This document shows positions 1 to 64,000 of a stretch of DNA of 64,000 bases, one piece after another. The stretch lies in contig CAUYUJ010000305.1 of the NCBI GenBank assembly GCA_963575745.1, positions 1-64,000 of the forward strand. The letters run 5' to 3'. The notes beneath the pieces are model-generated. The model had not been told where the DNA came from. It searched no databases and saw only the letters and a list, made by a program, of their open reading frames with translations. The translations under genes and the position numbers were made by a program. Source of the stretch: Prorocentrum cordatum (taxonomy: Eukaryota). The stretch's first letter is position 1. Each line of letters opens with the position of its first letter.

Positions 1-505
1 ACCCCCCCCCCCATATCATGAAGATCTCTGAACAAAGACATCCAGAAAACATCAGGACGCATCCACCAATATTCAAGAGCCTCATCGTTCCATTCCTTCA
101 TTGTCTTCCTCATCCCTCATCCCTCCTCCTTCCTTAAATCACTCCTCCTTTCCACCCCCCATCTTCCCTCTTCCCTCCCCCTGTCCTATATACTCCTCGC
201 TCTTCTATGCCCCCTCTCTGCCCCGACCTCCTCCCCCGACCCCTTCCCCCTCCTACCTCCCCCGCCCCCCCTTTCCATCTCCTTCTCCTCCCCCCCTCCC
301 CCGATTGATCCTGGACGCGGGGAAGGGGAAGGGGACGAAGGAGCAGGACGCCGACCACGACCCATGGCCGCGCCTCCCCGACAAGGGGGGACATCAGGAC
401 GAGGAGAGCGACGACGACGACGACCAGAGCAGCGACGACGGCGACGCCGTCGATGAACCGCCCAACCAAGACGCCCGCGGCGACAACTGCCTCGGGGGTC
501 TTCTG

Positions 506-703
506 ACCCGGGTCAATCCAGACCCGGGTCAGTCAGGCCTTGCGGGATCTTGCAAGATCCTGCGCCCAAACCCGGGTCGATACGAACGATCCTGCAGGAT
601 CCCGCAGGATCCTGCACCCAAGCCCGGGCCAGTGCGACCCTGGCCCTGCAGGACCCTGCAACATCGGGCGCTCTGGCTGACCCCCGCTTGCATTGACCCC
701 CGC
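506..703. mobile_element. MITE family D (second copy at ~11666-11827)
   Basis: TIRs GGGTCAAT(C/G)CA and TGCA(T/C)TGACCCCCG; internal GCAGGATCCT 10-mers are shared by both copies. Confidence 0.7.
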
Positions 704-902
704 CTCTTCCAGCCCCCACCGCCGTCGCGGCCCAGCTGGCCGGCCGGCGGGCGGGCGGCGGCGGCGGCGACCCCGAAGGGGCGGCCCCCACGGCCCCAAG
801 GGGGGCGCGGACCTGCGTGGCGGCAAGGCGGGCGGGCGCCTCGGCTGCGCCCTCCGCCTGCTCCCACGGCACCTCGGCGCGGCTCCCGTCGTCGTCGTCG
901 TT

Positions 903-954
<52 letters not shown>

Positions 955-3833
955 GTGTCGTCGTCACGGTCACTGCGCGGCGTCGTCCCCCGACGCCGAC
1001 CCTCCCCCTCGACCCTGCCGCTGCCCCTTGTCGCATCCCGCCCCTTCCTCCCCCTCTATTCCTGATCTGTTCTGTATTCCCGATCGTCCCCCTATTCATG
1101 CTCCGCGTCCCCCTGGCACTCTTCCCACATGTATGAACATACAATCACAGATTTCTTCTTCGGCTTCAATTTATTCAAACGCTTTCTGATCAGGATGCCC
1201 CTGCCGCCTGTGAAAGATGCAACGCTGGAATGGGGAAGATGATGGTAGGTGCAAAGCCGAGCGGGGAAACTGCAACCCCATCATAATCATCAGATTCCCC
1301 TTACTGCGTTTCCGCATCCTCCTGCCCCCACACAAGTTCATTGCGTTTGTTCATCTGTCGTCCTCGCCTTTTTCCTCCCCGCACGCATCGTCCCCTTTGC
1401 CCAACACGCGGCTGCACTAAACAAAAAGCCTGCCCTGTAATGAAGTGGTTGGGATATGAGACTTTTGCCTGGTCGTCCGTGGCGGCCTCTTGTCCAAGGC
1501 CGGGCTAACGGCGATGTTGCTTGACGGTGACGTTGGGAACCAAATTGTAGGAAACCGCGAACAACACTTTCTTGCATTTCCAATCTGCGAATCCATCGAG
1601 CGAACACGATACTGAAAATTGCAGGAACGCGCGAGCCACTCGTTCCCACACTACCGAAAATGACATCGCCGTGACCTACACCGCCGTTAGCCCGTCTACG
1701 GCTATCCCCACCAGCATGGCCTTATCCCCACTGGCCGACTGAGCCTCCGAGGCGGGCAACTGTGCGCTGCTGTTCCCGTCGGGCTTCGCCGGACATGTCC
1801 CTGGGCTGTCTTTGAAGGACATGCGGCTCATGCATGTTGAAACTGCAACACGAATACTACATCAGGGAAACGAGCGCGCCGACGAATGGTCACGGTGCGA
1901 CGCCAAGCCGACAGACGAATACAATAACACACTACCGAAACCGACACTACACACATTACCGCTACCGAAACTGACATCGCTGTCACCTACACCGCCGTTA
2001 GCCCGTATACTGTGCGTGTTAGCTAAGGCTGTCGGACATGTTCGGTCGGTCGCCTGGATCGGGTTTTCTGTTCGGGCCTTCGGCCAGTCGCCGCCGACAT
2101 CTCGCGGTCCAGATATTTTTCCACGGCGGCTGATCGGCCGCGCGCTGCCCGACGCTTGCGCCTCCCATGCGCCGCGAAAATCGTATCACACAACTTGAGC
2201 CTGACTACCTACCAGACAACCCCAACCCAACCCAGACACCCGAATTTCGGGTTGGAGGGTGCGGGCTTCATACGTGTTCTTGTTCATTGTTCCCCGACCC
2301 CCCCACACTGGAAAGGGGGGGTAGATCGGGGTCTTCGGCTTGGGCTGGGGTGGTTTGGTGGGCGGTGAAAACCTGGTAGATCGCAAACGACACGTTGCAA
2401 CACAATAGTTCACGTCAAGTCTCGCTTCTGTTGAACGCATGGCTCCACACCCAGACCGATCAATTGCACACGACCGTGCATCCGATAAGACACCGCACCA
2501 TCCCAACTGGTCCTGTCATCTCCCATCCGTCCCGACCAAATAACACTTTGAGACCCAAAACGCATAAGCGCAAAACCCGCATCAAATACCACATCGCGAC
2601 CAACGCATGTCAAACAACTTCCCAAACGAATGGCTTCCGGTGGAAACAGACGACGAAATATCCGCTAACGCGCATCCGCTGAAACCGTGCACTGTGTAAC
2701 TGTGGCAGAAGACGCTGCCCAGTTCTGTCAGACGGGCCGATGCGGGCCACGCGCGCGCGCGATCTGAAATCACTCCTTCATCGCGCAACCGCTCGCTCTT
2801 GACCACGAGCGCGCCACCGCGAGCGCACGATGAGTTGCAGCAGGCAGTTTGCCCACGCAGGTTGCACACCACATCGGTCACGCCGCTAGACATTGGATCC
2901 ATATCCACTCTTCCGCACCGAGTTCGCCTCGATCCCAACTCCGCAGTCAGAACAAATCCTCCCTCACCCGAGCATACGCTTCCCCGGCAACAATGGTACA
3001 ACATCTTTCTTTTTTTTTGACGTCCTATCATACGACTGCGCTGGCCAGGCCGGCACCGCCACCCCCTGTGTCACCCTTGTAAATCGCAGTACGCTGTCGG
3101 GCTGTTTGTTCAGGCCCGCCCGAATAGCAGCTGCGTGTTGTGCCAACCCCAAACACGCACAAAACAGGTCACTCTTGCGCGCCTCCGTGAGCATGTCAAA
3201 ATCTGCCAAAAAGCAGGGATGCGCCCATGCAGCCATCATACATAATCGACTCGTAACAACTTGAGAGTAAACATTGCGTCGGCGCCGCGGGCGTTCCCTG
3301 ATGCGATGCCAAGCCATGCGTTTGGGCGCGGGTGCGGCCCTGGAGCGCGCTGGCGACTTCGGCGGCTTGTGGCGGCGCTGCAGGGTGTGCCTGCAATGGG
3401 GCCAAGAATGCATTGTCGATGACGGCGTCGTTCGGGGCGGCGCGGCTACCCGCGCACCAGGGAAGTAGGGAACCGAGCTCTATTCACCGACATTTGTTCT
3501 GGCCCTGCACTGAAACTCGCACAAGGAAGCAAATCCTGCTGTATACGGGATGTTGGTGTATACGTGTTAAGACCTTTCCCCCGGAAAACGGGGAAACAAA
3601 TATACACCACACCACCCCGACATCGTCCTTGACCCTCAAAAAGTCCAGGGCTTGAATAACAACGCGCCACTGGTAATGTATATGTTCCCGTTTCTGAGGA
3701 GGCGACCTGCTCCTGCAGCGCCCAACCCCCCCTCGACTCAGCTTGCGTCGGCGCTCTGCTCTGTCGAAATGCCCCCGCGTCTCGGCGACCGAGGGCATCT
3801 CGACAGCGCGCCAGATAACTCTTGGGACAATTT

Positions 3834-4030
3834 TCGGGGGCGGCCAAGAGGGGAGCGTCCGGGAGGGGCGCAAATCATGGCCGGCGGCATGTGCGCGGCC
3901 CAGAGGGTGTCCAGGGACGTAATGAAATATTTGAAATAAGGAGACGCGCCATGAAATCGGAGGAAACATCATGGCCCCCGCCATGATATCCGCCCCCCCT
4001 AGTCATCACCTCCTTCTTGGCCGCCCTTGG
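3834..4030. mobile_element. MITE family C, older copy
   Basis: Homologous to the 59780 and 61862 copies. Right TIR is degenerate and no clear TSD is visible. Confidence 0.75.
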
Positions 4031-5849
4031 GATAATCTGGGCGGTCTTGAGTCGGTCGGTCCTTGCGTCCTCTGGAGCCGCCCGGGAACCCTCGGGCGTC
4101 CCGTAATGTCTAAAAACTGATATAACAATTATTTTTGGGAGACAGGTAAAGAAATGATTGTCCCCAGCGCTGTAGTGCGCCTATAGAAAACAAAAGGAAG
4201 GCGTGGCAAACTGGATCGCTGGAGACGTCCCCGCGACCGCCCTGGCGCCCTGCGTGCAGGGGCAGATTCCTGCGACCCCCCTCTTGGCGTCAGGCCACGC
4301 CTGCCACGCCCTGCGACCCCAGCGTGGATAGAGACTGCGCTCAGGGACCACTCCGTGCGCACGGCGCACCCTGTTTGGGTTGCGAACAAGCCACACCTGA
4401 CACGCCGAGCCTGGCGTGGAAACAAACCGCACTTGGGGACCATCCCTTGCGCACACCCTCTGGTGCCGAGAGGGCCACAATTGCTTTAAGATGGCCTCCA
4501 AAATGGCGCAATATGGTCCAAGATGGCCTCATGAGACCGGCGACATGTGATGAACCTACTATGCAAGCAACGTTTGTTTTCGGAAGCGGGGAGTCGAGGC
4601 GGAGGGGAGCGGAGACAGAGTGGAACAACCGGACACGAGAGGGGCTAGACCAGGTTACGACGAAGGCCGGATCGCCCTCCAGGCCAGGAAGGCCCTCAGC
4701 AAACCGCTCAGTTCGAGGCCACACCAAGGCTACACCTGGTTACGGCGAAAGTCGCACCGCCCTCTGGGCCAAATTTGCGGGGCTACACCAGGATACGATG
4801 AAGGCCGTCCCCCCTCTGGGCCACGCAAGCGGGGCTACACCAGGTTACAACGAGGGCCAGCGCGCCTTCCAGGCTAGACATAAGGGGCTACACCAAGCTA
4901 CAGTGTCACATCGGCATTCTCCCTGGTACCGAGGTATATACAAGTGGCATCGATCGGCATCCATGGAATGTTTCCCAAGGGGGGACAAATACAAAAATAC
5001 GCATTCGGATGCGAATGAATGGCAACCGGGATCTGGGGGGGGGTCATAATTGCTTCAACCGGTTTTGGACATTAGGCCGCCCGGGACCCCCAAGCGAGCC
5101 CGGTGTCCGGGTCGGATCTTGTCCGCCCCCCCACACCCCCCGGCATTCTGCGATATACGTACTAGGTAGATAGACGTGTATATATACATATATATATATA
5201 CATGTATGGATCGATGTATGTATATACATATATGTATATATACACATACATAAGCATACTTCTACGGTTGCATGTGTGCACAACTTTTATGTGCGTATAT
5301 AAAGATCGACCGATGCATGTATACATGGAAAGATGTACGCTTGCACATACATAGATGCACATCTACTCAGATTCATAAATCGTGCAACGGCAAAGGTATC
5401 CATAACTCCGTCCGACCATTAAACCAATACACCAATAAAATCTAATCGGTTGATCGGTTTATCGGTTTATCGACTGATAAACCGGTATGATTATATCGGT
5501 TTATCTGTCGATAAACTGACAAACGAATCAACCGATAGCCTCTATCTGCGAACATAGAGGCGATTGCCGGTGCGCCCTCTCTCTCTTCGTCGGTTTACCC
5601 GTTTTCCGCTTGTTGTGTTTATCGGTCGACCGGCTGTTCTCAGACCGCTGGGCGCAATCCTGAGGAGTAGATCCTTGCTCGCATGTCGGTTTACCGGTTT
5701 ATCGGTTCATCGGCTGTTTGTTGTGCCCCCGCCGCGACGACGTCGACGACGGCAACGGCTCTGGTGCGGCCCTGCCTGATCAGCATGACTTCTGTGATTG
5801 GCTCTGGTGAGGAGTCTGGCAGCAAGGGTCCGAACTTCTGCCGTCGCGT

Positions 5850-6545
5850 GCGATAATCTGCGTGAAGCGAGGGTCTCCGGCGACAGTGGCCGAACCGCCT
5901 TGGGGCAGGGCATCCCCGAGGTCAGATTTCGGAGGATGTCTCTGGAGAAAGCGGCCTGACCACTTAAATTCAGGGAGCTCGGAACCGAGAGTTGCGAGGA
6001 TGTCTCAGGCGAAGTTGGCCAGAACACCTCAGCTCAGAGCGTCTCGGAAGCCATAGTTGCGAGAGCGTCGCAGGCGAAAGTGGCCGGACCACCATGGGGT
6101 GGGGCACCTCCGATGTCAGAGTTGCGAGGGTGTCTCAGGCGAAAGTGGCCTGAGCGCATCACTCCAAGTCGTCCAGGCAGCCACAATTACGGGGATGTCA
6201 CAAAGGAACATGGCCAGACCACCATGGGCTTGGGCACCTCCGAGGTCAGATTCGTGAGGCTATCTCAGGCGAGAGTGGTCTGACCATCTCAGCTCGGGGC
6301 GTCCAGGAACACAGAGATGCGAGGCTGTCTCAGGCGAAGGTGGTCTGACCATCTCAACTCAGGGCGTCTGAGAACGCAGAGGTGCGAGGCTATCTCAGGG
6401 CGAAAGTGGCCTGAACACGCTCCAGTTCTCGGCGCGTCGGCACCCACAGCTGCGGGGATGTCACGGGCGAAACGGGTCAGACCAGCAGGGGGCAGGGCAT
6501 CTCAGAGATCAGGTTTGTGAGGGTGCTGCCAGAGACGCCAGTTGC
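5850..6545. repeat. Degenerate ~60-bp tandem repeat (other small arrays: ~49-bp at 4640-4905, ~75-bp at 32865-33140, ~75-bp at 37925-38215, two 66-bp units at 60873-61005)
   Basis: Recurring TCTCAGGCGAAAGTGG(C/T)CTGACCA and related unit motifs. Confidence 0.8.
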
Positions 6546-6676
6546 GAAGGCCTGCTCCTCCCCGTCCTTTTTCACGTCATCCTCCTCCTCCGCCCTCCCC
6601 TAGCTTATGACCCCTCGCCCTTGCCTCACTCTCTGTCTCCTCCTCCTCGTCCTCGTCCTCGTCTTCGTCGTCGTCG

Positions 6677-6708
<32 letters not shown>

Positions 6709-7114
6709 TTCGTCCTCGTCCTCGTCCTCATCCACCTCCTCCTCCTCTTCCTCCTCCTCCTCCTCCTTCTCATCCTCAGCCGAGCCGAGCCAGCGGGCCA
6801 GCCGAAACGGGGACGAGGACGAGGGCGACGAGGACGAGGGCGACGACGACGAGGGCGACGACGACGAGGGCAACGACGACGACGACGACGACGACGGCGA
6901 CGGCGACGGCGACGGAGCAGCTGTCGCCACCGAGCACGCTCCACGGAGGCTGCTCTCGCCACTGAGGCGACGGCGACGGAACCTCCGAATATGGCCCAAG
7001 ATAACCGTAGGTGGCTCAAGACAGCCTCAGACACGCATCGAAGAGGCCCCAAAACGGCTCCAAGACGATTTCAATTTAGGTTCACCGCGAATGCCTCGCC
7101 AGATTTCGCTTCCA

Positions 7115-9817
<2,703 letters not shown>

Positions 9818-10171
9818 AAACGGACTCCGCACATATAAACCAACAAATCGATAAACCGATCAGCCGAGACACGCACCGATCAAACCAATAAACCGATACG
9901 CCGATAAATCAACCCTGCATGCAGATCCCGACACGCTGGCAAAGGGCGGGTTTATCGGTTGATCGGTAGAGCGGACGATCGACCGATAAATCGATATAAT
10001 GTTGGTTTCTCTGTCGGTAAGCCGACATACCGATGAACCGAAATAGGTTATCGATTTATAGGTGCATCGGTTTGTTTATGTCCTGCGGCTGTAATCTACG
10101 TGTCTATCTATGTATGTGTGCATATATAGAGTCACTATACATATTTCGATAGATGGACACACATATACATC

Positions 10172-10202
<31 letters not shown>

Positions 10203-11977
10203 CCCTGTGTATCACGAATCACTACGACTGGGCAGCCATTAGCCACGGGGTGGTGGACAAAATCAGCATACACACGCTTCGGGAGGCGCAGAGACATACT
10301 GGTGCGATGTGTTCTCCTTGGAGGCGCGCGCGCCCCTGGAGGAGCGCCAGAAAGGTAGCCACGGAGTTGACCTCGGGAACGCCAAACCCCCCTCCGAACC
10401 CAGACGGCCCCTTGCGGCAGCGTCTTGGTGGCCTCCCCGGCCCCCTTTGCCGTCGCTCGGACGTCCATCTCCCGTGCATGTTTGCGGTGTCGTGCGTGTT
10501 TGTTTTGCTCGATGGTCCAGGATGGTCCTCGATGGTTCTCGCCGAGAAAAAACGCACACGTCCGAGCGATGCCAAGCCCCAGCTAGGAGCTCCGCGGCGC
10601 TCTCGGCCGCCCGTGCCGCCGAGCCCCGGGCCGCCGAGATCGTGCTGATGCGGCCCCCCTCGCCGCCCTCGCCGCCGTCGTCCCGCCGCTGCCGCGGCGA
10701 GACCTCTCGCCGCGGGCGCCGCGGGCGAGCCACCACCGGCTGAGCGAGGGCGAGGGCGTGGCACCCCGATGCTGCAGGCTGCCGCGCGCGGAGGCCCGTG
10801 CCCGGGTATGCTGCGATGCAGTGCGGCCAGCACGCGGAACGAGGACGGACGATAAGGCGAAAGAGGAGCACATACACACACACACGATCACACACACACA
10901 CACACCCATGTCAGCAGGGGGTCGGGGGGAGGAGGGCTGGCTATAGGTATGGCTGTGGGTTGTCGGACCACGTGGGAGGCTCCCGTTCGAGCGGGGAGCC
11001 CCCGTCCGACAACATGCGCGCACAGAGCCATTTCTGTCCTCCCCTTGGGTATGGGTGCGTGTTGAAATCGTTCGCCACGGTGAGGACGCAAAGACCCTGG
11101 AAGGCCGTGCCGACGCTCTGCGAGCGGGGCACGGCCCGCCGCGAGAACGACCAGGGATGGGCCGAGAGGGGACGATGCGAGGGGAGTCTTCAGGAAGTCG
11201 CTCATCCGTACTATGCGGGTGGACTGTAACAGCCTGCGTGAGCTCTGGAGGAGGATGGACGCGGAGTCCCTGTCGGAGCCCTCATAGAGGAGAGGTCCTT
11301 GTGGGCGTCGATGTACACTTGCGTGCGTGATCGTTCTTGGATGTGTTTTGCTTCAGCTCCTAGCGGGCTCCTCCCACTGCCCCCCCACTCGCGCTCTTTT
11401 CCTTCTCGCCCGCGTGCCTCAATTCGCTTCCGGCACGCTCCACGGCCTGCCGACCAGCACCTGACTGTCTCGGACCACTTGACGCCCGCGGACTGAAAAC
11501 CTCAGCTTGCCGTCGCTTGGACGTCCATTCCCCGTGCGTTTTTCGTTCTCGTGTGTGCTTGTTTGGGGGTCCTGACGATCCAGGATGCTCCTCCATGATC
11601 CTCGCCGAGAAAAATATGAAAACGTCCGAACGAGGGGGCGGGCCTTCTCGGTCGGGAACGTACTGACCTGGGTCAATGCAAACTTGGCTCAGGTCAGGCC
11701 TTGCAGGATCGTGCAGGATCCTGCAAGATCCTGCGCCCAAACGCTGGTCACTGCACCCCTGGCCCTGCAAGAACCTTCAAGATCCGGCGCTCTGACTGAC
11801 CCGACACCCGTTTGCACTGACCCCCGTCTGTCAAGCCCCGACTCGGAAGGCTTGGAAGTCGCCTGGCCTTCTCAGGAATTGTCTGAGCCTTCCCCGAGGG
11901 CACAGCAGACTTCTCAGAAGGCCAGAGGGCCCCCGAGACGTCCCGAAGCCTTCTGAGAAGGCCTTCTCCTTCTCACT

Positions 11978-12169
11978 TACGGCAAGTTCGTGTCGTGCCG
12001 ACCCCAGCGTTGGTTTTTGACACCGCAGGGATCGTTCAACCTTGAACGATCGGCCATTTCCGCAACGTCCGATCGTTCAACATCGATCGATTCTGGGTCG
12101 CCAGCGGCGTTCAACCTTGAACGCCCGCGCTGGGGTCGCCGCTGGTCGACACGACGCAAACCTACCGTA
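11978..12169. mobile_element. MITE family B (TA-flanked, Tc1/mariner-like); near-identical copy at 62188-62379, diverged copy at ~58983-59162, related element at ~62387-62765
   Basis: TIRs TACGGCAAGTTCGTGTCGTG and CACGACGCAAACCTACCGTA; internal palindrome GATCGTTCAA-CC-TTGAACGATC. Confidence 0.85.
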
Positions 12170-12388
12170 CCCCCTCGCTCGCCGCCAGACGGAACAAAAA
12201 GCCTCGCGACGCTCAGGGCGCAACACCCGGGAGGTCCTCGTGCGCGGCACCCCGCGACGGCGGATTCACAAGGAGCGGGCGGGCGCGGAGGTCGTGGAGA
12301 TGGGTCGCGGGGTGGGTCGCGGGGTGGGTCGCGGAGTGGGTCGCGGATTGGGGCGCGGAATGGGTCGCGGGTGCGTCGTGGGGTAGAC

Positions 12389-12584
12389 TCGGGTCGGGCG
12401 AAAGGGGGGGATAGCAAAGGGGGGGTTTGAGAATCAGCTCACGTAGCTGACTTTCCCGGCGCCTCCCGGCGCCAGGATGCGCCCATGTATCGAGGAATGG
12501 GCCCCTCGGTGAGGCCGAAACCAGCTGCATGCAGCAAATTTCGTATCCCCCCCTTTCCCAATCCCCCCCTTTCGCCTGGCCCGA
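12389..12584. mobile_element. MITE with TCGG...CCGA termini and 5-bp TSD (TAGAC)
   Basis: TIRs TCGGGTCGGGCGAAAGGGGGGGAT and ATCCCCCCCTTTCGCCTGGCCCGA. TAGAC at 12384-12388 and 12585-12589. Confidence 0.85.
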
Positions 12585-12725
12585 TAGACGACTACAACAA
12601 AGTCACGACTAGGATCTGGTCTTTGTAAGGTCGACTGCTCCTGCTTTCTTGCATGCTGCTTAGTTCGCTGTGCAAGGCAGCTGTTTACGACGCCGCCGCC
12701 AAATGAAGCAATGCGAGTGGTATTA

Positions 12726-13963
12726 GGTCGGGCATGCCCCCCTACAGGCAGATGTTGGACGACATGTCAAAAAGATCCCAAACATACTCCCAAATAGTTA
12801 ACGCTACCAAAGAAAAGCCCAATCAAACTCATGTTAGGGCTATAGGGCTATGGAGCTATTGGGCTATAGGGCGGTGGGTGGGGCTATGGGGCTATAGGGA
12901 TGTATGGCTATTGGACTATTGCGCTATAGGCTATTGGGCCATAGGGCTCGTGGGCTATAGGGCTATCAGACTCTTGGGCTATAGGGCTATATGGCTATAG
13001 AGCTAGAGGGCTGTAGGGCTCGGCTTTAGGGCTATAGGGCTATGAGGCTATAGGGCCGTAGCGCTACAGGGCTATTGGGCTATCGGGCTATGGGGCTACA
13101 GGGCAATAAGGCTATATGGCTCCAGGGCTATAAGGCGTTAGGGCTATAAAACATCAAAGCAACCGGGCACACAAGCGCCCAAGCGGGCCGCAGAAATCGG
13201 TGGCAAACCTCACCTAACCATACGGCTCCGCTGGGGCCCCTACAGAGGCAAGTTCTGATCGGGGAATATGGAGGGCGTGTGGTTTCCAAAATGTGGCTCT
13301 CGCCTTAGCGCCGCGCACATTCGTTCCAAATAAAGCTATGGGGCCACAGAGCCATAGAACCGTTGGGCTATATGGCTATAGGGATATAGGGCTATGGGGT
13401 TATAGGGCTATAGGAGTACAGGCATATAGAACCATAGGGCGATAGGGCTATAGGACTAGAAGGCTATAAGGCTGTAGGGCTATAAGGATAGGATACAGGG
13501 CCTTCGGGCTATAGAGCTATAGGGCTAAAGAGCTATAAGGCTCTAAGGCTCTAGGGCTGTAGGGCTATAGGGTTATAGGGCTATTCAGCTATAGGGCTAA
13601 AGGGCTATTGGGCAATGGGGCTACAGGGATATTGGGCTATAGGGCTAGAGGGCTCTATGGCGATAGGGCTGCAGGGCTATAAGGCTATGAGGTTATAGGG
13701 CTATAGGGCTTTTGGGCTATGGGACTACAGGGCTATAAAGCTAAGAACTATATGGCTATAGGTCTAAAAGGCTATGAGGCACCCGGGCACCCCGGCACCC
13801 GGGCGGGCCGCGGAGATCGGTGGCAAAGCTCACCTAACCATAGAAATCCGCTCGGACCCCTACAGACACAAGCTCTGACTGGGGAATAAAAATCGAAAAA
13901 TCGTCCCCTGACTATTTTCTGACTATTTTTCAAAATTCCTCCTGTAGAGGGACAGGCACGACT
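12726..13963. mobile_element. MITE family A copy expanded by an internal (TAGGGCTA)n octamer minisatellite
   Basis: TA|GGTCGGGCATGCCCCCCTACAGG ... CCTGTAGAGGGACAGGCACGACT|TA. Short copies at 39710-39909 and 59604-59764; solo left ends at ~22631 and ~27683. Degenerate GGGCTATA array at ~12835-13775; an ~85-bp block is duplicated at ~13183 and ~13803. Confidence 0.75.
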
Positions 13964-15761
13964 TAAGAGTAGTAGGCACTCGCTGGCGAGCGGATATTAT
14001 GCCAGCACCATGCCGAATCTCGACAACGCGCCGAGGGCATGTTTAGTGGTTCACAACGGGCGCCGTCGAAAAAAAAAAGATCACCAACTTCAATATTTCG
14101 CATCCTGGGGATTTCAAGGCGGAACCGTCGCCAATGTTGTAGCACCCCGCAGATGCGGACAAGAGCGAGGGGGGGGCCGCGGGGTGGGTTGCGGGTGGGT
14201 CGCGGGGTGGGTTGCGGGTGGGTCGCGGGCGTGTCGCGGGTGGGTCGCGAAACGCCGAGCATAGCAACAACAATCCGCACAGCGGAACCCCGCTTCAACC
14301 ACGCACCCAGGGACAGTAAATCATGACCGTTCGCCCCCTCACTCGGATTAACCTGCGGCAGCAAAGAACATGACAATACTCCGCATAGACCAATAAATAC
14401 TCACTCACCCAAGCACCTCAGCCCGACAGCCAAACCCGGCCCCCCCACGCGCATGGAACTCGGCCCCTGAATGCGTTCCAACCCCACACGCCCCCCGAAG
14501 CAAAGCCCATTCTTAATCCAGACGCGATTCCCCCCCACGCTTACTGAGCAACTCAGAAGAAGCGGCATAACCCCATTAACGCGCCGGATAAAGCGGAACT
14601 ACAAGGGACTACGTCGGATTGGGCCTGTTTTCGACAGCGGGAATACATACCCGCGCCGACGCTGAACAAAACCTCTCAAGAACCGCATCCGAACATTTTC
14701 GCATCGTTGAAAAATAACAACGGGTAGTTGCCACTCAAACTTCGGCCTCTGGTGGGGCCCTTGCCGGGCCCTGGGGGCCGTTTGAAGACCGACTCGAAAT
14801 GCTGACCGCGTCCCAGGGAAGGGGTCCAGATTTTTTGGGGCGACGTTATGAACAAAACGTGGGGTTGGATTTTTGGGATCGGGCCCCCATCGCTCACAGC
14901 CGGCCCGTATCATAAAGATGCGCGATAAGGACGCAAGAGCCTTAGAAGGTCACTTCGAAGCTCTTCGAACGGGGCGCGGTCAACGAAAGTGACCAAGGAT
15001 GGGCCGAGGAGGCAAGGATGCAAGGTTACCATTGGGAAAGTTGCTCATCCTTACCATGCGGGTCGACTGTGGGCTCTGGGGCACCCAGGAGGAACCTGGA
15101 TGGCTCCACGGGGGTCCTCCGAGAAACCCGACGGAACCGGGATGGCCGCGCGTCTTGAGCGCGCCCTCGAGCCTCGCGCGAGGCAGCCGAGAGCCTTCCC
15201 AATTGCAGGGGCCCTGGACAACCCAATGCCTCTGCAGGAAACTTTTCAAGCTCTAGCTGAGCAGATCGGAAAGCAAGCAAACGGTGAGCACGCAACCGCT
15301 CGCCCGCCTCGAAGGAAAATAATCATGCTTTGCCCCTTCTCGCTCATTCGTTTGTCTGCGAGCCGAAGCAGGTGCAGCCCCTGGTCGGGCCAAGGGCGGG
15401 GCACGCCGGGAGCGAACTGGGGCGCGGCGAATCGCGACCTGGGACTGAAGCCTCGGCGCATGGAGGCCACCGAGAAGGCCTTCTCCTGCTCACTTCCCCC
15501 CTTGCTCGCCGCCGAGAAACAGCGCAATTCAAACCGTGGGACAGGCGCTGTGGCACGCACGTCCTCGCCCACCTCCTTCGCCACCTCCCCCCATCTCCCC
15601 CAGAGGCCCGCCCGGTACCCGTGTGGGTGCCCCGCTGGATGCTTGCCTATTCACTCCATCCGGTCTGATCTGGTGTCTGGGCCGTTCGCTGCTGACGATA
15701 ATGACGACAACATGATGAGGGTGGAGATAATGATACTGATGATGCTGATGATGGTATTGAA

Positions 15762-15792
<31 letters not shown>

Positions 15793-16719
15793 CTGATTAT
15801 GATGATGATGCGGAGGAGGACAATGATCAAAATGACGATGACGGCGATGATGGTGGTGATAATGATGATGCTGCTGGTGATGATGATGATCCTGCTCTCC
15901 CGAGAGGGGGCAGCCGCCGATGAGGATGAGGATGATGAGGGTGATGATGATGCTGCTGATGATGATGATCGAATGCTCTACTGCACGAGGGCACCTCCGC
16001 ATGAGCCCGAAAATGCACTGATCGGTAATACAGTTGAGCAAGACGAAGCAAAGACAAATGACTATGATAATGAGGAGGAGGGGGAGGAGGAGGAGGAGGA
16101 GGAGGACGAGGAGGAGGATTGAGAGGGGCGGACATCACGATCGTTACCATCGCCAGCATCATGATTCGCATCAGCATCGTCGTCATCATCATCTTCATCA
16201 TCATCATCGTCATCATCATGATGATCATCATCGTCATCAGCATCACCTTCACCATCATCAACAGATCTGTGGTCGCCAACTTCTTTTCGGGTGTAGCCTG
16301 AATTGTTTCTCGCGAGGTAAATTGAACTGCGTGGAACTGAGAAGACTGGTCGCACCCGTAACGCGACGGTTTGCTTCTCGGACGCCAAAGGCGCAACCTA
16401 TGGCGCAACCGATAGGAGACGGTTGTATTCTCGGCCAGCGAGGGCGCAACCAGTGGCGCAACCGATCGGAGATGGCTTTACCTACGCAGGACGAAAGACT
16501 TTCCTCCTAAGTCGAAGAGGACCACCCCGTCCCCCGTCGAATCTTAACACGGGGGGAGCCTGCGGTCGACGGATCCCATTCTTGTCGGTTCCTGGAACGA
16601 ATTAAATACTTCAAATTCAAAACGGGGTAGGAATGGGATACGCCGTAAAAAAACGGGGTCCGACGCGGATCCCGAAAATCAGAAATGTGATCCGCGCGCA
16701 CGGAAATGGGATCCGCCGC

Positions 16720-17920
16720 GATTTCACAATTACAGTAAAATTGGAAATCTGTTCCGTGCGACCCTCATTGGGTTCGCCGCGATGATTTCCCAGAGGGCCC
16801 GTGCACCGCGTGGGACCGTGAGGTTCAGCGCCCAAAGGAAGAAACTGTCGGCCTGGGGATGGGCGTTTTTGATTTCACGATTACGATAAGATTGGAAATC
16901 GGTTCCATGCGACCCTCATTGGGTTCGCCGTATTGATTTCCCCAGAGGGCCCCTGCACCGCGCGGGGTCGTGAGGTTCAGCGCCAACACGAACAAACTTT
17001 CGACCAGGGGATGGGCGTTTTTGGCATCCGACCTGTCCTTTGCCGCATGCGGCGCATCTCTGTTCTGCGGCTTCCGATCGAGACTTCCCTACATGCTCTT
17101 GAGGACTGCCGTTCTAGATTTTCTCGCATGCGTTCGGCGCTTCCGACGTTGCATCAGCCTTGGGCCACGGAGCATCCAGGCGGCGAGGATACACGCGTCG
17201 CCGTCGCACGTTTCTTTTCGGGGTTCTCACCGTTGGGTCGGGAGACGCACGGCGCCGGCGCACTGGCGTTTTTGGCGTCCGACCTGTCCTTTGCCGCATG
17301 CGGCGCATTTCTTTTCTGCGGCTTCCGCTCGAGACCTCCTCGCATGCTCTTGAGGACTGCCCTTCAAGATTTTCTCGCATTCGCTCGGCGCTTCCGCCGT
17401 TGCATCAGCCTTGGGCCACGCAGCATCCAGGCGGCGAGGATACACGCGTCCTCGTCGCACGTTTCTTTTCGGGGTTTTCACCGTTGGGTCGGGAGACGCA
17501 AGGCGCCGGCGCACTGGGCGTTTTTTGGCATCCGACCTGTCCTTTGCCGCATGCGGCACATCTCTTTTCTGCGGCTTCCGATCGAGACTTCCCCGCATGC
17601 CTTTGAGGGCTACCGTTCGAGATTTCCTCGCATGCGCTCGGCGCTTCCGACGTTGCATCAGCCTTGGGCCACGCAACATCCAGGCGGCGAGGATACACAC
17701 GTCCGCGTCGCACGTTTCTTTTCGGGGTTCTCACCATTGGGTCGGGAGACGCAAGGCGCTGGTGCACTGGGCGCTTTTGATTTCACGATTCCGCTAATTT
17801 TGGAAATCGTTTCCGTGCGACCATCATTGGGTTCGCCGCTATGATTTCCCAGAGGGCCCGTGCACCGCGTGGGACCGTGAGGTTCAGCGCCGAGAGGAAA
17901 AAACTTTCGGCCTGGGGATG
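16720..17920. repeat. Composite tandem repeat: two ~150-bp units, three ~252-bp units, one ~150-bp unit
   Basis: 252-bp units start at ~17014, 17266 and 17517. 150-bp units (GATTTCAC..TTGGAAATC..GCGACCCTCATTGGGTTCGCC..CCCAGAGGGCCC) start at ~16720, 16871 and 17779. Confidence 0.9.
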
Positions 17921-18456
17921 TATTCTCGGCCGCCGAGGGCGCAACCTACGGCGCAACCTGTAGGAGACGGTCCTACTCTCGGCCGTGAGGGCGCAACCTG
18001 TGGCACAACCGATAGGAGACGGTTACGTTCTCGGCCGGCGAGGGCACGACCCATGGCGACACCAATCAGAGACGGCTTTGTTCTCAGACGCCTGAGGGCG
18101 CAATCTGCGGCGCAACCGAGGAGGAGGAGGAGGTGGAGGAGGAGGTGGAGGGCGAGGGGGAGGAGGAGATGGAGGAGGAGGAGGAGGAGGAGGAGGAGGG
18201 CGGAAGGGGGAGGGGGAGGGGGAGGAGGAGGAGGAGGAGGAGGCGGAGGAGGAGGAGAAGGAGGAGGAGGAGGAGGAGGAACAGGAGGGGAAGGAAAAGG
18301 AGGAGGAGGATGGGGGGAGGAGGAGTAGGTGGAGGAGGAGGAGGACGTGTCGCCTAAGCCCTTCGGAACAACCCTCCAAAAGGAGGATCGGGCTGGAATC
18401 GGCGACGCATCGCCGATTGATCGGCGATGGGCCCTCGATGGCGCAGCCGTGCGCTC

Positions 18457-18520
18457 CTGGGCGAGGTGGGCAGTTGGGCCTTTGTCGGCGTTGAATGACC
18501 GGTTGCGGGTCGACGCGCCC
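18457..18520 (-). CDS. Candidate exon (+GASTRNRSFNADKGPTAHLAQ)
   Basis: GAG|G acceptor and CAG|GA donor; 64 nt restores phase 0 after 18770-18819. Confidence 0.35.
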
Positions 18521-18769
18521 CTCCCCCGTGAGCCTCTCTCCCCCTGACGTTGCCCCGTGGCTGAGGGATCAAAACGAAGGGGCCTTGGGACACACAAATA
18601 CATACACACAAATAACCGGATTCCCGTATATTTTCCCATATTTTCTGGGTTTTGTCTCCCCCCCCATTTCCAATACTTCCCCATGTGTTCCTGGGAAACG
18701 ACGATTAGTTGCGTTTGTGTGTTTTCCCTCCTGGCAAACTTCGGCTCTTCTGCGGTCGTGCGGGAATAC

Positions 18770-18819
18770 CTGGGCACTCCCGGAACGCCCTCGGCAAGGT
18801 GCAGCCGCTGGAACGCCTC
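18770..18819 (-). CDS. Candidate exon (EAFQRLHLAEGVPGVP+)
   Basis: CAG|G acceptor and CAG|GT donor; its phase-2 end is compatible with the next candidate. Confidence 0.4.
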
Positions 18820-21800
18820 CTGAGACTGGCAAGCCGCCCAAAACCAAGGAAAACGCGTGAAAACCTCGGGCCTCGAGACCGACACCTCTCCCCCTGAGCC
18901 CACCCCTCCCTGACGTTGTCCAGGATCTCTCCGCGGGCCCTCGCCGCCGCTGCCTCCCCACCCTCGCTGGGGCGACCTGGCAGGCTGCACCCTCCTCCAG
19001 CACGGGCTCTCCTGACGGCGGGGCCGGCCGCCGTGGTGCCAGTGAGACGTCGTCGGCGGGGGGGGGGGGCCCACATGATTCGCTGCGCTCACACCAACCG
19101 CCCGTCCGCCTGCTGATGGCGTCTGCACCAGCAATCCCGCATGCGCTCGCCCCACAATGTATAGCCTGAGTAGCGGGCCGACCGCCCGCTGTGACACTGC
19201 ATTTACTTCACATAATCGCTGAAACACCAGAGGAACGGTGAAGGTGAGATCCGACCGGCGGGGCTGCTGAGGACGGGCCTTGAGGGAGAGAGAGAGGAGG
19301 CGAGGGAGCTTCTCCTCTGAATTAACGCCCGTTTTGCAAGGGGCAACGCTATGGGAGGTTGATCGTGAAGTTCAAGATCATGAAGCACTCGCCCCCGAAT
19401 CGCCGAGGACTTTGTGGGTCCACCACTAAGCGACACGACGTCGCCGGGAGACAGGGAAGGGTTGGAGAAGGATAGAAGGGGGTCGAAAAAGTAGAGGTGG
19501 AGAGATCGGTAGATGAGTTCGGGGAAAAAACGGGGAAGTCTCGGAGAAACGACGGGGGGGGAAGAGCAGGACGTGAAGTTGCGCATGGGGACCGGGAAAT
19601 CCACTTCCGGCAAACGGTTGAAGGATCGCAGGGCTGACCTTAAAAAGTGCGATTCTGGAAGGAATGCAACTCTTCCTCCTCCCACCAATCGCAAGTCGGC
19701 CGGTCTGGTTGCACCCCGATAGTTGGACGCTCACAGTGGGCACGGACAACATGGGCACGAGGCCCAACATTCAATGTTGTCCGAAGCCGACAGCGGCCGC
19801 TGTTGGGCAAGCGGCCTTCTGTCTGAAACGGACAACGTCCTTTGCGACACCGACAGCGAGTCCTGTTGTCGGTCCGTGTGCCCATTCTTTCCGTATCCCT
19901 GTCGATCGTCCCGAGGATGGGGGGATGGGGGCGAAATTGGAGGGGGCCGAAAGGTCCGAACTGGTCGGGGCCCAAGACGGCCAGCCAAGAGACGGGATGA
20001 AACCCAAACTGGTCAACATCGTTCCCGAAATCCTTCCCAGGATCCATTTCGTGCAGTTGTTCACCTTGGATCCGTCTCTGACGACCCCTGGGCCCGAAAG
20101 CTGCCCGTGGAAACCGAAAATTAAGGTACCGAAAACTTTCCCGAATCCAAAACCTCGAACCTGTCCGCCCTTCCTGCTGGCCGCAACCAGTGCTGGGCCA
20201 CCTGGGACCTCCAGCCAGTTTTGTGGATGCCACGACAGCGAACGCCATTACAAACTGTATAATGTGTTTACAATGTAAGAACGATTGTCTGAACATGGTT
20301 CACATTTTCCTACTGTTAAAAAATTTAACACATTTTTAAACGCATGGAACTTTTTCGGCGACATGCTTCCTCTCCGTTGGTCGCCCTCCACAATGTTGGC
20401 CGCGGCCCGCACTGGGCCACCAGAGACCTCCAGCCGGTTCCAGGGGCGAGTCGCCCCATGGGCCGCGCAGGGCGAACGAACGCAGCCATCTGCGATTTGC
20501 GAGCACCTTTCGGTCGCGGCCTGGCCGATCCACTCGGGGTCGACTATCGCTGTGGGTGGCACGACAATGGACACCCTAACAGTCCGCTCATTGAGTTTTA
20601 ATGTGTCTAAAATGTAGAATTCATGTTCTAAACATGTTTTAAATGCGCTTCTTACACCGTAGGGGGTCGAGAAGGGGATCGACTACACTATCGACGGACC
20701 CCCAAAATTAGTCCGTTCGCCGGATATACGAAGTAAGCTCCGTTGATCCATGGAGCAAGGCGCACGTGGTTCACAGCTTCGCCTGTAAATTGATTTGCGG
20801 GGTTCGCCAGTTCTGTAGTCGATCCCCGATTCGAGGTTGGGCCGCCCCCGAACGTCGGGGACAGCCTCGCCGCGTCGCGCGTCCGCCCGCCACCGCAGAA
20901 GACGCCGGTGCCCCCTGCAGCGCGGCTTGGACACGCTCGGCCGACGCCGAGCGCGTCCTGCCCCGCGCCTCCCAGCCCCAGCGATGTTCTATGCAAAATC
21001 TTCAGAGGCCGACTAGATGGGGCCCGCGTAGACGGGGCCGGAGGATCGCGCTGCGTCGCCGACGCATCGGCGACGCGTCGGCGACGCGTCGGCGACGCGT
21101 CGGCGACGCGCCGGCGATGCGTCGTCGACTCTGGCGATGCGTCGGCGACGTCGCCGCGAAGCGGCCCAGGCCCCGCGCCGAGCCGCGTCGGCGACGCGTC
21201 GGCGACGCGGCTCAGACACCTGCACGCCTGGAGAGAATGTCAGATTACAGCAGTTCGCGCGCGTAGCTCCATGAACTGGTTTCGGAATCTGGCCCCGGCC
21301 AAACTGGCCCACCACATTTTCTGCGGGCGCCGGACTCCGCGGTCAGTTCCGCGCGCGCTCGCGCGCCAGCTGCTGCGTTTCAAGACTCTGGCCTTCACCG
21401 CCCTTCCCTGCCGCGAACGCCCTGTCTTAGCGCGCCTTCGCGCCCGAGTTCTCGACCAGCGCGGGGCGGCGACGCCGCGGGTGTGTCCTCGCGCAGCTGC
21501 TGGGCGCGGCCGCAGAAGATCTCCCCTACTTCGCCCCCGTTGCCGATCGCCGTGTCCCGGCCCCACTTCGTCTTGTTCGACTGGGAGGGGGCCGGTGCCG
21601 AGGGGCGCCCGTTAGGTTCCTCCGAAAGCATCCCCGAACCCACGAACCATTCTGCCTTTCGCACGCCTGCGCCGATCATTAGTTCTCCGTGGGTTCGTGG
21701 ACTCGGACTCCATTACCTGAGGTTCCCCTTGCCCAGTCCGCGCAGGAGCCGATGTCCCAGTTGACCACCAGCCTGCGCAGGTCGGAGGTCCTTTTCGGCG

Positions 21801-23433
21801 GTCCACGGCAGCAAGTAGCCTGCTAGAAGCTGCTGTTTCGAAAGGGCCAGAGCGAGCTTGGCCTTGTTCTTCTTGCTCTGGTCCTGCTCTGGCTCCTCTC
21901 GCCCCCAACGGGATGCAGCATTCACCCCGGGGTGCGCTCGTGAGCCTGCACGTTGGCCTCGTGCACGCTCACGCTGCCCATCATGGTGTCGAACGCGGCC
22001 TCGGGCTTGCGCACCCAGTGGCCTCCGTCTGGGCGGTCGTCGTCGGGCACGAGGATGTCGCCCGTGCTTCGGAACAACGACCTGCTGGGAGTCGGCCCCC
22101 GCTTGCAAAGAATATCACTTTCACCCGCTCTGTTTCGGAAAAGCAAGCAAACCCATGGAACAAACTGCTGGAGGATTGAACCGGCGGGACAGACCCGTGG
22201 ACCCTTATCCATGAACTTACCCCACCAATCAGCAGAGTAGAGCTGAGATTTCATTTCCTGGCGCGCCTTGGTCCTCGCAGCTCCCAGGCGCCGCATGTAC
22301 ACTGAGAGTTCGTCATGTCGGCGATGGATCAGCGACGTCGGCGATGCATCGGCGATGTCGGCGTGGAGAAACACGGGCTCCACATCGAACCGCATCGGCG
22401 CTCGGCGATGCATCGGCGATGCGGCGCGATCCTCCGACCCCGGCAACTGCGTCCCCATCTATGAAGCCTGGAATTACCGCTACCGCTACCGTTGTTCCCC
22501 GGGCCTCTCCCGGGGTGCGATTTGACCAGGAGGTCGAGGGCGAATCCAGCGGCGGCGGCGGCGAGGGCCTCCCGGGAGGCCCAAGAAGGGGAAAACGAGG
22601 GACAGGTTGTGGTATCGGCGCTCTTTCCTAGGTCGGGTCTGTCCTCCTACAGGCGGATCTTGGACGAAAAATTAAAAATAGTCAAAACGATTCCAACATT
22701 GACATGAATATTTGAAACATCGTCCCGAGAGTACTGTTTCACTAATTTTGCATAATCCTCCCATAGAACAGCCAGACTTAAACCGCTTCCTCCCTTCGAC
22801 CCCCCCCCAAGGCGGCCTCTCCTCCTGGGATCTGCACCAAGGCTTGCTGCGTGCACGGAGGCGGCATGGGCGCGTGGTTCCTGCGGCGCCCAGGGCAGAA
22901 GCCGACCCCTCCCGCTCCCAGTTGGTGTGCCGCGGGCAGGCGGCGGCACCGCGTACAGGCCAGCAGCACATTGGGGAGAAGAGGAACGAGGATGCAACGC
23001 AGCTGCTGAGGGGCCCAAGGGCACACAAATAAAGAAACACAACTCCTGGGCATCCAAATACCTCCCAGATGTTCTTGATGTTCGTCCTCGCCTCCGCCAC
23101 GCCCTGGGGACTCGACGGTCAGTTGTTTCTGCGTGTTTTCCCCCGATGAGCTGCGCAGTGGCAACCTGTCGGATCAGGGCACCAAGAGTGACAGAAATGT
23201 CTACATGACCAGGTCAGCGCGACAATATACCAGCCCACTGACGCGACGAAACACATGTCCCCAGCGCGGCAATGAACGATTCCGCGAATTGCCAAAACAC
23301 AGCCGCTCCAGGGGCCCAGAGCCTGGTGGTCGTCGGCGCGCGGAGGCACATCTGGCGGGAGGGTGAGAAGACCGAGATGTGCTGCATACTTAGATGTATA
23401 CACGCTTCAGCAACATGTGCGGTCGGACGTCGT

Positions 23434-23568
23434 TGGACAGGACACGCGAGAGAACACAATACCCTTCCGAGGGCCACATCGCCACAGAGATGCAGGAGAC
23501 ACGGGTCGCAAGACACAAAACACGAGGGTACCCTTGATCTGGCAGGGTCGACCTACTAATCCGGGCCG
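23434..23568 (+). repeat. Dispersed ~135-bp repeat family (also ~29688-29850, 30047-30170, 31130-31262)
   Basis: GGACAGGACACGCGAGAG..CACAA..CTTCCGAGGGCC...CCCTTGAT(C/T)TGGCAGGG(T/C)CGACCTACT. Confidence 0.8.
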
Positions 23569-24119
23569 CCTGTATGCATGCGTGTTTGTGTGTGTGTGTG
23601 TGCTCGTTCGCACTTTAAGCTCACGAGCCAAGGTGCGCAACTGCAACTGCCACAGAGCTCTGCCCCTGGGCGCTCCATCGAGACACTGAGGGCCGATGCC
23701 ACTGACAGGCGCACTGGGGCCGCTGTTGCAGTGGACCCCGACAGAACGCGACACCATCGAGCAACCCGGGCCGACTCCAGTGCGGGCGCTCGGCTCGCTA
23801 GAGCTCCCAGGCTCCCAGGCACTCGGCTCACTGGATACTCGTCCAAGGGCTAGGCCGAAGCCCTGTATCAGCACGGCCTACCCAATAAACAACATCGGTC
23901 CGTCCGACCAAGCCACCTCGGAATGCACACGCCACCCGGAACAAATGTTCAATAACCCTATGCCCCAGATAACCACATCCGGTGGATAGTACGTTCATCG
24001 CCTGGGCAATTCGTATGTACGATGGGATGTCCGTATGGTATAATGACACCTTGGTCGCCCTGGCGGGGCCTCCTTGGAGGGGGTCTTATGCGTAGAACGA
24101 GTACGAGAAGCATCACAAC

Positions 24120-24218
24120 TAGTAGTCACCGTCATCGTCGTAGTCAGCGTAGTAGTAGTAGTCGTCGTCGTCGTCGTCGTCCTGGCCGTCGTAATAGTAA
24201 TAATAGTAGTAGTAGTAA

Positions 24219-24281
<63 letters not shown>

Positions 24282-24288
24282 CAGTAGC

Positions 24289-24344
<56 letters not shown>

Positions 24345-24405
24345 CGTTAGTAATAATAGTCGTAGTGGTAGTAGTAGTCGTAGTAGTCGTAGTAGTAGTC
24401 GTAGC

Positions 24406-24493
<88 letters not shown>

Positions 24494-24510
24494 TTCGTAG
24501 TAGTAGTAGA

Positions 24511-24549
<39 letters not shown>

Positions 24550-24871
24550 CGTAGTAGTAGTAGTAGTGGTAGTAGTAATAATAGTGGTAGTAGTAATAAT
24601 GATAGTCGTAGCCGTAGTAGTGGTATTAAGATCCGTGGTAATCGTAATAAAGGATGGTCTCGTATAGTACAATACAATGCAGTAGCGTATATACACAACT
24701 GCACAGTCGTAGCTAAAATAGTAGTGAAAATAGAAGAAGTAAAAATAATAATAGTCGTTTTAGTGAGATTCGTGCAGATAAAAATAAGGTTGCTAATCAT
24801 AAGAGTAGTCGTAGCCGTAGTGCACGTAATCAGATAGTCGTAGTCGTAGTAATAGTAGTAGGCGTAGCAAC

Positions 24872-24916
<45 letters not shown>

Positions 24917-25165
24917 ATAGTAATAGTAATAGTAGTAGTAAAACTGAAAATAATAGCAGTCGTAAGAATAGTCGTGGAAATCGTAATGGTGGTCGTGCTC
25001 GTCGTAATATTAGTAGCCGTCGTCGCCACAATACTCGTCGTCGCAGCAGTAGTCGTAGTATTAGTTGTACGAGTAGTACTAATAATAAAAAGAATCGCGT
25101 TGGCCGTAGCATTAAAAGTAATACCATATTTGGTAAGAGTCGTCGAAATAGTAGCAGTAGTAGCC

Positions 25166-25201
<36 letters not shown>

Positions 25202-25254
25202 ATAGTAATAGTAGTAGTAGTAGTAGTAGTAGTAGCAGTAGTAGTAGTAGCAGC

Positions 25255-25290
<36 letters not shown>

Positions 25291-25589
25291 CGTAGTGGTA
25301 GTAATAGTCGCCGTAGTAGTAGTAGTAGTAGTAGCAACAGTCGTAAGATTAGTGATAGCAGTAGTAGTGATAGTAAGAATAAAAATAGTCGTCGTAGTGG
25401 CAATAGGAGTAGACGTAATATGTTTTGCAATAATCAGAACCGTAGTGATCGTAATGATAATAATAATAATCGTAGTAGTCGTAGAAGCCGTAGTAGTAAA
25501 TCGTAGAAGTCGTGGCAGTAGTAGTAGTAGTAGTAGTAGTAGCAGTAGCAGTAGTAGGCGTTCTCGTAGTAGTAGTAATAGTAGTAGCC

Positions 25590-25647
<58 letters not shown>

Positions 25648-25719
25648 CCGTAGTACTAGCAGTCGTACTCGTAGTAGTAGTAGTAGTAGAAGTAGTAGTA
25701 GTAGTAGTAGTAGTCGTAC

Positions 25720-25756
<37 letters not shown>

Positions 25757-25757
25757 C

Positions 25758-25821
<64 letters not shown>

Positions 25822-25952
25822 TAGTAGTAGTAGTCGTCGTAGTCGTAGTAGTCGTCGTAGTCGTAGTAGCCGTAGTAGTAGTAATAGTCGCAGTAGTAGT
25901 GATAAGATTAGTAGTGGAAGTCGTAGTAGCAGCAGTAGAAATAGTATAGTAA
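24120..25952. repeat. Long degenerate (TAG)n microsatellite field
   Basis: Directly visible. Confidence 0.97.
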
Positions 25953-25957
25953 TACAT

Positions 25958-26412
25958 GGCACACCGCAGATGCGGATAAGAGTGAGGGGGCGGTGGGGAC
26001 GTCGGCAGCCTGCGAGACTCTGGAGAAGCCCGCCGCAGGCGTCGAGGTTTCACACATGATACAAAGAGCCCGCCGCAGGCGCCGAATTCTTCCGGTAAAC
26101 CAATGTAGGTAGGTCGCGAGTGGGTCGCAAATGGGTCGCGGGTGGGTTGTTGGTGGGTCGCGGGTGGGTCGCGGGGTGGGTCGCGGGTGGGTCGCAAGTG
26201 GATCGCAGGTGGGTCGCGGATTGGTCGCGGATGGGTCGATGATGGGTCGTGGCTGGGTCGCGGCTAGGTCGTTGTTGGGTCGCGGGTGGGTTGCGGGTGG
26301 GTCGCGGGTGGGTCGCGGGGTGGGTCGCGGGTGGGTCGCAAGTGGGTCGCGGGGTGGGTCGCGGGGGGGGGTCGCGTGTGGATCGCGGGTGGGACGACGA
26401 CAAGAAACAACG

Positions 26413-26449
<37 letters not shown>

Positions 26450-26549
26450 CGCAACGAGCACAATCCTCACCACAGATCCCCACTTCAGCCACGCACCCAA
26501 GGACAATGAATGCCCATTCGCTCCCCTCAATCTCAGAAAAAAAAAAAAA
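25958..26549 (+). mobile_element. SINE-like element with a (GGGTGGGTCGC)n core and A-rich end (relatives at ~12245-12380, ~14140-14345, and inverted ~31825-32010)
   Basis: Conserved GCAC(A/C)CCGCAGATGCGGA..AAGAG head, 11-12-bp minisatellite, (CAA)n, conserved CCACGCACCCA(A/G)GG(A/T)CA tail, and an A-run at ~26537-26549. Confidence 0.55.
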
Positions 26550-27934
26550 CACAAACTAGTAACGCTGGTGCTTAGTGTGGAGAGAAGGGAGCGGAGGGCA
26601 GGGGAGGGAGGGTGAGAGAGGAGGGAGGGGAAGAAAGGTGGGAAGGGAGGGGAGGGGAGGGATGCGCCAGATCCGGTTTTCAGATAAATATCAAATTGGG
26701 GACCCCATATTCTCTTCTTGTAGAGCCTTTTTTGTTGAGTGCCAATGTGTAGGAGATCATGGTGGGCGGCTTCCGTTGAGAATAGTCCCCCGGGGTGCAC
26801 AAGTTTTTTGTCCTGGGATGAGAGAAGCCTGCCACCGTGAACGTCGCCGCGGTCGTGTCCTGAGGTCCGCCGTCGCGAGGAACGTGCGGCACCAAAGACA
26901 ATCGCGGCGGGCGCCCTGCAGACCGCACCGTTTCGGCGGCACTCCTCGTGCCAGGTCGATCCTCGCAGGCCCAGGGGCCGAGGGGCGACGACAGGGGGGG
27001 GATAGGTGCAAGGGGGACTGCATCGACCTCGGATGGCCTACCGTGGGGGCTCGACCACAGGAGGCCTTCCACAGGAGCCGCAGCCCTGACACGCCAGGAC
27101 GTCCGTTGCTATTCGGCGTGGGAGCGTCACGCTTTTCAAGAAACCCAAGGCACCCTGGAGGCAAGCAGGGTGTTTCTTGGCATGCGTCGTCACTGTTTAA
27201 ATCGCCCATATATCGTCGATACGTGGTCGAATCAGACCGCCCCATGTGCTGTCTTTACGTCGCCGATACATCGCCCTGGCATACACACACATATATATAT
27301 ATATACATACATACATACATACGTACATACATACATACATACATACATGCATACCCCGATCTAGGTATGTGTGTATCAAAACTGTCTACATACATATATA
27401 TAGAGAGAGAGAGAAAGAGAAAGAGAGAAGGAGAGAAAGAGCGGGAAACAATGTATCAACCGTTCCAGGTCGACGCATCCCCCCCTATGCCTAATCCCCC
27501 CCCCCCCCGACGTTGCCCCCGAGGGGCCCGAATTAATTAGGGCCCGGGCGAGACCGACCCCGCCAGGTGCGAACACGCTGCGACGCCAAGCTCGCGGGGT
27601 GCCCTGCCAGCTGCCGGCTCTGATCCGTGGCCCAAAAAGGGCCTGGCCCGAACCCTTCCCCTGGAGGTTGGGGCTATCTTGAGGTCGGGCATGTCCTCCT
27701 GCGGATTCTGGAAGAAAAACGAATGAATCAAACAAGCATACGCAAATACATCCCAAAGGGCACGAGAAATCGAGTCCTCCTCCTCCTCCTCCTCCTCGTC
27801 CTGTTTGCTACTATTCTGGAATACTCCTCCTGCAGAAGGGCCTGCCGGACTCAAGGCTATCGGGCCCCTGTCGGCGAGGAGCGAGCGCTCGGGGCCCACG
27901 CGTCCCCCCTCCGGCGGGTCCCTCCCCCACTGGC

Positions 27935-28060
27935 TATCGCTCGGACGTCCATTCCCTGTGTTTTGTTTTCGGTTTCGTGCGCGGCTTTTTCGCAGGATGA
28001 TCCAGGATGCTCCGTAATAATCCCCGCCGAGAAAAGGTGCACACGTCCGAGCGATACCAA
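27935..28060. mobile_element. MITE family I (~130 bp; also ~10450-10575, ~11510-11632, ~40318-40445)
   Basis: TIRs ATCGCTCGGACGT and ACGTCCGAGCGAT; shared internal CCAGGATGCTCC...CGCCGAGAAAA. Confidence 0.75.
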
Positions 28061-29086
28061 GCCCACCGACGCTGACCCGGAGGCGTTATTCGCCCAGGAG
28101 CTCCCGCTGAGGACGGCCCCGGGGCCCAAGCACATGGCCTCCCGAGGCCGGGGAAGCGTCGTGGACGGCCAAGGAAAACGGACCCTCGGAGATCTCGGGG
28201 CGGCCGTCGCCGTCGCACGGGGACGTCCAACAGGGGGCCTCCGCAGATTATAAGAGGAAGAATTTCAAACCGTATAAACGCGCGGATTTCTTGGACTTGC
28301 GCTGGTCCCCCCTCCTTGGCGTGCGGAAAGCGCCAGGGGCGGCGCCGGAGGCGCTGCCGGGGGGCCCGGCGCGGATCCAAGAAATCCGCGCGGAGCGCCA
28401 ACAGTTCGTGCCTGTGGTTGTGGATGCCATGACAATGGACACTCTAGCAATCCGATCATGCGTTTTAAATGTGTAAAACATGTTATATACATGTTTCAAG
28501 CATGTTTTTACATATCTAAAGCATATGTGAAACATGTTTGGAAATTATTTGGCAGCATGCTTCCTCTCCATTAATCGACCTCCACACCCCTATGGCGCTT
28601 CTTCTTCTTCTTCTGCTTCTTCTTCTTCTTCCAGACCATGCCCTGGGGCATGCGCGCGGCCCAGGCGGCGGTCGGAGGACACACCGCAGGAAAAAAGTTG
28701 GGGAGGCGACGGGGGCCGGCAGACGCGAGCGGGGACGGGCGGCTCCAGAAGCTGCGAGAGTAGGCGAGCTCCCTCCCAGAGCCTGTCACCGCACTCCGGG
28801 GAGGCCTCCTGGCATCTGTCAGCCAAGATCCGGCGGTGGCCAGACCTCCCTTTGGTAAACCTCCCCTGAGTGAAAACGGCCTTGGACCGAAACCGACGGA
28901 CCTGGACCCGCAAAATGACGGCCGCGACGCCCTCTCGCGAACAAAAAACGGCCAATTCCTTAATCAACGTGTCAGGGTAGGAGGTCTATCAACCTCCGAA
29001 TGATACCCGTCCACCCACCCCCTGGTCAGCACACCCCGCTTGGCCGCCGCCGTCGCCGGCGCGGCCCCTCGGATTCCTCAACTCGT

Positions 29087-29274
29087 TGGAGATCCGACGA
29101 TGCGAGAGACACAATCGTGAATCTTTCAGGACGGGGTCCCGGGGCCCCATCTTTCTGCGCCGCCTGACGAGTCGGATGCATCCGACTCGACAAGTGGCAC
29201 GGAGAAAGATGGGGTCCAGGGCCCCCGTCGTGAAATGCTGCCGACGTTTTTTCTCGCAACGTCGGATCTCCAGC
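29087..29274. repeat. Foldback MITE (similar foldback/TIR elements at ~2208-2362, 30550-30758, 50530-50690, 54362-54558)
   Basis: TGGAGATCCGACG(A/T)TGCGAGA arms and the central palindrome GAGTCGGATGCATCCGACTC. Confidence 0.8.
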
Positions 29275-30178
29275 GTGGGTCGCGGGCTGGTTGTCGGGCC
29301 CTGGGACCATCACAGATTCATGGATCTGTGATGGTCCTGGGGTCCGAAACCCGGCGAAAATGAAGGGGCCCTGAGACACACAAATAAATACACACAAATA
29401 AAACGATTCCCCATATTTTTTAATTTTTTCTGGGTTTCTGTCTTCCCCCTACTTCCCATATTTTCCCATATTTTCCTGGGGATCGACGATTAATTGTGTC
29501 TGTGTGTTTCTTTCCCTCCTGAGAAAACGCCGGGCCAAAAACAGCATGGATGTCCGCCAGGATCTCATGGGGCCGCCCCCGCCGCCTTCCACCTCTCGGG
29601 CACCCCACGGGCGGGGATTCGGCCCGGGACCCACGATGCCGAAGAGGACCGGCGAGGGCTCCACAAATGGTACAGGCGGGTTATTGCGCACAGGACGCGC
29701 GACAGGACACAAGACTCTTCCGACGGCAACATGGCCTCCAAAACCACAGGAAGCAAGGGTAGCCTGCGCTTCGGCCGCAAAGGACACGACGCGCGATGCA
29801 CAGGACACAAGAGCACCCTTGATTTCGCAGGGCCGACCTACTAATGGAACCCGATTGTACGGACACATATGGGTACAATGCCCAACAACACATGTTGTCC
29901 CAAACCATCCGCGGCCGCCGTTGGGCAGGCGGCCTTCTGTCTCAGATGGACACAGACCGCGGCGGCGCGGACAGCGAGTCCCGTCCAACATCACCAAGGA
30001 CTGCTGCTGGGCATTGCGCCCACCCTTCCGGACAGTCGGACTTGATTGGACAGGGCACGCGAGAGGACACAAGACTCTTCCGAGGGCCGCATTGCCATAG
30101 GAGTGTAGGAGGCATTGGTCGCGAGGCACATGGCACGAAGGTGCCCTTGATTTGGCAGGGTCGACCTCTTTATATGAA

Positions 30179-30349
30179 CGGGCGAAGAACGGTATAAAAT
30201 TAACTTTTTCGCCGTCGGGGACACCTGCCCCAGCGCGGCTGGAAAGTTTATACCCTTACGGTGGCACCATAGGGGTATAAACTTTCCAGCCGCCCAGGGG
30301 CAGGTGTCCCCGACGGCGGATAAGTTTATTTTATACCGTTCTTCGCTCG
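30179..30349. repeat. Near-perfect ~170-bp foldback (hairpin MITE)
   Basis: GCGAAGAACGGTATAAAAT...GGCTGGAAAGTTTATACCC pairs with GGGTATAAACTTTCCAGCC...ATTTTATACCGTTCTTCGC around a very short loop. Confidence 0.9.
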
Positions 30350-31387
30350 CTGATTATGTCAGGGCCGACTGTGCCCATGTCGTTCGTGCCGAGACGTGGC
30401 GAAGCACCTCCGCCTCGGCCTCCTCTGTGCCTTGGAGATCTCCGCCCTGCCCGGCCCTCGCCCTGCGCTCGGCCAGGAGGGGGAGGGCGCTCGGCCAGGA
30501 GGGGGAGGGCCCGCGCGAGACGGTCAAGCCCTCCCCCCCCGTCTCCCATGTGCGGGCAGTACTTATATCCATATCCAGAGCGTCGTGGACTTTGTGGGAA
30601 GAGGTGCCGCAACGCCGAGGCGCACTGGATAATTATGGGTAAGATCAAACCTCTTGGGACCAGATTTTTATCCATATCCAGTGCGTCTACGGTCTCTGAG
30701 GAAGAGAAGCCCAAGAATCCAAGACGCACTGGATGTGGACATAACTATTGCCCGCACCATGCCTTCCGACCTCCGCGGGGGGTGCGGCGGAGTGGATCGA
30801 CATGCATGGAGGACTCCACGTGGACCACTATCGAAAAAGGGCCGGAAGGTTGGGGCGGAACGCCTGGAAGGATGCGAGGCAGGGAGAATATCAATGAGGG
30901 GTGGGAGGCGAGCGCAGCGGCTGAAGCGAGGGTAGCTCCTGCACCGACTGGGGCTCGCGCCCCCCGCGCCCTGCGAGCCCAGACCCCCGACGTCGTGATA
31001 TGTTCATAACGTCGACCCTGGAGTTCTCGACCTATTCCCCCTGGACCGTTTTTTCATCCTGAGTCCTTTTTTGGCGGTCCCGAGGCTCGGTAAGGGCCCC
31101 CAGAGGCCGAAACTAAAATCGGACTTCATTGGACAGGACTCGCGAGAGGACAAAAGACCCTTCCGGGGGCCGCATTGCCAGGAATGCAGGAGGCACGGGT
31201 CGCGAGGCACAGGACACAGAGGTGCCCTGGATCTGGCAGGGCCGACCTACTCATCCGGGCCGACGGTATGGGAGAACCTCCCGTCACGATTTTTTCACTA
31301 CCCGAGGGGGTCTGGGCCCCGCGCCCCGCGAGGGTGGCCGCTGCGCCGCCGAGGGACCCCCCCGCCCCTCCGGGACGGCGCCGCCGC

Positions 31388-31498
31388 CTGGGCGCCCGCG
31401 GGCGGGGCCAGCGGCGTCCCGTGCCCCTTGGGTGCGTCGGCTGCTCCCGCCGGGAGGCCGGCGCGAAGGGCGTCGAGCTGCTGGATGAGGCCGCTGAT
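31388..31498 (-). CDS. Candidate exon (ISGLIQQLDALRAGLPAGAADAPKGHGTPLAPPAGAQ)
   Basis: 111 nt, GAG|ATC acceptor after a pyrimidine-rich (CTC)n tract, CAG|GC donor. Joins the 41090 exon in frame to give the coiled-coil-like AEAHQRE-ISGLIQQLDALR. Confidence 0.5.
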
Positions 31499-33509
31499 CT
31501 CGGGGCAGCGGCGGCGGAGGAGGAGGAGGAGGCGCAAGAGGAGGAGGAGGAGGAGGAGGAGGCGGAGGAGGAGGAGGCGGAGGAGGAGGAAGAGGCGCAA
31601 GAGTCCTCCTAGGTGGGGTCCGTGCAGATGGGGTCGGAGCATCGCCGCATCACCGCTACACCGCGGCGACGGCGACGCATCGGCGACGTCGTCGCGGAAA
31701 AAATCGGGCTCCGCTTCGACCCGTCTACTCGGACCCCATCCGGGAAGCCTGGAGCGGCGGCCACGGCGGCGGCCACGGCGGCGACGCTGGCAACGATAGG
31801 GCGACGAGATCCGTATCAGAACGAGGGGCCAGAATGGTCATTGACCTTGGGTGCGTGAATGGGGTTCCGCGATGCGGATTGTTGTCGCGTTGTTGCCGTC
31901 GTCTCGCTCGCAACGCGGCCCGCGACTCACCTCGCGACCCGCCCGCGACGCACCCGCAACCCACCCCGCGCACGACCCCTCACTCTTAACCGCAACTGCG
32001 GGGTGCTACATACACATATCCGCCACCGTGCCCCCTGGCACGTTGAGGCGTGGTGAAATGCCGAGAGCTGTCTGGCAAGGCTTCTTTCATCTTCTAAGGG
32101 ACCCCCCCCTGGGCCGCACCTCGCTGCGCGCACGGGCTATAGTCCGGGGGGGGTCCCTACGTGGCTATGGCGCATCCCTTGAGCTCTCCAAGGCTTCCAT
32201 GACGGCCCAGGAGGCCTCCAAGACGGTATATGAGGGCCCCGAGGCTCCGAGCGATCGCTCGAAGACGCCCAAAATGGCCTCAAGATGGCGCCAAAGGCTT
32301 CCAAGGCACCCGGAGAAGCCTCCAGGAGGCTACCAAGAGGGCCCCCAGATACAAAAATCTCTGATGTTCCTGAAGTTGTTGAAGGACTTGAGCGGTCTTG
32401 CCTTTTGGGCTTTCCGACGCTTTAGGACGGCCCAAGAGGCCACCAAAACCATTTCAAAACGGCCCAAGAGGCCTCCAAGAGAGCCCCAAGGCTGCCGAAA
32501 TGCGCCCCAAGACAGCCTAAGAGGCGCCCAAGACGGCGCCCCAACAGGGCTCCAAAACGGCCCCAAAAGGAGCCCCCAGGGAGCCCCCAGGGAGCCCCGA
32601 AGGGGCCACCAAGAGGCCCCCCAAAAGGCCCCCAGATGCCCCAGGGCCCCCAAGAGGCCCCCAAACGGCCCCCAAGAGGCATCAAAGCTGCCGCCAAAAA
32701 ACTCCCGAAAGGCCTCCAACGAGATCCCAACGAACATCCACTAGGCTTGCCGGAAGTAGCTGGATACCTGGTTACACACGTTCCGAAAACAGGGTTGCAC
32801 TTGGGGGTTCTGCTTCTCCTCTAACGAACTGGGCCGGTTGGTTGGTAGCTATGTTCCCGCCGTCGCCGCCCCGTCGCCACCCAGTCGCCGCCTCGTCGCC
32901 GCTGGTCGTTTGGGGCGGTTGGTCGATCTGGCGGTTATGTTCCTGCCGTCGCCGCTCCGTCGCAGCGTCGTTGCTGCCCGTCGTATGGGCCGTGTGGTCG
33001 GTCTGGCGGCTATGTTCCCGCCGTCGCCGCCCCGTCGCCGCCTCGTCGACGCCCGTCGTCTGGGCCGTGAGGTCGGTCTGGCGGCTATGTCCCGTCGTCG
33101 CCGCCCCGTCGCCACGTCGTCACCGCCCGTCGCCTGGGCCATGTTGCACATTGGAACCCAATCGGTTGCAATACAACCTCTTGCAACGCGATCGATTGCA
33201 ATCCTATCGAATGCACTCTGCTGCAATGCGTTGGTGCACCACATAGATTGCACCATATAGCTTACACGACAGCAATCCAATCGGTAGCAATCCAATCGAT
33301 TGCAGCTCGATCGGTTTCAATCGACTGCGTCGCATAGCTTCAACACATGGCGTACACCATATCTGATTACGGTGTCTCCTACCACATCGATTTGCCCACA
33401 TAGCTTACACCACGCAGCTCGCGTCACATGCGTCAGAACATTAATTTTTACCACACCCATGCATCATGTAGTTCGAACCGGATGGCTCACACCATAACAG
33501 TTGCACCAC

Positions 33510-34130
33510 TGACAATGCATCACTGCGGCAGCTCAGAGACCTCCAGGGCCCAGGAAGTCGAAGGCTTCCCATCAACGCTCAGAAACCCATCGCCGAAAAT
33601 GTTCAGATGCTTTTGGTCCGCTGAACCGCCGCCCTCGTCCGTGGCCGCTTTGGCCTGGCCTGGTTTGGTTCGAGGCGCGCACATGCAAAAGCGGATGCGT
33701 TGTTTTGTTCGCTTGTCCTCGCCCGATGCCACCCTGGAGCGCGACGCGCGATACCGCGGCTGCCTCAGAGGAGGGCGCACAGCCGAGCACGCCCGTGCAC
33801 GTCGCATTCGCCAACATCGACTGGAAGAACAACTGGCACGGCTCGGAAATCCGAATTTGCCTTAGTTCTCGACGCAGAACTGATGCATCCGTCGCGAGCG
33901 CGTTGGCGCCAGCAACCTGTGCTTCTGCGAATTGGGCGTGATCAGTGAGCAAAGGAGAGGACAAAGGGTTTGTGCCCCCCGGAGGCCGCCGCAAATGGCA
34001 CGCAGCAGGCGGAACAAACCATGTAGGCAGATGGGGCAGCGGCGCCGCCTTGAGCGAAAAATACCAGCGAACGAACAACGCCTTACACACATGCCCTCTT
34101 CGGAACACTCCCTCAAAGCGGCTGGGTGCC
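33510..34130 (+). pseudogene. Highly decayed possible RTE-like RT C-terminal remnant
   Basis: Frame-shifted fragments GSSETSRAQE..LRNPSPKMFR, RLEEQLARLG and RRKW..GRW loosely follow the order of RTE C-terminal motifs. Weak, by-eye similarity only. Confidence 0.3.
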
Positions 34131-34190
34131 CACGGGGACTCCACTGACTTACAATTTGGCCAGCAATCCTGGAAAACGTTTCTTTATCTT

Positions 34191-35605
34191 CGGCGATGAC
34201 GGGCGTCATGGGGGGGGGGGGGAGGGCGGGCGGGGGTATGACGTGACGCCCCCCCCTCCCCGCCGTGTGGCTTCGGCACCACAGCCGCGCCCGCGCGCAC
34301 GACGCGACGAGCGACGAGCGACGAGCGACGACGACGACGCGAGCAGCATGTAAGTGGCGATCTGCCCATTGCGCCTGTGTACACCACAGCGTTCGCGTGC
34401 ACCGCGCCGCGCGTGTGCACCTCAACGCCTGCGTACACCGCAACAGCCGTGTGCAACGCACCGCCCGTGTATACCACAATACTTGGGAGCACTACATCGC
34501 CGGTGTACATACACCGCAGCAGCCATGTGCAACACAGCGCGCGTGTACACCACAGTGCTTGCGTGCACCGCAACGACCGTGCACGCCACAGCGCCTGTCT
34601 GCACCACAGCATCCGCGTGCAACACAGCGCTGGTGTACAAAATGCCTGCGTGCATAGGACAAGTAGAAGGAGCATCTAGCATGTACGTCAGGATCTGATG
34701 CGGACAACTAAACGCCACGACAGGAAAGTTCTGATAATCGAATGCGAAGTTTTTTTCCCTTGTCCCTCCTCCTCCACCTCCTCCTCCTCCTCCTCGTTTT
34801 CCTCCTCCTCCTCGTCCTCGTTTTCCTCCTTCTTACCCCCTGTCGTGCGGCTTGGCGTTACAACGCACGTGCGCATCTCAGCGTGCACCGCAGAATGGTC
34901 GATTGAATCGGTCCACTCGGTTCTCGGACGGCCAGCTTAGCTGGAGCCTCCTGGGCGCAAATGGGACTTAGGGTGGTGCGGGCAGACTCGGGGGGACTCG
35001 TAGATTCCAGCGGCGCTCCTTTGTCCATGAGGATTTGTTTTCCATTGTTTTCTCTGGAATCCACACGCGTTCCATTTTGTCACAAGGATTACTTCTGACA
35101 TTCTATACACAATAATGGTGCTGTGTTGCACACGGCTGATGTGGTGCACACAGGCGCCGTGGCGTACACAGGCACTGCAATGCACGCAGGCATTGTGGTG
35201 TACACTGGTGCTGTGTCGCGCACGGCTGATGTGGTGTACGGGGGCGCTGTGGTGTACACAGGAGTTGCTGTGCCCGCAGGCACGGTGGCACAAACTGACA
35301 CTGTGTTGCACGCGGCTGCTGTGGTGTATCAGCGGTGTGGTGTACACAGGCGCTGTGGTGCACGCGGGCACTGTGATATACACAGGCGTTGTGGTGCATA
35401 TCGCCCCGTCCATGTTCGTGCTACCCGTCCTCCGTCATTCCTGACCATTCCCAAACGCCGCCGGCGCGAAACGTGACGTCATCGACCTCGTCCCCCCCCA
35501 GATGATTGCCGTCATCGGCGCGGACTTAAAAATAGGCTCCAGCCGCGTCCGCGCGCACGAAGACGATGAGCGACGAGCGACGAACCACGAGAGACGACGA
35601 CGAAG

Positions 35606-35637
<32 letters not shown>

Positions 35638-35778
35638 CTGCGGACCAGACACCTATGCGGATTCCTACGCGGACACCTACGCGGATCCCAATGCGCACGG
35701 CGGCAGTGCCCGGAGCGCACTGGGGGGGGAACGTTACGTCATAGGGGGGGGGAGCGGGGGCCATGACGCCCGTCATGC
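34191..35778. mobile_element. Foldback-like composite with inverted 18-bp minisatellite arms
   Basis: ATGACGGGCGTCATGG at ~34196 is inverted at ~35761-35776 (weaker partner at ~35500-35520). GCGCCTGTGTACACCACA units at 34370-34650 are mirrored by reverse-complement units at 35115-35397. Confidence 0.6.
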
Positions 35779-38700
35779 CCCAAACAATAAAGAAATGGCT
35801 CCCTGCGAGCCTCACGTTTCTCGACGCGAGCAGTGAAGCAATGCCCGGAAGAAGGCCTAAACATGACACCCTCGGAGGCTTTCCAAAATACCCGCTGTTG
35901 AGAAAAACAGAAGAAGCATAAACCGTCGGGGGTCCGAGCGGAATTCTTGGATCCACGCTGGGCCCCTCTCCGTGGCGCGCGGAGCGCGCCAGGGGTGGCG
36001 CCCGAGGAATCCCCACCAGCAGTGTAGTTTGTTCGACCACCTTCTGCCCTTCGAAGAGGCCGTCCACCCCCAATCACATTTTTGTTCCCATCGCCTTCGG
36101 CCGCGCCGCGCGGTTTCTCGGCGAATGAAAACGGAATCACGAAAGCGAAGTCACGAGCCCCACCCTCGACATAGGCGAGCGGTCAGGGGAATACAAGCCC
36201 CTACGCTGCCAGTCGAAGCCCCGCGCGCGCGGGGAGCACGGGCCCGGCGCGCGCGAGACCAAATGCACCGCCCGCCCCCTACCCCGCCCCTTGGGTCTGG
36301 ACGGAGGGCGGGAACGTCCAATAAAAGACAGAGGGAAAAGCCAAGCGTACGTTTTAATATTCCTTCGGTTTGGGACCACTGCTTTGATCGATAACCTCAA
36401 AGGTGACCCGAAAATGGCCCGAAAAGCTTTCCAAAGAGCCGCACAAGGCCCCTTAGAAGCCCCCATGAGGCCCCCATGAGGCCCCCAACAAGAGGCCCCA
36501 AAAGGCCCCTGAGAAGCTTCAGGAGCACCAAAAACGCTCCAAGATGCACCCCGAGAGCTAACCTGATGCCCATCAAGAAGTTCACTATGCATCTGAAAGG
36601 CCATCCATCGACACCACAAGGGACCAACGAAGGATCGAAGGGACCTCTGGCCGACAAAAGCACCCTATACCTTCAAAGTGTGCCACGCTATTCGTTCAGG
36701 GGCGTCGTGTCCGGATGAGTTGGTGAGGAAACTTTTTTTGATCGCGACCGTAGCGGCAGATCGATCGGCGTGCAGTCGACGCGCAGCGAACGAGCAGCGG
36801 GCTAAATAATGCCCTGAGCGACATGAGCGGGCTACGCTGCCAAGCAGGAGGCGAAACCGAGGCTGAAGACCAGGTGGTACACGCCGAAGCCGACGAAGTC
36901 CAGGCTGAAGGCGATGCGCACCAAAATGGCGAAATGAAGTGGCACTGACCATGTCCAGGAAGAGGGCCAAAACAAATCGGGCGGCGTGCAAGCGCTCGAC
37001 GACCACATAAAAACAAATGGAAGGCACGGCGAACGCCGCGGCGGGGGTCGACAGCCAGACCAACGACCCACCGGGGGCGGCAGAGCGCAGCGCCACGAGC
37101 CACCACTCACGTGAGAAAGGAGCACGTCAGGCGTAGTGGGGACGCGGGGCCCGATGAGAAGGGAGGCGTCCACCAACCAATGCGCGTCCAGCTGGTGGGG
37201 GTACTTTTTGGTCAACAGGCTCGCGAGGCGGGTCGACAACCGTCCGAACACTAGTCGGGCCGGGACTAGGCAGCAGGAAAAGAAAGGCCGAGCAAGCAGC
37301 CACTCAGAAGGAGGACCAGAACCGATACTCCCAAACCTGGTGGATTTGGAAATCCCGGTGGCGACCAGCAAGTAGGCACAACCAAAATGGCGCGGCGGCA
37401 CGACCATAAACACGCAGAGGTCGATCGCTCGGTGTGAGTCAGGCAAACAGCACCGTCAGGGACGAACTAGACCGACAAGCACACCCAGACGACATCCGTG
37501 AACATCGTGTCGGCGCAAAAGTGAAGAGGGGCAACCTCATCACCGACAAGACTGCAAACGGCAGTAAAACCTGTAACATTTGTCGAAACGAAGTCCATGC
37601 AGGAGAACGTCGGCCAACGAGCGTACAGAGCCACACTTGCCGAACCCGAGGTCCAGGTACCGTAAAGGTAGGCAGTGTAGCGAGAGATCCACTGGAACCT
37701 TCCTGTCATCAGTAGGGGCCAACACCAGCCAGGAGCAGGCCAGGGGGCACCTGACCTCAGCGAGTGCGACGCAGCACCGTTCCCTGCGTGAGCCCTTGCA
37801 TGAATTCCAAACCACCTGAACTCCATCAGGAAGCAGTATTGGGCAACAAACCCCAGCCGCCAGGGAAGAACCCTTTGAAACAGGAGGGAAAGCACCCCGG
37901 TGCAACAGCTGGCCGCTGTGGCATAAGGATGCAGGAGGAGAGGACGGGAAACGCACGCCAGGCACGGTAGGCACCACGGAGAAGCAGCCAACCGCTGCAG
38001 CACTAGGATGCAGGAGGGGAGGGAGGGAAGTGCACGCCAGGCACACAGTGTGGGTGCAACAGCATACCGCTGTGGTAGAAGGATGCAGAAGGAGAGGAGG
38101 GGAAGTGCACGCCAGGCACGGTAGGCACCACGGTGTGGCAGCTAACCGCTGCAGCATTAGGATGCAGAGGGGGAGGGAAGGACGTGCACGCCAGGCACAC
38201 GGTGCGAGAGGAGGGGGGAGAAACATATACTCGAACAGTTGATGCTGACAGGGACAATCACGGTGGGCTGCCAGTCCACATGCCCTGTGTGATGCCAAAA
38301 CCGCATCTCAACGAAACTGTGCGGTGCCCCGCTCTCGGTGTTACTGTCGATACCGTTTCTCGGTCCATGGGCTCTTGGTTGCTCGGCTCCCCTTCCCAGC
38401 CGTGCCCAAAGAGTACTCCCACATTACTGCGCGCGGCCAAGTGTCGGCGCCCACGGAATCCCGACCATCTCGCGGGGGTGCCTGGCGCCCCCTGTTCGCG
38501 CTGACCCAGTCGATACCCAGGCCCAATGAGTCGCTCATACATCGCAGCTGTGGCTGTAAAGTGAGGTCAGGAAGGCGACGCAGGTTCGCTGGTCGTGCCG
38601 ACGCGGGTCGAAAGCGCGCGTGGTGCCAGGGGCAGTGTGTTGCACGGCAAAGGCGTGCCAGACGGCTGTGAAAGACGCACCCAGGGTGACCTGAAGGTGC

Positions 38701-39709
38701 CTGATCGTCTCGTTTGGTGACTCTCCGTCGGGTTCCCACTGGCAGTCGCGGGCCCGGGCTCTATAGAGCGGCCTTCCAGTGTGGGAGTCCCGTGGTCCTG
38801 GATGCTGGGCTGGTGGGGATACTTTTTTGATCAGCGGCCGCGGGCGAACGAGCCGGCGGCGAGTCAGGTCAAAGCGGGCTACGCACTGACGAATTAGGCA
38901 GAGGAAGCGCGAGAAAATTAAAGCAGAGGCAACGCGCGAGGCAACAGCTACGCGCCGGCCGAGGCCTCATGTGGGTGGCTGAAGGGACTGGGCCTGAGGG
39001 GAACTGCCAGCGTGCAAAGCCGCAAGTCCGTCTGATGCGCCATGAATCGGAAAGTCAACGAAGGCCAGGGACAGCTCCGAGAGAGAAAGCACGATACCGT
39101 ACCTCAGACAACTGCGTGGGCAAAACTGGTGAGGATACGCGAAGCGCTAAGAATTGATGTTAATGATGTGTTTTTCTTAGGGCTGCACCGCCCAGAAGAA
39201 GACCTCTGTGTAGTTGAGGCCTCCTTGATGGGGTCCGAACAGGTGGAGTCGGAGGATGACCCCATCGCCGATACGTCGGCGCCGTCGGCGTGGAGAAAGT
39301 CTGGCTCCACATCGAGCCGCAGCGCCAATGCCTCGGCGGCGCGGTCCCCCGACCCCAACTACTCCGACCCCGCCTGCGCGACAGACAGGACAGGGCCTTA
39401 CGCGATATGGCACAATGGCCTTGCGCCGCGGCTTGCGCGGCTCGCTAGCGCGGCACTCTGAATTCTAACCGAGGGCGCTTACGCGCGTCTTTGCGGGCCG
39501 CTTGCGGGCCAATGTCGGTGAAGACGGCCCCGCTTTCTTCCGTCGCTCCTCTGGGAGGCCTCGATCGTGACAATTTCTGGCGGATTTCCAGAAAGCACCC
39601 GTCGGCGAGCACATGCCCATGGCGGCGCCGCGCTGGAGTCCGCTGGGGGGTCTGATCTGGTTTGGGACTCCAAGAGAATCGGACACGCGGGGGGACGAGG
39701 CCAAGTTTA

Positions 39710-39909
39710 CGTTGGGCGTGTCCTCCTTGAGGCGGATTTTGGACGGAACAAATCAAAAATAGCCAAACCATGCTCGGATTTTGGACGGAACAAATCAAAA
39801 ATAGCCAAACCATGCTCAAACGAAATCAAACATAATAGAAACATCGTCCCCTGACTATTTGTTGGCTATTATTTTCAAAGAATCATCCTGTATGAGGACG
39901 TGTCCGACT
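39710..39909. mobile_element. MITE family A, short copy
   Basis: Same TIR pair, TA-flanked, with an internal ~44-bp tandem duplication. Confidence 0.75.
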
Positions 39910-40469
39910 TAAAGCCAAATCCGCTCGAAATCGGTCCACGGACCCCTCCTGGTGTCCACCGGGTGCCGTCTGTCACCCTGGGTCCGGTTCTGACTGTCCC
40001 CACGCCGCAAAACGGCCCCCAGTGATGGGCCCATTTCCGACTACCACTACCATAGGTAGGAGAGGGAGGAGGAGGAAGAGGAGGGGGAGGAGCAGGAGGA
40101 GGATGATGAGGACCTCCTTATCCTCCCTTCTTCCCCGTCTCACACATGGTAGTGGTGGTGGAAAGCTTGCCCATCACCCAGAGGCAAAAAGAGTCGAAAG
40201 CTCTGCCCGAGTTCAGCACCTCGAACCTGCCCGCCCCTCCTGCTGGCCAGAACCACTGCGTGGCCGCCTCCGACCCCCAGGGCGGCTCTCAGCGCCGCAG
40301 ACCTCGTCGGTCTTGCCACCGCTCGGATGCCCCTCCCCGTGCATTTGTCGCTATGCCGCGTGTCCTTTTTTGGGGTCTCGGGGATACAGGATGCTCCTCG
40401 ATGGTCCTCGCCGCGAAACAACTGCACACGCCCGATCGATGCCAAGCGGTGGGGCGGCGCGCGCGGGAG

Positions 40470-41303
40470 GGGGAGAAGGAGGAGGAGGAGGAGAGGGAGG
40501 AGGAGGAGGAGGAGGAGGAGGAGGAGGAGGAGGAGGAGGAGGAGGAGGAGGAGGAGGAGGAGGAGAGGAGGAGGAGGAGGAGGAGGAGGAGGAGGAGGAG
40601 GGAGGAGGAGGAGGAGGAGGGGGAGGAGGAGAAGGAGGAGGAGGAGAAGGCGGAGGAGGAGGAGGAGGAGGTAAAGGAGGAGGAGGAGGAGCCGGAGGAG
40701 AAGAAGGGGAGGAGGAGGAGAAGGAGGAGGAGGAGGAGGAGGAGGAGGAGGAGGAGGAGGAGGAGGATGGGAGGAGGAGGAGGAGGAGCAAGAGGAGCAA
40801 GAGGAGGGGAGAAGGAGAAGAAGGAGGAGAAGGAGAAGAAGGAGGAGGAGAAGGAGGAGGATTGGGAGGAGGAGAAGGAGGAGGAGGAGGAAGAGGAGGA
40901 GGATGAGGAGGAGGGGGGGGAGGGGGAGGGAGGATAGGAGGAGGAGAAGAGGAGGAGGAGGAGGAGGAGGAGGAGGAGGAGCAAGCGGAGGAGGAGGAGG
41001 AGGAGGAGGAGGAGGATGAGGGAGGAGGAGGAGGAGGAGGAGGAGGAGGAGGAGGGGGGGAGGAGGAGGAGGAGGAGGCGGGCGTAGGCCTCGCGCTGGT
41101 GGGCCTCGGCGATCCTCGCGACCGCGCTCTCCACCGCGCCGCGGAAGTCCTCCTCTGGGCCCCCCCGGCCCTGGCGCGGCCGCCTCCTCCTCTGGCTCGT
41201 GTTTCGCCTGCTCCCCCTCTTCCTCTTCCCCCCTCCAGGAGGGAGGGAGGAAGAGGGGGAGCAGATGAGGAGGGCAAGGTTCAGGAGGGGGAAAAAGCAT
41301 GGC

Positions 41304-41383
<80 letters not shown>

Positions 41384-41570
41384 GGATGAGGATGATGATG
41401 ATGATGCTGATGCTGATGCTGATGCTGATGATGATGCTGATGCTGATGCTGATGCTGCTGATGATGATGATATGATGATGATGATGATGATGCTGATGCT
41501 GATGCTGATGATGATGCTGATGATGATGATGATGAGGAGGAGGAGGAGGAGGAGGAGGAGGAGGAGGAAG
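40470..41570. repeat. (GAG)n and (GAT)n fields flanking a short unique island; other GAG/CTC/GAT tracts at ~6640-6910, 15700-16260, 18120-18345, 31515-31595, 43075-43200
   Basis: Directly visible. Confidence 0.95.
41090..41170 (-). CDS. Candidate internal exon of a minus-strand host gene (GRGGPEEDFRGAVESAVARIAEAHQRE)
   Basis: 81-nt unique GC3-rich island between microsatellites, with CAG|G acceptor and GAG|GC donor, phase 0. Confidence 0.55.
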
Positions 41571-42619
41571 AGAGAGAGGCAGCGGCAAGAGGTGGATGCG
41601 GAGGCGGAGGGATAGAGGGAGAAAGGAGAGAGCGTGAAAGACCCTTCCTCGGCCACATTCTCCACCTCCTCCTCCTCGTCGTTCCCCTCCTCCTCTCCTT
41701 TCCTCTCCTCCGCATCGTCTGTCTGCACCGAAGAGGGCGACGAAGCAGGGGGGGGAGGGGGGGCAGACCCATACCGCTACTTCCCGGGCCTCTCCAGGGG
41801 TGCATTCTGATTTGACTTGCTGGGGGAATCGAGCCATAGTGGCGAGGGGTCTCCAGGCTCCGAGCAGCGGTGTCCGTATCCGGCACATCCCTTCCAACGG
41901 CCGAGCGCGCCCAACAGGGGCTGCCGCGGACTGTGCACCGTGCTGATTCCACCTCCGCCGCGCCGGCCTGTGCGGGCAGCTCCAGCGCTCGTCTGCCATG
42001 ATCCTCAGCAGTGCCCTTCGGGACACAGGATGTGGAGTGGGACTGGCTTGAATTCGCAACTGACCACGCTGTGGTCACGAGCTCGGCAGAGCTTCCCGCC
42101 CGACAGCGCCCTCCTCACAAGCAACCGTGGCCTTCGCGGGGATTGTGGCCAGGGGAATGCCCTTCAGGATGTGGAGGGGCGGGGGAGGAGGAGAGGGGGG
42201 GGGGGCAAGCTAGGTGCGCCTGCGTTATATCAGACGTCCTATCCCTTCCTCCCATCCCTTACCATGTTAGATCTCCTCTCTCTTCGCACAGTCGGATTTC
42301 CAGGAGGGCAATGATCGCGAGAGGGTACGCGATGCATGGCAGAGCACGGCATGGCATGGCGTAGAAGAGCACGGCAGAGCGTAGCATGCCATAGCATGGC
42401 GTGGTATTGCACAGTGAAGCATTGAATCACAAAGCATTGCAACGCAAAACTTTGTGTTGTAACAAAGAGTACGCGGAAAGGGGGCCGAATATCTTCCGGA
42501 CGTCATCAGGGGAGAGAGGAGAGTAGTATTCGTATTGCGTAACTGTGGAGGGGAAGGCGGCAGGCAAGGCTGGCTGGGGCAGGGTCCAAGAAAAGAGGAG
42601 CAACACATTCCGCAAACGT

Positions 42620-42941
42620 GAACTCTTGGTGGCCAGCAGGCGCCCGGCTGGCCCCCGACGTCGCGGTCGGCCGCGGCGTCGGTGGACCGATGATGTGGAT
42701 GCGCTTCTGCAACACGAGCGCGGCACGCTCCTCATGAATGTCGTCCGCAGCCAACAGCACTTCCCTTGGAAGCGATTGGAGAATTCATTCCTCAGTCAAA
42801 TGCGCTGGCACGCCTGACGTATGATACACATTTAGTAGACGTTTGTATCGTCCCTTCTCGTGCATGCACTTTTCATTGCCGTAGTGTCACAGGCCCTCGT
42901 CTCCGTTTGCGGAGCGAATGGCCTTCCCGTGACACCGACTC

Positions 42942-43008
<67 letters not shown>
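42620..43008 (+). mobile_element. 5'-truncated 3' end of an RTE-like LINE with a (CA)n tail
   Basis: Plus-strand frame RPAGPRRRGRPRRRWTDDVDALL...WKRLENSF* resembles the RxxGRPxxRWxD...W C-terminus of RTE-clade ORFs. A short 3' UTR follows, then (AC)n at 42944-43008. The 5' boundary is approximate. Confidence 0.65.
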
Positions 43009-43011
<3 letters not shown>

Positions 43012-43565
43012 CGGCCATTCCCCACCTCCTCCTCGAAGCTCGAGGCTGCGGCACGCCTCCCTCTCCGCCTGCTCCTCATCCTCCTCCTCCTCCTCCTCCT
43101 CCTCCTCCTCCTCTTCCTCCTCCTTCTGCTCCTCCTCCTCCTCCTCCTCCTCCTCCTCCTCCTCCTCCTCCTCCTCCTCCTCCTCCTGCTCCTCCTCCCG
43201 GAGGGGAGGTGGAAAGGAGGGCGGAGACTGTGGGAGGCGGGGAGATGGAGAGCGCGGGGGGGGGGCGGGAGGACGGTGGCCGAGGCGGGGAGGATGGACG
43301 GAGAGCGGCGGCGGGAGGCGGCGGGGAGGAAGGGCGGGGGGGGGGCGGAGGCAGGGAGGAGGCGGGAGGGAGGAAGAATGGGGCCCGGGGAGAGACGGAG
43401 CCAGGGTGGGGACACATCGAGGATCTCCGAGATCCAGCGGCCCTGAAGGATGCCCTGCGGGCGTGCCGCGGCCTCCTCGGAGCGCTCCGGAACGCTCTGG
43501 GAGCGCCCTGGAACGGATCGTTCCTCATCCTGGCCCCGTCCGACGGGCCTGCCTCGGGGGGTGGG

Positions 43566-43619
43566 GGAGGAGGAGGAGGAGGAGGAGGAGGAGGAGGAGG
43601 AGGAGGAGGAGGAGGAGGA
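43566..43619. repeat. Pure (GGA)18 microsatellite abutting the LINE 3' end
   Basis: 54 nt of uninterrupted GGA. Confidence 0.98.
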
Positions 43620-43659
43620 TCATGCTGGATCATGCTGCGATGCCACACACGTGGCCAGT

Positions 43660-46600
43660 TCAATCGCTGTCACCGCTATCATCACCACCGCTGCCCAACC
43701 CCTGCACACGAGCACCAGCGAGCACTGTCTGCCCCTGACCCTGGGCTCTGAGCTGGGCAGCGACTTCCTCAAGCTCATTCTCCTCATGCAAGCGAGCGGC
43801 AGCGGCAGCAAAAGCAGCAGCCGCGTCCTCGCCCACGGGTGGGGCGTCCTCGCAGACCGTCATCACGTCGGCCAGCTCTCCGACAGGGCGATCGGACGAG
43901 CGGGCCACATACTCATCAAAAATGGGCCTCTCCTCCATTGGCCTCACGGCACCACCCACGCCCCCAGTTCCTTCCCGAGGGGGTGGCGGGAGGGCTCGCG
44001 CAGCAACATCCAGCGCCGCCGCCTCACGCAAGGCCACGGGTGGGCCCCGATAAGACGGAAAAACACCCTTCTTAATTCGCTTGAGGTTTTCGCCCCCCTT
44101 TCGAGTGGGGGGGGCACACACTCTCTGAAGCCACCGACCGTCTGTCGTGGCTGTGAAACCACATCGCTGACAGAAGGTCAGCCCGAACGCACGCATCCTG
44201 GCGAGGCGGTGGCTGTGGTGAAGCTTCACAGCGCCAACCCACACCTCTCCCGAGATCGCCTCGAAACCCTCTCCAAACTCAGGGCTCAAACCCAGCGTTT
44301 CAGCCGAATCCGACGGCAGCGACGGGATCGGAACGCGGCACGGGGTCGAGGCGACAGCGAGCACCTGGCTCCTCGGGACAATCACCTTGCACACATCGCA
44401 ACGCCAGCGACCAGCGAACGGGCGAAACTTGTGCGCACTATCGCGGATCGCCTGGTCGAATTTAGTGGGCTTGCGGACCTTGGACGCTGGCGGAGCTCTG
44501 ACCCCTTCCCAAGGTTCAACCTCGAGCGCCAGCATCATCGCCCTTCTGGCCCTTCTACGCACCAGTGCCGCCGTCGTATCCCACAGGTCAGTCCGAGGGG
44601 GAGGGGCCACCACACACCAATCCCAGGACCACTGGGCCACCACCCCCGCATAGGCGTCGGCACTGGCGTTGCCCTGGCACATAAAAATATCAAACGGGGA
44701 AGTTACCGACTGCAGATTTTCCTCCGTGTGGGAGGGCGTCCAGAAAAGCGAAACCTCCCCAGGGCCACGGGGGCGGAGAGCCCGAGAAGCACGAACCCAC
44801 AAGTCCCCGTTCGGGCCCCGAGGGGAGGAGGCACGGCCACCGAGCCAATCAGAAAGCAAACTCTTGCAGTCGGTAATATAGCATGACGGACCTTGCGAGT
44901 GCTCAAGCGCGAGACAGAAGGCCTGGAGCTCTGCTCTAGGGACCGTTTGCCGACGGCCTGACAAAACCTGTCCTACACCGCACTGAGGCACCCAAGAATT
45001 AGGCGACGAGGGGTCCTGGCACATCATCACCACAGCCGAGCCGCGTCGCCTACGCCTGGGATCAGAGCTGAACTCGCCCCCAGATCCGTCACCGAAGATA
45101 AACACAGGAGGGCCTCCAGGCTCCGAGCAGAAATCGGCAATACAGCCATCCCCCAGAAGGACCTCCTGGGCCGTTTCCGCAGTCTCGACAAACCTAGGCA
45201 CCGTGAGGTCCTTCGAGGGCACTCCCCTGAGCCACAAGGCCGGCTGGGCCTCAAGGCCCGCGAGGGCCTGGGGGGTCAAAAAATCCGTTTTTGAAAAGTC
45301 TTCGTGTCCGCAATTGGCTGGGCATAGCCAAATGCGGTGAGCTAAAGTCTCAGGCTGCTCCTTACATCGGGGGCAAAGCGGCGGGCAGGAATATCCTGCG
45401 GCAATCTGCCGCTCACGAGTCCACTGGCCCCCCGAGATGACGGCAATGTCGGCGGCCCACTCGTCGAACTTGGACTTGGCAGCCAGGCGGTTCAGCTCAA
45501 TCTGCACCGTCGTCATGTCCGCTCCTGCTGCCAGATCCTCGCCCGCCCCATGGTGGGCCGCTTCCTTCCACTGCAGCTGAACACAATCATCCATGAAAGC
45601 GCCGAGCATATCCTGAAAATGCGAAGGAACAGCTGTAGCGAACTGCTCATCACCAAAAGCAGGAAACAGCCAATCATCGATCGTACCATCTGGCAAGGGA
45701 CGTGACCAGACATCAGGACTTTGCGGATCCCAGCCAATCTGCAAGAGCGTGGCCTGCACCGCGGCGATGGGGCCGCGCGCATCCTTCCACTTCACCACCT
45801 GTCGCTCAGCAGCGCCACGACGCAACTTCGCCAGTGTGATCGGCCACATCTTGCGAATGCGAGGATGGAGCATCGGCTGGGAAAGCCACAAAGCAATCCA
45901 CTCCTTAATCATCTGCTTCCTCAAATCTATGCCAGGATCAGGAACCCCAAACACAGCTTGTAATACAGAATTCAAACACCTGCCACGCTTCGTCCCAGCA
46001 ACACTCGCTGCAGCATCCCGCCTCGAAGCCAACAGAGAAGATGGAGGGGTGCCCATTATCTGATGGCCAAAGACTGCAGCAGGTAACACTCCAGTGGTGT
46101 AGAGCTTCTTGGTGATGAACCTGGTCTTGGGAAGCTGCCTCAATCGCATAACTTTTCGCTGCCGCCGTCGAGCCTGCGCACTTCGTTTCATCATCCGAGG
46201 CGCTGTCCGCCGTCGCCCTGCAGCAGCATCAGAGCCCAAGTCGACAGTGGAGCGCACGAACTGCACAGGGATACCTTTGCGAACCAGTCGACGCTGTAAC
46301 TCCACACCCATCTCATCAGAACTGGCGACAAGCTTCGTTTTGTTAGAAATCTTCAACCTGAGCTTCTTGAGCCCAGTGGCCATAGCGTCAGCAGAAGCGT
46401 CCAACTTATCAATCACCTGCTGCGTTTTGCCCTCCGCCCGACCGGCAATATCATCCACATAACTCCACAATCCAGTCGGGGGACAAGCACGGTGAACCTC
46501 ATCCAGCAACTGATGAAGCATAACTTTGGCGAGCGGAACGCCATGTCCAGAACCAGCGACGATCGAACGTGAAACCACCAAGGCGTCCGATATCATCTGG

Positions 46601-49068
46601 CCCTTCTTCAAAAGCCTGGGAGAAGAGTAAAGACCCACTTCCAATAAGAGGAAGATTGCTGGAAATCCGATGTTCAAGCCAGCCTGCATCAGCAACACGA
46701 AAGACACCGAGTCGTAGAACTTAGTGAGGTCCAAGAACAGTGTCGCATGCTCAAAAGACAAGGCGTTGGCGCCTTCATCCATCACAGCTCTGATCAGTGC
46801 CGCTCTGAGCGCTGAAGATCCAGCAATAGCAGTATCCCAAAATGCAGATTGGGCAGCTGACCATTCACCTGAGTGTTTCGCACGCACCTTAGACCATATT
46901 CTGTGCGGCGTCGGAGCCCGCCCCAACACTCTGTTGCCTCCAGCTTCCTTGGGAATCGCAGCGCCCAGGACCGAGCTGAGGGGCGACGGCCAGGCGCCAG
47001 CCTGCTCGATATTATTCAATATATCCACAAGACGCTGCCTTGCCACCAATGGCTGTCGCTGAATATCAATGGGGTTCAGCACGTCCACGCCCTTCGCCTT
47101 CGTCGCTGGCAGCGTGGGCAGCACAGCGTCCACGTCCATGATGGCGATAGCAGGAAGTGGGTCATCTCGAGCAGCTGACAGACACTGGCCCATCATATAC
47201 AAAATATCTGCAGGCTGATCGACAGGATCTCGCCACATCGCATTCCATTCAGAGGCAGACGTCTGGAGCATCGTCTGCTTGTCCGTGGTGATAGCACCTG
47301 CCGCGTCGCGGCCCTCCCACTCCAAGGGCGGAGCCTGCTTCGCATGCCGATGTACATCACCAGGCTTAGATGACCAGGACTCCTTCACCCACTTGACAAA
47401 GGACGAGCGCGAAGCTAACAAAGCCCGAGAAGTCGACAAGTCCGCCCACTTGCGCGCGGTGTCCACCAAGGAAGTGAGCTGGCCAACAGGGGCGCGATCC
47501 AAATCAGCAGCCATAGCTTTCCACAACTCAACCTCCTCAGCGGTGGACTTCTTGCCGAAGTACTCGACCGTCTTATCAGCAGGCAAGACTCCAATCCTGG
47601 CCTGTACTTCACGTGCACAGTAAGCAGCCTGATCAGGATCAGCACCATTAACACGGAGAGCCGCATGCCGAAACAACAAAGTGCTGACAACACCCCACCA
47701 CTCGGCCTGCTCGTTCTTCATGTGAGCGCGCCCAGGGGAGGAAGTGACCTTGGCCCAATAGCAAGCAGGGCCACGAGCACGACCTGAGAACTGCATCCAA
47801 GTACCGGCATCGACCTGCTCGTGAATCAAAGTGGCACGCTCCAATGTAGAAATCCAAGCTCCGTAAGACACATCCAGCCGAGCACGATCCTCAGGTTGCC
47901 ATTCAAAGACAAAGTGCTGACTGCGGTCGAAAGCTGCAACTTTGCCACGGGCACCCTCTGGCTCATCCTCAAACAGCTGGGGGAGGCCCTCCCAATGCAC
48001 CTGTGTCTGAGCTTCAAACCAAGTCTCCTCAGGAATGGCGAAAGACACAGTGGGCGCTGGCGGAGGCGCTGGCGGCTCCAGCTCGTCGAAGCCCTCCTGG
48101 AACTCGATGGGAAGCGCCTGCATGCGCCTCTGCCTCTGCTCTTCTCTCTTTTTAGACCGCTTACTCGCAGGATCAGCAACTGCAACGGGTCTATCACGAA
48201 CGGGAAGAGGCTCGGGCACTGCCAGGTGCCTATACCATCGCTGAGAACGGGCAGCCTTCACAGTAACAACCACTCCACAGTGTGTCTCCCATGGCACACG
48301 CAACTCAGCTCGAAGCGACAACTCTGGACAACCAACACTGGCAAGACCATAATCGTACATGCGCCCTGGCCCTTTGTCGCAGGTCGCTCGGCAGGACGGC
48401 GTCACCGCGACGGCGCCGAGCTTCTGGGGCCAACCAGTGCCTCGCAAGGCCGCGGGCTCGATGTTCCAGTCCGCCATCGCCAGCCAGGGGTCCGCGAGCG
48501 CGCGCGTGAAAGCCCCCAGCGCCACCAGCGCGTCATGGTTCCAGCCCTTCACGCCGAGGCCTGGCTGGAGGTAGGCAGCGATCAGGATCAAGTTGCCGCC
48601 CCTGGCGTGGATCACCGTCGGCGCGAAGCCACGGCAAGGGTCCAGGCGCCCAGCAGCGAGCGCCGTACGCCGAGCACTCTCAAAGCTCGACGTCGCCACA
48701 TGTTTCTTCGCCAGAATCCACTCGCCACCAGACAAGCCAGCCACTGACTTGCCCGAAGGGCGGGCGGCCGTGTAAGCCAAACGCCAGCCGTCTTTATCAA
48801 TCGCCTGGCAGATGTCTGGCATGTCCTTCTCTCCTTCGTGTGTCTCAACTAGGGCCACGATGCTGCGCTCCTGCTCCTGGGCTGAGAAACGCGCAGCCTG
48901 CGGGCCCCGCTCCGTGATGTTGCCGAAAAAGATGTCCAAGGACGTGTCGTCATCAGACTCTGGATGAGGTACGCCTGCAGCTCCCCCCCTGCAGGACGGG
49001 GGGCGAGCCGTGCTAAACACGGCCTGCGCCAGCACCAGCAGCCGCAACGCCCTTGCCAGCGCCCGCAT
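43660..49068 (-). CDS. LINE ORF2 polyprotein: APE/EEP endonuclease, reverse transcriptase, CCHC zinc finger, RNase H, C-terminal Cys/His knuckles (start uncertain: in-frame ATGs include 49068, 49101 and 50043)
   Basis: APE motifs GNI, LVETH, GG, AAY, MADWN, YDYGL, WETH (~48940-48260). RT motifs KAKGVD, IPKEAGGNR, LFLDLTKFYD, SIVAG, YVDD (46450-46461), DLG. Finger CPRC-x8-H-x4-C (~45320-45375). RNase H motifs FGDGS, QTVPRAEL, ITDC, PSH, GNASAD (~45100-44650). Knuckles H..RWRCDVC and H..FCQRC..C. No internal stops. Confidence 0.95.
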   Translation of the reverse strand: MRALARALRLLVLAQAVFSTARPPSCRGGAAGVPHPESDDDTSLDIFFGNITERGPQAARFSAQEQERSIVALVETHEGEKDMPDICQAIDKDGWRLAYTAARPSGKSVAGLSGGEWILAKKHVATSSFESARRTALAAGRLDPCRGFAPTVIHARGGNLILIAAYLQPGLGVKGWNHDALVALGAFTRALADPWLAMADWNIEPAALRGTGWPQKLGAVAVTPSCRATCDKGPGRMYDYGLASVGCPELSLRAELRVPWETHCGVVVTVKAARSQRWYRHLAVPEPLPVRDRPVAVADPASKRSKKREEQRQRRMQALPIEFQEGFDELEPPAPPPAPTVSFAIPEETWFEAQTQVHWEGLPQLFEDEPEGARGKVAAFDRSQHFVFEWQPEDRARLDVSYGAWISTLERATLIHEQVDAGTWMQFSGRARGPACYWAKVTSSPGRAHMKNEQAEWWGVVSTLLFRHAALRVNGADPDQAAYCAREVQARIGVLPADKTVEYFGKKSTAEEVELWKAMAADLDRAPVGQLTSLVDTARKWADLSTSRALLASRSSFVKWVKESWSSKPGDVHRHAKQAPPLEWEGRDAAGAITTDKQTMLQTSASEWNAMWRDPVDQPADILYMMGQCLSAARDDPLPAIAIMDVDAVLPTLPATKAKGVDVLNPIDIQRQPLVARQRLVDILNNIEQAGAWPSPLSSVLGAAIPKEAGGNRVLGRAPTPHRIWSKVRAKHSGEWSAAQSAFWDTAIAGSSALRAALIRAVMDEGANALSFEHATLFLDLTKFYDSVSFVLLMQAGLNIGFPAIFLLLEVGLYSSPRLLKKGQMISDALVVSRSIVAGSGHGVPLAKVMLHQLLDEVHRACPPTGLWSYVDDIAGRAEGKTQQVIDKLDASADAMATGLKKLRLKISNKTKLVASSDEMGVELQRRLVRKGIPVQFVRSTVDLGSDAAAGRRRTAPRMMKRSAQARRRQRKVMRLRQLPKTRFITKKLYTTGVLPAAVFGHQIMGTPPSSLLASRRDAAASVAGTKRGRCLNSVLQAVFGVPDPGIDLRKQMIKEWIALWLSQPMLHPRIRKMWPITLAKLRRGAAERQVVKWKDARGPIAAVQATLLQIGWDPQSPDVWSRPLPDGTIDDWLFPAFGDEQFATAVPSHFQDMLGAFMDDCVQLQWKEAAHHGAGEDLAAGADMTTVQIELNRLAAKSKFDEWAADIAVISGGQWTRERQIAAGYSCPPLCPRCKEQPETLAHRIWLCPANCGHEDFSKTDFLTPQALAGLEAQPALWLRGVPSKDLTVPRFVETAETAQEVLLGDGCIADFCSEPGGPPVFIFGDGSGGEFSSDPRRRRRGSAVVMMCQDPSSPNSWVPQCGVGQVLSGRRQTVPRAELQAFCLALEHSQGPSCYITDCKSLLSDWLGGRASSPRGPNGDLWVRASRALRPRGPGEVSLFWTPSHTEENLQSVTSPFDIFMCQGNASADAYAGVVAQWSWDWCVVAPPPRTDLWDTTAALVRRRARRAMMLALEVEPWEGVRAPPASKVRKPTKFDQAIRDSAHKFRPFAGRWRCDVCKVIVPRSQVLAVASTPCRVPIPSLPSDSAETLGLSPEFGEGFEAISGEVWVGAVKLHHSHRLARMRAFGLTFCQRCGFTATTDGRWLQRVCAPPTRKGGENLKRIKKGVFPSYRGPPVALREAAALDVAARALPPPPREGTGGVGGAVRPMEERPIFDEYVARSSDRPVGELADVMTVCEDAPPVGEDAAAAFAAAAARLHEENELEEVAAQLRAQGQGQTVLAGARVQGLGSGGDDSGDSD

Positions 49069-50053
49069 TGCCGCCTTTGCCAGCGCCAGCGGCCTTGCCA
49101 TCAGCGGCCGCACGCGCCTGCGCCTGGGCGCAGCTCTTGATGCGCTCCAGCATGGCCTTCTGGTCGCTCTCCTGCACCACGACCTTCGCCTTGCTGGGCC
49201 CAGCAGCGGCAGCAGCGGCGCCGGGCGCCGCAGCGGCGCAGCACGCCGCGGGCGTGCCTTCGGCGCCGCCGCCAGCAACGGCCTCGCCATCGGCGCCGCG
49301 CTTGCGCCGCTTGGCCGCCGCCGCCGTGTGCGCCGACCTCGTGCGCTCCAGCAAGTCCTGGAACTCCTTCTGCTTGGCGTCGACCAGCTGGGTGACCTCC
49401 TCCAGCTGCTTCTGGAAATGCTCAAGCGCCTGCCTGTCGGACTCCTCCAGCTCATCGAGGCACTCGAACAGCCCAGGGTCCAGGACGAAGCCCGACTGCT
49501 TGGTGGCCGCCTCGGGCGGGTTCGCCGCCTCCTGCACCTCCAGACGGTGCAGATCGGCGGCCAAGACAGCGTCCGCCGCCTCGTCGAACTTGGCCTGGTC
49601 CTTCTCAAGCTGGAGGCGGGACTGCTCCAGCTTCTTCGCGGCCTTCTCCAAAGCCTCCTGCTTGCGAGAGCAATCCGCCGTAGCCTCCTTGAGCAGAGCA
49701 TGCTGGGGCTTGGGCGGCGGCGCAGGGGCCGCCGCGAGCTTCTGGGACGCCAGGGTGCTGAACTCCGTCGCAAGGCGCGCCGCGTCTGGGTCCCCATCGA
49801 GACCTGCACCAGCGAGAGCCTTCGACAGGTAGTCCCCGAAGTTGGCGAGAGACGGCTGAGACTGCCCATGGTCATGCCATCCACCGCCCGAGGACCACGG
49901 CGCCCACCACGTGCCGCTCGTCGTAGTACTCCATCCTGGCTGAGGGGTATTGCAGACTGCGCACACCCCTTTCTGCTTCTTGAGCCTCCAATTCCACGCC
50001 CAGTTGCCACACTGCACGCAAGTGGAGAAACCCTGCTTGCCATACTTGACCAT
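49013..50053 (-). CDS. LINE ORF1 protein (346 aa from the ATG at 50053): N-terminal C4 zinc finger, coiled coil, basic NLS-like patch, Ala/Gly-rich tail
   Basis: MVKYGKQ start; CVQC-x15-CAVC; heptad-like segments KQEALEKAAKKLEQSRLQLEKDQAKFDEA and EHFQKQLEEVTQLVDAKQKEFQDLLE; AKRRKR. Lies between the SL/5' UTR and ORF2; TAG stop at 49015-49013. Confidence 0.88.
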   Translation of the reverse strand: MVKYGKQGFSTCVQCGNWAWNWRLKKQKGVCAVCNTPQPGWSTTTSGTWWAPWSSGGGWHDHGQSQPSLANFGDYLSKALAGAGLDGDPDAARLATEFSTLASQKLAAAPAPPPKPQHALLKEATADCSRKQEALEKAAKKLEQSRLQLEKDQAKFDEAADAVLAADLHRLEVQEAANPPEAATKQSGFVLDPGLFECLDELEESDRQALEHFQKQLEEVTQLVDAKQKEFQDLLERTRSAHTAAAAKRRKRGADGEAVAGGGAEGTPAACCAAAAPGAAAAAAGPSKAKVVVQESDQKAMLERIKSCAQAQARAAADGKAAGAGKGGNAGAGKGVAAAGAGAGRV

Positions 50054-50177
50054 CCGCTCCTGCAGGAGCTCACAAAGTATGCTCCGACAGGAGCTCACAA
50101 AAGCACTTCAGACTGGCTCGGGAGACAGAGCTATCCCAGTTTGGCACGGAGGCGCGGAGCCCCCTCGGTGCATCAGC

Positions 50178-50199
50178 CTTGAGCCAAAATGGCTACGGA
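50178..50199 (-). other. Dinoflagellate spliced leader (DinoSL), full-length 22-nt genomic copy
   Basis: Plus strand CTTGAGCCAAAATGGCTACGGA = minus strand TCCGTAGCCATTTTGGCTCAAG, a 22/22 match to the established DinoSL DCCGTAGCCATTTTGGCTCAAG. It is followed by the LINE 5' UTR rather than a recognisable SL-RNA intron. Confidence 0.97.
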
Positions 50200-50200
50200 A

Positions 50201-50317
50201 GGAGGAGGAGGAGGAGGAGGAGGAGGAGGAGGAGGAGGAGGAGGAGGAGGAGGAGGAGGAGGAGGAGGAGGAGGAGGAGGAGGAGGAGGAGGAGGAGGAG
50301 GAGGAGGAGGAGGAGGA
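50201..50317. repeat. Pure (GGA)39 microsatellite abutting the LINE 5' end and SL
   Basis: 117 nt of uninterrupted GGA. Confidence 0.98.
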
Positions 50318-50402
50318 AGGGTCGCGCCGACACTCGTCCGCCAAGGGGGCCTACGGGGGGTGGGGAGGGGGGCGGGCGCGTCGGGGGAGGGAGGCGGGGG
50401 TC

Positions 50403-50444
50403 CTCGGCGCAGGCGGCCGCGAGGCCGTCGCCCGCCATGGGCCC
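50403..50444 (-). CDS. Candidate exon upstream of the LINE (GPMAGDGLAAACAE)
   Basis: CAG|G acceptor and GAG|GA donor, 42 nt, phase 0. The next plausible acceptor (CAG|GAT at 43529) lies just past the LINE 3' flank. Confidence 0.3.
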
Positions 50445-52410
50445 CTGGGAGGCCGCCGGGTCCGGCGGGCAGGGCGGGCGGCGGGAGGGTGAGAGGGAGA
50501 CGCGTTGCGGAAGCCTATCGGCTGCACGCAAGAGTGACCCTGGGTAAGAGTGACCTTTGGTGCGCGGCTTTCTGGGGGCCAACGGGGGAACAAGCCTGGG
50601 CGCGCAAGCTGCTGCTCCTGCTTCGGTTTCAGCCATCTGGGGACCCATCTGTGCCCGCACCAAAGGTCACTCTGGCGAAAGGTCACTCTTACGTCTAGTC
50701 GAGCCTAGGGCAGAAAACCATCTCTCAGAGCATAGTGGGCCCGGCGCGACCCCAATGAGGGGGAAGCTTCCTGGTGCTGCAAGGGCGCCGTGCTTGGCAT
50801 GGCTTGGCACTGCTTGGCAGTGCATGGAGGGCCCCAAGACGGCCCAGGGAGGCTCCCAAGACGGCTCCCGAACGCGGCAAGAGTGCCAGGAACGGCGCAA
50901 GATAGCCAAAGAGGCCCCCAAGAAGCACCCAAAGGTCCCCAAGAGGCCCAAGGAGGCCCCCACGAGGCCTCCAAGAGGCCCCCAGGAAGCTCCGAGGAGG
51001 CCCCAAGAGTGATCCAAGAAACTCCCAAAAGGTCTCACCATCCTTCTCATCCTCCTTGTTCCTGCCAACCTCGTCCTCCTCTTCTTCCCCCGCGTGCTCC
51101 CCGAAGGGCTTCCACAACGGCTGGGCGAACGCATGGGTCGATAGCTTGGCCAATCTTTGCCCACGCGTTTGGCCGCATAGGCGAACCCCAAAAAGGCAGG
51201 GAGCGGCGGTGATTCTTCGCAGGCGCCGTTGAGAAACATTAGACAACTCTGCGGTCTGCGCGGGATTCTCCGATCGGCGCTGGACCCTCTCCCTGGCGCG
51301 CGGGGCGCGCCAGGGGGCGGGGGGGGCTCCAGTCGGAGACATCTGCGCAGGCCTCCTTGCACTTCTTGAAGGGTCCCTGGGACACACAAAGAAATACACA
51401 CAAATAACAGGATTCCCCATATGTTCCCATGTGTTCTGGGTTCTTGTCTTCCCCCCCACTTCCCATAGTCTCCCATCTTGTTCTAAGAATCGTAATTGTG
51501 TCTGCGTGCTCGTTCCCCTCCTGGCTGATGATGTCACTGGTTGCTCCCCGAGTGGGGGAGCAGCAGCCCGGACCCCCCGACGCCATGATTTTGTCCCAGC
51601 CATCCTGTGGTCCTTTTCTGAGGAGACAGCGCCCCGCCTCTCCCCGCCCCGCCTCTCCTCGCCTCCTCCCCCTCCCCCCGTTCCTCCCTCCTCCCCCTCC
51701 TCCGCGCCTCTCCTCTCCTCTCCTCTCCTCTCCTCTCCTCTCCACTCCTCTCCTTTTTTCCTCCTCCCCTCCCCTCCTCCCCCCTCCCCCTCATCCACCA
51801 TCAGCGCCTCTCCTCTCCTCTCCTCTCCTCTCCTCTCCTCTCCTCTCCTCTCCTCTCCTCTCCTCTCCTCCTTTTCCTCCTCCCCCTTCTCCCTCCTCCC
51901 CCTCCTCCCACCATCAGCAAACCGAAGGCCCCAGTGGCAGGGCTCGCATGCACTTCCACCCTCATCTCGTAGCACCCCTCACACGGTTCGTGGCCCCAGA
52001 GGGGGGCTCCGACGAAGGCCCCAGCGGCAGGATTCGCATGCACTTTCACCCTCATTGCGGCGCACCCCTCACACGTTTCGTGGCCCCATAGGGAGCTCCA
52101 TCGAATGCATCAGTGGCAGAGTTCGTATGCAGTTCCGCCCTCATTTCGGCGCACCCCTCACACGGCTCGTGGACACATGGAGCTCCATCGAAGGCCCCAG
52201 TGGCAGGATTCGCGTGCAGCTCCACCTTCATTTCGGCGCACCCCTCACACGGTTCGTGGCCCCATAGGGAGCTGCACCGAAGACCACAGCAGCAGGGTTC
52301 GCATGCAGTTCCTCCCCCATTTCGGCGCACCCCTCACACGGTCCGTAGCTACATAGGGAGCTCCACCGAAGGCCACATTGGCAGGGTTCGCATGCATTTC
52401 CACCCTCATT

Positions 52411-53806
52411 CCCAACCATCCTGTGGTGTTGGGTCTTCGTTTTGAAGAGACGGTGGCCCGCGTCTCCTCTCCTCCTCTCCTCCTCCCCCTCCTCCTTGCG
52501 TTTCACCCACCCAGCACAGCGTTTCGTAGCCCCATAAGGAGCTCCACCGAAGGCGCCAGTGGCAGGGTTCGCATGGCGGCCTCGGGCCATTTCGGCACAC
52601 CCCTCTCGAGGATCGTGGCCCCATAGGGAGCTCCACCGAAGGCTCCACTGGCAGGGTTCGCATGGCGGCCTCGGGCCGGGCCATTTCGGCACACCCTTCT
52701 CGAGGATCGTAGACTCATAAGGGAGCTCCACCGAAGGCCCTAGTGGCAGGGTTCGCATGGCGGCCTCGGGCCATTTCGGCACACCCCTCACGAGGATCGT
52801 GGCCCCATAGGGAGCTCCACCGAAGGCCCAGTGGCAGGGTTCGCATGGCGGCCTCGGGCCATTTCGGCACACCCCTCACGAGGATCGTGGCCCCATAGGG
52901 AGCTCCACCGAAGGCGCCAGTGGCAGGGTTCGCATGGCGGCATCGGGCCATTTCGGCACACCCCTCACGAGGATCGTGGCCCCATAGGAAGCTCCACCGA
53001 AGGCCCTAGCGGCAGGGTTCGCATGGCGGCCTCGGGCCATTTCGGCACACCCCTCACGAGGATCGTGGCCCCATAGGGAGCTCCACCGACTGCCCCCAGT
53101 GGCAGGGTTCGCATGGCGGCCTTGGGCCATTTCGGCACACCCCTCACGAGGATCGTGGCCCCATAGGGGGCTCCGCCGAAGGCCCCCAGTGGCAGGGTTC
53201 GCACGGCGGCCTCGGGCCATTTCGGCACACCCCTCACGACGATCGTGGCTCCACAGGGAGCTCCACCGAAGGCGCCAGTGGCAGGGTTCGCATGGCGGCC
53301 TCGGGCCATGTCGGCGCACCCCTCACGAGGATCGCGGCCCCATAGGGAGCTCCACCGAAGGCCCCAGTGGCAGGGTTCGCATGGCGGCTTCGGGCCATTT
53401 CGGCACACCCCTCACGAGGACCGTGGCCCTACTGCAGCTCCACCGAAGGCGCCAATGGCAGGGTTCGCATGGCGGCCCCGGGCCATTTCGGCACACCCCT
53501 CACGAGGATCGTGGCCCCATAGTTGCGCTGCTTCAACAACCGCGCCTGGGCGTCGTACTCCGCCTTGTCGACGTGCAACGCCACCTCCACCCTCATGGCT
53601 CTCAAGGCCCTTTCCTGCTTCTGCTCCTCGGTGAGAGGGACGCCGTCCTTGTCGTCGTCGGCGCCCGCGAAGACGGCCACGAACGTGTCCCTGAGCATGT
53701 CGGGCTCCGGCGGGAAGCCGTGGCCACATAGGGAGCGCGGGCGAAGATGGTATTCACAATTGCGGTATTCACAACTGCATATGGTTGGGTCCTTCGCCAG
53801 GATAAG
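52411..53806 (+). mobile_element. Non-autonomous Helentron/HINE-like element with ~11 copies of an ~89-bp tandem repeat, nested in a related element
   Basis: Left terminus CCCAACCAT follows TT. Its inverted copy ATGGTTGGG is subterminal (53781-53789), followed by hairpin TCCT-TCGCC-AGGA and TAAG|TTTT. There is a CT-rich tract and a central array. It splits an outer repeat unit at CACCCTCATT|TTTTGCGCACCCCTC with no clear TSD. Confidence 0.6.
53522..53719 (-). pseudogene. Unique coding-like fragment inside the tandem array, possibly from a Helitron Rep/helicase N-terminal (DUF6570-like) region
   Basis: Stop-free minus-strand translation GFPPEPDMLRDTFVAVFAG...EVALHVDKAEYDAQARLLKQRNY with GC3-rich codons. 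Flanked on both sides by GTGGCC(C/A)CATAG from the repeat unit. Family assignment is from memory of the motif pattern only. Confidence 0.4.
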
Positions 53807-55325
53807 TTTTGCGCACCCCTCACACGGTTCGTGGCCCCATAGGCCCATAGGGAGCTCCACCGAATGCATCAGTGGCAGGTCTCGTATGCAGTTCCACCCT
53901 CATTTCGGCGCACCCCTCACACGTTTCGTGGCCACATGGGGAGCTCCACCGAAGGCTCCAGAGGCAAGGATCGCATGCAGTTCGACCCTTATGTCGGCGC
54001 ACCCCTCACACGGTTCATGACCCCATAGGGAGCTCCGACAAAGGCCCCAGCGGCAAGGTTCGCATGCACCTTCGCCCTCATTTCGGTGCCCCTCTCACAC
54101 GGCTCGTGGCCCCAAAGGGGCTCCACCGAAGGCCCCAGTGGCAGGGCTCGCATGCAGTTCCACCCTCATTCCGGCACACCCCTCACTCGTCTCGTGGAAC
54201 CATTGGGAGTCCGCCGAAGGCCTCAGTGGCAGGCCTCGCATGCCGTTCCACCCCCATTTCGGCACACCCCTCGCTACGGCACCCACATAATTATGCACAT
54301 GATTGGTCTCTTCGCCAGGCTAATTCGGAACGTCGACCCTGGAGATCGCAACCCATTTTGAAGGCCTGGGAATGGGCACCAACACCAAGACAGGGGGCTG
54401 CCTCCACGGGGGGGAGATAATCCTAGATTTCGATGTTGGTGGTAATATTTCGGCCGCCTTGGAAGCCAGAGTATTACCACCATCACCGAGATCGGGATCT
54501 TTCTTCCCTCGGTGGAGGAACACCGCCGATATTGGTGTTGGTGTCAATCTCTAGGCCTGCGACCGTTCCCAAAATACCGGTTATTCATCCTGAGTCGTTG
54601 CTTGACGCTCCCGAGGCCCTGTGAGGGCCTCCTGCGGGCGAGGGCAACAAAAAGCCGCCCGCTGCGGCTGATTCCGGACCTGGGGGGGCCTGGGAGGGGG
54701 AAGGGGGAGAGGCACGGGGAACAACTATTAAGAGGCAACTACTAGGAGGTCTTCGTCCGAAGGATTAGGATGGATTAAGCCTCCATTTAGAGTAAGCCGG
54801 ACTAAGCCGGATGAAGCGGAATTAAGCCAGATTTCGGACCAGGACAAAATCAGAATTTGATCTCCCAGGAGTTGCATCCGAAGGGGAAGGGGGAGAGGCA
54901 CGGGGAACACCTGGGAGCGACGCGAAGGCGTTTTCCTGCCATCCGACGGGCTCAGGGGGCGCTCCCCGGGCGCAGCTGCCGGCTGGCCCCCCAGCAGCAG
55001 GGCCATGGCGCCGTCGTCGCAGCCCCGGAGGCGCTGGCCGCCGCCGGCGCGGCAGGCGGGCAGCTGCTCGGACACGTCCCGGCCGTTCCAGAGGACGCGC
55101 CACCTGAACGACGGAGAGCAGACCTGTCTGACGCGAGATGACATGGCGACCTCACGCTGCGGCTTCCGCGGGCCGCCGGCGCGGCACGCTTCATTGGAGA
55201 CGAGGGCGCTCACGCGCGACCTCACGCGGGGGAACTGACGCGCCAATGTCGGCGCAGCCGAACCCAATGTCGACGCAGCCGACTGTATTTCGGTGGCAAC
55301 TCCAGGGAACAAAATAAAGCGACAT

Positions 55326-55461
55326 GGATTGACAAAAGCTTCCAGAGCTCCGCGCAGATTTCTTGAATCGGTGCTGGGCGAACCCTGGCGGCGCCTCTCA
55401 AGGCGTCCCTGGTGCGCTTCGCGTGCCAGGGAGGCCGATCCAAGAAATCCGCGCGGGGCTC
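55326..55461. mobile_element. MITE family K (also ~28278-28397, ~63457-63582, partial ~58276-58400)
   Basis: TIRs GCTCCGCGC(A/G)GATTTCTTG and CAAGAAATCCGCGCGG(A/G)GC. Confidence 0.7.
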
Positions 55462-57493
55462 CAACATATTATGGATCATGATTATGAATTTTGTTCTTAT
55501 TCGATCATGGGAGCCTCACGTGGCATCTTGTTGGCCGTTGCGTATCGACGCAGGTCGATTTTAATCGACGCTAACTCGCGGCTAATCGACGCGATTCCAC
55601 GAAAGATCGGCGCTATCCAATCGATCACCCGACGCTGATCAACGCTAAGGCACTGCAGAGACGGAATAGCGAGGGTGTGACCACAAGGCTCCCATGAGTT
55701 GCTACCGAATTGCAGTGGGATGTGATTATGTTTGGGTGTCCCGCCCCACTCCCTGGCGTGCACTGTCCTTACACGTTTTCGGCTCCAGGGTTTCGTCCGC
55801 CTGGACGGCGCAGCGCTCAGCAGCAGTTGGGCGCTCGAGTTCCTTCAGATGACGATCCTGGGAGCCTTTTATTGTCACTTTGGCTTTCCTGCGATGCGCC
55901 TCCAGTGGGTCACAGTCGCTTGCTGGCGCCACTGGAAGCAACATGGGTGCCTCTGGAGGCCACTGGAGGCCGCAGGGGGTCACCGGAGGAGCCACTGGAG
56001 CCGCTCGAGGCTCGCGGGGGTCACTGGTGTCCCCTGGTGGCCCCTTGGGCAGACCGACGATTCAGGCTGCTCAGACTTGCCCTTACGCTACGAGCGCTGC
56101 ACCCTCCTCCGTCGCCCCAGAGATCCGCCGACCCTGTCGGCGTGTGGAACCCCTGTCGGCGTGCGCTCAGTCGACACAGCCGTTGTCCTCTTGCCCTGCG
56201 TCTCCGTCGGCCCCTTTCCCTGCACCCTCCTCTTCAAGCCTGCCAGCGAGAGAAAACCGTAGCAACGTCGTAAAGAAGTCGAAGGGAAGCCCCTTCCCTT
56301 TGATCCCTCCCCCGCCGAGTGGGGGGAGGGGGTCCTGGGGGGGGTCATATACGCATCCTCCCCTGGGCGTCCGGGAGCCCCCCAAAGCGCCAAGACGCGC
56401 CAAGAGGGCCCCAAGCAGGCCCAAGAAGAGGACCACGAACCAACATTTCGAGCTTCCCGCCCCAAGAAGCCCCCGGAAGGCCCCAAGAGCCCCTCAAGGG
56501 GCCCGAAGAGGCCCCCAAGAGACACCCAAGAGGCCCAACAGAGGCCCCAACAGGCCCGAAAACATCCAAGAGGCCTTTCAACCACAATCCCAGCACGGTG
56601 GCGGGAAGGGCCGCAGGCCACGAGGCTCCCTGTCTGTCTCTGCTACGACTTCCTCGGCCCACATGGGGAACATCTCCTTCGCCTTCTCCTGCTCCCTTCC
56701 ACCTTCATCCCCCTCCTCCTCCTCCTCCTCCTCCTCCTCCTCCTCCTCCTCGTCCTCCTCGTATTCGGCGTCGTCGTCTTCAGGGTCGGCGGCACCGGCC
56801 GTAAGGCTTTAGCACTACAGATCGCGCTCGCTGCCCCTCAGCGAGCTGCAAAGTCCTTGCCACTTGGAGCAGGAAATAAATCCTTTAAACCTTCTTCCGT
56901 CGGCGACGAGGCAGAGGCAGCCCGCAACAGCGTGGAGCTCATCGGGGAAGTCGATGGCAGCTTGTCCAGCGTGCAAGAGAGAAACAGAGAGAGAGAGAGA
57001 GGCGAAGACGAGGGCGGCCGCGCGAAGGGAGGAGGAGGGAGCCCCAGAGACTCAGATCGCGCTCGCTGCCCCTCAGCGAGCTTCAACGTCCCTGCCCGCT
57101 GTGGAGCAGGACATTCCTCCTTGAATAGGGGGAAAACAAACCTACCTCGCTTTTGACCACCCTCGCTTCCAAGAGATACCAAACGATGCCAAATTGCAGC
57201 CTGTACTGGTCAGGCCGCTTGACGAGGAGACGCGTGGTATGGCTTGGTTTTGCCTGGAAGCGAAAGCGGGGTAGGTAATTCACGCTCTGGTCGAAGCGCC
57301 CGCCGCCTGGAGCCGCCGCCTGGCGCCAGCCACCTCTCCACCTGACCGGCGCGTGGAGAACGGACCCCTCCGGGGGGCTGCCCTCGCAGCTCCTCTCCCG
57401 GGCTCGAGACCCGGGAAGAGAAGCGCCTGCCTCGCTGACTTGAAGTCTGGCAGGTCTCCTTGCATGGCGTTCGGGCGCCCCCTTCTTTCGGCG

Positions 57494-57652
57494 TTGGACA
57501 AACCTCCCTTTAGTAAACCTCCCCTTAGTGAAAACGGCCTGGGACCGAAACCGACGGACCTGAACCCGCAAAAATGACGGCCGCGACGCCCTCTCACGAA
57601 CCGAAAACGGCCAATTCCTCAATCGACGTGTCAGGGTAGGAGGTCTGTCCAA
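57494..57652. mobile_element. MITE family J (second copy at ~28837-28992)
   Basis: TIRs TTGGACAAACCTCC and GGAGGTCTGTCCAA; the two copies align over ~150 bp. Confidence 0.75.
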
Positions 57653-59269
57653 CCCCGATTCTTCCGCCACCATTCGAGCGGCGCTGGGCCGCAGAGGCGC
57701 GCAAAGGGGTCCAGACTTGCGCTGCGTCTGGATTCCCTCACGGGCCTCACCACGCCCCCCCAACTCAATGCAAAAAACCTTGCCCGCGTCTGGAAGACAC
57801 TGCCTTCCATTGCCATGCAACACGCGTGGGGCCACCAAAGAGGTGCGGCAGGGAACAAAGCAACATACAGCTGCCTCACAAGGACCCCTCCAGGAGCGCG
57901 TTCTGACAGCGAATCCGGTCGCAACGACGAGGAACAAACCGCGGCATCGGCGTCTTCCTCCTCTGACCCGGAGAGTGGGATCGGCGAGGAAAACTTCCAG
58001 GAGGGCGCTTTCGCGTCATTAGAATTACACCAGAGAGAACCCCAATCAATACATAATTTTCGCTGAGGAGATCGACCGAGCACCCAGGAGCCCGGGAACC
58101 GAGAACCCACCGAAGTCGGCCCGGAACCAACCCGGAACAGGGAACCCGGGAACCCAGCCTGCAACCAAAATCGGCGGGAAACTTTCGCCAAATCTTTCAA
58201 CTCCGCTCGGACCCTTCCAGTGCAAGCACTGATTGGGGAGTAAAGAATCTCGGCGCAAACAGGAAGGACTTTTGCGAGCTCTGCGCGGATTTCTTGGCTC
58301 GGCGCTGGAAAACCCGTCCCTGGCGCGAGGAGCGAGCCAGGGACAGCGCTTGAGGCGCCTACGGGGGGGGGGGGCCAGCGCTAGACGAGCGCGTTCCACT
58401 GATCACAAAGTGGCTACTCGCAAATGGCCTGGATACGCCGCGGGGGATCTACGACACATGACATCAAAGCAGCCATGTGTTTTTTTCTGACGTTTGCGAG
58501 TAGGCACTTTGCGAGTAGTGGAACGCGCTCGGTGATGTATGCAATGACTTAGGTGATGGCATCAGAACCCTGCCCCCACAAACCATCGATTCTCCTGAAT
58601 CGAGGGGAGGCGGGGGTAGGAATCGGACTTCGCCGCGGGCACTCCGGATTCCGAACCCTGCACCCGCCGCCCATCGAAATGCCGCCAAAAAACACTAGGA
58701 CCATTGATTTGGCAAAATCGACCGGCTAATCAAACTCGACTGTATACTCGGTGGCAGCTCATGGGAGCCTTCCGTGCCATGGTGTTGGCTCTTGCGAACC
58801 TACGCCAACTAATGTAATCTACGCTACATAGTCGACGCTAATGCTGCGCTAGTCGACGCCAGATTCGACGCTACTCGAACCTGTATCGGTGGGTCCGCAT
58901 CGATTTTCACACGCCACGCGAATGCACTCTAAAGACAGAATTCCAAGGACATGGGGGGCTCCCATGATTTGCAACCGAATTGTACCGCGGGTTCGTGTCG
59001 TGTCGACCCCAGCGTGGGTTCCTGGCACCACGGGGCTCGGTCAACCTTGACCGATCAGTCGTGTCCGAAACGTCAGATCGTTCAACAGAGTCGCCGGCAA
59101 CGTTCAAGGCTGACAGCCAGCGGCGGGTCCGCCGCAAGTCGATACGACGAGAACCTTCCGCATCGGGGTCCGATCCAAACCTCCAAATGCCAAATTCGGG
59201 AAAACTGGCCGCCCCCATGTTCCGTGAAGTTAGAAATATGGGTTAACGTTCAGATTCGAACCCCATGGA

Positions 59270-59462
59270 GGCCTCCTAGATGGGTCCGAGTAACGGGGTC
59301 GAAGAATCGCGCAACATCGCCAATGAATCTCCGATGTATCGGCGATGCATGGGCGGCATCAACGTGGAGAAACACGGGCTCCACATCATGCCGAATCGTC
59401 TATGCATTGGCGTTGCGGCGCGATCCTCCGACCCCATCTACTCGGACCCCATCTGGGAGGCC
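59270..59462. mobile_element. MITE family H (also ~22310-22465, ~31608-31750, ~39218-39375, ~61500-61645, and related ~21010-21210)
   Basis: TIRs GGCCTCCTAGATGGGTCCGAGTA and TACTCGGACCCCATCTGGGAGGCC; internal CATCGGCGATG repeats and GGAGAAACACGGGCTCCACATC. Confidence 0.7.
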
Positions 59463-59603
59463 TTGACCCCGGGTCGGTTCTGGCGTGCGTTCCAGCCAGA
59501 GCTTCCACCAGGCGGATCCAGATGTTCCACCGAGGCAGATCCACGAGAAACCCCCCAACCAGACAGAAGCGCCCCAGAACCCCCATCCTCGAACCTGGAG
59601 TTA

Positions 59604-59764
59604 GGTCAGGCATGTCCTCCTAAAGGCGGATTTGTGGCGAAAGTATATAAACAAAAACAACCATCTGTTCAAGAATAATCAGAAGATGTAACAACATCGA
59701 TCGTCCCCAGACTGTTGTTAGCACAATTTTTGAACATTCCTCCTGTGGAGGGAAACGCCCGACT
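59604..59764. mobile_element. MITE family A, short copy
   Basis: GGTCAGGCATGTCCTCCTAAAGGCGGATT ... ATTCCTCCTGTGGAGGGAAACGCCCGACT. Confidence 0.75.
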
Positions 59765-59779
59765 GAAACCTAGAGAATT

Positions 59780-59958
59780 TCGGGGGCGGCCAAGAGGTGG
59801 GGGGTGTAAATCATGGCCGGCGGCATGTGCGCGGTTAAAGGGGAGGGGCCAAGGACGTAATGAAATAAGAAGAGGCGCCATGACATTTTGGGAAATATCA
59901 TGGCCCGCGCCATGATATCCACCCCCCTAGTCATCACCCCCCTCTTTGCCGCCCCCGA
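59780..59958. mobile_element. MITE family C, TCGG...CCGA termini, 5-bp TSD (GAATT)
   Basis: TIRs TCGGGGGCGGCCAAGAGG and CCTCTTTGCCGCCCCCGA, with GAATT on both sides. Homologous to 61862-62054 and ~3834-4030. Confidence 0.88.
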
Positions 59959-60202
59959 GAATTGGGCTTTCTTTCGGCTCGTGTTATGTTGCTCCCATCG
60001 TACTTGAGGACCACATCCCAGAAATCACTTCGAGCACCCGGAACAGTGTCGAAGGAGTGTCGCAAGAGAGTCGACACGGCGTCGGGCGAGTGCCTCCCAG
60101 GGGCCCGACGCGTGAACAAACCCTCGAGTTTCGGCATTTGGGCTGGTGCTCGAGAGTCTTGCTGGCGGTCAAGGCTAACGTAGGTTGGAACATCATAATT
60201 GA

Positions 60203-60360
60203 AGGGGCCCCAGGACACACAAATAAATACACACAAATAACAAGGTTCCCCATCTTTTCCCCCATTTTCTGGGTTTCTGTCTTCCCCCCCACTGCCCGTA
60301 TTTTCCCATATTTTCTGGGGGATCGCCGATGAATTGTGTGTGTGTCTTTTTCCCTCCGGA
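60203..60360 (+). repeat. Dispersed ~155-bp repeat family (copies at ~18578-18735, 29362-29525, 51368-51525, 60203-60360)
   Basis: Shared GAAGGGGCCC..GGACACACAAATAAATACACACAAATAA...TTCCCCATATTTT...TTTCCCTCC; all four copies have the same orientation. Confidence 0.85.
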
Positions 60361-61861
60361 ATAAGGCTCGTGGCGAGCCTCCAGGTGCGAAGCGAAGGGC
60401 GGCCGGGCCGCCAGCTCGGCGCCGCCGCAGGCGCCCGACCCGAGCAGCGCCGCCCGCGCGGCGGCCAGCAGCGGGCCGTCGGCGCTCCACACCGCGAGGG
60501 CGCCGCCGCCGCCGATGAGCTCCGCGTGCAGCTCGCCGGCCACACGCAGGCGTGACCCCAGGCAAGATTTTGGAGTCGGGAGGCCACTGCTGGAAGGTTC
60601 TCGTCGGAAGGATTCAGGGAGAGTGTAGGCCTCATTGGAGAGCTTGTTCCGCAGGAGTGGACCTCGGATTAAGCAGGATTAAGCCGGATTAAACGGGATT
60701 AAGCGGGATTAAGCGGGATCAAGCGGGATTAAGCCGGATTTCGGACCAGGGCGAAAACAGAATTCGGCCTCCCAAGAATTTCATCCGAATTGGAGGTCGC
60801 TGGGGGGGCAGCGATGTCTCCAGGGCCAAATCCGTCAATAGCAATCCTTACGACCCCCAGCCCAAGAGAAGCCGGGAGCCTGAGTTTGCTCTTGTGGGCG
60901 ATTGGGCTGTTTAGGTTTGCTCTTACCCTACGAGCATTCGGGAGCCTGGGTTTGATCTTGTGGGCGATTGGGCTGGTTAGGTTTGCTCTTACCCTACGAG
61001 CATTCAATCCCCCCTCCGTCGCCCCAGAAACACAAATCGCGCTCGCTGCTCTTCAATGAGCTTCAAGCAAGAGTGACCTCTGGTGCGCGACTTTCGGGGG
61101 GCGCGTGAGGGCCGGGCCCGAGCAAAGAAGCCGCTTTTATAACACACCGCCTGTCGTCCGCACCAATAGAGGCCCAGTCTGTCTGCACCAGTAGAGGCCT
61201 TCTGGACGAGGCCCGAATAGATGCATTGACGATGTAGCGGCGATGCATGTGACCGTTTTTTTCTTGCCCGGAAAACTGTCGTTACCCTGGGGGGCCTTCG
61301 GGCGGGAAGCTAACGTTAACGGCGGCCAAGGCGTGCATCCGCCTGGGTGCGTCCGCGCCAACCTCGACCCAATCGCCTGTGTGCACCACAGCATGTAGGG
61401 GGGGTCCAGGCCCACCCCCCGTACGATCGTTAGTGGTACAAGGGGGAGGCGGGGGAGAGTTGGCCGGGCTAACGAAGGTTACCCTGGGGAGGAACAAATA
61501 CGCCCACCATCGGCGATGCATTGTCGACATCGGCGGTGCTTCTGCGACGTCGGCGAGGAGAAAATCGGGCTCCACATCGCGCCGCATCGGCGATGCATCG
61601 GCGATGGCGCGCGATCTTCCGACTCCATCTACTTCGACCCCAGGGAAATTGGAAGGTACCGATCACGCTTCTCCCCAGACCTTTCCCGAGGTGCGTTCAG
61701 ACCAGGCTTTCGAGGCGGATCCAGCGGTGGTGACGAAGACCTCCCAGAAGGCCCAACATGGGACGAAACCAGGGAAGGGGACCAGTATGGGTACCTTTCC
61801 CCCCTCCTCTGTAAGCTCTGGGTGCTCGATGTGCACGCACAGAAGGGGTGGCTGCGGCGAA

Positions 61862-62054
61862 TCGGGAGCGGCCAAGAGGGGGGTGTCCAAGAGGGGGGGG
61901 TACAAATCATGACCGGCGGCATGTGCGCGGCCAAGCGGGGGGGGCTGGGACGTAATGACATAAGAAGAGGCGCCATGAAATCAGAGGAAAAATCATGGCC
62001 CGCGCCATGATATCCACCCCCCGTAGTCATCACCCCCCTCTTTTCCGCCCCCGA
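61862..62054. mobile_element. MITE family C, 5-bp TSD (GCGAA)
   Basis: Same TIR and internal sequence (ATCATGACCGGCGGCATGTGCGCGG). GCGAA at 61857-61861 and 62055-62059. Confidence 0.88.
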
Positions 62055-62187
62055 GCGAAGGGTCTCTCCTACGCGTGGCCGGGCTCGGCGAGCAAGCGGC
62101 GGCGCCAGGCGGCGCCGGGCGGCGAGGCGAGCCACCTGCAGAAGCCCTCCTCGGAGCATCACTGAACTCCAGGAGCGGGCAGGGCCC

Positions 62188-62379
62188 TACGGCAGCTTCG
62201 TGTCGTGCCGACCCCAGCGTTGGTTTTTGACACCGCAGGAATCGTTCAACCTTGAACGATCGGCCGCTGCCGCAACGTCCGGTCGTTCAACATCGATCGA
62301 TTCTGGGTCGCCGGCGGCGTTCAACCTTGAACGCCCGCGCTGGGGTCGCCGCTGGTCGACACGACGCAAACCTACCGTA
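62188..62379. mobile_element. MITE family B copy
   Basis: 192 bp, the same length as 11978-12169, with only a few substitutions. Confidence 0.87.
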
Positions 62380-64000
62380 TGGGCTATACGGTCAAAACTG
62401 GTTTTAAGGATGCGCGAAAACTAAGCGAGGGCCGTGGACGCGCATGTCAAAGCTTTTCGAGCGGGGCTGGCCATCGAAAAGGGTCAGGGATGGACCGAAG
62501 ATGACCGGAAAGGGCACGAATGCAGGGGCACCACCAGACCATACAGTACATTCGCTTGCGTCGGCACGCGCAAAACTTTTTGGCACCGCGCGGGTCGTTC
62601 AACCTTGAGCCGGTTGGGGCCCCGTCCGTTCAAGATGTTATTCCGACAAGCCCTGTGGCTTTACCGTGCCACTGGTGCTTCCGCGTCCTTCGATCGTGCG
62701 AAACACAACCTTAAACGCCTTCGCGAGCGTCACCGGCGCGCCGTCGCCGCATGAGCCTACCGTATGCCTCGAAAAAGCCCCTGCGGGGGGGAGGCCAGGG
62801 TTCCTGGCCGTGGGTCTGGTCTAGAAGACTCTCCTGATTCGGGCGTGGGTCTTGTGTAACGTGGCTCCCTGGGCGGTGCAGTCTGCATGGGGCGGGGAGG
62901 TGGGGTGGCGCACAAACTTGCAGAAATGAAGCGAACCAATCAATGAAATCTATTGAACTTTCGCATGCGTTCCATGCATACCCTTTCCTTCTCTTTCTCT
63001 CTCACTCTCTCTCACTCTCTCTTCTTTCGCTAACTCTGCTCGGAACTCTCTGACCCGTGTACTTTTTATTACAATGTACACATCCCAAGCCCAAAAACTC
63101 CACGATGCCATATCGAGGCCCCTTATGCAACTTGCGCCCTGGGCCGAAAAAGGATGTAGCGCCACCCAGCAGGATTCCCCTGAATCAGCCCCGAGGTGGC
63201 TGAAGATTGCCGCTGGCGGGCTCAATGGTAAAGCTGGTCTAAGCTACTTGCAGCAAGGCGTAACCGTCGATTGCGTCGTACACCCTGCGAAATGCTTTAG
63301 AAATCATGGGTTAAGAAATTCATAGTCTCAGAATTGGAATAAAAGCCCAGAACGTCTATCAAAATCTTAGGATCTGCATTGAAACATTAAGAATAATCGA
63401 GACTCTGGCCGAAAACTTTGGTTTTCTTAAGCATCGCCTAGAGTGTAAGTGCGAGCCCTCCGCGCGAATTTCTCGGATCGGCGCTGGAGCCTCGTCCCCT
63501 TGCGCGGGGAGCGTGCCACGGGGCGGCGCCAGAGGCGTCGCCAGGGGAACTCGGCGCCGATCCAAGGAATCCGCGCGGAACTTCGAAGATCTGGGGCGTT
63601 CCAAAAATGGCCTCGCCTTCGAGGATCGGAGGAGTCGTCGTCTCTTCCGCAGCGGAAGGCGTCGGAAGGGCGGCGGAAAGCCAGCGCAATGAAAACGAGG
63701 CCGCCTCTGCCGGCGGAGGCCGGCGGGCGTCGACGAGAGTAAAAGATGCGCACCCAAGAGTGGAGGCGTTTTTGGGATCAGGATTTCCGAAATCGCCCAT
63801 ATGTTTTCTTTTTGGTCAGCGGCCGCAGGCGAGCGCGCCAGCGGCGGGTCCAGTCAAAGCGGGGCACGCAGCGACGAATTGAACTAAAGCGACGGAGGGT
63901 GGCCACACCTACAGCGGCTAACCGGGACCACACGCAGCAGCTCAGCGGCGGACCGGCGAGGGAGGGGGTTGCTGAAACTGAGTCAACCCATATGTTTACG

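What the first reader, a model, noticed from the sequence alone, without database searches (positions are those of the whole stretch)
43566..50317. LINE bounded by (TCC)n on both sides with no poly(A): probable microsatellite-targeted insertion
Seen: the 3' end reads TGA-ACTGGCCACGTGTGTGGCATCGC-AGCATGATCC-AGCATGA-(TCC)18, and the 5' side reads (TCC)39-T-TCCGTAGCC. Both tracts are pure, unlike most GAG tracts in the window. The SL begins with TCC and the 3' decamer repeat ends in TCC, giving microhomology to the target at both ends. Established: APE-type elements such as Waldo/Mino, Kibi/Koshi and SART/TRAS target simple repeats. Inference: the endonuclease or an RNA (UCC)n tail directs TPRT into (GGA)n. 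This orientation also places a long pyrimidine tract directly before the SL AG acceptors, which could couple targeting to re-trans-splicing. Caveats: this is a single insertion in a GAG-rich region, and any TSD is hidden in the repeat.
Basis: partly seen in the sequence, partly recalled or inferred. Interest (0 to 1): 0.8.

Follow-up and report, generated by a model that had tools for sequence, protein, structure and literature searches.

The report
Spliced-leader LINE inside a TCC microsatellite
An intact jumping gene in a dinoflagellate genome starts with the cell's own mRNA leader, has no poly(A) tail and sits inside a pure TCC simple repeat, and related elements and ordinary retro-copied genes in marine DNA sit the same way, which suggests a copying machinery that homes to simple repeats.

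Summary
A 6,580-bp non-LTR retrotransposon lies on the minus strand at 43620-50199. It begins with a perfect 22-nt dinoflagellate spliced leader, carries intact ORF1 and ORF2 (APE, RT, CCHC, RNase H), and has no poly(A). It is bounded by pure (TCC)39 at the 5' end and pure (TCC)18 at the 3' end.

I could not see other copies of this family: no genome is held, and read contigs break at the repeats. I therefore scanned metagenome contigs for a leader abutted by a trinucleotide repeat in either orientation. Of 42 loci, 14 had (TCC)n upstream and 1 had (GGA)n; 18 had (TCA)n and 0 had (TGA)n. The junction was mostly in phase with the leader's own TCC.

Six loci carried the same repeat again, in the same orientation, downstream of the leader, with no poly(A) before it. 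One (TCC)n locus is a LINE related to the window's ORF2. Another is a ribosomal L28e retrogene.

Best reading (0.65): repeat-homing target-primed reverse transcription, a new variant of the known microsatellite-specific LINEs. The re-trans-splicing idea is untested and is not needed to explain the data.

The parts
50201..50317 (-). 5' flanking microsatellite, (TCC)39 on the element's sense strand, 100% pure
50200..50200 (-). one extra T between the repeat and the leader (junction out of phase by one base; also seen in L018)
50178..50199 (-). complete 22-nt dinoflagellate spliced leader (TCCGTAGCCATTTTGGCTCAAG) as the exact 5' end of the element; no relict leader behind it
   Evidence: the 22-nt DinoSL is described in the abstract of PMC6050394
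50054..50177 (-). 5' UTR
49013..50053 (-). ORF1, 346 aa: N-terminal CxxC...CxxC motif, coiled-coil-like middle, Ala/Gly-rich end
   Evidence: the same N-terminal motif occurs in ORF1 of L004/L037, L006 and L025/L042
43660..50043 (-). ORF2 reading frame, open for 2,127 codons. It is the +1 frame of ORF1 and is stop-free across all of ORF1. There is no ATG between the ORF1 stop and the endonuclease domain
48124..48990 (-). apurinic/apyrimidinic-type endonuclease domain (ORF2 residues 352-640)
   Evidence: AlphaFold model with mean pLDDT 64.9. Foldseek matches AP endonucleases at E about 1e-9, with the TRAS1 endonuclease at rank 9. Pfam Exo_endo_phos in 2 of 9 aligned relatives and in L037
46324..46953 (-). 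reverse transcriptase domain (Pfam RVT_1, residues 1031-1240; YVDD at 1195-1198)
   Evidence: the family profile hits R2 and L1 ORF2p structures
45322..45375 (-). CxxC-x8-H-x4-C zinc motif behind the RT
   Evidence: read from the sequence
44647..45099 (-). RNase H domain (acidic-residue motifs DGSG, AEL, TDC, ADA)
   Evidence: retroviral RNase H structures, E 1e-5; Pfam RNase_H in 4 of 9 relatives
43620..43659 (-). 40-nt 3' UTR: a 5-bp hairpin GCCAC/GTGGC, then the decamer AGCATGATCC twice, the second copy running into the repeat; no poly(A)
   Evidence: the fold is no better than shuffles (z +2.06)
43566..43619 (-). 3' flanking microsatellite or tail, (TCC)18, 100% pure

Best explanation
This is a young, apparently intact APE-type LINE that was copied from a spliced-leader-capped RNA and integrated into a (TCC)n/(GGA)n microsatellite by target-primed reverse transcription. 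Proposed steps (inferred): (1) The source copy also sits in (TCC)n, and its transcript runs into the downstream repeat, so the RNA ends in (UCC)n instead of poly(A). (2) The endonuclease nicks the (GGA)n strand of another TCC tract. (3) The freed ...GGA-3' end pairs with the (UCC)n tail and primes cDNA synthesis, so the 3' tract is part target and part copied tail. (4) At the RNA's 5' end, the cDNA ends in the complement of the leader's first three bases (UCC). This pairs with the (TCC)n top strand and fixes the 5' joint, usually in phase; here one extra base lies between. Any target-site duplication is hidden in the repeat. Shown: the anatomy, the lack of poly(A), the fixed orientation, the phase bias in relatives, and the same repeat on both sides of relatives. 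Inferred: the read-through tail, and which component (endonuclease or tail pairing) sets the specificity.
For: This copy: pure (TCC)39 and (TCC)18 abut both ends and there is no poly(A). About 0.7% is expected by chance from the window background. Relatives came from a metagenome scan that accepted either orientation of TCC, TCA or GCA repeats next to the leader (42 loci, classified). The counts were (TCC)n 14 against (GGA)n 1, (TCA)n 18 against (TGA)n 0, (GCA)n 2 against (TGC)n 0, and 7 with no repeat. With duplicate loci dropped this is 32 of 33, p = 4e-9 against 50:50 and p = 0.006 against an 80:20 strand bias. The junction is in phase with the leader's TCC in 8 of 14 TCC loci and 12 of 18 TCA loci. 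Pooled, that is 20 of 32 against 1/3, p = 7e-4; with duplicates dropped it is 18 of 30, p = 0.002. The same repeat in the same orientation lies downstream of the leader, with no poly(A) before it, in 6 of the 34 repeat-headed loci (L005, L008, L018, L028, L030, L038). None of them has the complementary or another scanned repeat type downstream. L037 (with its 88%-identical relative L004) is a (TCC)n-headed LINE whose endonuclease-to-RT region matches the profile of the window's ORF2 family at E 8.7e-27 and is 29% identical to it. ORF1 with the same N-terminal CxxC...CxxC motif and the same overlapping-frame layout occurs in the (TCC)n loci L006, L025/L042 and L004/L037. Two earlier notes on this genome (e1-7625585, e1-7625186) report other leader-headed LINEs inside TCC repeats. 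These are leads only.
Against: No second copy of this family could be examined. No genome is held, there is no other copy in the window, and the read contigs are cut at both repeats. The window is GGA-rich with about a 4:1 strand bias in the observed direction. The metagenome loci were selected for a repeat next to the leader. I could therefore measure only orientation, phase and the downstream repeat, not how enriched repeats are among all leader sites; the baseline attempt sampled a different kind of DNA. One locus (L012) has the opposite orientation. The window copy's 5' joint is one base out of phase. A tail-only older insertion upstream cannot be told from a target repeat. Earlier notes on this genome describe other leader-headed LINEs with ordinary target-site duplications, so repeat homing is not general.
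Confidence: 0.65

Rival explanations
1. The 3' (TCC)18 is simply the element's own simple-repeat tail, as in CR1, L2, RTE or Rex1-type LINEs. The element has no target preference. The 5' (TCC)39 is an older tail-only or severely truncated insertion, or an unrelated repeat of this GGA-rich region.
For: The 3' UTR is very short, with a small hairpin and a tandem decamer running into the repeat, which resembles tail-dependent LINEs (recalled). A tail-only insert cannot be distinguished from a microsatellite. The region holds many GGA arrays.
Against: The element's 3' end motif (AGCATGA) is not present upstream of the (TCC)39. In relatives the same repeat abuts the leader itself in 34 of 35 repeat-flanked loci, in phase more often than chance. 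The sequences upstream of the repeat are unrelated: a satellite in L015, and no ORF2 profile hit upstream in any locus. The hairpin is no more stable than shuffles.
Confidence: 0.17
2. Endonuclease-independent capture: polypurine/polypyrimidine repeats are fragile or form unusual DNA structures, and the cDNA was patched into a pre-existing break in the repeat.
For: (GGA)n/(TCC)n is a mirror polypurine tract (established knowledge). No target-site duplication is visible.
Against: The same fixed orientation and in-phase joints are seen for (TCA)n and (GCA)n, which are not polypurine tracts. The endonuclease domain folds as an AP endonuclease and the frame is intact. Break capture would not fix the orientation.
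Confidence: 0.08
3. Chance: a random insertion that happened to fall in one of the many GGA tracts of this region.
For: It is a single copy. GGA/TCC-type arrays cover about 2% of the window.
Against: Chance gives about 0.7% for position and orientation together. The pattern also recurs in unrelated contigs and, as leads, in two other windows of this genome.
Confidence: 0.05
4. The repeats grew after insertion, by slippage from the TCC at the start of the leader and the TCC ending the 3' decamer.
For: Both tracts are 100% pure and start at element-borne TCC triplets.
Against: One triplet is far below the length at which slippage expands repeats (established knowledge). The (TCA)n and (GCA)n flanks of other retrocopies cannot have grown from the leader's TCC. 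The extra T separates the leader's TCC from the 5' tract.
Confidence: 0.03

Closest known systems
Microsatellite-specific APE-type LINEs: Kibi (TC)n and Koshi (TTC)n; Waldo (ACAY)n and Mino (AC)n (Kojima and Fujiwara 2003, 2004, as summarised in PMC3812793, passages read). PMC4640811 (passages read) places most target-specific APE LINEs in the Tx1 and R1 clades. The assignment of each named element to a clade is recalled.
   Same: An APE endonuclease plus RT element bounded on both sides by one simple repeat in one orientation, with the duplication hidden in the repeat. The mechanism of targeting is unresolved for those elements too (PMC3812793).
   Different: The target (TCC)n is not among the listed targets. 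The host is a dinoflagellate. The 5' end is a host spliced leader whose first three bases match the target. ORF2 carries an RNase H domain. Clade membership was not tested.
LINEs with simple-repeat 3' tails in place of poly(A) (CR1, L2, RTE, Rex1 types; recalled)
   Same: No poly(A); a short 3' UTR ending in tandem short repeats that probably pair with the primer.
   Different: Those elements are not reported to sit with the same repeat at their 5' end. Here and in relatives the repeat abuts the 5' leader as well.
DinoSL-tagged retrocopies ('recycled' processed cDNAs) of dinoflagellates (PMC6050394, abstract and passages read; Slamovits and Keeling 2008 as cited there)
   Same: A DNA copy of the complete 22-nt leader at the exact 5' end. 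Retrogenes with the same flanks were found: Ribosomal_L28e in L030 and a protein kinase in L035.
   Different: This one is an autonomous LINE, not a host gene. Neither the passages I read nor my searches mention repeat flanks or missing poly(A) for such retrocopies.
R1-clade telomeric-repeat LINEs TRAS and SART (the TRAS1 endonuclease structure 1WDU appears; the biology is recalled)
   Same: APE-type elements that insert in one orientation into a short tandem repeat. The endonuclease model matches 1WDU with a TM-score of 0.67 normalised to the target.
   Different: Their target is the telomeric repeat, and they carry poly(A) (SART) or a defined end (TRAS). The structural match here is no closer than to cellular AP endonucleases, so it says nothing about clade.

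Membership tests
Microsatellite-specific APE-type LINEs (Kibi/Koshi, Waldo/Mino kind) | ORF2 with an APE-type endonuclease and a reverse transcriptase | tested here: met
   RVT_1 (E 5e-6, below the Pfam cutoff); RVT_1 in 9 of 9 aligned relatives. The endonuclease model matches AP endonucleases at E about 1e-9.
Microsatellite-specific APE-type LINEs (Kibi/Koshi, Waldo/Mino kind) | Copies bounded on both sides by the same simple repeat, in a fixed orientation | tested here: inconclusive
   Met for this copy. Met in relatives and other leader-headed retrocopies: 14 against 1 for orientation, and both sides in L030 and L018. Other copies of this same family could not be seen.
Microsatellite-specific APE-type LINEs (Kibi/Koshi, Waldo/Mino kind) | RT phylogeny inside the Tx1 or R1 clade | not tested
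   No reference LINE sequences were on hand. The PDB profile search hits R2 and L1 ORF2p about equally weakly.
Microsatellite-specific APE-type LINEs (Kibi/Koshi, Waldo/Mino kind) | The endonuclease cleaves the repeat specifically | not testable with these tools
   Needs a nicking assay.
Simple-repeat-tailed LINEs (CR1, L2, RTE, Rex1 kind) | 3' end of short tandem repeats instead of poly(A) | tested here: met
   (TCC)18 directly follows the 40-nt 3' UTR and there is no A-run.
Simple-repeat-tailed LINEs (CR1, L2, RTE, Rex1 kind) | A conserved 3' stem-loop used for recognition | tested here: inconclusive
   A 5-bp hairpin is predicted, but the fold is weaker than shuffles (z +2.06). No family alignment was available to test covariation.
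Simple-repeat-tailed LINEs (CR1, L2, RTE, Rex1 kind) | 5' flank unrelated to the tail (no target preference) | tested here: not met
   The 5' flank is the same repeat, as in 14 metagenome loci.
DinoSL-tagged retrocopies | Complete or relict 22-nt leader encoded in DNA at the 5' end of the copy | tested here: met
   Perfect match at 50178-50199, unique in the window.
Spliced-leader-gene-targeting LINEs (CRE/SLACS/CZAR, NeSL; leader exons are named as LINE targets in PMC4640811) | The element interrupts a leader exon (leader parts on both sides) and encodes a restriction-like endonuclease | tested here: not met
   The whole leader lies at the 5' end only, and no leader remainder follows the 3' repeat. 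The endonuclease is APE-type.

The most novel reading that the evidence does not exclude
Specificity is carried by the RNA, not by the protein. Any leader-capped transcript that reads into a downstream trinucleotide repeat gains a tail that pairs with nicks in the same kind of repeat elsewhere. The leader's own UCC then closes the 5' joint. Repeat type ((TCC)n, (TCA)n or (GCA)n) would thus be inherited from locus to locus, by LINEs and by host mRNAs alike. This repeat-homing machinery would be a main engine of the mass retroposition of dinoflagellate genes.
Probability: 0.25. Interest if true: 0.8.

Novelty: new variant of a known kind. Interest (0 to 1): 0.6.

Why it matters
Dinoflagellate genomes are full of retro-copied genes that carry the spliced leader, but the machinery and its insertion rules are not described in the papers I could search. 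This finding ties an intact LINE to a specific landing site, with the leader itself taking part in the 5' joint. The same signature appears on a ribosomal-protein retrogene and a kinase retrogene. That gives a concrete, countable prediction for any dinoflagellate assembly: retrocopies flanked on both sides by one repeat type, in one orientation, without poly(A). It also adds (TCC)n, and possibly (TCA)n and (GCA)n, to the short list of microsatellite targets of LINEs, and does so outside animals.

Tried and rejected
- **Own genome:** none is held.
- **Other copies in the window:** blastn of the element against the window found only itself. The leader occurs once.
- **Close relatives by protein:** a scan of viral contigs and of metagenome contigs with the 2,127-aa frame found none.
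- **Sequencing runs:** 9 runs were listed and no RNA holder was listed, so nothing can be said about a (UCC)n versus poly(A) tail on the RNA.
- **Laying contigs of 4 runs:**
At the tool's own suggestion I asked for 43300-50225.
  - The element is multi-copy in run X1: 375 contigs laid, of which 106 are at least 99% alike.
  - Contigs are cut at 43552-43629 and 50191-50225, so no flanks of other copies were seen.
  - The right flank was outside the stretch, so an empty-site joint could not have appeared.
  - A loose end in X6 at 50172 keeps the leader followed by G, which is uninformative.
- **Baseline for leader sites:** a plain-leader scan of viral contigs gave 134 unique sites, 0 of them next to a repeat. 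Nearly all lie in 21%-GC giant-virus-bin contigs, so this set is not a control for nuclear retrocopies.
- **3' UTR structure:** it is no more stable than shuffles.
- **Solved structures, single sequence:** no hit. Only the family profile gave hits.
- **Clade assignment:** not possible without reference LINE sequences.
- **Insertion into a spliced-leader gene:** rejected, because the whole leader is on one side only and the endonuclease is APE-type.
- **L008 ORF:** Pfam found nothing, so I give it no name. The DnaJ match of L038 is below the Pfam cutoff.
Full report
**Observation.** Read on the minus strand, the window shows the following:
- (TCC)39 at 50317..50201
- one extra T at 50200
- the 22-nt sequence TCCGTAGCCATTTTGGCTCAAG at 50199..50178
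- a 6.5-kb body
- the stop codon TGA at 43662..43660
- a 40-nt 3' UTR reading ACTGGCCACGTGTGTGGCATCGC-AGCATGATCC-AGCATGA
- (TCC)18 at 43619..43566

There is no A-run at the 3' end. Tandem Repeats Finder scores both tracts at 100% matches, against 74-94% for the other GGA/CTC-type arrays of the window. The 21-nt core of the leader occurs once in the window and in none of 100 shuffles. It is the dinoflagellate spliced leader, the 22-nt DinoSL added to all mRNAs (PMC6050394, abstract).

**Anatomy.**
- ORF1 (50053..49013, 346 aa) has an N-terminal CxxC...CxxC motif and a coiled-coil-like middle part.
- The ORF2 frame is open for 2,127 codons, from 50043 to 43660.
- Pfam sees only a weak RVT_1 in ORF2 (E 5e-6).
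- In an alignment with eight homologues, six of which a source names as Prorocentrum cordatum proteins, RVT_1 is found in 9 of 9 members, RNase_H in 4 of 9 and Exo_endo_phos in 2 of 9.
- The family profile hits retroviral RNase H, R2 and L1 ORF2p structures.
- A model of residues 352-640 (mean pLDDT 64.9) matches AP endonucleases at Foldseek E about 1e-9, with the TRAS1 endonuclease at rank 9.
- The YVDD motif, a CxxC-x8-H-x4-C motif and the RNase H acidic motifs are intact.

The element is therefore a full-length, apparently functional APE-type LINE. The pure flanking repeats, the perfect leader, and read contigs at least 99% identical (106 of the 375 laid from run X1) all suggest that it is young.

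**Chance.** Outside the element and its tracts, perfect (GGA)>=4 runs cover 1.10% of the window and (TCC)>=4 runs cover 0.36%. Landing inside such a run with TCC on the sense strand has a chance of about 0.7%. The two flanking tracts are the longest (39 units) and third-longest (18 units) perfect runs in the window; the longest other run has 23 units. However, the window has 31 GGA against 8 TCC perfect runs on the + strand, so the orientation of this one copy is weak evidence.

**Other copies of the same family.**
- No genome is held.
- The window has no second copy.
- Protein-guided scans of the viral and metagenome collections found no close relative.
- Public runs do hold the family: X1 holds 59% of its sampled words, and marine and estuary metagenomes hold 6-23%.
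- Their contigs are cut at both repeats, so no flanks were seen.

**Relatives.** I used the last metagenome scan for a design with a built-in control. The pattern was the leader followed, within 0-5 bases, by four triplets written KSM. This accepts TCC and GGA, TCA and TGA, and GCA and TGC equally, in any phase. It returned 42 loci. On the leader's sense strand the flank was as follows:

| Upstream flank | Loci | Complementary repeat | Loci |
|---|---|---|---|
| (TCC)n | 14 | (GGA)n | 1 (L012) |
| (TCA)n | 18 | (TGA)n | 0 |
| (GCA)n | 2 | (TGC)n | 0 |
| no real repeat | 7 | | |

- *Orientation.* After dropping duplicates of one locus or family copy (L015 = L031; L026 is about the same as L038), 32 of 33 loci share one orientation. 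That gives p = 4e-9 against 50:50 and p = 0.006 even against an assumed 80:20 strand bias.
- *Phase.* The joint is in phase with the leader's own first bases, that is (TCC)n-TCCGTAG or (TCA)n-TCCGTAG, in 8 of 14 and 12 of 18 loci. Pooled, 20 of 32 against 1/3 gives p = 7e-4. With duplicates dropped, 18 of 30 gives p = 0.002. The window copy and L018 have one extra T.
- *Downstream repeat.* This feature was not selected for. In 6 of the 34 repeat-headed loci (L005, L008, L018, L028, L030, L038) the same repeat in the same orientation lies downstream of the leader. No poly(A) precedes it, although L008 has a 7-base A-run there. No locus shows the complementary or another scanned repeat type downstream.
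- *L023.* This (TCA)n-headed locus has Pfam APE and RT domains. It ends about 5.07 kb downstream at a degenerate TCA-like tract, followed by a second leader-like head.

**What the loci encode.**
- L037 is (TCC)n-headed, and L004 is an 88%-identical relative. L037 is a LINE whose endonuclease-to-RT region matches the profile of the window's ORF2 family at E 8.7e-27 and is 29% identical to the window's ORF2.
- L006, L025/L042 and L004/L037 share the ORF1 N-terminal zinc motif with the window's ORF1. They also share the layout of two long overlapping frames.
- Host genes occur too. L030 is a Ribosomal_L28e retrogene (E 2e-21) lying between (TCC)9 and (TCC)19. L035 is a protein kinase retrogene behind (TCA)n.

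So (TCC)n flanks are found on at least two divergent LINE families of one broader lineage, and also on retro-copied host mRNAs.

**Mechanism.** The simplest account is target-primed reverse transcription into the repeat. The cDNA strand is the window's + strand, so the primer is a (GGA)n 3' end, and it can pair with a (UCC)n tail on the RNA. Such a tail would arise if transcripts of a copy sitting in (TCC)n read into the downstream repeat. This would also explain why the host-gene retrocopies in these loci lack poly(A). At the other end, the cDNA finishes with the complement of the leader's UCC. That can pair with the (TCC)n top strand, which explains the phase bias. All of these steps are inferred. 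Whether the endonuclease itself prefers the repeat is unknown. The tandem decamer AGCATGATCC at the 3' end may record a re-priming slip; this is speculation.

It was not tested and is not needed, because (TCA)n and (GCA)n behave alike. This copy has no relict leader.

**Rivals.**
- *Tail only.* An element-borne tail plus an unrelated or tail-only upstream tract remains possible for this single copy. It does not explain the in-phase repeat-to-leader joints in unrelated contexts.
- *Break capture.* Capture at fragile repeats would not fix the orientation, and it does not fit (TCA)n.
- *Chance.* About 0.7% for this copy, and the pattern recurs elsewhere.
- *Growth after insertion.* Expansion from single TCC triplets cannot give (TCA)n flanks.

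**Comparison with known systems.** The element works like the microsatellite-specific APE-type LINEs. PMC3812793 (passages) lists Waldo on (ACAY)n, Mino on (AC)n, Kibi on (TC)n and Koshi on (TTC)n, and it states that their targeting mechanism is not well understood. PMC4640811 (passages) says that target-specific APE LINEs lie mostly in the Tx1 and R1 clades. Membership in those clades was not tested here.

The differences are a new target, a dinoflagellate host, a host leader as the 5' end that matches the target, and an RNase H domain. The element also fits the DinoSL retrocopy class (PMC6050394). My searches found no paper that links DinoSL retrogenes to microsatellites (0 papers) or that describes repeat-targeting LINEs in dinoflagellates (2 papers, judged off-topic from title and abstract; listings only, apart from the passages cited). 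Supplements were not consulted. Earlier notes of this scan report two more leader-headed LINEs inside TCC repeats in this genome. I treat these as leads.

**Verdict.** The core interpretation is supported by independent loci but not yet by a census of the family. The element is a new variant of a known kind.

Noticed in passing
window 49013-50053 (-); L037, L006, L025, L036, L016: The ORF2 frame (+1 relative to ORF1) has no stop codon across the whole of ORF1 and starts with an ATG 10 nt after the ORF1 ATG. Codon shuffles of ORF1 expect 4.1 stops (0.8% of shuffles have none). Five related metagenome elements show the same: 0 stops against 3.5-8.2 expected, with at most 1.8% of shuffles doing as well in each. 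In L011 the +2 frame is the open one instead, and L010/L018 do not show the effect in the +1 frame. This suggests selection for an overlapping frame, through leaky scanning or frameshifting into ORF2.
   Followed up: partly
L043 onward (viral contigs): The plain leader occurs at 134 unique sites in contigs of median GC 21%, most of them binned as giant-virus genomes. In most it sits directly behind an AT-rich, often near-identical stretch of about 45 nt. At 100 sites an ATG-started ORF of 120 aa or more follows within 0-192 nt. Pfam on 40 of these ORFs gave no family for 29; the rest were DUF4116 (3), RING (2), CCCH (2), NADAR, ABC transporter and a weak Fez1. This may be a virus or an AT-rich parasite whose genes start with a DNA-encoded dinoflagellate leader. 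A literature listing showed no title or abstract on this, and no paper was read.
   Followed up: partly
L001-L042 (metagenome contigs): Leader-headed retrocopies behind (TCA)n (18 loci) and (GCA)n (2 loci) include a LINE with Pfam APE and RT domains that is not detectably related to the window's ORF2 (L023) and a protein kinase retrogene (L035). Several carry relict leaders directly after the full one (L001, L019, L024, L035).
   Followed up: partly
window 43465-43505: A 41-bp piece of the 3' flank is very high-copy in the laid runs: word depth 170 in X1 and 1,439 in X6 for its bin, against about 17-113 for X1 over the element. Loose ends lie on both sides of it. It is probably part of an abundant short repeat.
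   Followed up: no
window 7115-9817, 24191-25951, 40466-41078: Very long degenerate trinucleotide arrays: (TAG) about 896 copies, (GTA) about 586 copies and (GGA) about 206 copies, at 71-84% matches.
   Followed up: no
window 32463-32680, 50909-51009, 56460-56557; L015/L031 upstream of the repeat: Arrays of an 11-mer of the CCCAAGAGGCC type recur in the window. A similar motif lies just upstream of the (TCC)n-leader joint in metagenome loci L015/L031, which hints that those contigs come from a related organism.
   Followed up: no
window 49203 (ORF1 Ala-rich region): A contig of run X1 lacks 27 bases here, and a contig of X6 has a 3-base insertion at 49239. These are in-frame length variants of ORF1 among copies.
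   Followed up: no
window 51921-53522 and 53844-54280: An 89-bp satellite with 18 and 5 copies and higher-order periods of 358 and 446 bp.
   Followed up: no

What the first reader, a model, noticed from the sequence alone, without database searches (positions are those of the whole stretch)
43620..50199. Intact LINE whose 5' end is exactly a full dinoflagellate spliced leader: candidate trans-splicing-dependent, promoter-less retrotransposon
Seen: the first 22 nt of the element are a perfect DinoSL, followed by a 124-nt UTR and two uninterrupted ORFs. Upstream lies only (TCC)39. Established: dinoflagellate mRNAs receive this leader by trans-splicing, and genomic SL copies in front of genes are read as signs of mRNA retroposition; CRE/SLACS/CZAR and NeSL elements instead insert into SL-RNA genes. 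Neither flank here looks like an SL-RNA gene. Inference: the element RNA was SL-trans-spliced and reverse-transcribed to the cap. The integrated SL supplies AG acceptors, so read-through host transcripts could be re-spliced to regenerate a capped, full-length element RNA with no internal promoter. There is no second truncated relic SL (CCATTTTGGCTCAAG) behind the leader, so the source RNA was spliced at the terminal AAG or at a native acceptor. I cannot verify whether this family is already described.
Basis: partly seen in the sequence, partly recalled or inferred. Interest (0 to 1): 0.92.

Follow-up and report, generated by a model that had tools for sequence, protein, structure and literature searches.

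The report
Spliced-leader-headed LINE inside a microsatellite
An intact jumping gene (LINE) of a Prorocentrum-like dinoflagellate begins with the 22-base leader that these cells splice onto their messenger RNAs, so it was copied from a processed messenger; it also sits inside a simple TCC repeat, and whether it needs the leader to be expressed is not shown.

Summary
A perfect 22-nt DinoSL lies at 50199-50178 (- strand) and matched in 0 of 100 shuffles. It is followed by a 124-nt UTR, ORF1 (346 aa) and an open ORF2 with endonuclease, reverse-transcriptase and RNase H parts. It has no poly(A) and no LTRs.

The bases after the leader do not look like an SL-RNA gene intron. Named relatives are unnamed proteins of Prorocentrum cordatum. 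One DNA run holds many copies at 90-100% identity, and several contigs carry leader-UTR junctions, some attached differently.

A second, distantly related LINE has the same layout: (AG)n, leader, ORF1, ORF2, short A run, (GA)n. It lies on a eukaryotic contig mis-binned in a bacterial MAG.

Best reading: the element mRNA was trans-spliced, then fully reverse-transcribed and inserted into a microsatellite. The "promoter-less, splicing-dependent" life cycle is untested. Neither LINE carries a relic leader, which limits how the 5' end can be renewed.

My searches found no paper that describes LINEs headed by the leader. Verdict: new variant of a known kind, moderate interest.

Side finding: giant-virus contigs encode the same leader in front of many genes.

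The parts
50200..50317 (-). 5' flanking microsatellite (TCC)39, perfect
   Evidence: TRF 39.3 copies, 100% matches; sequence read. The bases further upstream do not resemble the element's 3' UTR, so this is not the tail of another copy of the same family.
50178..50199 (-). [quoted passage not shown]
   Evidence: 1 match, 0 of 100 shuffles. No relic leader behind it.
50054..50177 (-). 5' UTR, 124 nt. It starts GCTGATGCACC and holds an imperfect direct repeat of about 25 nt just before the ATG.
   Evidence: Its fold is no better than shuffles (z -1.24). No Rfam match at or near a gathering score.
49013..50053 (-). ORF1, 346 aa plus stop: N-terminal CxxC...CxxC motif, a helical middle part, and an Ala/Gly-rich end
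   Evidence: Three relatives named Prorocentrum cordatum at 97, 73 and 65% identity are aligned. No Pfam family.
43660..49068 (-). ORF2, 1802 aa from the candidate ATG at 49068, overlapping the end of ORF1. The frame is open from 50094.
   Evidence: BLASTP to P0012 gives E 6e-156 over the whole length.
48280..48861 (-). Apurinic-type endonuclease (APE) domain, assigned by homology
   Evidence: It aligns with residues 8-200 of P0012, which are that protein's Pfam Exo_endo_phos region (28.8 bits, cut-off 24.5). Pfam itself finds nothing in the window's own segment.
46324..46953 (-). Reverse transcriptase domain
   Evidence: Pfam RVT_1: 30.3 bits (cut-off 29.6) for the domain segment, 26.7 bits in the whole frame. 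The family profile A2 matches human LINE-1 ORF2p at E 8.8e-11.
44650..45444 (-). Cys/His motif after the RT (weak zf-RVT match) and RNase H domain
   Evidence: Weak direct Pfam matches: zf-RVT E 0.027, RNase_H E 0.061. RNase_H is above its cut-off in 8 of 12 relatives scanned. Profile A2 matches solved RNase H chains, best E 4e-9.
43620..43659 (-). 3' UTR, 40 nt, no poly(A)
   Evidence: Its fold is no better than shuffles (z 0.50).
43566..43619 (-). 3' microsatellite (TCC)18, perfect: either the element's tail or the other half of the target
   Evidence: TRF 18.0 copies, 100% matches.

Best explanation
This is a young, full-length copy of an autonomous non-LTR retrotransposon of a Prorocentrum-like dinoflagellate. 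It has ORF1 and an ORF2 with APE endonuclease, reverse transcriptase and RNase H.

Inferred history. The element's RNA received the 22-nt spliced leader by trans-splicing, as host mRNAs do. Its own enzyme nicked a (TCC)n microsatellite. The RNA's 3' end, which ends in or runs into UCC repeats, could pair with the nicked GGA strand. Reverse transcription then ran to the 5' end of the RNA, so the leader is written into the DNA directly against the upstream half of the microsatellite.

Shown here: the anatomy, the domains, that there are many copies, that the leader is not part of an SL-RNA gene, and that a second LINE has the same layout.

Inferred only: trans-splicing of the element RNA, priming on the repeat, and that the copy is or recently was active.

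How the copy is expressed remains open. Neither leader-headed LINE carries a relic leader. So either the AG that ends the integrated leader is the acceptor used in each generation, or the leader is simply transcribed as part of the element.
For: Leader. A perfect DinoSL lies at the 5' end and matched in 0 of 100 shuffles. There is no relic.

Coding capacity. ORF1 and ORF2 are uninterrupted. The RT is above the Pfam cut-off when scanned alone. ORF2 aligns end to end with P0012, which has Exo_endo_phos, RVT_1 and RNase_H above their cut-offs. The family profile hits human L1 ORF2p (8.8e-11) and RNase H chains.

Family size. 4843 cluster representatives match at E<=1e-3 and 331 at E<=1e-30.

No LTRs. 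The only direct repeats that bracket the element are the TCC tracts.

Microsatellite on both sides. (TCC)39 and (TCC)18, both perfect.

Not an SL-RNA gene. In the loci that look like SL-RNA genes (L128/L141, L129 x2, L134 x2, L140, L138), the leader is followed by GTAC... or GTTG..., and some are tandem. Here it is followed by GCTGATGCACC.

Second case. Contig G001:C12 (9096 nt, GC 70%) reads: (AG)n, leader (21 of 22 nt), UTR, ORF1 with a zinc-finger motif, ORF2, A6, (GA)n. Its ORF2 has Exo_endo_phos at 36.6 bits and RVT_1 at 43.3 bits. hhalign to profile A2 gives probability 100, E 6e-48.

Copies elsewhere. DNA run X1 covers 30 of 30 bins with 401 contigs: 125 at >=99%, 161 at 95-99% and 115 at 90-95% identity. 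X1 contigs join the leader to position 50076, or lack 66 nt of the UTR. An X3 contig (labelled marine metagenome) has the leader, five different bases, then the same UTR.
Against: No RNA data were available, so trans-splicing of this element's RNA is inferred and not seen.

Only two leader-headed LINEs were found. How many copies of this family carry the leader could not be counted: no genome is held, and the tables were truncated (64 loose ends and 606 pieces not shown).

The X1 joint at 50076 has no AG before it in the window's copy, so it is not clean evidence for an alternative acceptor.

The window is rich in TCC/CTC tracts. Landing in one is therefore less telling than it looks.

The APE domain is not detected directly by Pfam in the window's protein.

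The idea that the (TCC)n acts as a polypyrimidine tract for the acceptor does not generalise: the second LINE has a purine (AG)n upstream.
Confidence: 0.75

Rival explanations
1. Splicing-dependent life cycle. The element has no promoter. Host transcription runs through it, and trans-splicing at an AG of the integrated leader releases a capped element mRNA. The 5' end is thus rebuilt in every generation.
For: The leader ends in AG, directly followed by the UTR. Use of that AG would recreate exactly the structure seen. This fits the absence of relic leaders in 2 of 2 leader-headed LINEs, although a LINE lineage passes through many rounds of copying. Junction variants in other contigs suggest the leader is attached more than once. 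Dinoflagellate genes are described as lying in long one-directional arrays with little transcriptional regulation (abstract start of PMC11071213, listing).
Against: Retrogene relics in print mostly start at CCATTTTGG. That means the internal AG at positions 6-7 is the usual acceptor (passages of PMC12014239), and its use would leave a relic here. No neighbouring gene or transcription direction could be recognised: of 205 ORFs of 130 aa or more outside the element, none has a convincing Pfam domain. No RNA data were available.
Confidence: 0.35
2. Inherited leader. The leader was captured once and is now an ordinary, DNA-templated part of the element's 5' UTR. It is transcribed from an internal promoter or from the leader's own TTT(T/G) motif. 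It may help because mRNAs that start with the leader sequence are handled well by the cell.
For: There are no relic leaders in 2 of 2 cases. Song et al. 2017 propose that the TTT(T/G) motif of the DinoSL serves retrocopies as a promoter (abstract of PMC5585692). Giant-virus contigs encode the leader in DNA at a median of 47 nt before ORFs, and a +ssRNA virus contig starts with it. So a genome-encoded leader seems to be useful in its own right.
Against: Two LINEs with about 25% ORF2 identity and unrelated UTRs both carry a perfect leader. That calls for repeated capture or continual renewal. Leader-UTR junctions differ among contigs. A promoter inside the leader would start transcripts downstream of it, so the leader would still have to be added back by splicing.
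Confidence: 0.2
3. The leader is what remains of an SL-RNA gene into which a site-specific LINE inserted, as CRE/SLACS/CZAR or NeSL elements do.
For: Only the presence of the leader next to a LINE.
Against: The whole leader is present and is followed by the UTR and ORF1, not by a GT-initiated intron as in the SL-RNA-gene-like loci. Upstream is (TCC)39, and downstream of the element (TCC)18 and then unrelated sequence. The element has an N-terminal APE domain. No restriction-like endonuclease family was found behind the RT.
Confidence: 0.02
4. Assembly artefact: a cDNA-derived or chimeric join between a microsatellite and a transcript.
For: Repeats are common places for misjoins. The raw reads of the source assembly were not seen.
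Against: Contigs of a run on record as probably DNA (X1) and of a marine metagenome (X3) hold leader-UTR junctions. An X2 contig holds TCC repeats followed by the leader. An independent contig from another organism has the same layout.
Confidence: 0.03

Closest known systems
DinoSL-tagged retrogenes ('mRNA recycling'; Slamovits & Keeling 2008, Song et al. 2017). I read passages of PMC5585692, PMC6050394 and PMC12014239, and did not read the 2008 paper.
   Same: A genomic copy of the spliced leader directly in front of an intron-less coding unit is read as reverse transcription of a trans-spliced mRNA.
   Different: Here the tagged unit is itself the retrotransposon, encoding endonuclease and RT. 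It is full length, has many copies, and is flanked on both sides by one microsatellite. Song et al. found the GO term 'RNA-dependent DNA replication' enriched among tagged genes but did not describe LINE 5' ends.
Spliced-leader-gene-specific LINEs (CRE/SLACS/CZAR, NeSL-1). Target types are as listed in PMC4640811; the element names and details are partly recalled.
   Same: A LINE physically next to spliced-leader sequence.
   Different: Those elements insert into SL-RNA genes and carry a restriction-like endonuclease. This one has an APE domain, sits in a microsatellite, and carries the leader as its own 5' end.
L1Tc/ingi of trypanosomatids with the Pr77 internal promoter (titles and abstracts of PMC1874656 and PMC8190864)
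   Same: An APE-type LINE in an organism whose mRNAs are all trans-spliced.
   Different: L1Tc starts with a 77-nt promoter and yields unspliced transcripts. This element starts with the leader itself, which implies a trans-spliced RNA.
Microsatellite-specific non-LTR retrotransposons, such as the (TG)n-specific Togen families and some HERO families (passages of PMC4640811). Dong, Kibi, Koshi, Waldo and Mino are recalled.
   Same: The same simple repeat on both sides of the element, no poly(A), and a very short 3' UTR.
   Different: Most of the published ones carry a restriction-like endonuclease. Specificity here rests on one copy each of two families, not on a survey.
Human LINE-1 ORF2p (solved structures 8uw3, 8sxt, 8c8j)
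   Same: The family profile matches its RT region at E about 1e-10. The APE domain lies N-terminal to the RT.
   Different: This element adds an RNase H domain and a long Cys-rich C-terminus. Sequence identity is low. The clade was not resolved here.
Leader 'mimicry' by dinoflagellate RNA viruses (Levin et al. 2017, as cited in passages of PMC9651163 and PMC10235124)
   Same: A selfish genetic element whose genome begins with the host's spliced leader.
   Different: That is an RNA virus, not a retrotransposon integrated in DNA.

Membership tests
APE-type non-LTR retrotransposon (LINE) | Reverse transcriptase of the non-LTR type | tested here: met
   RVT_1 at 30.3 bits against a cut-off of 29.6 on the domain segment. 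Profile A2 hits LINE-1 ORF2p at 8.8e-11.
APE-type non-LTR retrotransposon (LINE) | Apurinic-like endonuclease N-terminal to the RT | tested here: met
   Met indirectly. The region aligns to the Exo_endo_phos region of P0012. Pfam finds nothing in the window's own segment.
APE-type non-LTR retrotransposon (LINE) | No long terminal repeats | tested here: met
   The only bracketing direct repeats are the TCC tracts.
APE-type non-LTR retrotransposon (LINE) | Many copies in the genome | tested here: met
   401 contigs of run X1 at 90-100% identity cover 30 of 30 bins. Three ORF1 relatives and five ORF2 relatives were found in the protein search. There is no second copy in the window.
APE-type non-LTR retrotransposon (LINE) | Target-site duplication | tested here: inconclusive
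   Both flanks are the same repeat, so a duplication cannot be told from the target itself.
Named LINE clade (L1, I, Tad1, R1, ingi ...) | Placement in an RT phylogeny with reference elements | not testable with these tools
   No Repbase references are on hand. Only the domain order APE-RT-RNase H is established.
SL-gene-specific LINEs (CRE/SLACS/CZAR, NeSL) | Insertion at a fixed site inside an SL-RNA gene | tested here: not met
   The full leader is followed by the UTR and ORF1, and both flanks are (TCC)n. The SL-RNA-gene-like loci continue with GTAC or GTTG.
SL-gene-specific LINEs (CRE/SLACS/CZAR, NeSL) | Restriction-like endonuclease C-terminal to the RT | tested here: not met
   No such Pfam family in the C-terminal 338 aa at E<=1. 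An APE domain is present instead.
DinoSL-tagged retrocopy | Genomic DinoSL directly upstream of an intron-less coding unit, and not part of an SL-RNA gene | tested here: met
DinoSL-tagged retrocopy | Transcripts carry a new leader followed by the relic | not testable with these tools
   No run on record as RNA was listed.
Microsatellite-specific LINE | The same microsatellite on both sides of the copy | tested here: met
   (TCC)39 and (TCC)18 here. (AG)n and A6(GA)n around the second LINE.
Microsatellite-specific LINE | Most copies of the family lie in that microsatellite | not testable with these tools
   No genome is held. The only hint is one X2 contig with TCC repeats before the leader.

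The most novel reading that the evidence does not exclude
A widespread lineage of dinoflagellate LINEs may have built its life cycle on the host's mRNA processing. In this reading the elements carry no promoter and integrate into microsatellites. They are transcribed as passengers of host arrays, and they are released and capped by leader trans-splicing exactly at the AG that ends their own DNA-encoded leader. The 5' end would thus be renewed without relics in each generation. The same enzymes would then be the long-sought machinery that writes leader-tagged retrogenes into dinoflagellate genomes. Those retrogenes should share the junction signature of a leader set directly against a microsatellite. 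I saw that signature in 4 of 11 informative leader sites.
Probability: 0.25. Interest if true: 0.85.

Novelty: new variant of a known kind. Interest (0 to 1): 0.6.

Why it matters
Dinoflagellate genomes are full of retrocopied genes that carry the spliced leader. The papers I read say the enzyme behind them is unknown. PMC5585692 says so in the passages, and PMC6050394 favours LTR elements in those. LINEs of the better-studied Symbiodiniaceae are described as old remnants (passages of PMC8045281 and PMC10235124).

This window holds an intact, recently copied LINE in a bloom-forming lineage. It was demonstrably copied from a leader-bearing RNA all the way to its 5' end. That is exactly the activity needed to make such retrogenes.

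It also leaves a junction signature that can be checked: the leader set directly against a microsatellite. Retrogenes can be searched for that signature.

The element contrasts with trypanosome LINEs, which start with their own promoter and give unspliced transcripts. If expression does depend on trans-splicing, it would be a way for a retrotransposon to live without a promoter. My searches found no paper that describes this.

Tried and rejected
Own genome: none is held, so the proposed survey of all copies could not be done.

RNA: no RNA holder was listed by the look-up of sequencing runs. Nothing can be said about expression.

Read laying: only contigs were available, and the tables were cut (324 differences, 64 loose ends and 606 pieces not shown). 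What lies upstream of the leader in other copies could not be tabulated. X2 covers 12 of 30 bins and X6 covers 9 of 30.

Metagenome scans: ORF1 alignment A1 gave 590 pattern hits, none confirmed. A 20-nt UTR pattern gave 3 loci, all chance hits in unrelated sequence.

Viral contigs: no relative of ORF1 or ORF2 lies in the 119 leader-bearing loci. The RT region as query gave 7 pattern hits, none confirmed. Alignment A2 was not conserved enough to be used as a query.

Earlier findings of this scan: three look-ups returned nothing.

Rfam around the 5' end: only two matches, far below their gathering scores.

RNA folds: the 5' UTR and both 3' UTRs fold no better than shuffles.

PDB with the single ORF2 sequence: 0 hits at E<=0.1. 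The profile was needed.

Neighbouring genes: 205 ORFs of 130 aa or more outside the element gave only low-complexity Pfam hits. The direction of host transcription is therefore unknown.

Rejected idea: that (TCC)n serves as the polypyrimidine tract of the acceptor. It is not general, because the second LINE has (AG)n upstream.

Other leader-headed contigs: L123, L126 and L137 show no similarity to LINE proteins. The RT-bearing ORF of L130 is unrelated to this family (hhalign probability 0.1).

Literature: six searches ran, and I read passages of twelve papers. None describes LINEs that begin with the DinoSL. Subscription papers and supplements were not searched.
Full report
**What is in the window**

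On the - strand the sequence reads, 5' to 3':
- a perfect (TCC)39 tract (50317-50200)
- the complete 22-nt dinoflagellate spliced leader TCCGTAGCCATTTTGGCTCAAG (50199-50178)
- a 124-nt UTR (50177-50054)
- ORF1 (ATG 50053, stop 49015-49013, 346 aa)
- ORF2 in another frame (open from 50094 to the stop at 43662-43660, with a candidate ATG at 49068 that overlaps the end of ORF1)
- a 40-nt 3' UTR (43659-43620)
- a perfect (TCC)18 tract (43619-43566)

The 21-nt core of the leader, searched with up to 3 mismatches, occurs once in the 64 kb and in 0 of 100 shuffles. The 15-nt relic form occurs only inside that leader, apart from one chance-level hit with two mismatches at 35072.

One addition matters: the element is bracketed by the same microsatellite on both sides and has no poly(A). 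There are no LTRs. The only direct repeats around it are the TCC tracts.

**What the element is**

Pfam finds the reverse transcriptase. RVT_1 scores 26.7 bits in the whole frame and 30.3 bits, against a cut-off of 29.6, for the domain alone. It gives only weak matches to zf-RVT and RNase_H behind the RT, and nothing for the N-terminal part.

A search of 1.84 billion cluster representatives with the RT-RNase H part gave 4843 hits at E<=1e-3 and 331 at E<=1e-30. Many are about 1550-1730 aa long.

I scanned twelve relatives with Pfam:
- 8 have RNase_H above its cut-off.
- 3 have RVT_1 above its cut-off, 1 is exactly at it, and 2 are below.
- 3 have Exo_endo_phos above its cut-off.

P0012 has all three domains. 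The window's ORF2 aligns with it from the endonuclease to the end (E 6e-156).

A 14-sequence profile of the family (A2) matches human LINE-1 ORF2p (E 8.8e-11) and many RNase H chains. The single sequence gave nothing in the PDB. The ESM Atlas lists RT/RNase H/endonuclease clusters.

So this is an APE-RT-RNase H non-LTR retrotransposon. Its clade was not resolved, for lack of reference elements.

ORF1 has an N-terminal CxxC...CxxC motif and no Pfam family. It is conserved in three proteins that NCBI names Prorocentrum cordatum, at 97, 73 and 65% identity. Three of the five ORF2 relatives in that search carry the same organism name. With a GC content near 60%, the window most likely comes from that species or a close relative. 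This is an inference.

**Copies elsewhere**

The window holds no second copy and no genome is held.

One run on record as probably DNA (X1) holds 58% of the sampled words of the 5' 2 kb. Laid on the element at 90% likeness:
- X1 gives 401 contigs over 30 of 30 bins: 125 at >=99%, 161 at 95-99% and 115 at 90-95% identity.
- X3, labelled marine metagenome, gives 33 contigs over 26 of 30 bins.
- X2 gives 180 contigs over 12 of 30 bins.
- X6 gives 13 contigs over 9 of 30 bins.

At the 5' end:
- One X1 contig joins the leader directly to position 50076, skipping 101 nt.
- One X1 contig lacks 66 nt of the UTR.
- One X3 contig has the leader, five bases that differ from the window, then the same UTR.
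- One X2 contig has TCC repeats followed by the leader.

Other contigs share only the leader and then go elsewhere. They are other leader-bearing loci.

The tables were truncated, so this is a glimpse and not a census. The X1 joint at 50076 has no AG before it in the window's copy, so I do not count it as a clean alternative acceptor.

**Not an SL-RNA gene**

A scan of one genome per prokaryote species for the 21-mer found 20 stretches. All lie in MAGs and are evidently eukaryotic contamination.

In L128/L141, L129 (two tandem copies), L134 (two copies), L140 and L138 the leader is followed by GTAC... or GTTG.... That is what an SL-RNA gene with its intron should look like. In the window the leader is followed by GCTGATGCACC and, 124 nt later, by ORF1.

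Rfam finds nothing there. The flanks are a microsatellite and not gene halves. The element carries an APE domain, not the restriction-like endonuclease of the SL-gene-specific clades named in PMC4640811 (passages).

**A second, independent case**

The same scan found contig G001:C12. It is 9096 nt long, has 70% GC, and is filed under a Pseudomonadota MAG. It reads:
- (AGAGAGAC)n/(AG)n, 1-116
- the leader, 117-137 (21 of 22 nt; the first base is missing or is part of the repeat)
- a UTR
- ORF1 from ATG 231 to 1343, with a zinc-finger motif
- a 7.6-kb open frame to 8965
- a short 3' UTR ending in A6
- (GA)n, 9006-9073

Its ORF2 has Exo_endo_phos at 36.6 bits and RVT_1 at 43.3 bits. It matches profile A2 with hhalign probability 100 and E 6e-48. 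tblastn shows only about 25% identity to the window's ORF2. The ORF1s and UTRs are not alignable. It has no relic leader either.

Two distant LINEs thus share the layout microsatellite, leader, ORF1, ORF2, same microsatellite.

Of the leader sites, 11 are not SL-RNA-gene-like and show at least 25 nt upstream. Four of these have a simple repeat directly before the leader:
- L135
- L126, (TCA)10
- L137, (GACA)6
- L123, an imperfect TG-rich tract

The last three show no LINE similarity and sit at contig starts, where assemblies break. The count may therefore be biased.

**How it most likely works**

The simplest account is this. The element RNA was trans-spliced like any nuclear mRNA. The element's endonuclease nicked a (TCC)n tract. 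The RNA's 3' end, ending in or running into UCC repeats, paired with the nicked GGA strand. Reverse transcription then ran to the 5' end and wrote the leader into the DNA.

The anatomy is shown. The RNA steps are inferred.

The bases upstream of (TCC)39 do not resemble the element's 3' UTR. So that tract is target sequence and not the tail of a neighbouring copy. The window is rich in TCC/CTC tracts in any case, which weakens any claim of specificity drawn from a single copy.

**How a copy is expressed is open**

It fits one inference. A LINE lineage is copied over many generations. Use of the internal AG at leader positions 6-7, the usual source of relics in retrogenes (passages of PMC12014239), would pile up relics. 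Neither LINE has one. So one of three things must hold:
- The AG that ends the leader is the acceptor.
- The leader is simply transcribed as part of the element.
- Only leader-less masters are active.

A published alternative is that the TTT(T/G) motif inside the leader acts as a promoter for retrocopies (abstract of PMC5585692).

I could not decide among these. No RNA run was listed. None of 205 ORFs of 130 aa or more outside the element has a convincing Pfam domain, so even the direction of host transcription is unknown.

The idea that (TCC)n supplies a polypyrimidine tract for the acceptor does not generalise, because the second LINE has (AG)n upstream.

**Comparison with what is known**

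Leader-tagged retrogenes are well described. The papers I read treat the responsible reverse transcriptase as unknown (PMC5585692) or favour LTR elements (PMC6050394). They describe LINEs of Symbiodiniaceae and Polarella as old remnants (PMC8045281; PMC10235124).

Song et al. noted that 'RNA-dependent DNA replication' genes are enriched among tagged genes. So leader-tagged RT genes have been seen in bulk, but not described as the 5' ends of LINEs.

Trypanosome L1Tc/ingi start with the Pr77 promoter and give unspliced transcripts (PMC1874656 and PMC8190864, titles and abstracts). That is the opposite solution in another organism whose mRNAs are all trans-spliced.

Six literature searches ran, and I read passages of twelve papers. 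None describes a LINE that begins with the DinoSL or a microsatellite-flanked dinoflagellate LINE. Subscription journals and supplements were not covered.

**Side finding**

Scanning IMG/VR for the 21-mer gave 119 stretches with 135 distinct leader sites. Most lie in AT-rich contigs whose names mark them as giant-virus MAGs.

I analysed the 121 sites that lie in loci under 36% GC and have at least 1.5 kb downstream:
- The first ATG lies at a median of 47 nt after the leader.
- It opens an ORF of 100 aa or more in 83% of cases, against 10.6% of 605 random control positions.
- The base before CCGTAG is A in 115 of 119 sites.
- Recurrent AT-rich motifs precede the leader.

The loci hold hallmark genes of giant DNA viruses. 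L007 has the major capsid protein (180.5 bits) and VLTF3 (155.1 bits), and L033 has a capsid protein as well. Of 84 leader-preceded ORFs, 10 are DUF4116 repeat proteins and most have no Pfam family.

One GC-richer contig (L070) starts with the leader and encodes an RdRP_1 polymerase. That fits the published leader on a dinoflagellate RNA virus (passages).

A search for 'dinoflagellate', 'giant virus' and 'spliced leader' listed 16 papers. Judged by their titles and abstract starts, none is about giant DNA viruses that encode the leader.

**Verdict**

The claim that it is promoter-less and dependent on splicing is untested.

The new elements are the microsatellite bracket, the second independent case, and the absence of relics.

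I rate it a new variant of a known kind, with interest 0.6.

Noticed in passing
L004-L122 (IMG/VR loci), e.g. L007, L014-L016, L027, L033, L054-L060: Giant-virus MAG contigs encode the perfect DinoSL (A plus 21 nt) in front of many ORFs. I analysed 121 sites. The median distance to the first ATG is 47 nt. That ATG opens an ORF of 100 aa or more in 83% of sites, against 10.6% of 605 random controls. Recurring AT-rich motifs lie upstream. The loci hold NCLDV capsid and VLTF3 genes. Of 84 leader-preceded ORFs, 10 are DUF4116 proteins and most have no family. Some sites are leader-spacer-leader tandems (L027, L067). This looks like host-leader mimicry written into DNA-virus genomes. One literature search found no paper on it.
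   Followed up: partly
L070 (IMGVR_UViG_3300008016_000003), 1-5319: A 5.3-kb contig begins exactly with the DinoSL. Its first long ORF has a viral RdRP_1 domain (29.3 bits). It is probably a dinoflagellate +ssRNA virus genome or transcript with the leader, as published for dinoRNAV (passages).
   Followed up: partly
L130 7980-8060 (- strand), contig of 209 kb filed under a Rhodospirillaceae MAG: The 21-nt leader sits between two copies of a 19-nt direct repeat (TTTTGCTTGCAGGCGTGAG), as if the leader plus a duplication had been inserted. About 4 kb downstream lies a 1333-aa ORF with a weak RVT_1 match (E 1.1e-5). It is unrelated to the LINE family studied here. The upstream kilobase is studded with ACTTT motifs.
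   Followed up: partly
L123-L141 (genome-contig loci): Prokaryote MAGs hold dinoflagellate DNA. There are SL-RNA-gene-like loci with the leader followed by GTAC or GTTG (L128/L141, L129 in tandem, L134, L140, L138). L133 has a leader plus two relic leaders. Several leader-headed contigs sit in one Limnohabitans MAG (L123, L132, L137), which also has LINE fragments. L124 places a leader inside a 5.3-Mb 'chromosome' of an Ekhidna MAG, amid many microsatellites. That may be a chimeric join.
   Followed up: partly
window 43610-43660: One X1 contig shares only the 3' UTR and the start of the TCC tail, then continues with 255 unlike bases where ORF2 should be (loose end at 43660). It could be a non-autonomous partner or another family that uses the same 3' end.
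   Followed up: no
P0005 (relative of ORF1): In this Prorocentrum cordatum gene model the ORF1 homologue runs in frame into the start of the endonuclease domain. Some copies or gene models therefore fuse ORF1 and ORF2. In the second LINE (G001:C12) a long open frame covers both ORFs with a single stop at 1355.
   Followed up: no
window 7130-9790 and 24220-25820: Two blocks of dense (ACT)n/(CTA)n/(TAC)n microsatellites (given on the - strand) coincide with the only low-GC stretches of the window (GC 0.42 and 0.39) and with strong GC skew.
   Followed up: no
window 51923-52443: A tandem array of about 89-nt units, five copies at 79-100% identity, lies just upstream of the element's flank, next to CT-rich simple repeats at 51630-51930.
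   Followed up: no
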